Assembly: GCA_023473845.1 (NCBI GenBank)
Contig: JAMCYA010000013.1
Span: 1-35,901 of the forward strand
DNA length: 35,901 nucleotides
DNA from: Patescibacteria group bacterium
GTDB lineage: Bacteria > Patescibacteriota > Doudnabacteria > UBA920
Direction: 5' to 3'
The notes under the pieces are model-generated. The model saw nothing but the letters and a program-made list of their open reading frames with translations. It did no database searches and was not told where the DNA came from. Of this stretch, positions 1-35,901 are shown in pieces; the stretch's first letter is position 1, and each line of letters starts with the position of its first letter. The position numbers and the translations under genes are program-made.

Positions 1-34
1 ACAGGCTTTTTAGAAACTGCTGCCGGTCCTGGAC

Positions 35-1801
35 ATGATTGCCATACCGGATTTTGCGTCTGCGGCTATGGAAAACTGGGGCGCGATTATTTACCGGGAG
101 TCGGCATTACTGGTAGACGAGGCCGCCTCGTCTGCAGCCACGCGGCAGTGGGTCGCCATTGTAGTAGCACATGAAATCGCCCACATGTGGTTTGGCAACC
201 TGGTGACCATGCACTGGTGGACGCATCTATGGCTCAATGAAGGCTTTGCGAGCTATATGGAGTATAAATGCGTGGATTCTCTGTTTCCCGAATGGCGGAT
301 GTGGGAGCAGTACGTATCGGGCCGTATGTCAGCGGCGCTGCGCTTGGACGCTTTGGAAAATACGCATCCCGTGGAAGTGGAAGTCGGTCACCCGGGCGAA
401 ATAAGCGAAATTTTCGACGAAGTTTCCTACGCAAAAGGTTCGGCGGTTATCCGCATGCTGGCCGAGTATCTGGGGGAAAAGACTTTTCGGGAAGGGTTGA
501 GGCGGTATTTAAAAAAGCACGCTTATAAAAATACCCGTACCGAGGATTTATGGCAGGCCCTGCAAGCAGTTTCTAAAAAGCCTGTGCGGCAAATTATGGC
601 CACTTGGACAAAACAGCCGGGTTATCCGCTACTCCGACTGACAGAACAGCCGCAAAATTTGCGCTTAGACCAGGCGCGTTTCTATTCTAGCCGGCTATCC
701 AGGCAAGCTGCCAAAAACTCCCAGCTCTGGCAGGTTCCCGTGACTTACGGCAGCAGCAAAGTCCTGTTAACCAGCCGCAGCCAAAATTTGGCAAAACCCA
801 AGGCCCCGTTGAAGTTTAATTCGGGTGAGACTTCTCTGCTCCGGGTCAGTTATCCGGTGGCTTATCTTCAATCCCTAGGCCGCCTGGTGAGCGCTAAAAA
901 GCTTCCGGCGATTGACCGCCTGGGCCTGATACGGGATGCTTTTGCCTTATCCGAAAGCGGCCAACTGCCTGCGATAAAAGTTTTGGAACTGGCGCTTGCT
1001 TATAAAAATGAAGAAGAGCTGATTGTCTGGGAGGAGCTGGCGGACGGCTTAATGCGGTTGCGCAGCCTGCTGTATGGTACAGCGGCTTATGAAAGTTATT
1101 TGGCGTTTTGCCGGAGCTTGTTTTCGGGTATTGGCAAGAAGCTTGGCTGGAGTGCTGGCAAAAACGAAACCCACCACCGCCATATGCTTCGCAGTTTGGT
1201 GCTGACACAGCTGGGCGCCAACGGCGACCAAAAGGTCTTAAGCCAAGCGAAAAGCAAACTAAATTTTTCGCGCCCTTTGCCCGCCAACCTGAAAGGCGTG
1301 GTTTATGGATTGGCCGCCCGGATGGGCGGTAAGAAGGTACACACAACCCTGCTGGCCAAATACAAGGCGGCCGCTTCCCATGAGGAACAGGACCGCTTAG
1401 GCAGATCTCTGGCTCAATTTTCCGATACCCATTTGCTGAAATTGACTTTGGATTTTGCCTTATCCAGGCAGGTAAGAGCCCAAGATGCGCCGTTTATTAT
1501 TGCCGCCGTGTTTCAGAACCCCGCTGGCCGCGATTTGGCTTGGAAATTTATCAGCCAAAATTGGAAGGAGCTGGTTAAAAGGTATGGCGACGGGCTCGGC
1601 CTTTTGAGCCGGCTGCTTAAGGCAGCCGGAGTGTTTACCAGCCGTAAAAAAGCCGTTGAGCTGGAAAAGTTCTTTAAACAACACAAAATTTTAGGCGCCC
1701 AAAGGACTGTCCGGCAGGTTTTGGAGAAGGTACGGTCAAATGCCGACTGGCTGGAGCGCGAGGAAAAGAACATTTATCACTGGCTGCAAAACCGCGTATG
1801 A
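35..1801 (+). CDS. M1-family zinc aminopeptidase (aminopeptidase N-like); only the catalytic and C-terminal domains are present, and the N-terminal domain is missing or split off
   Basis: GxMEN exopeptidase motif AAMENWG lies at aa 10-16. Zincin motif HEIAH-x18-E is present (HEIAHMWFGNLVTMHWWTHLWLNEGFA). Family-like sequence (LLPVLD before MIAIPDF) continues upstream of the ATG as far as an in-frame TAG at 11-13. Confidence 0.85.
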   Translation: MIAIPDFASAAMENWGAIIYRESALLVDEAASSAATRQWVAIVVAHEIAHMWFGNLVTMHWWTHLWLNEGFASYMEYKCVDSLFPEWRMWEQYVSGRMSAALRLDALENTHPVEVEVGHPGEISEIFDEVSYAKGSAVIRMLAEYLGEKTFREGLRRYLKKHAYKNTRTEDLWQALQAVSKKPVRQIMATWTKQPGYPLLRLTEQPQNLRLDQARFYSSRLSRQAAKNSQLWQVPVTYGSSKVLLTSRSQNLAKPKAPLKFNSGETSLLRVSYPVAYLQSLGRLVSAKKLPAIDRLGLIRDAFALSESGQLPAIKVLELALAYKNEEELIVWEELADGLMRLRSLLYGTAAYESYLAFCRSLFSGIGKKLGWSAGKNETHHRHMLRSLVLTQLGANGDQKVLSQAKSKLNFSRPLPANLKGVVYGLAARMGGKKVHTTLLAKYKAAASHEEQDRLGRSLAQFSDTHLLKLTLDFALSRQVRAQDAPFIIAAVFQNPAGRDLAWKFISQNWKELVKRYGDGLGLLSRLLKAAGVFTSRKKAVELEKFFKQHKILGAQRTVRQVLEKVRSNADWLEREEKNIYHWLQNRV

Positions 1802-2388
1802 AGCCAAAGTTCCTGCTTTTTGTGATATGCATGGCGCTGTTCCTGCCCGTGCGGGCCAAGGCCTTGGATATGAACGGGGACTCTGACCATGATGGGCTGA
1901 CCGATGCCCAGGAACTGGAAATTTATCATACCAATCCCAACAAGGCAGATACGGACAATGACGGCTATCCGGACGGCGAGGAGGTAAAATACAATTACGA
2001 TCCCAACAGCCCGCAAAACGATAAATTGGAAAAACATATTGAAGTCAGTCTTAAGACTCAAAGCCTGACTTACAGCCTGGGGCCATACCTGCTGAAAACC
2101 ATCAAAGTTTCCACTGGCGACCGCCTGCACCCGACTCCGGCCGGGGAGTATTCGGTTATCGTGAAAAAGCCTTTGGTCACCTACAAAGGTGCCAACTACT
2201 ACTTTCCAAACACGCGCTGGAACATGATGTTTAAGCGCGGTTCTTCGGGCAACTTGTATATTCACGGCGCCTACTGGCATAATAAATTCGGCCAGCGCAT
2301 GAGCCACGGCTGCGTGAACGTGTCTTATCAGGACATGGAAAGCCTCTATAACTGGACTGATGACGGCACAAAAGTGGTGATAAAATAA
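1798..2388 (+). CDS. Secreted L,D-transpeptidase (YkuD domain) with N-terminal acidic calcium-binding-type repeats
   Basis: Signal peptide MKPKFLLFVICMALFLPVRAKA. Two DxDxDG-type repeats (DSDHDGLTDAQE, DTDNDGYPDGEE). YkuD catalytic signature HGAYWHNKFGQRMSHGCVNV. ATGA start/stop overlap with the upstream gene. Confidence 0.85.
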   Translation: MKPKFLLFVICMALFLPVRAKALDMNGDSDHDGLTDAQELEIYHTNPNKADTDNDGYPDGEEVKYNYDPNSPQNDKLEKHIEVSLKTQSLTYSLGPYLLKTIKVSTGDRLHPTPAGEYSVIVKKPLVTYKGANYYFPNTRWNMMFKRGSSGNLYIHGAYWHNKFGQRMSHGCVNVSYQDMESLYNWTDDGTKVVIK

Positions 2389-2389
2389 T

Positions 2390-2418
2390 TTGCAAACCAA
2401 GTGATTAGAGAGTATAAT
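2390..2418 (+). promoter_or_regulatory. Sigma70-type promoter upstream of secDF
   Basis: TTGCAA (2390-2395), 17 nt spacer, TATAAT (2413-2418), located directly after the transpeptidase stop codon. Confidence 0.5.
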
Positions 2419-2501
2419 ACCCCTAAACTTTGCGCTTTAACGGATGTTTCCAGGTCAAACACCCAAAGCATGAAGCCTCAAGCCTTAACCGGTATTTTTT
2501 A

Positions 2502-3995
2502 ATGCCAATGAAACCTAAACTTAAGTTATACCTTTCTTTGTTCGCTATTTTGGTGCTATTTGCAGGCGCTGCCTGGATTGCCTACCCCAAGGGCAGTAAA
2601 ATTGACTTAAACAGCCTTAAAATCAAATATAGCCAAGTCTTCAAGACCCGTTTGGGCTTGGACCTGCAGGGCGGGGCCCACCTGGTTTACCAGGCGGATT
2701 TTAAAGATATCAAGCCCCAGGACCGCGCCGATGCCTTAAACGCCATCCGGGACGTAATTGAGCGCCGTGTTAACAGCTTTGGCTTGGCCGAACCCCAAGT
2801 GGCGGTCTCTGGCCAGGATCGGATAATTATTGAACTGCCCGGTATCAAAGATGTAAACGAAGCCATTGACCAGATTGGCAAGACGCCTTATCTGGATTTC
2901 CGGATCCAGGACGGCACGACTCCGCAAGTCCAACCCAACAGCAAGGGTGAGGTCAGCGTGGATGCCATGGCGGGCTGGAAGCCGACCGGGCTTTCCGGCA
3001 AGCAGCTGCAAAAAGCTTCGGTTGATTTTCAGACCAGCGGCGGGCTTTCAAACCAGCCCGTTGTCAGGCTGGAGTTTAATGACGAAGGCAAAAAACTTTT
3101 CGGCCAAATTACCTCGGCCAATATTGGCAAGCCCGTGGCTATTTTTCTGGACAAGCAGCTAATCAGCGCACCCACCGTGCAAACCGCCATTACCGACGGT
3201 GTTGCCGTTATCAGCGGAAATTTCTCAGTGCAGGAAGCCAAGAGCCTTGCCACCAACTTAAACAGCGGCGCTTTGCCCGTGCCTATCCAGCTGGTTTCCC
3301 AGCAGAATGTCGGCGCAACTTTGGGCAAGGAATCTATCCAGAAGTCATTAATTGCTGGAATTTTGGGCATACTCATGATTGCCCTGTTTATGATCAGTTA
3401 TTACCGTTTCCCCGGCTTTTTAGCTGTTTGCGCCCTCATGGTGTACGCCGTAGTCTCGCTGTCAGTGTTTAAAATCGGCATCTCGCCCGTGGCCGTGGTG
3501 CTTGTCGGCCTGTTTTTCTTTTTGGGCCTAACGGTGAATGCATGGTTTGGCTTTTTGGCCTTACTCAGCTACATTATTTTGATGCTTGCAGGCGCGCTTT
3601 CTCCGGTCACTCTGACTTTGGCTGGTATCGCGGGCTTTATCTTGTCCATTGGCATGGCGGTTGACGCCAACATTCTAATATTTGAGCGTTTGAAGGAAGA
3701 GATCCGGGCAGGCAAGGATATTGCCAAGGCCGTAGACGACGGTTTCGACCGTGCCTGGCTTTCCATTCGCGATTCCAACGTGTCCAGCCTGATAACCACG
3801 CTAATCCTCTACATGTTCGGCACTCCGAGCATCAAAGGTTTTGCCGTGACTTTGAGCATCGGCATTCTGATTTCCATGTTTACCGCAATTACCGTGACCC
3901 GGACTTTCTTAAAGCTGTTTGTCGGCAACAACATCCTTACACACCCCTGGCTCTTCGGGGTCAGCAAAATTAAGGCAACAAAAGACAATGTTTAA
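2502..3995 (+). CDS. secD: Protein translocase subunit SecD
   Basis: N-terminal TM helix, a large periplasmic domain (GLDLQGGAHLVY, VSGQDRIIIELPG) and a C-terminal six-TM bundle (GMAVDANILIFERLKEE). ATG 2502 is preferred over the TTG at 2430 given by the ORF track. Confidence 0.9.
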   Translation: MPMKPKLKLYLSLFAILVLFAGAAWIAYPKGSKIDLNSLKIKYSQVFKTRLGLDLQGGAHLVYQADFKDIKPQDRADALNAIRDVIERRVNSFGLAEPQVAVSGQDRIIIELPGIKDVNEAIDQIGKTPYLDFRIQDGTTPQVQPNSKGEVSVDAMAGWKPTGLSGKQLQKASVDFQTSGGLSNQPVVRLEFNDEGKKLFGQITSANIGKPVAIFLDKQLISAPTVQTAITDGVAVISGNFSVQEAKSLATNLNSGALPVPIQLVSQQNVGATLGKESIQKSLIAGILGILMIALFMISYYRFPGFLAVCALMVYAVVSLSVFKIGISPVAVVLVGLFFFLGLTVNAWFGFLALLSYIILMLAGALSPVTLTLAGIAGFILSIGMAVDANILIFERLKEEIRAGKDIAKAVDDGFDRAWLSIRDSNVSSLITTLILYMFGTPSIKGFAVTLSIGILISMFTAITVTRTFLKLFVGNNILTHPWLFGVSKIKATKDNV

Positions 3996-4878
3996 TACCC
4001 TCAAATACTACAAATTTTGGTTTACGGTTTCCGGGCTTATCCTGGCTTTCGGCGTCATCTCGCTTTCCATGTTCGGCCTCCGGCTGGGCATAGATTTCAA
4101 AGGCGGCACCCTGACCGAGCTAAAGTTTGACCAGAAATACGATTTACAGAAAGTCAAGGACGTGCTGGCCACGGAAAATATCGGCAACTATCAGCTGCAG
4201 ACTTCGGAAGAGAACGGTCTGATTATCAAAACCGAAAGCGTGGACAAAGCAATCCACGATAAAATGCTGGCCGATTTAAAGCAGCAGATAGGGGAGTTTA
4301 AGGAAGCCAAGTTCGACTCCATTGGCCCGGTTATTGGCAATGAACTGCGCCGCGATGCAATTTTGCAGCTGGTGATGGTGTCTCTGGGTATTGTGGCTTA
4401 CATTGCCTATGCCTTCCGCCGGGTGCCTAAACCCATTACTTCGTGGCGTTTTGGCTGGTCAGCGGTTGTTGCCCTGCTTCACGACTTGTTGTTCGTACTT
4501 GGCGTTTTCTCCGTCCTCGGCCATTTTAAAGGGGTGGAGATTGACGGGATGTTTGTTACCGCCCTGCTCACCGTTTTAGGCTTTTCCGTGCACGACACGA
4601 TTGTCGTGTTTGACCGGATCCGTGAAAACCTGAAGGTCTACTCCGGCCAGTCCATTGAATACGTGGTAAATAAAAGCATCGGCCAGACAATTGTCAGGTC
4701 CTTAAATACCAGCCTGACGGTGCTGTTTGTCTTGCTGACTCTTTTGCTTTTCGGCGGCGACACCATTAGATATTTTGTCCTTGCCTTGTTTATCGGTATT
4801 TTTGTGGGGACTTATTCTTCCATTTTTATCGCCAGCCCTATCCTGGTTGTGTGGCAAAACTGGAAAGCACAAAAGTAG
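3988..4878 (+). CDS. secF: Protein translocase subunit SecF
   Basis: GIDFKGGT motif, TM bundle and HDTIVVFDRIREN. ATG 3988 overlaps the secD stop (ATGTTTAA), and the upstream part of the track ORF lies inside secD. Confidence 0.9.
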   Translation: MFNTLKYYKFWFTVSGLILAFGVISLSMFGLRLGIDFKGGTLTELKFDQKYDLQKVKDVLATENIGNYQLQTSEENGLIIKTESVDKAIHDKMLADLKQQIGEFKEAKFDSIGPVIGNELRRDAILQLVMVSLGIVAYIAYAFRRVPKPITSWRFGWSAVVALLHDLLFVLGVFSVLGHFKGVEIDGMFVTALLTVLGFSVHDTIVVFDRIRENLKVYSGQSIEYVVNKSIGQTIVRSLNTSLTVLFVLLTLLLFGGDTIRYFVLALFIGIFVGTYSSIFIASPILVVWQNWKAQK

Positions 4879-4915
4879 ATAATTAGGCAATAAAATGCCC
4901 AAAATCACAAACTTT

Positions 4916-4945
4916 GCACCCGCGTAAAAGCGGGTGCTTTTATTT
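4916..4945 (+). terminator. Rho-independent terminator after secF
   Basis: 8-bp stem gcacccgc / gcgggtgc (4916-4923 / 4930-4937), 6-nt loop, then TTTTATTT. Confidence 0.7.
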
Positions 4946-4969
4946 CCAACCAGTATCAAGGGGGTATAT

Positions 4970-4998
4970 TTGACAAACCTTATGCTTTGTGCTATACT
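4970..4998 (+). promoter_or_regulatory. Near-consensus promoter with extended -10
   Basis: TTGACA (4970-4975), 17 nt spacer, TGc-TATACT (4990-4998). The predicted TSS is near 5005, 17 nt before the ATG at 5022. Confidence 0.65.
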
Positions 4999-5021
4999 GA
5001 GGTCGATATTAAAACTCCTCT

Positions 5022-6104
5022 ATGGGAATTCTCGACACAATCATTACAACCAAACAGAACGAGACCATCCAACAGATGCGCCCTGTGGACATCGTAAAAG
5101 AGATTTTGCAGAACCTGAAAGAACGCGACAGGCAGATTTTGGCGCACCGCTACGGGCTGGAAGGCCGGGGAGTCAAAACTTTGGCTGCTATTGGGCAGGA
5201 GCAAAACCTTACCAGGGAGCGCGTCCGGCAGATTGAGAAGGATCTGATGAAGCACCTGAAAAAAACCAGCTCCAAATACTCCAGCTTCAACGCAACCAAA
5301 GAATTTATTCTCAACATCATCTCCGAGCATGGCCGCATTATTGCGGAAGAGAACCTGCTTTTGAACCTGAACATCAAGGATGAGCAAGAAAAAAACGCGG
5401 TGATTTTTTTGCTGAACCTCATTGAAGAACTGGATAATTTCATCCACGATAACTATAAAAAAAACTGGGTTATGGTCCTGTTTAAGGAAGATTTGCTCCA
5501 CGGGTTCGTGGACCAGGGCAAAAAAATCATTGCCGAGAAGCAAAAACCCCTGCAAGCCGAAGAATTCTTGCAGCATTTTAAACAGACTCAATTTTACCAG
5601 GACAATCAAGTGGAGCTGAATGACAAAACCATTATCAACTTTTTGGAACTTGCCGTAGAGATTGAAAAGAACGTGTTCGGTGAATTCGGTCTCAGCCACT
5701 GGAAGGAAATTGTGCCCAAAGACGTCGGCGACAAGGCGTACTTGGTTATGAAATACCACAAGAAGCCGGAACACTATTCGGCCATTACCGAAATGATCAA
5801 CAAGGCCAAATTCGACAGCAAAACCGCCTACAAAGAGACCGTACACAACGAACTGATTAAGGATCAAAGGTTTGTGCTTATCGGCCGCGGCATTTATGCC
5901 CTCGCCGAATGGGGTTTTAAACCCGGGGTTGTGTCGGATGTCATTTCTGAAATCCTCAAAAAATACGGCCAGCCTATGCCGAAAGAAAAAATTATCGAAG
6001 AGGTGATGAAAGTTAGGCAGGTCAAGAAAAATACGATTTTAGTCAGTCTTTCCAATAAAAAATTATTCAAGAAAGTCGGCAAGAACCTTTACGCGCTGGC
6101 CTAG
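5022..6104 (+). CDS. Sigma-70 region 4 domain protein with two C-terminal HARE-HTH-like winged-helix modules (not a complete sigma factor)
   Basis: aa 30-82 read LKERDRQILAHRYGLEGRGVKTLAAIGQEQNLTRERVRQIEKDLMKHLKK, a region 4.2 HTH signature. No region 2 is recognisable. The C-terminal blocks KAYLVMKYHKKPEHYSAITEMI...RFVLIGRGIYALAEWG and VISEILKKYGQPMPKEKIIEEV...LFKKVGKNLYALA resemble HARE-HTH. Confidence 0.7.
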   Translation: MGILDTIITTKQNETIQQMRPVDIVKEILQNLKERDRQILAHRYGLEGRGVKTLAAIGQEQNLTRERVRQIEKDLMKHLKKTSSKYSSFNATKEFILNIISEHGRIIAEENLLLNLNIKDEQEKNAVIFLLNLIEELDNFIHDNYKKNWVMVLFKEDLLHGFVDQGKKIIAEKQKPLQAEEFLQHFKQTQFYQDNQVELNDKTIINFLELAVEIEKNVFGEFGLSHWKEIVPKDVGDKAYLVMKYHKKPEHYSAITEMINKAKFDSKTAYKETVHNELIKDQRFVLIGRGIYALAEWGFKPGVVSDVISEILKKYGQPMPKEKIIEEVMKVRQVKKNTILVSLSNKKLFKKVGKNLYALA

Positions 6105-6129
6105 ACATAAAAACGGAAGATAAAACAAA

Positions 6130-7473
6130 ATGGACATTTTTCAGGGAATTCTGCCCAACCCACTGGATATACTGAAAGCAACGGGAGGTCTTTTGATATT
6201 TTCAGTTATCGGCGCGCTGCTGTATATCCTCTATAAAAGCTACCGCAAAGAAATTGAGCACCAGTTTGTGCACAGCATTGACTGGGTGCTTCTCAATATT
6301 AAAGTGCCCAAGGACAACTTGGCCAGTACTTTGGCCGTGGAGACCATTTTTTCCCAGATGCACGCGCTCCACAGCGGCCTGACTTTTCCGCAAATCTACA
6401 TTGAGGGGCGCATTCAGAAATGGTATTCTCTGGAACTGATCAGCATGGGCGGCAAAATTTCCTTTATTGTGCGCGTACCCAAAGATAGCCGGGGCCTGGT
6501 GGAGTCGGCGTTTTATTCCCATTACCCGGACGTGGAAATAACCGAGGCCGATGATTACATGGAGAACTTCCAGTTTGACCACAATGATGAAAAGAGCCAG
6601 TACGATATTTGGGGTACGGAATTCAAGCTGACTGAAGATTTTGTTTTTCCGATTAAGACCTACCGGGATTTTGAGCATCTGTCCGCGGAGGAAAAAATTA
6701 TCGATCCTTTGGCCAACTTGTTCGAGGCGCTTAATAAAATGCAGCCCTACGAATTTTACGGCATCCAGGTTATCCTTCAGCCTCTGGCCGATGATGAATG
6801 GAAGCCCCACGGCGAAGCTATGGTGAAAGAGCTGATTGGCGAAGAGGCGGAGCATGATGTGAAGCTGAAAGATGTGGCCATGACGCCGTTTAACAAGTTT
6901 GCGCAGTTCAGCCTGAAAAATTTGCTGTTTGGCGGCGGGCACGGCGCCCACGGAGCGCACGGTGCGGAGGATAAGGGCCCGAAAAACAATTGGATGAGCA
7001 TGACGGAAACGCAAAAAGAGCGGGTGAATTTGGTGGAACGAAAAATTGGCAAGCCAGGCTACAAGGCTAAAATCCGGCATTTATATATTGCCCCCAGGGA
7101 CAAGTTTGACCCCACCAAAAAAGGCTTGATTATCGGCGCATACCGGCCGCTCGGCACGGCTAATTCCAACAAGTTCAAACCCGATGTCAGCAATACCTGG
7201 GTCGGGGCGGATTACTACATTTCGCCCACTTTGGAAAAACCCTACTTGGACTACCTGCTCCGGAAGAAAAAACGGCACATTTTTAAAGGTTACAAAAACC
7301 GCGACATCCACATCGGCCTGCCCATGTACGTGCTGAACGTGGAAGAAATTGCCACTATCTACCATTTCCCGATTACCACCAAGGAAACTTCCGTGGCTTC
7401 CAGTATTGAAAAAACCATGAGCAAAAAATCCCAGCCACCGGCTAATTTGCCTATTCTTGAGGAGCTAAGCTAA
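6130..7473 (+). CDS. Membrane-anchored protein of unknown function, upstream partner of the coupling-protein-like ATPase
   Basis: Single N-terminal TM helix (GGLLIFSVIGALLYILY) followed by a roughly 400-aa soluble region with no motif I recognise. It contains an internal GGGHGAHGAHGAED repeat. There is a GGAAG SD-like element 10 nt upstream and a 5-nt gap to the next gene. Confidence 0.6.
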   Translation: MDIFQGILPNPLDILKATGGLLIFSVIGALLYILYKSYRKEIEHQFVHSIDWVLLNIKVPKDNLASTLAVETIFSQMHALHSGLTFPQIYIEGRIQKWYSLELISMGGKISFIVRVPKDSRGLVESAFYSHYPDVEITEADDYMENFQFDHNDEKSQYDIWGTEFKLTEDFVFPIKTYRDFEHLSAEEKIIDPLANLFEALNKMQPYEFYGIQVILQPLADDEWKPHGEAMVKELIGEEAEHDVKLKDVAMTPFNKFAQFSLKNLLFGGGHGAHGAHGAEDKGPKNNWMSMTETQKERVNLVERKIGKPGYKAKIRHLYIAPRDKFDPTKKGLIIGAYRPLGTANSNKFKPDVSNTWVGADYYISPTLEKPYLDYLLRKKKRHIFKGYKNRDIHIGLPMYVLNVEEIATIYHFPITTKETSVASSIEKTMSKKSQPPANLPILEELS

Positions 7474-7478
7474 TTTTC

Positions 7479-9209
7479 ATGGAAACCCCAGACACAATCA
7501 CTTTATTTGCAAAAACCAACTTCCGGAACCGCGAAGTGCCTTTTGGCATTAAGACTGATGACCGTCGGCGCCATATGTACCTGATCGGCAAGACAGGCAT
7601 GGGCAAAACCACGGTTATGGAGAATATGGCCATTCAGGATATCCGCAACGGTCACGGCCTGGCCTTCTTGGATCCGCACGGCGATTCCATCCAGCGGATT
7701 TTGGACTGCGTGCCGCCCAGCCGCGTCAATGACGTGGTGTATTTCAATCCCGCAGACTTAGAAAATCCCATTGCCTTTAACATTCTGGAGTCCGTGGAAA
7801 GCCGCTACAAGCACTTGGTGGCTTCCGGCCTGATGGGGGTTTTTACTAAAATCTGGGCCAATGTCTGGTCAGCCCGCATGGAGTACATCCTCAATAACAC
7901 CGTGCTGGCCCTTCTGGAAAGCCCGGGCAACACGCTGCTGGGCATTACCCGCATGTATGTGGACAAAAAATATCGCAAGCGCATCGTGGACAACATTAAG
8001 GACCCCGTAGTCAGGGCGTTTTGGACCGACGAATACGCCAACTACAACGAAAAGTACCGCACTGAGGCCATTGCGCCGATTCAGAACAAGGTGGGGCAAT
8101 TTTTGTCGTCCGCGATTGTCCGAAACATCGTGGGCCAGCCCAAAAGCACTATTGACCTTCGGGAAATTATGGACAAAAAGAAAATTTTAATTATGGATTT
8201 GTCCAAAGGCCGCGTAGGCGAAAATAATTCCGCCCTGCTCGGTTCCATGCTGGTCACCAAACTGCAGCTCGCCGCCATGTCCCGCACCGACATGCCCGAA
8301 AACGAGCGCTCCGACTTTTACCTGTACGTGGACGAGTTCCAAAACTTTGCCACGGACAGCTTTGCTACCATTTTGAGCGAAGCCCGGAAATACCGCTTAA
8401 ACCTGATTGTCGGCCACCAGTATATCGCCCAGCTGGAAAACGACAAAAGCACCAAGGTGAGGGATGCTATTTTCGGGAACGTGGGTACCATGGTTATCTT
8501 TCGCATAGGCGCAGCTGACGCCGAATTTTTGGAAACGGAGTTTGCCCCCACATTCACCCCGACCGATATGGTAAATCTGCCCAAGTATCACGTTATTTTA
8601 AAACTGATGATCAACGGCGTTGCCAGCGAGCCGTTTTCAGCCGTCACCATCCCCGCCAGCCCCGACTATTTTACGGGCAACTTTGAAAAAGTACTGAAAG
8701 TTTCCAGGGAGCGCTACAGCAACCCCGTGGCCGAAGTGGAAGAAAGGATTACCCGCTGGATGGGCGCGGATTACCACCAGGGGGCGGCGCTGCTAATTGG
8801 CAAAGAGCCCGCAGAAGAGGATGAAGACGAGGAAAAAACAAACGCTGAAGAAGAATTGCCGCCCATGCAAGCGCCGGAGGAGGCCCCCAGCCACACGGTA
8901 AGCGTGCAGGCGCTGCCGGTCCAGTCTAAACCTAAAAGCGCGCCCAGGCAGGAAGTGCAAAAACAGCAAAATCGGCATCCGCAGCAGAGCCAGCAACCCA
9001 GGCCGCCCAAAAGACCTAATCCATTAGCCCATAAAAAACAGGTTAAACCCAAAAAAGAAAACCCTATTTGGGATACGGTTGCCGCCATGCAAAAAGATAG
9101 GCAGGTTTTTTCCGCCCCGGCTCCTGAGGCTCCGCAACCTGACCCGCCTCAGCCTGAACCGGCCCAAGCCAAAACCGTAATTTTGCCCAACCAGCCACAC
9201 AGATTCTAA
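7479..9209 (+). CDS. VirD4/TraD/TrwB-like (type IV coupling protein family) P-loop ATPase with no TM anchor and a disordered C-terminal tail
   Basis: Walker A LIGKTGMGKTT, then FLDPHGD, Walker B FYLYVDEFQNF, and ARKYRLNLIVGHQYIAQL. There is no N-terminal hydrophobic segment. The last ~150 aa are an E/P/Q/K-rich low-complexity region. Confidence 0.75.
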   Translation: METPDTITLFAKTNFRNREVPFGIKTDDRRRHMYLIGKTGMGKTTVMENMAIQDIRNGHGLAFLDPHGDSIQRILDCVPPSRVNDVVYFNPADLENPIAFNILESVESRYKHLVASGLMGVFTKIWANVWSARMEYILNNTVLALLESPGNTLLGITRMYVDKKYRKRIVDNIKDPVVRAFWTDEYANYNEKYRTEAIAPIQNKVGQFLSSAIVRNIVGQPKSTIDLREIMDKKKILIMDLSKGRVGENNSALLGSMLVTKLQLAAMSRTDMPENERSDFYLYVDEFQNFATDSFATILSEARKYRLNLIVGHQYIAQLENDKSTKVRDAIFGNVGTMVIFRIGAADAEFLETEFAPTFTPTDMVNLPKYHVILKLMINGVASEPFSAVTIPASPDYFTGNFEKVLKVSRERYSNPVAEVEERITRWMGADYHQGAALLIGKEPAEEDEDEEKTNAEEELPPMQAPEEAPSHTVSVQALPVQSKPKSAPRQEVQKQQNRHPQQSQQPRPPKRPNPLAHKKQVKPKKENPIWDTVAAMQKDRQVFSAPAPEAPQPDPPQPEPAQAKTVILPNQPHRF

Positions 9210-9211
9210 AC

Positions 9212-9239
9212 AAAAAACCTCCCGAAAGGGAGGTTTTTT
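9212..9239. terminator. Bidirectional rho-independent terminator between the ATPase gene and trxA
   Basis: AAAAAA, then stem cctccc, loop gaaa, stem gggagg, then TTTTTT (stem at 9218-9223 / 9228-9233). Confidence 0.75.
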
Positions 9240-9253
9240 AAATTTGGACAAGC

Positions 9254-9574
9254 TTATACCAGCTTTTTAATAGCTTCTTCGAATTGGGCTTTGGGTGCTG
9301 CGCCGATTATCTCGTTAACTATCTTGCCGTCTTTGAAATATTTCATTGTCGGGATGCTCATTACGCCGTAACGTGAAGCCAGTTCGTTGTTTTCATCCAC
9401 ATTTACCTTGCCTACTTTGATTTTGCCTTCGTATTCCTTGGCCAGTTCTTCGATTACCGGAGCTACTGCCCGGCAAGGCCCGCACCATACTGCCCAAAAA
9501 TCCACGAGTACCGGAATGGGCGAGTTTAAGACTTCTTTTTCAAAATTTCCGCTGTTTAAAGTGATTTCACTCAT
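9254..9574 (-). CDS. trxA: Thioredoxin
   Basis: 106 aa with the WCGPC active site and a canonical thioredoxin layout (VLVDFWAVWCGPCR ... IPTMKYFKDGK). Confidence 0.95.
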   Translation of the reverse strand: MSEITLNSGNFEKEVLNSPIPVLVDFWAVWCGPCRAVAPVIEELAKEYEGKIKVGKVNVDENNELASRYGVMSIPTMKYFKDGKIVNEIIGAAPKAQFEEAIKKLV

Positions 9575-9606
9575 ATTTTGTTGGGATATTTTTTAATCTG
9601 CAATTC

Positions 9607-9635
9607 ATCTTATCCACAATTTTTTCTTTTGTCAA
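9607..9635 (-). promoter_or_regulatory. trxA promoter
   Basis: Read on the minus strand: TTGACA (9635-9630), 17 nt spacer, TAAGAT (9612-9607). Confidence 0.5.
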
Positions 9636-9668
9636 CCATGCTTTATAATGAGAATATACGCATTTTAC

Positions 9669-10646
9669 ATGGAACAGACACAAAAACAAAAACTTTTAAA
9701 AAGGATATTCTGGAGCGCGGTTTTTTTTAATTTTTTAGCCATGACCGGGCTCGGGTTATGGGTTTTTTTGAAACCCGGGCCTGCCGAGCGCGGTTTTGCG
9801 GCTCAGGACCCCGCGCCCCAGGTTTTAGGAGCCATTTCCGCCCCGCTCCGGGGGCCGGAGCAGCCTGTATTGCCCCGCCTGTTTGAGGAAACAGGCCAGC
9901 TGAAATTGGACGGCGTGTCTGCCAAGAGCTTTTTAGTCTACGACGCCGAAACCGGCCAGGATTTGCTGGCCCGCGACCCGGACCAGCGTTTAGGTATCGC
10001 CAGCCTGACCAAGCTGCTTACGGCTTATACGGCTTACCAGCAGTTAAACATGGCAGGGGAGATTATCGTGCCTTCCAGCACGGATTCCAGCATTAGCCCA
10101 AGCCTGAAGCTCCGGCCCGGCGACCGGATTAAAACCCTGGATATTTTCAATGCCATGCTGGTGGGCTCGGAAAACGACGCTGCCGGCGTATTGGCTTCGG
10201 TGGTAAAAACCCAGACCGGGCAAAGCACAGTAAGCCTGATGAACCAAGTAGCCCAAGGCTTGGGCATGAACAGTTCCCATTTTGGCAACCCGTTCGGGTT
10301 TGACTACGGAAATAATTATTCTACGGCCAATGATTTAAAAAAGCTGGTCAACCAGACCCAGGAGCTGCGTGCTTTTACCGCTCTGGAGTCTAAAACCGGG
10401 TATTCGTTTAAGGGCAGTTTTAACGAAACCTACCGGGCGCGGGCCACCAACAAGCTGGTAGGCAGCAGAAAAAACATTTACGCGATTAAGACAGGCTACA
10501 CTGAAACCACTCTGGGCTCCATTGCGCTGAAAACCTACGTTGAAGGGCACCCGGTGGTGGTAATTGTCCTGGGCAGCCAGAACAGGGAGGCAGATGCCTT
10601 AAGACTGATAGATGAAGTAATAAAAAATTTCCGTTTGGCTAAATAG
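9669..10646 (+). CDS. D-alanyl-D-alanine carboxypeptidase (S11, PBP5-type), membrane anchored
   Basis: SxxK (ASLTK), SxN (SEND) and KTG (KTGYT) motifs plus an N-terminal TM helix. The track start at 9648 lies inside a TATAAT box (9644-9649), so ATG 9669 is preferred. Confidence 0.85.
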   Translation: MEQTQKQKLLKRIFWSAVFFNFLAMTGLGLWVFLKPGPAERGFAAQDPAPQVLGAISAPLRGPEQPVLPRLFEETGQLKLDGVSAKSFLVYDAETGQDLLARDPDQRLGIASLTKLLTAYTAYQQLNMAGEIIVPSSTDSSISPSLKLRPGDRIKTLDIFNAMLVGSENDAAGVLASVVKTQTGQSTVSLMNQVAQGLGMNSSHFGNPFGFDYGNNYSTANDLKKLVNQTQELRAFTALESKTGYSFKGSFNETYRARATNKLVGSRKNIYAIKTGYTETTLGSIALKTYVEGHPVVVIVLGSQNREADALRLIDEVIKNFRLAK

Positions 10647-10650
10647 TTAT

Positions 10651-10679
10651 TTGGGAAAACGCGCGTTTTGTGGTAAAAT
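10651..10679 (+). promoter_or_regulatory. Promoter with extended -10 upstream of mraY
   Basis: TTGGGA (10651-10656), 17 nt spacer, TGg-TAAAAT (10671-10679). The -10 box ends 9 nt before the mraY ATG, so the leader is only about 2-3 nt. Confidence 0.55.
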
Positions 10680-10688
10680 AAAGCCAAT

Positions 10689-11726
10689 ATGGTTGACTCA
10701 ATCCTCAACAAGATTTTCACGCTATCCTCGCTTTCTTTTATTGCCGCTTTCCTGGTTACCCCGCTTTTAACCGCTTTTCTTTACCGCAACAAATTGGGCA
10801 AGCAGATCCGCAACGACGGCAGCACGCCTCTCTTTTCCAAACTTCATGCCAGCAAGGCCGGTACGCCTACAATGGGCGGCGTGCTGGTTTGGGGCACAAC
10901 CTGCGCCTTGGCCGGCTTGCTCTGGCTGCTAAAAACTTTTACGGACTGGTCCTGGGCCGCACATTTAAATTTTTTGACGCGCAAAGAAACCCTGCTGCCT
11001 TTAGGCGCTTTTTTGGGGGCATCGCTGGTGGGCTTGGTTGATGATTGGCTGGATGCCCGGCGCTTGGGCCACAATGGCCGGGGACTCAGGTTCCGTTCCA
11101 AGCTTTGGCTGTACGTGCTGGTGGCGGCCATCGGTGCCTGGTGGTTTTATTTTAAGCTGGATTTTTCCTCCATCCACGTGCCTTTCTACGGCTCCATCGA
11201 TTTAGGCTGGTGGTACATTCCTTTTTTTATTTTTACGGTGGTGGCAACCAGTTTTTCGGTCAACCAGACTGATGGTTTGGACGGTTTGGCCGGCGGGATA
11301 CTTTCTTTGGCCTTCTTCGGCTTTGCGCTGATTGCCTACATTCAAGGCAAAAACGACTTAGCCAGCCTGCTTGGCGTGGTGTGCGGCTCACTTCTCGCTT
11401 TTCTGTGGTTTAATGTCTACCCTGCCCGGTTCTTTATGGGCGATACGGGCTCCATGGGACTGGGCGTGCTCCTGGCCGTGGTCGCTTTCCTTACCAACTC
11501 CGTGCTGCTTATCCCGATTATCGGCGTAATTTTTTTACTGGAAGCCCTTTCCACAATTATCCAAATTTTTTCCAAAAAGTTTCTGGGCCGGAAAGTTTTC
11601 CTTTCCTCGCCCCTGCACAACCATTTTCAGGCGATTGGCTGGCCGGAAACAAAAATCACCATGCGTTTTTGGATTATTTCCGCGGTCATGAGCATTGTCG
11701 GCGTTATTATTTATTTCATAACCTAA
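10689..11726 (+). CDS. mraY: Phospho-N-acetylmuramoyl-pentapeptide transferase
   Basis: Polytopic membrane protein with the NQTDGLDGLAGG and GDTGSMGLG signature blocks. Confidence 0.95.
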   Translation: MVDSILNKIFTLSSLSFIAAFLVTPLLTAFLYRNKLGKQIRNDGSTPLFSKLHASKAGTPTMGGVLVWGTTCALAGLLWLLKTFTDWSWAAHLNFLTRKETLLPLGAFLGASLVGLVDDWLDARRLGHNGRGLRFRSKLWLYVLVAAIGAWWFYFKLDFSSIHVPFYGSIDLGWWYIPFFIFTVVATSFSVNQTDGLDGLAGGILSLAFFGFALIAYIQGKNDLASLLGVVCGSLLAFLWFNVYPARFFMGDTGSMGLGVLLAVVAFLTNSVLLIPIIGVIFLLEALSTIIQIFSKKFLGRKVFLSSPLHNHFQAIGWPETKITMRFWIISAVMSIVGVIIYFIT

Positions 11727-11730
11727 CCTT

Positions 11731-13296
11731 ATGTATTCGCTGTTAATCAAAAATTGCCAGCTGGTGGACGGCACCGGCGAGCCGTCCCGCAAGGCCGACG
11801 TGGCCATCCAGGGCGACAAAATTGTCAACATTGACCAAAGCATCAACATTGAGGCGGAAAGCGTTATTGATGCGGGCGGCAAAGTGCTGGCCCCGGGCTT
11901 TGTTGATTTGCAGAACCACAGCGACAGCTACTGGCAGGTTTTTGACAATCCCCGGTTTGACAGCCTAGTTACCCAAGGCTTTACCAGCATTGTCATCGGC
12001 AACTGCGGGGCCAGTTTAGCGCCGCTCTTGTCGCACGACGCGCTTTTGTCCGTGCAGAAATGGCATAACCTGGAAGGCGCAAACATCAACTGGCAGTCGT
12101 TCAGTGAGTACATTGAGGAGCTTTCCCGCCACCGTTTCGCCTGCAACGTGGCCAGCCTGGTGGGGTATTCCACCTTAAGGCGCGGCATTGTCGGCGACCA
12201 GGTGCGGAGCCTGGAGAAAGAAGAGCTGGCGGCCTTAAAAAAATTCTTGTCCGAAAGCATTGATGCCGGCGCTTTCGGCATGTCCAGCGGCCTGTCCTAC
12301 TCGCACGAGATTATTATTTCCGAAATCGAACTCTACGAACTGGCCAAAATCTTGACCCAAAAAAAAGCCTTGTTTTCCATCCATTTGCGCAGCGAAGGTT
12401 CGGAAGTCTCCGAGGCCGTGGAAGAATCCCTGGATATTGCGCGCAGCACGGAAGTCAACTTGAAAATTTCCCATTTCAAAGTCCGCAACGAAAATAACTG
12501 GCAAAAATTCGAGGAAGTCATCCAGAAGATCGAAAATGCCTACCATAAAGGCTATAACGTGCACTTTGACGCATACCCTTACACTGCAATCTGGCAGCCG
12601 CTGTATGCTTATCTGCCGCGCTGGGCGATTGAGGGCGGACGGCAGGTGATGCTCAAGCATTTTGAAAATCCCATCCAGAAAAATAAAATTTTGTCCTACC
12701 TCAACAACCTCAACGTCAAATTCCCTTCCATGCTGGTAGCCTCCACGGCCAATAAGCTGAATTTCATGGGCAAGACCATCGGGCAGATTGCCAAAAATAT
12801 GGAAGTCTCCAGCGAACAGGCGGTTTTGCACATTATTCAGAACGGCGGCAGCGAGGTTCTGGTCTTTGAAGAAAGCCTCAATCCCGACCAGGTTAAACAG
12901 GCAATTTTCCATCCGCTCTCGTTTGTGGCTACGGATGGCGGCGGTTTTCCGGAAACGGTTAAAGACAAGCTGGTGCACCCGCGCTGTTTCGGCAGCGCCC
13001 CGAAATTTTTAAACATGGCCCTGGCTGAAAACGCCATGCCGCTGGAAAAAGCCATTAAGAAACTGACTTCGGGGCCGGCAGCCAAAATTGGCCTCAAAAA
13101 GCGGGGTGAAATTAAGATTGGCAATTTTGCGGATTTGGTTATTTTCGATCCGGCCAAAATTGGCTCCCAGGCCAGCTACCAAAACCCTTACCAATTCAGC
13201 CAGGGAATCGATTACGTATTCGTCAACGGCAAGCCCGCGCTGGCTGAAGGCAAGCTCACCAGCCAGCTGCCCGGCTATGTCTTAAGGAAAAGCTAA
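11731..13296 (+). CDS. Amidohydrolase-superfamily enzyme, N-acyl-D-amino-acid deacylase (D-aminoacylase)-like
   Basis: Start MYSLLIKNCQLVDGTG, then GFVDLQNHSD (QxH in place of HxH), IGNCGAS, SIHLRSEG, ISHFKV and ATDGGG blocks, in the order expected for D-aminoacylases. Confidence 0.7.
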   Translation: MYSLLIKNCQLVDGTGEPSRKADVAIQGDKIVNIDQSINIEAESVIDAGGKVLAPGFVDLQNHSDSYWQVFDNPRFDSLVTQGFTSIVIGNCGASLAPLLSHDALLSVQKWHNLEGANINWQSFSEYIEELSRHRFACNVASLVGYSTLRRGIVGDQVRSLEKEELAALKKFLSESIDAGAFGMSSGLSYSHEIIISEIELYELAKILTQKKALFSIHLRSEGSEVSEAVEESLDIARSTEVNLKISHFKVRNENNWQKFEEVIQKIENAYHKGYNVHFDAYPYTAIWQPLYAYLPRWAIEGGRQVMLKHFENPIQKNKILSYLNNLNVKFPSMLVASTANKLNFMGKTIGQIAKNMEVSSEQAVLHIIQNGGSEVLVFEESLNPDQVKQAIFHPLSFVATDGGGFPETVKDKLVHPRCFGSAPKFLNMALAENAMPLEKAIKKLTSGPAAKIGLKKRGEIKIGNFADLVIFDPAKIGSQASYQNPYQFSQGIDYVFVNGKPALAEGKLTSQLPGYVLRKS

Positions 13297-13298
13297 AC

Positions 13299-14660
13299 AT
13301 GTTAAGCGAGTTGCGCCAGAAAAAAATTGCCGTTTTGGGTTTCGGCGTGGAAGGCAAAACGGTTATAGGCTATCTCTCAAGGCACGGCATAAAACCCGTG
13401 CTCTTTGATCAAAGTCCGGCAAATAGCTTTTCCGTGGCAGACCGCCAGTTCATAAAACGGCATTGCGGGGCCGCGGTATTCGGCAAACAGGCTTTTTTCA
13501 AGCTCCAGGGCTTCGAGGTGATTTTTAAAAGCCCGGGGATTCCGCCGAGGGAACTAAAGCGGCTGCCTAAAACAGCAAAGCTTACCAGCCAGACCGCGGA
13601 ATTTTTGCAGGCTTACAGCCAACGCACTATCGGGGTAACCGGCACCAAAGGCAAGGGCACAACCAGCACGCTTATTTATGAAATGCTGAAAGCGGCCGGC
13701 CGGCCGGCTTACCTTACGGGCAACATCGGCAAATTGCAGGCTTTGGAAATTTACGACAAGCTGAAGCCGGCCGACTGGGTTGTATTTGAACTTTCCAGTT
13801 TCCAGTTGCGCGAAGTCCAGGCCAGCCCGCATATTGCCGTAGTGCTCATGACCACTAGCGAACATTTAAACTGGCACAGAGGCCGAGGGGATTATTGGCA
13901 AAGCAAAACCGGGATTACCCGGTTTCAGCAAAAGAAAGATTTTGCCGTCGTTAACCAGGATTACCCAGGTTCGAAAGCCGTGGGCCGGCTGGGCCGGGGC
14001 CAAAAAAGTTACGTCAGCCGTTTTGGAAGCGTACCCCAGGGCTGCTGCGTATTAGACGGAAAAATCGTACTCAAAAAAGCCAAGCAGGTTTTGCCGATTA
14101 TCCCCGTATCCGAATTGGCGTTGATTGGCGAGCACAACTGGGAAAACGCCTGCGCTGCAAGCGAGGCGGCCCATTTGGCCGGCTGCGGCCTGGCGGCAAT
14201 CAGAAAAGTTTTGCGCCAATTCCGCGGCCTGGAACACCGCTTGGAGTTTGCGGGTCAAAAAGCCGGGATCAAATATTATAACGATTCCTTTTCCACCATT
14301 CCGGAAACCACCATGGCGGCAATTCGGGCCTTTGGGGAGCCTGTTGTGCTGCTGCTCGGAGGTTCGGGTAAAAATTCCAACTTCCGGCCGTTAGCCAAAA
14401 TGCTGGCCGAACAGAGCAACCTGCGCAAGGCCGTGGTTTATGGCAGCGAAGCGCCGCGCATCCTGGCTGCGCTCAGGTACGCCCGCATGCCCGCGGAAAA
14501 AATCGCCACGGGCGGCAAAACTTTTTCCGCCGTGTTCCGGCAAGCCCGGTCTGCGGCCAAAAAAGGTGATGTGGTGCTGCTCAGCCCAGCCTGCGCCTCC
14601 TTTGATATGTTCAAAAACTACAAACAGCGCGGCGAAACTTTTAAGCGCCTGGTGAAATAA
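13299..14660 (+). CDS. murD: UDP-N-acetylmuramoylalanine--D-glutamate ligase
   Basis: Mur ligase P-loop GVTGTKGKGTTS, LEHRLE, and position between mraY and ftsW. Confidence 0.9.
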   Translation: MLSELRQKKIAVLGFGVEGKTVIGYLSRHGIKPVLFDQSPANSFSVADRQFIKRHCGAAVFGKQAFFKLQGFEVIFKSPGIPPRELKRLPKTAKLTSQTAEFLQAYSQRTIGVTGTKGKGTTSTLIYEMLKAAGRPAYLTGNIGKLQALEIYDKLKPADWVVFELSSFQLREVQASPHIAVVLMTTSEHLNWHRGRGDYWQSKTGITRFQQKKDFAVVNQDYPGSKAVGRLGRGQKSYVSRFGSVPQGCCVLDGKIVLKKAKQVLPIIPVSELALIGEHNWENACAASEAAHLAGCGLAAIRKVLRQFRGLEHRLEFAGQKAGIKYYNDSFSTIPETTMAAIRAFGEPVVLLLGGSGKNSNFRPLAKMLAEQSNLRKAVVYGSEAPRILAALRYARMPAEKIATGGKTFSAVFRQARSAAKKGDVVLLSPACASFDMFKNYKQRGETFKRLVK

Positions 14661-14665
14661 TCCTT

Positions 14666-15769
14666 ATGGTAAAAAAAAGCTCCAACTTCGATTATGCTTT
14701 GCTGGGCATCACTCTGGCGCTTTTGGCCGTAGGCCTGGTTTCCCTCTATTCGGCTTCGGCCGTGGAATCTTTCAAGCATTCGGGCAACTCCACTTATTAC
14801 ATACAAAAGCAGCTGCTGAGCGGGGTGGTCTTCGGGCTAATCGGCATGTACGTTGCCTCCCGGATTGATTACCATTTTTGGCAGAAAAATCTGCCTTTGC
14901 TGGTGGTGGTTTCCTTGGGTTTGCTGGCGGCCACCAAGCTGACGCCTTTGGGCGTGTCTGCGGGCGGGGCGAGCCGCTGGCTGAATTTGGGTTTTACTAC
15001 TTTTCAGCCCGCAGAGCTGGCTAAAATCGTTTTGGTTTTTTACATTGCCGCCTGGATCGGAAAAAAGGGCAAGGCCATTAACGATTTTACCTTAGGCCTC
15101 TTGCCGTCACTGATAATTGTGGCCTTATTTGCGGGCATGATTTTGTGGCAGCCCGATTTTGGCACCATGTCCGTGCTCGTGGGCGTATCTTTTTTTATGC
15201 TGATTGTCGGGGGTGTCAACTGGAAATATTTATTCTGGGCCGCAGTATCCGGTTTCCTGCTGACCTATGCCATTGTCCACTTCGAGCCCTATCGCTTAAA
15301 GCGCATTACTGCCTTCCTGAATCCCGCCTCCGATCCGCAGGGCATCAGCTACCATGTAAACCAAGCGCTTTTGGCCGTGGGCTCCGGCGGGCTGTGGGGT
15401 TATGGCTACGGCCTCTCGCGCCAAAAACACAGCTATCTGCCCGAAGTTATGGGTGATTCCATTTTTGCGGTCACGGCCGAAGAATTGGGCTTTATCCGGA
15501 TTACCGCCATTCTCGGGCTATTTGTCGCTTTTTTAATCCGAGGCATTACTCTGGCCAAAAAAGCGCCCGACGAATTTGGCCGCCTGACCGCTTTTGGAAT
15601 CACGGCCTGGATTGCCTTACAGGCCATAATCAACATCGGAGCCATGGTTAAACTGCTGCCTTTAACCGGCATTCCGCTGCCTTTTTTCAGCTATGGCAGC
15701 TCTGCCATGCTGATTAACCTGTCTGCCGTAGGCGTTTTGCTGAATATTTCCAGGCAAGCCAAAACTTAA
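14666..15769 (+). CDS. ftsW: SEDS-family peptidoglycan glycosyltransferase FtsW
   Basis: Ten-TM SEDS pattern (QPAELAKI, QPDFGT, LPEVMGDSIFAV, PLPFFSYGGS-like PLPFFSYGSS), immediately downstream of murD. Confidence 0.85.
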   Translation: MVKKSSNFDYALLGITLALLAVGLVSLYSASAVESFKHSGNSTYYIQKQLLSGVVFGLIGMYVASRIDYHFWQKNLPLLVVVSLGLLAATKLTPLGVSAGGASRWLNLGFTTFQPAELAKIVLVFYIAAWIGKKGKAINDFTLGLLPSLIIVALFAGMILWQPDFGTMSVLVGVSFFMLIVGGVNWKYLFWAAVSGFLLTYAIVHFEPYRLKRITAFLNPASDPQGISYHVNQALLAVGSGGLWGYGYGLSRQKHSYLPEVMGDSIFAVTAEELGFIRITAILGLFVAFLIRGITLAKKAPDEFGRLTAFGITAWIALQAIINIGAMVKLLPLTGIPLPFFSYGSSAMLINLSAVGVLLNISRQAKT

Positions 15770-15773
15770 AACC

Positions 15774-17945
15774 ATGCTCAAACGCAAAAAATTTAAATTT
15801 TACTATCACCAGCAGGCTTTTTTACGCTTGAGCGACGGCCCAAAGCGCAGATACCCTTCGGGTAAAAAGTTCTTATTCTGGCTGGGCCGGGGCTTGTACG
15901 AAGTGGCTTACTGGGTGGGCTATGTCCTGTACGAGTTTTCCCGGCTCATAAAAGTTTTTTCCGTCACGGACTGGCGGCGTACGGGCAAGTCGTTAAAGCA
16001 GCGCTTCCACAAGTTTAGCCAGGCGCGGCCGGCCATGAACTTTACCGTGTTCGTTATTGTACTGCTTTTGCCCCTGGGCCTGATTGAGGGTTTCCGCCTG
16101 GCCGCCAAGGCCGTGGATACCCAAAACAAAGTTTTGCAGTTTACGGCCGCGGGTCTGGAGCAGTTCCAAAAAGCCAAAACCGATTTAGGCGAACAAAACT
16201 TTGCGGCCGCGGGCAACAGTTTTGCCCTGGCCGAGCGCAGCTTTAACACCGGCCGGGACGAACTTACGCAAATGGGCAGCATGCTGGGCGGCCTGGTCAA
16301 TTTGGCGCCGGTCAAACACCAGGCAGATTTGCTGGTGCAAACGGCCCAGCAGGCGGCCAGCGTGGGCTCGGAATTTTCGGCATTCGCCGAACAGATGAAC
16401 CAGCTGCAAATTACGCCAGCGGGTTTTGCCGTCACTGGCAACACTCAGTTTCCGGAGCTTATGGATCGCATGGATGCCTCCGTGGCCAAAATCAGCCGGG
16501 GGATTTTATTGATTGAAAACAACCTCCAAAACATTGACCCGAACAGCCTGCCTGCCGGCTACCGCGAAAGTTATGTGGAAAAAGCCGGCAGTTTTGCCGA
16601 GCTGGCCAAAAATTTCCAGAATCTGAAAAGCCTGTTCGAACTTTTCCGCTTAACCTTTTCCGGCCAGAACCGCATCCTGGTGGTTTTGGAAAACAACAAC
16701 GAGCTCCGGCCCACCGGCGGGTTTGTCGGCAGCTTTGCCAGCCTGAACGTGAAGGACGGCAACATTAGCACGCTGAAAATCGACAGCATTTACGCGCTCG
16801 ACGGCCAGCTGCAGGACAATATTGCGCCGCCTCAGCCCGTGCTCAACGTCAATAACCGCTGGTACATGCGCGACGCCAACTGGTTTGCCGATTTTCCGGA
16901 TTCCGCGCGCAAGCTATCCGCTTTTTACGAAAAGGAAGGCGGGGAAACGCCCGATATCATTATCGCCCTGACGCCTAACCTGATTATCGATTTGCTGCGC
17001 CTGACCGGGCCGGTGGACATGCCCAAGTACAACGTAACCCTCACGCCTGATAATTTTGTGGAATTGACCCAGGTGGTCAGCTCGGAATACGCCACCATGC
17101 CGGAAAATAAACCCAAACAAATTTTGGCCGACCTGGTGCCGGTGCTCTTCGACCGCCTGGCCAAGCTGGCGCCGGACCAAAAGCCGCAGTTTCTGGAAGC
17201 CTTGCAGAAAAATTTGAACGAGAAGCAGATTTTGCTATACTCCCGGAACGAGCCGCTGCAGAATTTGTACCAAAGTTTTAACTGGTCCGGGCACATTCTG
17301 GACACGGATCGCGACTACTTGTCGGTTGTGGGTGCAAATTTGGGCGCCACCAAGAGCGATCTTTACGTGGATCAAAGCATAAAACTGGTTACGGACATCG
17401 CGCTTGATGGCACAATTACCAACCACTTGACCATTACCCGGCACAACAAGCTGCCGCTTTTGGACCAGACTTTCAATAACAGTTTTATCCGCGTGCTCGT
17501 GCCCGCCGGCTCCAAGCTTCTGGAAAACCAGGGTTTCGATTACAAAGTATTGGACATGCAAAAACCTTTGGATCAAAAAACCGATGAAGAGGTTATGGCC
17601 TGGGAAAAGGGCGCGGTGCGCGACCTGGTCAGCGGCACGACCATTGGCACGGAAAGCGGTAAAACGTTCTTCGGCAACTGGCAAAAGCTGGACGGGGGGC
17701 AGACGCGCGACATAAATCTGGTCTACCAGCTGCCGTTTAAGCTAAAAGACATCGACCGCTACAGCCTGCTGCTGCAAAAGCAGCCGGGTGCGCAGAACCA
17801 AAATTTTACCCAGGAAGTGCACTTCGACAACCGCCGTTTGGAATGGTCCAATTTCCAGCCCCAGGACCTGACTGCCGATTCGTATTCCCAAACTTTGGAA
17901 TTAAACCGCGACCAGGTGCTGGGCGCCGTGTTCGTAAGGCGCTAA
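15774..17945 (+). CDS. Large membrane-anchored extracytoplasmic protein, DUF4012-like
   Basis: One TM helix (FTVFVIVLLLPLGLI) near aa 90. The block VVLENNNELRPTGGFVGSFA matches, from memory, the DUF4012 signature. No enzymatic motif is recognised. Confidence 0.6.
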   Translation: MLKRKKFKFYYHQQAFLRLSDGPKRRYPSGKKFLFWLGRGLYEVAYWVGYVLYEFSRLIKVFSVTDWRRTGKSLKQRFHKFSQARPAMNFTVFVIVLLLPLGLIEGFRLAAKAVDTQNKVLQFTAAGLEQFQKAKTDLGEQNFAAAGNSFALAERSFNTGRDELTQMGSMLGGLVNLAPVKHQADLLVQTAQQAASVGSEFSAFAEQMNQLQITPAGFAVTGNTQFPELMDRMDASVAKISRGILLIENNLQNIDPNSLPAGYRESYVEKAGSFAELAKNFQNLKSLFELFRLTFSGQNRILVVLENNNELRPTGGFVGSFASLNVKDGNISTLKIDSIYALDGQLQDNIAPPQPVLNVNNRWYMRDANWFADFPDSARKLSAFYEKEGGETPDIIIALTPNLIIDLLRLTGPVDMPKYNVTLTPDNFVELTQVVSSEYATMPENKPKQILADLVPVLFDRLAKLAPDQKPQFLEALQKNLNEKQILLYSRNEPLQNLYQSFNWSGHILDTDRDYLSVVGANLGATKSDLYVDQSIKLVTDIALDGTITNHLTITRHNKLPLLDQTFNNSFIRVLVPAGSKLLENQGFDYKVLDMQKPLDQKTDEEVMAWEKGAVRDLVSGTTIGTESGKTFFGNWQKLDGGQTRDINLVYQLPFKLKDIDRYSLLLQKQPGAQNQNFTQEVHFDNRRLEWSNFQPQDLTADSYSQTLELNRDQVLGAVFVRR

Positions 17946-17952
17946 CCCAATT

Positions 17953-19536
17953 ATGCTTGGCCTAAAAAATCTGGAAACCAATTTTAACAGCTCCAAAGCC
18001 GCGCTCATCGTGGGCTTTTTAACGCTGGCCTCGCGCTTGGTGGGGCTGCTGCGCGACCGCTTGTTTGCCTCCAAATTCGGGGCGGGGGATATCCTGGACG
18101 CATACTACGCCGCTTTCCGCATCCCGGATTTAATCTTCAATTTACTGGTATTGGGCACGCTGTCCGTGGCTTTTATTCCCGTGTTTACTTCCCTGCTGAT
18201 TAAAGACAAGCAGCGGGCCATAAAAAACGCCAACACCGTACTCAATTTTTCCGCGGGCATTATGACTCTCTTTTGCCTGCTGCTCTTGCTGCTCTCCAAA
18301 CCGCTCACGCATTTGCTGGTCCCGGGTTTTACGGGGCAAAAACTGCAAAACACCTTGCTCTTGACCCGCATCTTCCTGCTGTCGCCGATAATTTTTACCA
18401 TTTCCAACGTCTTTAGCAGCGTGCTCAATGCCAGCAAGCGTTTTTTCATCGTGGGTTTTGCGCCCGTGCTCTATAACCTGGGCATCATTTTCGGTCTGCT
18501 GGTCTTGTACCCCAAGCTGGGCATTATGGGTTTGGGTCTGGGCGTTATTTTGGGCGCCGTGCTGCACGCGCTCTGCCAAATCCCCGAAGTGCTGTCGTTG
18601 GGCTTTTCTTGGCAGCCGGTTTTGGATATTAAAGACGAAGCCGTGCGGAAAATCGGCCGTCTGTTCTTGCCCCGCATTATTGGCGTGGATAATTCCCAGG
18701 TCAGCCTGCTTATCGGTTCCGTGGTCGGTTCGGTTTTAGCTTCCGGCTCCATTGCGGTTTTTACTTTGGCCAACAATTTGCAGGCCGTGCCTGTGGGTAT
18801 TTTTGCCATTTCTTCGGCCGTGGCCATTTTCCCCGTGCTCTCCGAAGAGTATGCCCGGCAGGAGCACGAAAAATTCCTGAACAGTCTGCGCGAAACCATT
18901 GTGCAGATTTCTTTTTACATTATCCCCATCAGCATCCTGCTTTTGCTGCTCCGGGCCCATGCCGTGCGCCTGGCTTTTGGCGCAGGTAAATTTAACTGGG
19001 ACGATACGCGCGCCACGTTCCAGGTATTGGGCATTTTCAGCATTTCGCTGTTCACCCAGGCGCTCTCACCCCTGTTCTCCCGAGCTTTTTACGCGCGCCA
19101 CAATACCAAGATTCCGGTAGTCATCAACCTGGGCGCTATGGCTCTAAACGCCTTTCTGGCGTATTATTTGGGCCTGAGAATGGGGATTTCCGGGGTTGCC
19201 TGGGGTTTTACCCTTTCCAGCATTTTAAACGCCATAGCCCTGTTTGTGGTCTTGCACTACAGCCTCTCTGAATCCGTGGACAATAGCCACGCCCTCCGCT
19301 TGTTTGACCAGCAGCTCGTTGACAGCCTGCTTAAAATTTTGGCCGCGAGCTTGGCCATGGGCCTGGTAACCTACGCCTGGCTGTATGCGCTGGCACCCTG
19401 GCTGGATACCCACACGGGCTTGGGCCTTTTGGTCCAATCTGGGGTATCCGCGTTCTTTGGCCTGAGCACTTTATTTGTTTGCGCATATTATGTAAAATTA
19501 CCCCAGGCTGTTCGATTGGCCAGGAAGCTGTTTTAA
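17953..19536 (+). CDS. murJ: Lipid II flippase MurJ (MviN)
   Basis: 527-aa polytopic protein whose N-terminus RLVGLLRDRLFASKFGAGDILDAYYAAFRIPD is typical of MurJ. Confidence 0.9.
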   Translation: MLGLKNLETNFNSSKAALIVGFLTLASRLVGLLRDRLFASKFGAGDILDAYYAAFRIPDLIFNLLVLGTLSVAFIPVFTSLLIKDKQRAIKNANTVLNFSAGIMTLFCLLLLLLSKPLTHLLVPGFTGQKLQNTLLLTRIFLLSPIIFTISNVFSSVLNASKRFFIVGFAPVLYNLGIIFGLLVLYPKLGIMGLGLGVILGAVLHALCQIPEVLSLGFSWQPVLDIKDEAVRKIGRLFLPRIIGVDNSQVSLLIGSVVGSVLASGSIAVFTLANNLQAVPVGIFAISSAVAIFPVLSEEYARQEHEKFLNSLRETIVQISFYIIPISILLLLLRAHAVRLAFGAGKFNWDDTRATFQVLGIFSISLFTQALSPLFSRAFYARHNTKIPVVINLGAMALNAFLAYYLGLRMGISGVAWGFTLSSILNAIALFVVLHYSLSESVDNSHALRLFDQQLVDSLLKILAASLAMGLVTYAWLYALAPWLDTHTGLGLLVQSGVSAFFGLSTLFVCAYYVKLPQAVRLARKLF

Positions 19537-19554
19537 GAAAGACCCCCGAAGGAC

Positions 19555-21348
19555 ATGGACCTGAAGCATATCCGAAATTTTTGCATCATTGCGCATATTG
19601 ACCACGGCAAATCCACGCTCGCGGACCGGCTTTTGGAAGTTACCCACACAGTTGCCAAACGGGACATGAAAAGCCAGCTTTTGGACACCATGGATTTGGA
19701 GCGGGAGAGGGGCATTACCATCAAGCTCCAGCCCGTGCGCATGGAATACACGCTGAATAACGAAAAGTACCTTTTGAATTTGATTGATACGCCGGGTCAC
19801 GTGGATTTTACCTACGAAGTTTCGCGCTCCTTAAACGCCTGCGAGGGCGCTATTTTGGTGGTGGATTCCACCCAGGGCATCGAGGCCCAGACTTTGGCCA
19901 ACGTGCACTTGGCTTTGGAGCACAACCTAAAGCTAATTCCCGTGGTCAACAAAATAGACTTGCCCAACTCCAACCGCGAGGAAACCGCGCGTGAACTTAT
20001 GGACGCGTTCGGCTTTGAGGAAAACGAAATCCTTTACGCTTCCGGCAAAACCGGCGAAGGCGTGGAGGGCATACTTAAGGCCATTATTGAGCGCGTGCCC
20101 GAACCCGTGGGCGATTCCAAAAAGCCGCTTAAGGCCCTGATATTTGATTCCAGCTACGACATCCATAAAGGCGTGATTGTGTTTGTGCGCGTTATGGATG
20201 GCGAATTGTTCCCGCGCGAAAAAATTTGGCTCATGGGCAGCAAGACCGAGGCGGAAAGCCTGGAAGTCGGCTACTTTAACCCCAAGTTCGAAAAATCCGG
20301 CCAGCTTAACACCAGCGAAGTGGGCTACATTGTTACGGGCTTGCGCGATGTCAGCCGCGCGCGCGTGGGCGACACGGTGACTCTGTTCGAAGGACGCCAA
20401 ACAGTAGAGCCCTTGCCCGGCTACAAGCAAATTAAGCCCATGGTCTATGCCACCATTTTTCCCACTTCGGGCGACGACTATCCGCTCTTGCGCGATGCCA
20501 TAGAAAAGCTCAAGCTTTCGGACGCGGCTTTGGAATTTGAACCCGTGAACATTCCCAGCATTGGCTTTGGCTTCCGCACGGGCTTTTTGGGTTTGCTCCA
20601 CATGGATATTGTGCAGGAGCGCTTAACCCGCGAATACAATTTAGATTTGGTGCTCACCGCGCCTACTGTGGCTTACCGCGTGGTCAAAAACAGCGGCGAG
20701 GAAGTGCTTATCCATAACCCCGCGGAATTCCCGGACCCTTCGCACATTAAGGAAATTTTTGAACCCTGGATGGCGGTCAACATTTTAACTCCCAGCGACT
20801 ACATTGGGCCAATTATGGAAATCGCCACCCAAAGGCGCGCCATTTCCAAGGACATTAAATACATTGGCAAGGACCGGGTGGACATGATTTTCGAAATGCC
20901 TTTGGCCAACATCATTACCGACTTTTACGATAAGCTAAAAAGCGTGTCCTCGGGCTACGCCAGCCTGAACTACGAATTTATGGAAGAGCGCCCGGGTGAT
21001 TTGGTCAAAGTGGATATTTTAGTGGCCAGCGAGCCTGTGCCGGCCATGGCCGCCATTATGCACCGCTCCACCGCGCACATAGACGGCAAGGAACTGGTGG
21101 AAAAGCTCAAAACGCTTATTCCCCGCCATCAGTTTGAAATTGCCATCCAAGCTGCCATTGGCGGCAAAATTGTAGCCCGCGAAACCATTTCGGCTTTGCG
21201 CAAAGACGTAACCGGCTACCTCTACGGCGGCGACGTTACCCGCAAAATGAAGTTACTGAATAAGCAAAAAAAGGGCAAAAAGCGGATGAAGAAGATTGGG
21301 AAGGTTGATATACCCCAAGAAGCCTTTTTGGCAGTGTTGAAAAAATAA
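19555..21348 (+). CDS. lepA: Elongation factor 4 (LepA)
   Basis: G1 AHIDHGKST, DTPGH and NKID motifs plus a LepA-specific C-terminal domain ending in a KKGKKRMK tail. Confidence 0.97.
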   Translation: MDLKHIRNFCIIAHIDHGKSTLADRLLEVTHTVAKRDMKSQLLDTMDLERERGITIKLQPVRMEYTLNNEKYLLNLIDTPGHVDFTYEVSRSLNACEGAILVVDSTQGIEAQTLANVHLALEHNLKLIPVVNKIDLPNSNREETARELMDAFGFEENEILYASGKTGEGVEGILKAIIERVPEPVGDSKKPLKALIFDSSYDIHKGVIVFVRVMDGELFPREKIWLMGSKTEAESLEVGYFNPKFEKSGQLNTSEVGYIVTGLRDVSRARVGDTVTLFEGRQTVEPLPGYKQIKPMVYATIFPTSGDDYPLLRDAIEKLKLSDAALEFEPVNIPSIGFGFRTGFLGLLHMDIVQERLTREYNLDLVLTAPTVAYRVVKNSGEEVLIHNPAEFPDPSHIKEIFEPWMAVNILTPSDYIGPIMEIATQRRAISKDIKYIGKDRVDMIFEMPLANIITDFYDKLKSVSSGYASLNYEFMEERPGDLVKVDILVASEPVPAMAAIMHRSTAHIDGKELVEKLKTLIPRHQFEIAIQAAIGGKIVARETISALRKDVTGYLYGGDVTRKMKLLNKQKKGKKRMKKIGKVDIPQEAFLAVLKK

Positions 21349-21353
21349 TTTTG

Positions 21354-21362
21354 TGATATACT
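21354..21362 (+). promoter_or_regulatory. Extended -10 promoter element for the AT-rich cassette
   Basis: TGa-TATACT sits 6 nt after the lepA stop. The same 9-mer recurs at 22682-22690. Confidence 0.4.
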
Positions 21363-21386
21363 AGAGACACTAGTAAAAATACGCTT

Positions 21387-21554
21387 ATGAAAAAAGACAA
21401 AAAAGTAATCAAAGTATCGGGTGTGGAAAGAGAGATTTTGAGAGAAATTGTTCGCTCAGAAAAGGCAAATATTAGGGTGTTTAATTTGCAAAACAAGAGC
21501 GAACATAACAGATATGAACGTACACTACAAAGTTTAGACAATAAATTATCGTAG
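21387..21554 (+). CDS. Small basic hypothetical protein (55 aa), below the ORF-track length cutoff
   Basis: Hand translation gives MKKDKKVIKVSGVEREILREIVRSEKANIRVFNLQNKSEHNRYERTLQSLDNKLS. It lies in the same AT-rich block as the DUF3800 gene and 12 nt upstream of it. Confidence 0.35.
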   Translation: MKKDKKVIKVSGVEREILREIVRSEKANIRVFNLQNKSEHNRYERTLQSLDNKLS

Positions 21555-21566
21555 GGTGATAAGGAT

Positions 21567-22295
21567 ATGTTTGTCGCATGTGATGAAAGTGGAATACAGG
21601 CTTCAGATAAATACCTGGTAATCGGTTCGGTCTGGATGTCTAAATCTAAACTATCAGAATTCGAAAAAAAGGTTACAACACTAAGGTTAAATTCGAAGTG
21701 CTGGGGCGAAATTAAATGGAACAAGGTTAGGAGCATGTCTAACGACATGCTTTCTTTTTATAAATTTTTTATTGATTTAGCCTTTGATGATATCCCCGTA
21801 TGTTTTCGTTTCGTTGTAGTAGAAAAATCTCTTTTGAACTTAAAAAAATACCACGAAAACAGCATAGAATTAGTTCGTTTAAAATTTCTACACCTTCTTA
21901 TCAGTAGATATGCCGATAAATTTCTTGATGGCAAAACAAAAAAAGGTTTACATATAGTTATTGACGAATTTGAAGAGAGCAGGCAAGCAAAGGAAGAACA
22001 TTGGCAACAAAAAACTAGAAAATATACCGAGTCACACCTTGAGTGCCCAATTGAGCATATGCAACCATGTAATTCCCACATATGTTCATTGGTTCAGCTT
22101 TGTGATTTGTTTACTGGGGCGACTTCTTATTCTTGGAATACACCTGAAAGCAAGAGGCGGTTGCAAAAAAATGAACTTGCAAATTATATTGAGAGAAAAA
22201 CTGGTAAAAAACTAGACTCTGTGACCTTACCAACAGAAAAAGAGTTTAACATGTGGAGATGGAAACCCAGCCCATTCAAACAGACATTTTTATAA
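21567..22295 (+). CDS. DUF3800-family protein
   Basis: N-terminal MFVACDESG motif, GEIKWNKV, and C-terminal VQLCDLFTGA block, as I recall for PF12686. The gene is about 30-35% GC against about 50% in the flanks. Confidence 0.7.
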   Translation: MFVACDESGIQASDKYLVIGSVWMSKSKLSEFEKKVTTLRLNSKCWGEIKWNKVRSMSNDMLSFYKFFIDLAFDDIPVCFRFVVVEKSLLNLKKYHENSIELVRLKFLHLLISRYADKFLDGKTKKGLHIVIDEFEESRQAKEEHWQQKTRKYTESHLECPIEHMQPCNSHICSLVQLCDLFTGATSYSWNTPESKRRLQKNELANYIERKTGKKLDSVTLPTEKEFNMWRWKPSPFKQTFL

Positions 22296-22304
22296 TCTTA
22301 CTTT

Positions 22305-22344
22305 AAAAACAGGACGTCCCCGGCGCGGTTGGGGACGTCCTTTT
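22305..22344. terminator. Bidirectional terminator between convergent genes
   Basis: Perfect 11-bp stem aggacgtcccc / ggggacgtcct (22311-22321 / 22331-22341), flanked by AAAAA on the left and TTT on the right. Confidence 0.7.
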
Positions 22345-22361
22345 GAATGCGGTAAACACCG

Positions 22362-22670
22362 CTAGGGCCGGAGGGCAACGGGGATGAATCCGTTCTCGTG
22401 TGCACTGGTAGCGTACCGGAGAAAGGTTTCCTCGGATAGGGCAACGCCCCTGCCCAGGAGTAACCCTATTTCCCATAGGAGCTCCTGGATGCGCGTCTTG
22501 GCCATTTCGGGTGTCCACCCGAAGATGGTGGCCGCCTTGACCACCAAGGCCTTGAGGCTCTGGTCGTTTTCATTTGCCCGGAATTGCGCATGTGCGCCCT
22601 TCAAGGCTTCAACTTCCCCCGTCTGTATTTTCAGCATAAATCCAGTATATTCCTTTTTATAAATAGGCAA
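22362..22670 (-). CDS. Hypothetical helical protein (102 aa from a TTG start, or 91 aa from an internal ATG)
   Basis: Protein-like composition, unlike the S/R/P-rich plus-strand shadow ORF. It has a terminator downstream and an extended -10 element upstream. No motif is recognised. Confidence 0.5.
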   Translation of the reverse strand: MPIYKKEYTGFMLKIQTGEVEALKGAHAQFRANENDQSLKALVVKAATIFGWTPEMAKTRIQELLWEIGLLLGRGVALSEETFLRYATSAHENGFIPVALRP

Positions 22671-22681
22671 AAGCCCAAATC

Positions 22682-22690
22682 TGATATACT
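22682..22690 (+). promoter_or_regulatory. Extended -10 element for the 22721 gene
   Basis: TGa-TATACT. Confidence 0.4.
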
Positions 22691-22696
22691 ATAACA
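22688..22696 (-). promoter_or_regulatory. Extended -10 element for the 22670 minus-strand gene, overlapping the plus-strand -10
   Basis: The minus strand reads TGt-TATAGT. It shares 3 bp (22688-22690) with the plus-strand element. Confidence 0.4.
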
Positions 22697-22720
22697 ACTA
22701 TTTATTATTCAAATCTTTAA

Positions 22721-23329
22721 ATGAAGAACGAAGAAAAAAAGTCACGGATTAGCTGGTTAATGGAAAACATTAGGGCTTTGCAGAGCGAGCTGGACGCGGA
22801 ACTCGCCAAGCAGCGGGCAAGATTGTCTTACGGCCTGGAAAAGGGGAGGGCGGTTTTTGAGCAGGAAATTTTAAGAAGGCAAAAAGAACTTAAGATTAGC
22901 CTGTTTAAATACGTAACTCATGCCAATATTTTAACTGTGCTCACTGCGCCGGTCATTTATGCCATGATTGTGCCGTTTGTATTTTTGGATATCTGCGTGA
23001 GCATTTACCAGTTTGTGTGTTTTCCGGCTTACGGCATTACCAAAGTAAAGCGCAACGACTACATTGTTTTTGACCGCGAATACCTGGCCTACTTGAATTT
23101 GCTGCAAAAAATTAACTGCGGCTACTGTTCCTATGCCAATGGCGTGGCCGGGTATGTGCGGGAAGTGGCTGGCCGCACGGAAGAATACTGGTGCCCCATT
23201 AAGCACGCCAAAAAAATGGTTAACGCCCACGAGCACTACAAAAACTTTGTGGAGTTCGGGGATGCCGAAAGCTTCCGCGAATTAATGAAGCACGAGCCGG
23301 ATTTACACAAAGAGGCAAAAGAAAGCTAG
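22721..23329 (+). CDS. Hypothetical membrane protein with an N-terminal coiled coil, a TM hairpin and a Cys/His-rich C-terminal domain
   Basis: Hydrophobic hairpin ILTVLTAPVIYAMIVPFVFLDICVSIYQFVCF. C-terminal INCGYCSYANG (CxxC) and YWCPIKHA, followed by HEH. Confidence 0.6.
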   Translation: MKNEEKKSRISWLMENIRALQSELDAELAKQRARLSYGLEKGRAVFEQEILRRQKELKISLFKYVTHANILTVLTAPVIYAMIVPFVFLDICVSIYQFVCFPAYGITKVKRNDYIVFDREYLAYLNLLQKINCGYCSYANGVAGYVREVAGRTEEYWCPIKHAKKMVNAHEHYKNFVEFGDAESFRELMKHEPDLHKEAKES

Positions 23330-23333
23330 GGCA

Positions 23334-23362
23334 TTGACAAAACTCCTGAATTTGGGTAAATT
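23334..23362 (+). promoter_or_regulatory. Promoter of the 67-aa gene
   Basis: TTGACA (23334-23339), 17 nt spacer, TAAATT (23357-23362). Confidence 0.55.
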
Positions 23363-23410
23363 ACCAAGTTATCTGACCGCGTATCCCAAATCACAAGGAG
23401 TGAAACAATA

Positions 23411-23614
23411 ATGAAAGGCAAGTCGGAAGACATCCACACGGTAATGAACTTCACCGCCGATGGGGAAATCCATTTTACCCAGCACGAGCCGGACGACTGT
23501 CCGGTGCACGGCAACGGCCAAACCAAAGGCAAGAGCCACGTTGGCTCAACTGCAGCGTTCCGCCTTGGCTGGGACGAGTGGCAAGCCCGAAGCCGCAAGG
23601 CCAACCTCAACTAA
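23411..23614 (+). CDS. Small hypothetical protein (67 aa)
   Basis: AAGGAG lies 10 nt upstream of the ATG. The gene has its own promoter and its own terminator. No motif is recognised. Confidence 0.5.
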   Translation: MKGKSEDIHTVMNFTADGEIHFTQHEPDDCPVHGNGQTKGKSHVGSTAAFRLGWDEWQARSRKANLN

Positions 23615-23641
23615 CGGCCTCATACTGGCCTAATCTAACCC

Positions 23642-23687
23642 GCGCGTTCCCTGAAAGCTCCGGCTAAAGGGGAACGCGCTTTGTTTT
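23642..23687 (+). terminator. Rho-independent terminator
   Basis: 10-bp stem gcgcgttccc / gggaacgcgc (23642-23651 / 23670-23679), then TTTGTTTT. Confidence 0.6.
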
Positions 23688-23761
23688 GCTGACAAAATGA
23701 AAACGACTGCGCGGCAAAGGGGACCGGCAGCCGTTTCCTTGTTGGAGCGGAGGCGGATAAG

Positions 23762-23935
23762 CTACGGCACAGCGGCTGTAGCGGCGGTACTGGGCGATGG
23801 GGGGTTAGTGGTTTGCGCCACCTGTTGGTTTTTGGCCAAATGGAGCAGGAAAATGACGCCTGCCACAATGAAGAATAACCGAAGCAGCCACATGGCTGCA
23901 AGCGATTGCTGTTGACGACGGTTCCGTCTGCTCAT
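23762..23935 (-). CDS. Small single-TM membrane protein (57 aa)
   Basis: MSRRNRRQQQSLAAMWLLRLFFIVAGVIFLLHL..., with GGGAGGG upstream of ATG 23935. The longer 123-aa track ORF would run across its own promoter. Confidence 0.5.
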   Translation of the reverse strand: MSRRNRRQQQSLAAMWLLRLFFIVAGVIFLLHLAKNQQVAQTTNPPSPSTAATAAVP

Positions 23936-23971
23936 ATCTTGAGAAACCCTCCCTATGGTTTCTAATTGCAA

Positions 23972-24000
23972 ATTATATGGGCTTTTGCATCCAGTGTAAA
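23972..24000 (-). promoter_or_regulatory. Promoter of the 57-aa minus-strand gene
   Basis: The minus strand reads TTTACA (24000-23995), 17 nt spacer, TATAAT (23977-23972). Confidence 0.55.
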
Positions 24001-24035
24001 GGCGGGCTTGTGTATAAGCCTTGGGGTCAAAAATG

Positions 24036-24044
24036 TGGTAAAAT
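24036..24044 (+). promoter_or_regulatory. Extended -10 promoter placing the TSS on the ATG at 24051
   Basis: TGg-TAAAAT. The last base of the -10 box is 7 nt before the A of the ATG at 24051. Confidence 0.45.
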
Positions 24045-24050
24045 ACAGGC

Positions 24051-24155
24051 ATGTTTAACAACCGCAAGCTGGTAAACAAAATTATGTACGGCCTGGCCAT
24101 TGTAATGGTATTAGGCCTGGTCATAATGACCATTGGCGCGGCGTTTTTGCAGTAA
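24051..24155 (+). CDS. Small TM protein (34 aa), below the ORF-track length cutoff and possibly leaderless
   Basis: Hand translation gives MFNNRKLVNKIMYGLAIVMVLGLVIMTIGAAFLQ. It ends 4 nt before the next gene. Confidence 0.35.
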   Translation: MFNNRKLVNKIMYGLAIVMVLGLVIMTIGAAFLQ

Positions 24156-24159
24156 ACCC

Positions 24160-24657
24160 ATGTTTAAAATAAAACTTCGGGAAAACGAAAAACTAATCTT
24201 GGCAAGCCGCCAGACCGAATGGGTCTGGGGCAAGGCCGTGCTCATGGTTTTTGTGCTGATTTATCTGCCCTGGGCGTTTTACGCCAAGTACGATTTGCAG
24301 GACATTACCGCTTTTCGCCGCATCCTCCTGTTCTGGACCGTGCTGGTTTTGCTCTATGCCTTGAACAAATACCTGCTCTGGCTGGTTAACGCTTACCTGG
24401 TGACCAACCAGCGGGTTATTTCCGTTGAGTACAAAAACCTTTTTTCCAAAACCGTGGAAGAAGTGGATCTGCAGTCCGTGGCCGCCATTTCCTGCAAGAC
24501 CCAGGGCATTTTGGAGTCGCTGTTTAAGACCGGTAAAGTGATAATTACTTTTTCCAATGCGAGCAAAACTTTTGTGCTGGATAAAATCCGCGAGCCTGAA
24601 GATTTGAAAGAAACTATTCTTAAAGCCAAAGCCTTAAATTCGGCCGTGCATGTTTAA
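24160..24657 (+). CDS. Bacterial PH-domain (bPH_2/DUF304-like) membrane protein
   Basis: Two TM helices followed by YLVTNQRVISVEYKNLFSKTVEEVDLQSVAAISCKTQGILESLFKTGKVIITF. ATG 24160 is preferred over the TTG at 24133. Confidence 0.6.
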   Translation: MFKIKLRENEKLILASRQTEWVWGKAVLMVFVLIYLPWAFYAKYDLQDITAFRRILLFWTVLVLLYALNKYLLWLVNAYLVTNQRVISVEYKNLFSKTVEEVDLQSVAAISCKTQGILESLFKTGKVIITFSNASKTFVLDKIREPEDLKETILKAKALNSAVHV

Positions 24658-25015
24658 AGAATATTTTTCCAGGAAAACCGTGCTCTTGCTGCTTTTCGGC
24701 CTGACCGTATTTTTGTTTTATATCCGTTTCCAGCAGTTCCGGGAAAAAAAGAGCATTGACGCGGAAAAGGCCAGCCTGGAAAGCCAGATTGCCGGCGTGG
24801 AAAAGAAAAACCAGGAAATGGAAGCCTCGATTAAATACCTGACTTCGCTCAGTTCCAAAGAAAAAGTTGCGCGCGAACAGCTCAACCTAAAAAAACAAGG
24901 GGAAAAAGTCTACAGCTTTACCCAGGTGGACGGCACGGACAGCAATGCCCCAGGCTATGCCGCAAGCCAGGAGGTAAGCAATCCCGTAAAATGGTGGAGA
25001 TATTTCACGGAATGA
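24650..25015 (+). CDS. Septum formation initiator family protein (FtsB/DivIC-like)
   Basis: N-terminal TM helix, a coiled coil, and the KEKVAREQLNLKKQGEKVY block. It overlaps the upstream gene in an ATGTTTAA junction. Confidence 0.7.
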   Translation: MFKEYFSRKTVLLLLFGLTVFLFYIRFQQFREKKSIDAEKASLESQIAGVEKKNQEMEASIKYLTSLSSKEKVAREQLNLKKQGEKVYSFTQVDGTDSNAPGYAASQEVSNPVKWWRYFTE

Positions 25016-25809
25016 AAAAAGCGTTCAAAATTTTTAGCTGGGCCATCTTAGCCGCGGTTTTAGCTGCGGGCCTGCTTTTAGCCGGCGGGGTTTTGTGGCT
25101 GAAAACCGGACACATTACATTTGCCAAAGCCGCCCTGCTGAAAAAGCTGCCCGCGCCCGTGGCCCTGGTCGGCTCGCGTCCCGTCTGGTCCACCGAATAC
25201 TTTAGCCGGCTGGACAGCTTAAAGCCTTACCAGCCCGCGGGAATGGATGCACAGACTTACGAACAAACGGTTTTTAACCGGTTGGTGCAGGAAAAGGCCA
25301 TGGGCCAGCTGCTGGCGGAAAAAAAGGTGGAAAGCCCCGCGTCCGCTTTCGGCGATAAGGCAGCCCAAGCCCTGGGCGCCTGGCAAGACAAGAAAACTGC
25401 GCTGCAAATTTGGTACAACGGCCAACAAGACTTAAACAGTGTGGCCTTCCAAAAAGCCGCGGACTTGCAGCAAGCCATGCAGAACGGCAAAACCTTTGAA
25501 GACTTGGCGGCGCAGAACAGCCAGGAGCCCCTTTCCAGGGCCTACAGCGGCGATTTGGGCTTTCTGGAGGCCAAGGACTTGCTGCCCGAAATACTCAAAG
25601 CCACGGATGACATGAAAGTCGGCCAGACCAAGCAGGTTGCAACCCGCCAGGGATTGCATATAATAAAACTAGAAGGCAAAGACAACCTGGGCCAAGACAA
25701 CGGCCAGCGCCTGCATTTGAAACAAATTTTTCTGCCCGAGTCCGGTTTTGAAAACTGGCTGGACACGGAGATAAATAAAATCAAAATTATTAAATTCTTA
25801 AGTATTTAG
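25012..25809 (+). CDS. Membrane-anchored parvulin-type peptidyl-prolyl isomerase (PpiC/PrsA-like)
   Basis: Signal anchor followed by the rotamase block SGDLGFLEAKDLLPEILKATDDMKVGQTKQVATRQGLHIIKL. ATGA overlap with the upstream stop at 25012-25015. Confidence 0.75.
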   Translation: MKKAFKIFSWAILAAVLAAGLLLAGGVLWLKTGHITFAKAALLKKLPAPVALVGSRPVWSTEYFSRLDSLKPYQPAGMDAQTYEQTVFNRLVQEKAMGQLLAEKKVESPASAFGDKAAQALGAWQDKKTALQIWYNGQQDLNSVAFQKAADLQQAMQNGKTFEDLAAQNSQEPLSRAYSGDLGFLEAKDLLPEILKATDDMKVGQTKQVATRQGLHIIKLEGKDNLGQDNGQRLHLKQIFLPESGFENWLDTEINKIKIIKFLSI

Positions 25810-25836
25810 GCATTTGCCCGAAATACCAAAACCAAT

Positions 25837-27681
25837 ATGGAAGAAGAAGTTATAGGCTACATCAAAAGTGCCAGAGGGCACGGCATGAGCGATTCGGAAA
25901 TTAAACAAAACCTGCTCAACGCCGGCTGGGAAGCCGAAGTGGTGGAGGACAGCTTTACGCATGTGCGCGCCCTGGACTCCCAGGAAAACCTGCCTGCGCG
26001 GCCGCCCGAAACCCACATTCCCGGGCACATGGGCCAGCCTATCCGGCCCAGCGAAGTTTTAACCCAAAACACGGCCAGCTTCCCCAACCCAACCACGGGC
26101 ATCAGCGAGACCACCTTTCAGACGGATGCATCAAGCAAGCCTTTTTACAAAAAAGCCTGGGTATGGATTGCGGCCCTGCTGCTGGCGCTGGTTATCGGCG
26201 GCGCCGGCTACTGGTATATGGCCTACGGCTTTAACACCCCGCAGGGAATTTGGAAAAAATTCACCAGCCTGAACCAGAGCAAGGTCTACAAGAACAAATT
26301 CCTGTTTAATTACATTGATACAGGCGAGTTTTCCTCAAAAGACTTGGGCACTTTCAGCCTAAAAGATTTGAAGCTGACTTTTGACGGGCAGTCCTACGTG
26401 GACGTGCGCGACGAAAAGAACCCCCAGTCCAGCGCGGAAATCCAGTACACTTTCGGCAGCGGCAATACCAACTTCAGCACCGGCTTTAAATACCGCATCT
26501 TAAACCGCATTCTCTATTTGAATGTGGGCGAAAACCCGTTTTTAAATAACATCTTTGCCTCCCTGGGCAAGGGCGAAAAAGTGGATTGGCTAAAAATTGA
26601 CCTGAACGCCCTGCAGGACGAGATGAACCAGAGCGGCACCAACACCCAGGCCGAGTTCGACAAAATATTCGACAACCAGCTTAAAAGCGAAATCTCCAAA
26701 ATCTGGGAAGACGCCACCTTTGTTAAAATCCAAAAGTACGCGGGCCGCGAACAGGTCAACGGCGTGAATACCGTGCACTTTATTAATACCTTGGACAAGC
26801 AGGCCATAAAAGACGCGCTTACCAACTCACTTACAAAAATTGCGGACTCGGTAAATGCCAAGGCCACCAGCGATGCGGATAAGCTCCAGGACAAGGACTT
26901 AAGCCTGGCAAAAATCGCCATTAACGGCCTGGTGGACAAGCTGGAGATTACAGACTTTGAAACCTGGGTGGGTGTCAGGGATTTCCGGCTGTACCGCGTA
27001 AAATTTGAAAGCAATGCGCCATCGGTGACTTCGGCCATGAATTTGGTGGTGAACGAAGCCTTGTCCGGAGCCAAGGAAAAATCGCGCGACGCCAAACGTT
27101 TGGCCGACATCCGGCAAATGGCTTCGGCTCTGGAACTCTACTATAACGATATGAATGGCTACCCCGAAGCCAAGAACGGCGTACCGGACGGCGGCATTAC
27201 CCCCATGTATATTGGCCTGGTGCCGGTTTCGCCTCTGCCGGCCGACGGCAGCTGTACGGATTACTACAACACCTATTGGTACCAGCCAAAAGGCGAAAAA
27301 CGTGTTTTGAAAGGCAAGACTGTGTACAGCGACTATGAGCTAACCTTCTGCTTGGGTTCCGATGTCGGCGGCTACAAAGCGGGAATTGCCAAACTCAGCC
27401 CGCAGGGCATTGAAGGCAACATTGCCTGTCCGACCTCGGACGAAAAATGCGTGTCCGCCAACCCAACGCCCGCAGAACCTGTTAAAACCCCGGAGCAGCA
27501 GATCCAGGATTTTGTGGACAAGCTGGACTACTCCGCGCAGATAAAGATCGATGCGAATTATTCCGACTACGAAAAACCGGAAGCAGTCCAGGTGCCGGAC
27601 AACGCGCTGGACCTGATCCAGGCCACCAAAGGCCAAGTGCAGGGCCTGTTTATAAAAGCGCCGGACGCCACGGCCAAATAA
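25837..27681 (+). CDS. Large single-pass membrane protein with a small cytoplasmic N-domain, a long extracytoplasmic region and a C-terminal pilin-like globular domain
   Basis: TM helix AWVWIAALLLALVIGGAGYWYMAY near aa 105. From aa 415 the sequence KSRDAKRLADIRQMASALELYYND...PLPADGSC...ELTFCLG is paralogous to the product of the next gene. Confidence 0.65.
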   Translation: MEEEVIGYIKSARGHGMSDSEIKQNLLNAGWEAEVVEDSFTHVRALDSQENLPARPPETHIPGHMGQPIRPSEVLTQNTASFPNPTTGISETTFQTDASSKPFYKKAWVWIAALLLALVIGGAGYWYMAYGFNTPQGIWKKFTSLNQSKVYKNKFLFNYIDTGEFSSKDLGTFSLKDLKLTFDGQSYVDVRDEKNPQSSAEIQYTFGSGNTNFSTGFKYRILNRILYLNVGENPFLNNIFASLGKGEKVDWLKIDLNALQDEMNQSGTNTQAEFDKIFDNQLKSEISKIWEDATFVKIQKYAGREQVNGVNTVHFINTLDKQAIKDALTNSLTKIADSVNAKATSDADKLQDKDLSLAKIAINGLVDKLEITDFETWVGVRDFRLYRVKFESNAPSVTSAMNLVVNEALSGAKEKSRDAKRLADIRQMASALELYYNDMNGYPEAKNGVPDGGITPMYIGLVPVSPLPADGSCTDYYNTYWYQPKGEKRVLKGKTVYSDYELTFCLGSDVGGYKAGIAKLSPQGIEGNIACPTSDEKCVSANPTPAEPVKTPEQQIQDFVDKLDYSAQIKIDANYSDYEKPEAVQVPDNALDLIQATKGQVQGLFIKAPDATAK

Positions 27682-27682
27682 T

Positions 27683-28084
27683 ATGTCCATTTTCAGCAAG
27701 AAAAAATCGCCGGGCCTGATTGAAGTGGCCGCTATGATGCTGGGTTTTTTGGCGGCCGTGGTGCTGTTAAGCCTCAATTCCGCCCGGGCCAAGTCGCGCG
27801 ACGCCAAACGCATGGCGGATGTGCGGCAGATGGCTTCAGCCCTTGAGCTATATGCCAACGACCATCGACAATACCCGAAAAAATTTGAAGACCTAACACC
27901 CAACTACATTGGCCAAATGCCAATTGCACCTCTGCCGGCCGACGGCAGCTGCACTACCGATAACAACGAATACAAATACGCCCAGCGCGGCGCAGAAGAC
28001 TACCAGCTAACTTTCTGCTTGGGACAAACCACCGGCGGCTATGCGGCCGGTACACACACGTTGACCAAGCAGGGTATCCATTAG
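27683..28084 (+). CDS. Type IV pilin/pseudopilin-like protein with a degenerate prepilin leader
   Basis: KKKSPG-LIEVAAMMLGFLAAVVLLSL hydrophobic helix, then SARAKSRDAKRMADVRQMASALELYAND and a two-Cys C-terminal domain. Confidence 0.65.
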   Translation: MSIFSKKKSPGLIEVAAMMLGFLAAVVLLSLNSARAKSRDAKRMADVRQMASALELYANDHRQYPKKFEDLTPNYIGQMPIAPLPADGSCTTDNNEYKYAQRGAEDYQLTFCLGQTTGGYAAGTHTLTKQGIH

Positions 28085-28095
28085 GGCTTATTTTA

Positions 28096-28129
28096 AGCCG
28101 CCGGCAGGCTGCCGGCGGCTTTGGGTTTT
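28096..28129 (+). terminator. Rho-independent terminator after the pilin-like gene
   Basis: 11-bp stem agccgccggca / tgccggcggct with a 3-nt loop (28096-28120), then TTGGGTTTT. Confidence 0.6.
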
Positions 28130-28148
28130 GGGCACATTCGGGTATAAT
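28121..28148 (+). promoter_or_regulatory. murI promoter, probably producing a leaderless transcript
   Basis: TTGGGT (28121-28126), 16 nt spacer, TATAAT (28143-28148). The ATG at 28156 is 8 nt after the -10 box. Confidence 0.5.
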
Positions 28149-28155
28149 AGGGGAT

Positions 28156-28956
28156 ATGAAAATCGGAATTTTTGACTCAGGGTTAGGCGGGTTAGTGGTG
28201 ACAAAAGCCGTAATTAACCGCTTGCCGCAATACGATATCCTGTACGTAGGCGACACCAAACGCGTACCCTACGGCAACCGCAGCCAAAAAACCGTTTACG
28301 ATTTCACGGCCCGGGCCGTAGAATTTTTGTTTGCTCAGAACTGCAAGCTGGTAATTATAGCTTGCAACACAGCTTCGGCCCAGGCTTTGCGCAAAATCCA
28401 ACAGGAGCTGCTGCCCAAAAAATATCCGGACCGCCGGGTCTTAGGCGTGATTATTCCCACGCTGGAAGCCGTGGGTAGCGACCCCCGGAACAAAAAAGTC
28501 GGGGTGCTGGCCACGCAAAGCACGGCGGCTTCCCATATTTACCGCACGGAGCTGAAAAAAATCAACCCGCGCCTGAAAGTGCTGGAGCAGTCCGCGCCCT
28601 TGCTCGTGCCCTTAATCGAAAACGGGGCAAAAAAATTTGCGCAACCGTTTTTGCTGGAATACCTGCGGCCTTTAAAAAAATTCCGGGCCGATGCCGTAGT
28701 TTTGGGCTGCACGCATTATCCGATTTTAAAAGAACAGATGCGAAAAATCCTGCTGAAGGGCGTACGGCTATATTCCCAGGAACAGATTATCCCCGAAAAG
28801 CTGGCCAAGTACTTAAAACGCCACCCGGAGATTGACTCCCGGCTCAGTAAAAAAGCGCAGCGGGTGTTTATGGTTACGGATTTGAACGTTAACCTTATGG
28901 CCGCAGCCAAAGAGCTCTTTGGCAAAAAAATCGCTTTCAAACTCGCGGACTTTTAG
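28156..28956 (+). CDS. murI: Glutamate racemase
   Basis: MKIGIFDSGLGGL, the two catalytic-Cys blocks IACNTAS and LGCTHYP. Confidence 0.95.
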   Translation: MKIGIFDSGLGGLVVTKAVINRLPQYDILYVGDTKRVPYGNRSQKTVYDFTARAVEFLFAQNCKLVIIACNTASAQALRKIQQELLPKKYPDRRVLGVIIPTLEAVGSDPRNKKVGVLATQSTAASHIYRTELKKINPRLKVLEQSAPLLVPLIENGAKKFAQPFLLEYLRPLKKFRADAVVLGCTHYPILKEQMRKILLKGVRLYSQEQIIPEKLAKYLKRHPEIDSRLSKKAQRVFMVTDLNVNLMAAAKELFGKKIAFKLADF

Positions 28957-28963
28957 CTATAAT
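28935..28963 (+). promoter_or_regulatory. Candidate tRNA-Thr promoter
   Basis: TTTCAA (28935-28940), 17 nt spacer, TATAAT (28958-28963), overlapping the end of murI. Confidence 0.4.
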
Positions 28964-29002
28964 ACTTGCAAGGCAAACCATTTAGTTTTACATTCTGCTT
29001 CT

Positions 29003-29112
29003 CCCCGACGATTTTTGCCGGCTTAGCTCATCTGGTAGAGCAGCGGTATCGTAAACCGCAGGTGGTCGGTTCAAGTCCGACAGCCGGCTCCATTTAAAAA
29101 TTCTCGTCGGGG
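29003..29112. repeat. 9-bp perfect inverted repeat bracketing the tRNA (leader/trailer helix)
   Basis: ccccgacga (29003-29011) pairs with tcgtcgggg (29104-29112). Inner TTTTT (29012-29016) can pair with AAAAA (29096-29100). The 3' arm is followed by TTTGTTTT. Confidence 0.6.
29017..29092 (+). tRNA. tRNA-Thr (anticodon CGT) with encoded CCA
   Basis: Hand-folded cloverleaf: acceptor gccggct/agccggc, D arm gctc/gagc, anticodon arm gcggt-atCGTaa-accgc, T arm gtcgg-ttcaagt-ccgac, discriminator T, then CCA. It closely resembles E. coli tRNA-Thr(CGU). Confidence 0.9.
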
Positions 29113-29187
29113 TTTGTTTTGAAAAAGCCTTAAATAAGGGAAAAAAAATAACAAACAGCAAGTCAAGAGCGCTTAAAAAAGCCAGTC

Positions 29188-29216
29188 TTGCCAAAACCGC
29201 CATATTTTGGTAGACT
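29188..29216 (+). promoter_or_regulatory. atp operon promoter with extended -10
   Basis: TTGCCA (29188-29193), 17 nt spacer, TGg-TAGACT (29208-29216). Confidence 0.5.
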
Positions 29217-29243
29217 TGTTGCGTTCTAAATTAAAAAAGCGCC

Positions 29244-29588
29244 ATGCCAGATGATTTGAAACAAAATAGCACGGAAAAAAACGAAGGCGTTGATTTAGAA
29301 CGCCTGCGCAAGAGTGCGGCTGAGTTAAAAACTGCACAGCAGGCCATGGCCCCCAAAACCGAAGGTGCGGGCTTTCTGGGCGCGGCCTATATGCTGAACG
29401 TGGCAATTGAATTTGCCGTCATCCTTGCCGTACCTCTGATTGCCGCAGCCCTGCTGGGCCGCTGGCTGGCCGCAAAATACCACACGCAAACCTACTCCCT
29501 GCTGCTAATTTTGGGCGCTTTGCTTTTCAGCGGAATTGGAATTGCGTTGGATATTAAAAAACTAAGCAAAAGAATTAAAAAAAGCTAA
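29244..29588 (+). CDS. ATP synthase protein I-like small membrane protein (AtpI/AtpZ type)
   Basis: Two TM helices (IEFAVILAVPLIAAALLGRWL, LLLILGALLFSGIGIAL). It is the first gene of the atp operon and overlaps atpB in a TAATG junction. Confidence 0.6.
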   Translation: MPDDLKQNSTEKNEGVDLERLRKSAAELKTAQQAMAPKTEGAGFLGAAYMLNVAIEFAVILAVPLIAAALLGRWLAAKYHTQTYSLLLILGALLFSGIGIALDIKKLSKRIKKS

Positions 29589-30427
29589 TGTACCTTGTCC
29601 TGCCTCCACTGGCCGCCGAAACCATGTTTAATGTCGGCTCCCTGCCGGTAACCAACAGCTACATCAACACCACCATTACGGTTCTGGGTTTTGCCCTGGT
29701 CGGTTTTTTTGTCAGCCGGGCGGCAAAAAAATACTACGCCAAAGCGGTTTCGCCGGCGGGTTTTTTGAATTTTGTGGAAAGCGTGGTGGAAGTCATGCTG
29801 GAATACTGCGACCAGGTCACGCGCGACCGGAAAAAATCCCTGCAGTTTTTGCCCATTGCCGGCTCCCTGTTTCTGTTCATTCTGGTGTCCAACTGGATGG
29901 GCTTAATACCGGGCACGGGCTCCATTGGTATCTGGCATTTGGTGCACGGCGAAAAGGAGCTGGTGCCGCTCTTCCGTCCGGGCAATACCGACTTGAACAT
30001 GACTGTGGCCATGGCGGTTCTGGCAGTAGTTTCATCCCACCTTTTAGGCATTATGACCATTGGCTTTTTCAAATACTTAAACAAGTTTATCAAGCTGGGC
30101 GACTTATACCACGCCCTAATCAGCCTTAATCCGGTTAAAATTCTGACCGCTGTAATTGAATTTTTTGTGGGTTTGATTGAAATTTTTTCCGAAATCGCCA
30201 AAATGGTTTCCTTGTCTTTGCGGCTATACGGCAACATTTTTGCCGGTGAAGTCTTACTCACGGTACTGGCATCGCTGATTGCGTTTTTTGTGCCGCTGCC
30301 GTTTATGGCTTTGGAAATCCTGGTCGGCCTGATTCAGGCCGTAGTCTTTGCCATGCTGACTCTGGTGTACCTCAATATGGCCACCATGGACCACGGCGGC
30401 CACGGCGAAGCCGAGCAGGCCCACTGA
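29588..30427 (+). CDS. atpB: F0F1 ATP synthase subunit a
   Basis: LSLRLYGNIFAGE with the essential Arg, in a polytopic protein. Confidence 0.93.
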   Translation: MYLVLPPLAAETMFNVGSLPVTNSYINTTITVLGFALVGFFVSRAAKKYYAKAVSPAGFLNFVESVVEVMLEYCDQVTRDRKKSLQFLPIAGSLFLFILVSNWMGLIPGTGSIGIWHLVHGEKELVPLFRPGNTDLNMTVAMAVLAVVSSHLLGIMTIGFFKYLNKFIKLGDLYHALISLNPVKILTAVIEFFVGLIEIFSEIAKMVSLSLRLYGNIFAGEVLLTVLASLIAFFVPLPFMALEILVGLIQAVVFAMLTLVYLNMATMDHGGHGEAEQAH

Positions 30428-30436
30428 ATTGCGGGG

Positions 30437-30463
30437 CAGGGGCCAAAAAGCTTTTGGCCCCTG
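30437..30463 (+). promoter_or_regulatory. Intra-operon stem-loop upstream of atpE
   Basis: 12-bp perfect palindrome caggggccaaaa-agc-ttttggcccctg with no T-run after it. Confidence 0.5.
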
Positions 30464-30548
30464 ATCCTTAATTCATTAATCCACGCGTACCCGAGGACGT
30501 AAAACCCAATCCTTTTTAAGATCCATCGGCGCGTGCAAAGGAAAAACA

Positions 30549-30767
30549 ATGGACGCAGAATCCATCAAAGCCTTGTCTAAGGCTGCCACTATCGCCATCG
30601 GCGGCATGATGCCCGCATTGGCCATCGGCAAAACCGCTTCCAAAGCCATGGAAAGCATTGGCCGCAACCCGGAAGCCGCAGACAAGCTGTTTGTGCCCAT
30701 GCTATTGGCCCTGGCTTTCGCGGAAGCTATCGCCATTTACGCATTGGTTATTACCTTCACCTTGTAA
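30549..30767 (+). CDS. atpE: F0F1 ATP synthase subunit c
   Basis: 72-aa helical hairpin with RNPE in the loop and the carboxylate Glu in LAFAEAIAIYALV. Confidence 0.93.
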   Translation: MDAESIKALSKAATIAIGGMMPALAIGKTASKAMESIGRNPEAADKLFVPMLLALAFAEAIAIYALVITFTL

Positions 30768-30781
30768 TTTAGGTCTTAGGT

Positions 30782-30814
30782 GTCGGGAAAGAAGCCTTAA
30801 GGCTTCTTTCCGAC
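30782..30814 (+). promoter_or_regulatory. Intra-operon stem-loop downstream of atpE
   Basis: 14-bp stem with one bulged G, gtcgg(g)aaagaagcc-ttaa-ggcttctttccgac, and no T-run after it. Confidence 0.5.
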
Positions 30815-30842
30815 CATTTAAAACTTAAGCAACCCATGAAAA

Positions 30843-31400
30843 ATGTTTGATCTTATTAGCATCGCCCACGCAGCAACTGAAGCCGCTCAGACAGAAGCCC
30901 AATCCGGCGGAGTTTTGGGCACGCTGGGCATTAACTGGAAACTTTTTGTAGCCCAGCTTGTCAACTTCAGCGTAGTGATGTGGGTGCTTTGGAAGTTCGT
31001 CTTTGGCCCAGTAGGCAAAAAACTTGAAGAACGCCGCCTAAAAATCGACAAAGCTTTGAAAGACGCCCAGGACGTGGAAAAGCAGAAGACCGAATTCGAA
31101 GCTTGGCGCGAGGAAGAAATGAGGAAAACCCGCACCCAGGCCGCCGAAGCCCTGACAGCTGCCCAGAAAGAAGCAGGCCAGCTGCGCGAAAAACTGCTAG
31201 CCGAAACCAAAACGGAACAGGAAAAGCTCGGCCGCCAGGCCCAAGAACAGATTAAAGCCGAACAGCAAAAATCGGTATTGGAGATTAAGTCGCAAATCGG
31301 CGACCTGGTTATTCTGGCGACGGAAAAAATCCTAAAAGAAAAACTGGACAATAAACGCGACCAGGAGTTGGTTAAAAAAGCCATTGATACTTTGAAATAG
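30843..31400 (+). CDS. atpF: F0F1 ATP synthase subunit b
   Basis: N-terminal TM helix followed by a long charged coiled coil, positioned between atpE and atpH. Confidence 0.85.
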   Translation: MFDLISIAHAATEAAQTEAQSGGVLGTLGINWKLFVAQLVNFSVVMWVLWKFVFGPVGKKLEERRLKIDKALKDAQDVEKQKTEFEAWREEEMRKTRTQAAEALTAAQKEAGQLREKLLAETKTEQEKLGRQAQEQIKAEQQKSVLEIKSQIGDLVILATEKILKEKLDNKRDQELVKKAIDTLK

Positions 31401-31401
31401 C

Positions 31402-31794
31402 ATGAAATTGAACGCAAAACAATTTGCCCAGGCCTTGCACGAGGCAGTAAGCCAAACTAAAGCCTCTGAGCACGACAAAATTTTGAACCGCTTTGCCAAA
31501 GTCCTGGCCCAGGAAGGCGCCTTGGGCTTGTGGCCGGATATTGAAAAAGAGTTCCTAAACCTGGCGGGCAAGGCAGAAGGCAAGGAGCAGGCCGAACTTA
31601 CAACCGCCCGTTCGGTCCAGGTCAGCGCCTCGCTGGTGGAAACTCTGAACCAGGCGGCGCATAAAAAACTGGAGATTGAAAAGCAGGTGGACGAAAGCCT
31701 GATTGGCGGCGTGATCCTAAAAACCGATGATGTAATCTTTGATGCCAGCGTAAAAACCCAGCTTTCTAAACTTAAATCTGAATTAAGCAAATAA
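31402..31794 (+). CDS. atpH: F0F1 ATP synthase subunit delta (OSCP), unusually short at 130 aa
   Basis: C-terminal [25 protein letters not shown] signature and operon position. Confidence 0.8.
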
Positions 31795-31804
31795 CCTAAC
31801 CCCT

Positions 31805-33307
31805 ATGGCGCAAGCAGAACAAATCGTCAAACAACTCAAAGAAAAAATCGCCGGTTTTGCCGCAGAAGCAAAACTGGAAAAAGTCGGCAAAGTTTTGGAA
31901 GTGGCCGACGGCGTGGTCAGAATTTCCGGACTCAATGATATTGCCAGCATGGAAATGCTGGAGTTTGCCAATGGGGTATCAGGCGTGGCGCTGAACCTGG
32001 AAGAAAGCATGGTGGGCGCCATTGTCCTGGGCGATTACCTGGGCATCAGGGCGGGGGATACGGTTAAACCCACGGGTAAAATTCTGTCCGTACCGGTAGG
32101 CGAAGCCTTAATTGGCCGCACGGTAAGCGCGCTCGGCGAACCCAAAGACGGCAAGGGCGATATTAAAGCCAGTAAATTCTATCCCGTGGAAAAAATTGCG
32201 CCTGGTGTTATTACCCGCCAGCGGGTAAACCAGCCGGTGCAGACGGGTATTAAAACCATTGACGCGCTTATTCCCATCGGCCGCGGCCAGCGCGAACTGA
32301 TTATCGGAGACCGCCAAACGGGCAAAACCGCTGTGGCCATTGACGCCATCATCAGCCAAAAAGGGCAGAATATGATTTGCATTTATGTAGCAGTGGGCCA
32401 GAAAGAAAGCAAAGTGGCCAAGCTGGTGACCGAGCTGGAAAAGCACGGCGCCATGGAATACACTATTGTGGTTTCGGCCTCCGCTTCCGAGCCCGCGGCT
32501 ATGTCCTACATTGCGCCGTATTCCGGCTGCGCCATGGGCGAATACTTTATGGACCAGGGCAAGGACGTGCTGGTGGTTTACGACGACTTGTCCAAACAGG
32601 CTGTGGCTTACCGCGAAATTTCGCTGTTGCTCCGCCGTCCGCCGGGCCGCGAAGCCTATCCGGGCGACGTCTTTTACCTCCACTCCCGCCTTTTGGAACG
32701 CGCGGCCAAACTCAACAAAGATTTCGGCGGCGGCAGTTTGACCGCCCTGCCAATTATCGAAACCCAGGCCGGGGACGTTTCCGCCTACATTCCCACCAAT
32801 GTGATTTCCATTACTGACGGACAGATTTTCCTGGAATCCGACCTATTTTACAAGGGCATCCGGCCTGCTTTGAACATCGGCATTTCCGTGTCCCGCGTAG
32901 GCTCTGACGCACAGACCAAAGCCATGAAAAAAGTGGCCGGCAAAATGAAGCTGGCTCTGGCGCAGTACCGCGAACTTGAGGCTTTTGCCCAGTTCGGTTC
33001 GGATTTGGACGAATCCACGAAAAAAACTTTGGACCTTGGCCGCAGGCTGACCGAAATCTTGAAGCAGCCGCAGTACAGCGGCTTGCCCATGGAAAACCAG
33101 GTCTGCATCCTCTACGCGGTCAACAATGGCTATTTTAACGAGATCCCAGCGGAAAAAATGGCAGAGACCGAGGGCAAATTCCACGCCTTTTTGGCCAGCC
33201 AGGGCCAAAGCGTGCTTAAGGCCATCCGGGAAACCAAAGAGCTGAAGGAAGAAACCGAGAGCCAGCTCAAGACTGTTATTCAGGATTTCCTGAAAGCGCA
33301 GAAATAA
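31805..33307 (+). CDS. atpA: F0F1 ATP synthase subunit alpha
   Basis: GDRQTGKT P-loop, [27 protein letters not shown]. Confidence 0.97.
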
Positions 33308-33331
33308 TTTTAACTTTTTTATCCCAAGCCT

Positions 33332-34216
33332 ATGGCCGGAATGAGAGACATTAAACGCCGCATTAAGTCAGTGCAGGGCACGCGCAAAATCACGCGCGCC
33401 ATGCAGCTGGTTTCGGCTGCCAAAATGCGCAAGGCCCAGTATCAAGCCGCCTCCAGCCGGCCGTATTCTAGCCTGGCCTGGGAACTGATTAACAACCTTA
33501 CCCGGCAGCTGGAAATTGACATGCCGCTGCTCAGAACCCACCGGCACGCGAAGAAAGTCGGCGTGCTGCTGATTTCCACCAATCGCGGCTTTGTGGGCAG
33601 CCTGAACGTTAATTTGGTCGGAAAACTCAAGGAGCTGGAAAAGAACCCGGAGTTAATTTGCGAACTAATAGTCCACGGCCAGCAGGCCAAAACCCTGACA
33701 GCCCGGATGGGCAAGGTTATTGGCGCGGATTTTCCGAAGCTCGACAAGACTGCTGCCATTGAAGATATTTATCCCATTGCCAAATACCTGGCCGACCTTT
33801 ACCAAACCAACCACTACCGGAAAATTTACATAGTCTACAACCATTTTTATTCCACCATTTCCCAGAAGCCGGAAATTGTCCAGCTCCTGCCTTTCAACCC
33901 CGAGGTGGTCAAGCAGTCCAAAGAAAAGCAGGAAGTCGTCATTTCCAAAAAATACGGTTACAACTACCAGTTCGAGCCCGATCCTGAGAAAGTTCTGGAA
34001 CACTTGCTGCCTCGCATTATTGAAAGCCAAATTTACCAGGCCGTGCTGGAAAGCGATGCTTCCGAACACAGCGCGCGCATGATTATGATGAAGAACGCCA
34101 CGGACGCAGCCGGCGACCTGATTGACGACCTGACCTTAAGCTACAACCAGCTCCGGCAAAACAAAATTACCACTGAACTGGCGGAAATTACCGCAGGCAA
34201 AATTGCCCTGGAATAA
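33332..34216 (+). CDS. atpG: F0F1 ATP synthase subunit gamma
   Basis: IKSVQGTRKITRAMQLVSAAKMRKAQ at the N-terminus and NQLRQNKITTELAEI at the C-terminus. Confidence 0.95.
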   Translation: MAGMRDIKRRIKSVQGTRKITRAMQLVSAAKMRKAQYQAASSRPYSSLAWELINNLTRQLEIDMPLLRTHRHAKKVGVLLISTNRGFVGSLNVNLVGKLKELEKNPELICELIVHGQQAKTLTARMGKVIGADFPKLDKTAAIEDIYPIAKYLADLYQTNHYRKIYIVYNHFYSTISQKPEIVQLLPFNPEVVKQSKEKQEVVISKKYGYNYQFEPDPEKVLEHLLPRIIESQIYQAVLESDASEHSARMIMMKNATDAAGDLIDDLTLSYNQLRQNKITTELAEITAGKIALE

Positions 34217-34246
34217 CCACTTACAAACATTTACAATATCAACTAA

Positions 34247-35632
<1,386 letters not shown>

Positions 35633-35648
35633 CCAATTCTAATTTCTT

Positions 35649-35901
35649 ATGGCCAAAATTAACTTTCATCTGGTTACGCCTGAACGCACCCTCCTTAACA
35701 AGGAGCTGGTAAGTTTGTCCTGCCCCACCGATTTGGGCCAAATCACCATCCTACCCAATCACGTACCCCTGGTGGCCAACCTGGTGCCCGGTGAACTAGT
35801 GGCCAAGTCTGCTGCGGGCGAAGAACACATACACGTGGCCGGAGGGTTTATCCAGGTCAACCCCAAAGGCCAGGTGATTGTCCTTGCGGATGCGGCCGAG
35901 C
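35649..35901 (+). CDS. atpC: F0F1 ATP synthase subunit epsilon (partial, runs off the 3' edge)
   Basis: Hand translation gives MAKINFHLVTPERTLLNKELVSLSCPTDLGQITILPNHVPLVANLVPGELV...GGFIQVNPKGQVIVLADAAE, typical of the epsilon N-terminal beta domain. No stop codon occurs before the window ends. Confidence 0.85.
   Translation, partial: MAKINFHLVTPERTLLNKELVSLSCPTDLGQITILPNHVPLVANLVPGELVAKSAAGEEHIHVAGGFIQVNPKGQVIVLADAAE

Follow-up and report, generated by a model that had tools for sequence, protein, structure and literature searches.

The coupling proteins of type IV secretion systems (T4SS), the T4CPs, have their own N-terminal transmembrane (TM) segments directly before the motor and are encoded together with relaxase or mating-pair genes. 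The three genes analyzed here, called P1, P2 and P3, lie on contig JAMCYA010000013.1 of a Patescibacteria (candidate phyla radiation) bacterium; the whole stretch of 35,901 nucleotides is referred to as the window. P3 resembles TrwB (R388), VirD4, TraD and PcfC in having a P-loop motor recognized by the T4CP models of Pfam and NCBIfam. It differs from the canonical T4CPs in having no TM segment; the separate P2 provides one, together with an extra domain of 400 residues, and neither a relaxase nor a mating-pair gene is linked to the trio.

VirB4 (TrwK of R388) is also membrane-anchored, with an N-terminal domain of ~400 residues and a C-terminal RecA-type ATPase. The top 13 fold matches of the P2 model in the PDB are all TrwK/VirB4 (probability 0.97-1.0, TM-score 0.30-0.36), and among viral folds the model matches phage G gp156 (E = 7e-17), phage JL, and phage G gp155, which is a VirB4-like ATPase. 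However, CagE_TrbE_VirB, AAA_10 and P-loop_TraG match neither P2 nor P3, the motor sequence of P3 is nearer to the T4CPs, and profile comparisons of P2 with VirB4-like proteins were negative. The P2 domain may thus be VirB4-N-domain-like, by a fold similarity with low TM-scores and not by sequence profile.

Phage G gp156, a 913-aa protein of phage JL and SPO1 gp27.4 (phrog_5156) have a T4CP-like ATPase as the C-terminal half of a single chain. The N-terminal halves from phages G and JL are DUF8128-like; that of SPO1 gp27.4 does not match the P2 family significantly. These proteins differ from the trio in being phage-borne, and their motors are only 24-27% identical. Gp156 adjoins the VirB4-like gp155, and gp27.4 adjoins the Replic_Relax protein gp27.3.

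Orphan VirD4-like T4CP homologues of Patescibacteria have already been published (Quinonero-Coronel et al., 2025; PMC12102498), and P3 belongs among them. According to the passages of that paper used here, the homologues are chromosomal, mostly far from virB4 and present in about two copies per genome, and exaptation is raised by the authors as a possibility. These passages mention neither an N-terminal DUF8128, its separate gene or a sigma-r4/HARE-HTH partner, nor secDF adjacency, a conserved promoter or unusually high conservation; the words "sigma" and "SecD" have zero occurrences in the paper. The P1 partner, the split and fused architecture, the VirB4-like N-domain and the secDF adjacency were not found in the literature searched.

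The operon and its surroundings

P1 (5022-6104, 360 aa), P2 (6130-7473, 447 aa) and P3 (7479-9209, 576 aa) are all encoded on the forward strand and separated by 25 nt and 5 nt, P2 and P3 in different frames. Neither internal junction has significant structure when folded. An intrinsic terminator 3' of secF (4916-4945, forward strand), with an 8-bp GC-rich stem in the hairpin GCACCCGC-GTAAAA-GCGGGTGC followed by a T-run, folds with -18.2 kcal/mol (z = -4.6; 0 of 200 shuffles equally stable) and sets the trio apart from the secDF unit upstream. It is followed by the predicted sigma-70-type promoter of the trio (4970-4998, forward strand; TTGACA-17-(TG)-TATACT), which has 11 of 12 consensus positions and an extended -10 TG and is the top-scoring site within 4000-10500. 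At the other end a bidirectional intrinsic terminator (9212-9239; A6-CCTCCC-GAAA-GGGAGG-T6) lies between P3 and a convergent thioredoxin gene and is common to both. The hairpin is equally stable in either orientation, at -18.1 kcal/mol (z = -5.8) on one strand and -18.0 kcal/mol (z = -5.2) on the other. This terminator was absent from the list of the consensus scanner and was recognized by direct folding. The promoter and the upstream terminator are beyond chance because the arrangement recurs in the secF-P1 spacers of related genomes: 42 of 44 have a promoter of at least 9/12, mostly the identical TTGACA-17-TATACT with TG, and a hairpin with T-run occurs in 29 of 44. The initial annotation had proposed an operon of three co-directional genes without internal hairpin, with a near-consensus promoter and flanking terminators, and all of this was borne out.

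The GC content of the trio (49.2%) matches that of the window (50.6%). The housekeeping ORFs of the window encode M1 peptidase, YkuD, SecD, SecF, thioredoxin, DD-carboxypeptidase, MraY, Mur ligase, FtsW, MurJ, LepA, DivIC, PpiC, Glu racemase and ATP synthase; the remaining sizeable ORFs outside the trio are without family match. Annotation of the sizeable ORFs agrees with the earlier statement that VirB4, VirB6, relaxase, pilus and ComEC genes are absent from the window, and no integrase, relaxase or other defence gene was found in it.

The ATPase P3

P3 consists of a soluble P-loop ATPase core (residues 1-440) and a 136-aa tail rich in Pro, Gln, Glu, Ala and Lys. The motifs named at the outset could all be located: Walker A GKTGMGKT at 37-44, DPHGD at 65-69, Walker B YLYVDE(FQNF) from 281 and HQY(IAQL) from 313. 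No hydrophobic segment was found. In Pfam, P3 matches TrwB_AAD_bind (E = 8e-15), DUF87 (E = 4e-8), TraG-D_C (E = 5e-8) and T4SS-DNA_transf (E = 9e-5), each above its gathering score; in NCBIfam it matches SXT_TraD (E = 1e-15) and the CD1115 VirD4-like family (E = 2e-13). Among PDB structures TrwB and DotL are nearest in sequence, and phrog_5156 is matched with E = 2.7e-66. There was no match to FtsK_SpoIIIE in the Pfam search. At the level of sequence P3 is therefore a soluble motor of the VirD4/TraD/TrwB clade and not FtsK-like. At E <= 1e-30 its homologues make up 6,466 representative clusters.

P2 and the two-gene form of the machine

P2 begins with a short N-terminal segment and a TM helix at 17-35, its one hydrophobic segment, followed by a large alpha/beta domain; residues 268-281 form a disordered Gly/His loop, and the C-terminal peptide KKSQPPxNLP is conserved. 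The AF2 model has a pLDDT of 88.5 and a pTM of 0.84. PF26449 (DUF8128) is precomputed on 293 P2 homologues, and the family is present in at least 555 species-level genomes. P2 was originally taken for the membrane anchor of the motor; the TM helix agrees with this, but P2 is more than an anchor, having a conserved ~400-residue DUF8128 domain which in other lineages is fused directly before the motor. Since no additional TM segment separates this domain from the ATP-dependent motor in the fused forms, the domain is probably cytoplasmic.

Single-chain DUF8128-T4CP proteins are common in Patescibacteria and occur also in the Bacillus phages G and JL, and comparison with fused orthologues shows that the gene boundary between P2 and P3 is a domain boundary. 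In the fused protein P0386, P2 aligns to residues 32-420 with 30% identity (E = 1e-54) and P3 to residues 425-845 with ~60% identity. The fused P0411 has the context SecD-SecF-(DUF1290)-sigma4/HARE-HTH, as has the split trio. Fusions of PF26449 with PF10412, PF01935 or PF12696 are widespread in Berkel-, Falkow-, Gottesman- and Saccharibacteria, and the ATPase begins at residue 230-460 in ~57 of the 150 top representatives, with identities of up to ~60%. The phage proteins point the same way: phrog_5156 matches P2 as well as P3, and hhalign aligns the P2 family with phage G gp156 at 95% probability (E = 2.9e-8). P2 and P3 thus represent, as two genes, a DUF8128-T4CP ATPase found almost universally in Patescibacteria, and the proposal that anchor and motor are one machine made as two polypeptides holds in view of the fused P0386 and P0411.

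P1

P1 has a sigma-70 region 4 (~21-85), a helical middle part (~87-218) and two C-terminal winged helices, a HARE-HTH (~235-297) and a second one (~304-359). The Pfam matches to Sigma70_r4 (E = 1.5e-10) and HARE-HTH (E = 2.9e-10) are above gathering scores, and NCBIfam matches the C-terminal regions of RpoS/RpoD. The AF2 model (pLDDT 74.5, pTM 0.39) has region 4 of SigA/RpoS as top Foldseek matches, with 36-40% identity and an rmsd of 1-2 A. The helix NLTRERVRQIEKDL is conserved at 90% or more. The recognition helix TRERVRQIE is conserved. Region 4 is of the primary-sigma type with an intact -35 recognition helix, and the HARE-HTH is delta-subunit-like, closest to the N-domain family of the RNA polymerase delta subunit (RpoE). 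P1 differs from delta in scoring below the cut-off of the NCBIfam delta family (36.5 bits, cut-off 42) and in having no acidic C-terminal tail, and from both delta and sigma-70 in joining the two domain types with a helical linker and a second winged helix. It has no sigma region 2 and therefore cannot be a sigma factor. It should be noted that some sources annotate P1 as "RNA polymerase delta subunit". Of the dedicated DNA binder first postulated, the sigma-r4/HARE-HTH composition stands, but P1 may bind RNA polymerase or promoters instead of serving as a simple adaptor to DNA.

Conservation and relation to type IV secretion

The ~13-kb loci of 78 independent related genomes were compared. 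All three genes are kept in 57 of them, across many Patescibacteria classes, so the expected synteny was found; P3 is adjacent in 67 loci. The most constant neighbor is secDF (secD-secF, 2430-4878, forward strand; Pfam SecDF families), with SecF directly upstream of (P1)-P2 in 62 of the 78 loci, including loci without P1 and P3. SecDF is a separate upstream transcription unit and is given here as context, not as a demonstrated functional part; that the constant neighbor is no DNA-handling gene counts against an explanation by T4SS coupling. The trio has a fixed place between secDF and cell-wall genes. The median identity across related genomes is 78% for the P3 core, 68% for SecD and 65% for SecF. 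The trio is a core operon that is inherited vertically, has a near-consensus promoter and flanking terminators of its own, and is not the remnant of a mobile element.

No T4SS gene was found in the window or in the loci of the 78 genomes, which again counts against T4SS coupling. A paralogue that is 48% identical (P0215) adjoins PrgI- and VirB4-like genes, and a second one adjoins a T4SS-pilin-like gene (locus L087); the whole family, T4SS-adjacent member included, is 42-72% identical. At other fused paralogues the small upstream genes differ and are non-HTH. In the passages of PMC12102498 used here, VirB4 is reported in 2,417 of 3,035 Patescibacteria genomes and a chromosomal T4SS in about 80%. 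The T4SS loci of class ABY1 contain comF, recG and radA, and TrsD, a separately encoded protein like the VirB4 N-terminus, is common in Patescibacteria. From the same source come three points, of which the last two speak against T4SS coupling: only 148 of 5,713 T4CP homologues are near virB4, they occur in more genomes (2,918) than VirB4, and in Southlakia the T4CP homologue was reported to be non-essential and the T4SS essential. The essential T4SS cluster without recognizable coupling protein described by Wang et al. (2023) counts in the same direction. The term "orphan" and the distinctness from conjugation machinery proposed in the initial annotation are nevertheless not established, given the frequency of T4SS in these genomes, the genes beside P0215 and the small likelihood that one TM helix per subunit makes a channel by itself.

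Possible functions of the trio

We propose, with a probability of roughly one half, that P2 and P3 are a split DUF8128-T4CP motor docked at the membrane, with P1 as partner, and that it probably works with a channel from elsewhere in the genome. By analogy with TrwB and VirB4, P2 and P3 would form a ring motor, the conserved C-terminal peptide of P2 docking onto P3, and the motor would handle DNA or nucleoprotein. P1 would be a specificity or regulatory partner inherited with the motor; it could deliver DNA or nucleoprotein, possibly RNA-polymerase-associated, as a substrate to the motor, or control the motor's expression. Six single TM helices are an unlikely conduit, which makes it most probable that the motor relies on a channel whose genes lie outside this locus; judged by homology, the chromosomal Gram-positive-type T4SS of Patescibacteria is the leading candidate.

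It is possible, though somewhat unlikely, that the trio is instead a T4SS-independent, phylum-specific housekeeping motor for DNA, nucleoprotein or protein, acting alone or with a non-T4SS channel such as ComEC or the Sec/SecDF translocon, for example in DNA uptake, in chromosome handling at division, or in membrane tethering or recycling of transcription complexes via P1. This would agree with the housekeeping neighbors and the secDF adjacency, with a P3 core better conserved than SecD and SecF, with the strong conserved promoter, with the RNA-polymerase-type domains of P1, and with the presence of a different paralogue beside T4SS-like genes; the occurrence of T4CP homologues in more genomes than VirB4, their rarity near virB4 (148 of 5,713) and the exaptation considered by Quinonero-Coronel et al. 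fit as well, and plasmid-borne relatives outside Patescibacteria are mostly on plasmids typed non-mobilizable. On the other hand, one TM helix per subunit offers no obvious conduit, and the family includes a T4SS-adjacent member. Because a terminator closes off secDF as a transcription unit of its own, its adjacency may be inherited gene order. We know of no T4CP-clade ATPase shown to act without a T4SS. Moreover, FtsK is present in at least some Patescibacteria, being mentioned in the parts of the TM7x transcriptome papers used here.

The hypothesis that P1 is a general RNA-polymerase-associated factor, delta-like and with a sigma region 4, which merely shares the promoter of the split T4CP gene, we consider unlikely. 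Its likeness to SigA/RpoS with the conserved recognition helix, the proximity of its HARE-HTH to delta and the delta annotation would suit such a factor, and so would the ten loci that keep P2-P3 without P1 and the non-HTH upstream genes of other fused paralogues. However, P1 adjoins P2 in 58 of the 78 loci and occurs without P3 only at one contig end, all 10 loci that miss P3 miss P1 too, and the link to P1 survives fusion of P2 and P3.

A decayed integrated conjugative element or an anti-phage defence part (a MADS mad8-like ATPase with a MzaA-like sigma protein), suggested by PADLOC domain-level matches (mad8, E = 1.9e-13, for P3; MzaA, E = 9e-8, for P1) and by homologues in phages and on plasmids, is highly improbable and effectively refuted by conservation and synteny: the matches are confined to the generic sigma-r4 and P-loop domains, a search of IMG/VR viral contigs gave no relative, and the breadth of the P2 family, the fixed place, the native composition, the motor conservation and the lack of integrase, relaxase or other defence genes in the window all oppose it. 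Equally improbable is an assembly or frameshift artefact splitting one fused gene, for which the 5-nt gap, the different frames and the fused orthologues could be cited, and which is refuted for practical purposes by separate P2 and P3 ORFs in 68 independent loci from different studies (gaps 1-322 nt, median 14 nt), by an ATPase beginning at residue ~5 in ~90 of the 150 top representatives, and by the identical arrangement in a 98%-identical genome.

Of the DNA or nucleoprotein translocation module first envisaged, the split machine and the conserved trio thus remain, and its being distinct from conjugation machinery is not established. Within our preferred reading of a membrane-docked DUF8128-T4CP motor, the presence of a separate paralogue beside T4SS-like genes suggests that the lineage linked to secDF and P1 may do something else.

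Organization of the operon

The split DUF8128 and coupling-protein-type ATPase is inherited together with a sigma-r4/HARE-HTH protein, and the genes form an autonomous operon that is conserved and has a near-consensus promoter. Three co-directional open reading frames on the plus strand code for P1, the sigma-r4/HARE-HTH protein (5022-6104, 360 aa), P2, the membrane-anchored DUF8128 protein (6130-7473, 447 aa), and P3, the ATPase of the type IV coupling protein (T4CP) kind (7479-9209, 576 aa). The gaps of 25 nt (P1-P2) and 5 nt (P2-P3) agree exactly with the initial annotation, and the flanking signals it had proposed were recovered as well. By folding, a terminator hairpin with a T-run lies 3' of secF (4916-4945; -18.2 kcal/mol, z = -4.6), and a symmetric A6-stem-loop-T6, of which both strands fold equally well, is found at 9212-9239 between P3 and a convergent thioredoxin gene. 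The promoter TTGACA-17-TG-TATACT (4970-4998), which has an extended -10, scores 11/12 and is the top site of the region. No significant RNA structure was found by folding at the P1-P2 and P2-P3 junctions, in line with the proposed lack of an internal hairpin.

In related loci the median gaps are 49 nt (P1-P2) and 14 nt (P2-P3). In 42 of 44 spacers between secF and P1 a promoter reaches at least 9/12, in most cases as TTGACA-17-TG-TATACT, and 29 of the 44 have a hairpin with a T-run. Insulation of the operon is thus conserved, and secDF adjoins it without being co-transcribed.

The window is an NCBI metagenome-assembled contig with a uniform base composition, and its nearest relatives carry the label Doudnabacteria. 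The other genes include those for M1 peptidase, L,D-transpeptidase, SecD, SecF, thioredoxin, DD-carboxypeptidase, MraY, Mur ligase, FtsW, MurJ, LepA, DivIC, PpiC, glutamate racemase and ATP synthase; the remaining sizeable reading frames are housekeeping or have no family match. Family searches of the sizeable reading frames of the whole window gave no type IV secretion system (T4SS), pilus, relaxase or ComEC genes, as had been read from the sequence.

Some further observations were made in the window. The longest reading frame of secF, read from a TTG at 3919, covers the last 77 nt of secD (3919-3995), and the real start is probably further downstream. Two unusual insertions are seen in the division and cell-wall cluster: a 521-aa amidohydrolase-family protein between mraY and the Mur ligase gene (11731-13296) and a 723-aa DUF4012 protein between ftsW and murJ (15774-17945). 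The 614-aa reading frame between the PpiC-type and glutamate racemase genes (25837-27681) has no Pfam family at E <= 0.001.

Conservation of the gene neighbourhood

A scan with one genome per species found relatives of P2 in at least 555 genomes, and 79 loci were retrieved from Doudna-, Kuenen-, Uhr-, Magasanik-, Kerfeld-, Komeili- and Nomurabacteria, Parcubacteria and Paceibacter. Synteny was counted in 78 of these, the near-identical locus L001 being left out. P3 follows P2 in 67 loci, P1 precedes P2 in 58, and SecF is directly upstream in 62. All three genes are found in 57 of the 78 related loci, which answers the question, raised by the initial annotation, of whether the trio is conserved as a neighbourhood. 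P1 occurs here without P3 at one locus only, at a contig end. At ten loci without P3, P1 is missing too, and a lone P2 (DUF8128) gene lies directly behind SecA-SecD-SecF (L045, L067, L042, L054, L059, L061, L065, L070, L071, L076). A fused orthologue, P0411 (941 aa), is found in the same block, SecD-SecF-(DUF1290)-sigma-r4/HARE-HTH.

The median identity is 78% for the P3 core, 68% for SecD, 65% for SecF, 54% for P1 and 45% for P2. These values drop to 62, 47, 45, 37 and 33%, respectively, in the most distant genomes. A decaying conjugative remnant is ruled out by this conservation of the P3 core above SecD and SecF, and the concern that the operon might be a decayed fragment can be laid aside. 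The reading as a mobile-element remnant was rejected.

Two loci carry a second stand-alone T4CP-like ATPase paralogue after P3 (L073:5563-6999 and L048:9661-11256), about 43% identical to P3 and without a DUF8128 part. It should also be noted that SecD of Magasanikiibacteriota and Nomurabacteria (L045:2503-4563, L067:2297-4345) is about 685 aa long with an inserted PpiC-type Rotamase_3 domain, whereas in the window SecD (2430-3995, 521 aa) is without the insert and a PpiC-type protein has a gene of its own (24991-25809).

The motor protein P3

As read from profiles and motifs, P3 is a coupling-protein-type ATPase. It is matched in Pfam by TrwB_AAD_bind (E = 8e-15, 55 bits, cut-off 20.5; P3 residues 25-344 on profile positions 10-311 of 387), TraG-D_C (E = 5e-8, 33.3 bits, cut-off 22) and T4SS-DNA_transf (E = 9e-5, 21.9 bits, cut-off 20.1), and at the domain level in NCBIfam by SXT_TraD, the CD1115 VirD4-like family and TOL TraD. 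When compared by sequence to the PDB, TrwB is the best match, and TrwB and DotL are the sole solved structures found. The blocks expected of a T4CP are where they had been noticed: Walker A at 37-44, DPHGD at 65-69, Walker B YLYVDE at 281-286 and HQY at 313. The predicted topology also held, P3 having no transmembrane (TM) segment (maximum 19-residue hydropathy 1.22) and P2 a single TM helix at residues 17-35. Thus P3 is like VirD4, TraD and TrwB in that its P-loop domain, with Walker A and B, is matched by T4CP profiles, and unlike them in that they have their own N-terminal TM together with the motor, whereas the lone TM helix of the trio sits on P2. A counterpart of the all-alpha domain that T4CPs carry within the nucleotide-binding domain is at most a tentative assignment in P3, from the span of the TrwB_AAD_bind alignment.

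Residues 441-576 of P3 form a tail rich in Pro, Gln, Glu, Ala and Lys. In split-type orthologues these tails are very variable, the total lengths being 414-931 aa. One source annotates the P0382 cluster of orthologues (914 aa) as "RNA polymerase subunit RPC12/RpoP", a hint of a zinc-ribbon in the tail.

Other ATPase families fit less well. A grouping with FtsK, which the initial annotation had considered as an outcome, was not found: P3 has no TM and gives no FtsK_SpoIIIE or FtsK gamma match in Pfam or NCBIfam at E <= 0.1, while the T4CP profiles do match. HerA-NurA is rejected, the match to DUF87, the HerA central domain (E = 4e-8, 34 bits, cut-off 23.2), being a generic clade-level match with no NurA or nuclease gene nearby. 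The trio is unlike VirB4 in that CagE_TrbE_VirB, AAA_10 and P-loop_TraG miss both P2 and P3 at E <= 0.1, and the VirB4_plasma model reaches E = 0.0037 with 15 bits against a cut-off of 590. The PADLOC matches to the anti-phage systems MADS (mad8) and Mza (MzaA) are domain-level only and the neighbours are housekeeping genes, and these systems were rejected.

The DUF8128 protein P2

P2 is a member of a protein family of about 440 aa whose conservation is very high. It gives no match in the local Pfam, NCBIfam and PADLOC libraries; the family name comes solely from precomputed annotations of homologues, most of the 50-90%-identical ones carrying PF26449.1 (DUF8128). A confident AlphaFold2 model from a 101-sequence alignment (pLDDT 88.5, pTM 0.84) comprises a single TM helix and a large alpha/beta domain; a Gly/His loop at 268-281 is disordered, and the tail is modelled with low confidence. 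The loop, GGGHGAHGAHGAED (window 6931-6972), has pLDDT below 50 at residues 270-281. Its core GGGHG..HG is kept in most family members with H277 nearly invariant, and it could be a metal- or partner-binding loop.

When the model was compared to the PDB with Foldseek, the top 13 matches were all TrwK/VirB4 of R388 (E 7e-5 to 2.5e-3, probability 0.97-1.0), with TM-scores of just 0.30-0.36 and the aligned region not given. Among viral models the matches were phage G gp156 (E = 7e-17), a 913-aa protein of phage JL, a protein of phage Slash and the VirB4-like phage G gp155 (E = 2e-6). Since the VirB4-type P-loop domain of gp155 begins at about residue 330 and P2 has no P-loop, P2 would resemble the N-terminal domain of VirB4. 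The P2 profile found nothing among PDB sequences at E <= 10, and hhalign of the P2 family was negative throughout against phage G gp155, the VirB4-like and 431-aa proteins of locus L085 and a 708-aa T4CP-like protein of Bradyrhizobium. As all sequence-profile comparisons were negative, the possible VirB4-like fold is a structural lead that comes from Foldseek only. The link to phages is likewise seen only by profile or structure, because neither a tblastn search of phage records with P2 nor a scan of IMG/VR with its alignment gave a match.

Split and fused forms

It is nearly certain that P2 and P3 represent a single protein divided over two genes. The phage family profile phrog_5156 (824 positions) aligns with P2 over profile positions 78-287 and with P3 over profile positions 397-805. 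Phage G gp156 (825 aa) and SPO1 gp27.4 (906 aa) belong to this family, and each carries the ATPase in its C-terminal half. By hhalign, the P2 family matches gp156 over residues 31-311 with a probability of 95%, and no significant match was obtained to the N-terminal half of gp27.4. A search with gp156 found DUF8128 fused to TrwB_AAD_bind/DUF87/TraG-D_C to be widespread in Patescibacteria, in proteins of 725-995 aa from Berkel-, Falkow-, Gottesman- and Saccharibacteria. When the P3 core was searched exhaustively, 6,466 representative clusters were found at E <= 1e-30; among the best 150 of these the ATPase is N-terminal, as in P3, in about 90 and starts at residue 230-460 in about 57, with identities up to about 60%.

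In the fused orthologue P0386, residues 32-420 align with P2 30-442 (30% identity, E = 1e-54) and the motor starts at residue 425; therefore the junction of the P2 and P3 genes in the window coincides with the border between the two domains of the single-chain protein. The suggestion that anchor and motor are split over two polypeptides is upheld by such orthologues, and the reading of the split as a frameshift artefact was rejected. A TM segment and a motor on one polypeptide are found only in fused orthologues, e.g., P0386 and P0395. Because no other TM segment is seen in the fused forms and the ATP that the motor requires is cytoplasmic, the DUF8128 domain is presumably cytoplasmic. The C-terminal peptide of P2, with invariant K432, Q435, P437, L440 and P441, is the linker in fused forms, and it is plausible that it acts as a docking element in split forms.

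T4SS-like gene pairs are also seen in lytic Bacillus phages. In phage G the gene for gp155 (VirB4-like ATPase) is directly upstream of that for the fused gp156 (L080:1220-5362), and in SPO1 the T4CP-like gp27.4 is paired with gp27.3, a Replic_Relax protein (PF13814; L081:2747-6284).

The sigma-r4/HARE-HTH protein P1

P1 contains Sigma70_r4 at residues 29-81 (E = 1.5e-10) and HARE-HTH at 238-297 (E = 2.9e-10). In the model (pLDDT 74.5, pTM 0.39), region 4 is followed by a helical middle part and, at the C-terminus, by two winged helices; the fold matches are to region 4 of SigA and RpoS (36-40% identity, rmsd 1-2 A). The helix NLTRERVRQIEKDL is at least 90% conserved, and we take it to match the -35-recognition helix of primary sigma factors such as E. 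coli sigma-70.

Pfam and NCBIfam found Sigma70_r4 only and no region 2, the NCBIfam sigma matches covering just the C-terminal ~70 model residues far under the cut-offs. P1 is not a sigma factor, because region 2 is missing. The HARE-HTH part is nearest to the RNA polymerase delta-subunit family; this match is below the cut-off (TIGR04567, 36.5 bits vs 42), and the C-terminus is a second winged helix and not an acidic tail as in the RpoE delta subunit. P1 could still be a general RNA polymerase factor which merely shares the promoter. We find this unlikely, and it is not exclusive of the other readings.

Relation to type IV secretion

Orphan T4CP homologues of this phylum have already been published. 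A survey of 3,035 Patescibacteria genomes reports VirB4 in 2,417 genomes and 5,713 VirD4-like T4CP homologues in 2,918 genomes, just 148 of these homologues lying close to virB4; that in Southlakia the T4CP homologue is non-essential and the T4SS essential; that T4SS loci of class ABY1 commonly hold comF, recG and radA; and that exaptation of the T4CP homologues is considered possible (PMC12102498). In the essential T4SS cluster no recognisable coupling protein was seen by Wang et al. (2023).

Unlike T4CPs linked to relaxase and mating-pair genes, the trio has no relaxase or mating-pair-formation genes in the window or in the flanks of related loci. Such linkage is seen for a T4CP-like paralogue only, P0215 (728 aa, no TM, 48% identity), whose gene lies next to PrgI- and VirB4-like genes near dnaN and is oriented divergently to them; family identity to P3 is 42-72% with this member included. 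Other paralogues adjoin dnaX or gyrBA, each with a small non-HTH reading frame upstream. The small upstream reading frames of the fused Falkowbacteria and Saccharibacteria paralogues gave neither an HTH nor another family, and therefore an HTH protein plus a motor is not a general arrangement.

At locus L087 (10986-18826), fused P0411 is followed by seven small reading frames, mostly single-pass membrane or soluble proteins with no clear pilins among them, and the opposite strand carries a T4SS_pilin-like gene (weak match) and, next to it, a second DUF8128-T4CP paralogue (834 aa). Outside Patescibacteria, relatives of the P3 core are found in Sulfitobacter (38%), Priestia (37%), Streptomyces/Embleya (32%) and haloarchaea (about 26%; plasmid collection matches H26-H50), and 264/334 of the plasmids bearing them are typed non-mobilizable. 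The Bradyrhizobium relative is flanked by CHAT and TPR genes. The plasmid contexts of the nearest of these relatives (Sulfitobacter and Bradyrhizobium), with transposases and CHAT/TPR genes, are uninformative.

A model for the trio

We propose that P2 and P3 form a membrane-docked ring motor, that P1 would supply DNA- or RNA-polymerase-directed specificity, or regulation, and that the motor would work with a channel encoded elsewhere, most likely the chromosomal T4SS. The channel is placed elsewhere because one TM helix per subunit is unlikely to form a conduit. To this overall picture we assign a probability of about 0.5. The coupling to a T4SS, taken by itself, is tentative and falls a little short of even odds.

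The main alternative is a housekeeping role independent of any T4SS. It is favoured by the linkage to secDF, the extreme degree of conservation, the presence of a separate paralogue beside T4SS genes and the spread of T4CP homologues over more genomes than VirB4; we regard it as rather improbable, at odds of roughly one in three. In a specific form, which we find unlikely, the secDF-linked trio would be a T4SS-independent, Patescibacteria-specific core machine with a T4CP-type motor and a retained VirB4-like N-domain, possibly a VirB4-VirD4 intermediate. The sigma-r4/HARE-HTH protein would guide the motor to promoter-like DNA or RNA polymerase for an essential membrane nucleoprotein transaction (DNA import, chromosome handling or transcription-complex recycling). 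Were this true, other bacteria would perform that transaction with unrelated proteins.

Implications

DUF8128 is a catalogued but unstudied Pfam family, and it is not mentioned in the literature searched. The same literature gave nothing on the split and fused DUF8128-motor architecture, the VirB4-like N-domain fold, the dedicated sigma-r4/HARE-HTH partner, the secDF adjacency, the conserved promoter or the conservation above SecDF.

As Patescibacteria genomes are tiny and the trio is kept across many classes, more tightly than SecDF, it is likely important to the biology of these organisms. If the VirB4-like N-domain is confirmed, it would bear on the divergence of the two ATPases of conjugation machines. 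VirD4-like genes are present in nearly every genome of the phylum, and the sole essential T4SS studied is without a recognised coupling protein. With the trio as a well-defined, phylum-wide module these genes gain a defined architecture, a DUF8128 domain and a motor, split or fused, and a candidate partner in the sigma-r4/HARE-HTH protein, so that a vague annotation is turned into testable hypotheses on binding partners, DNA targets and depletion phenotypes.
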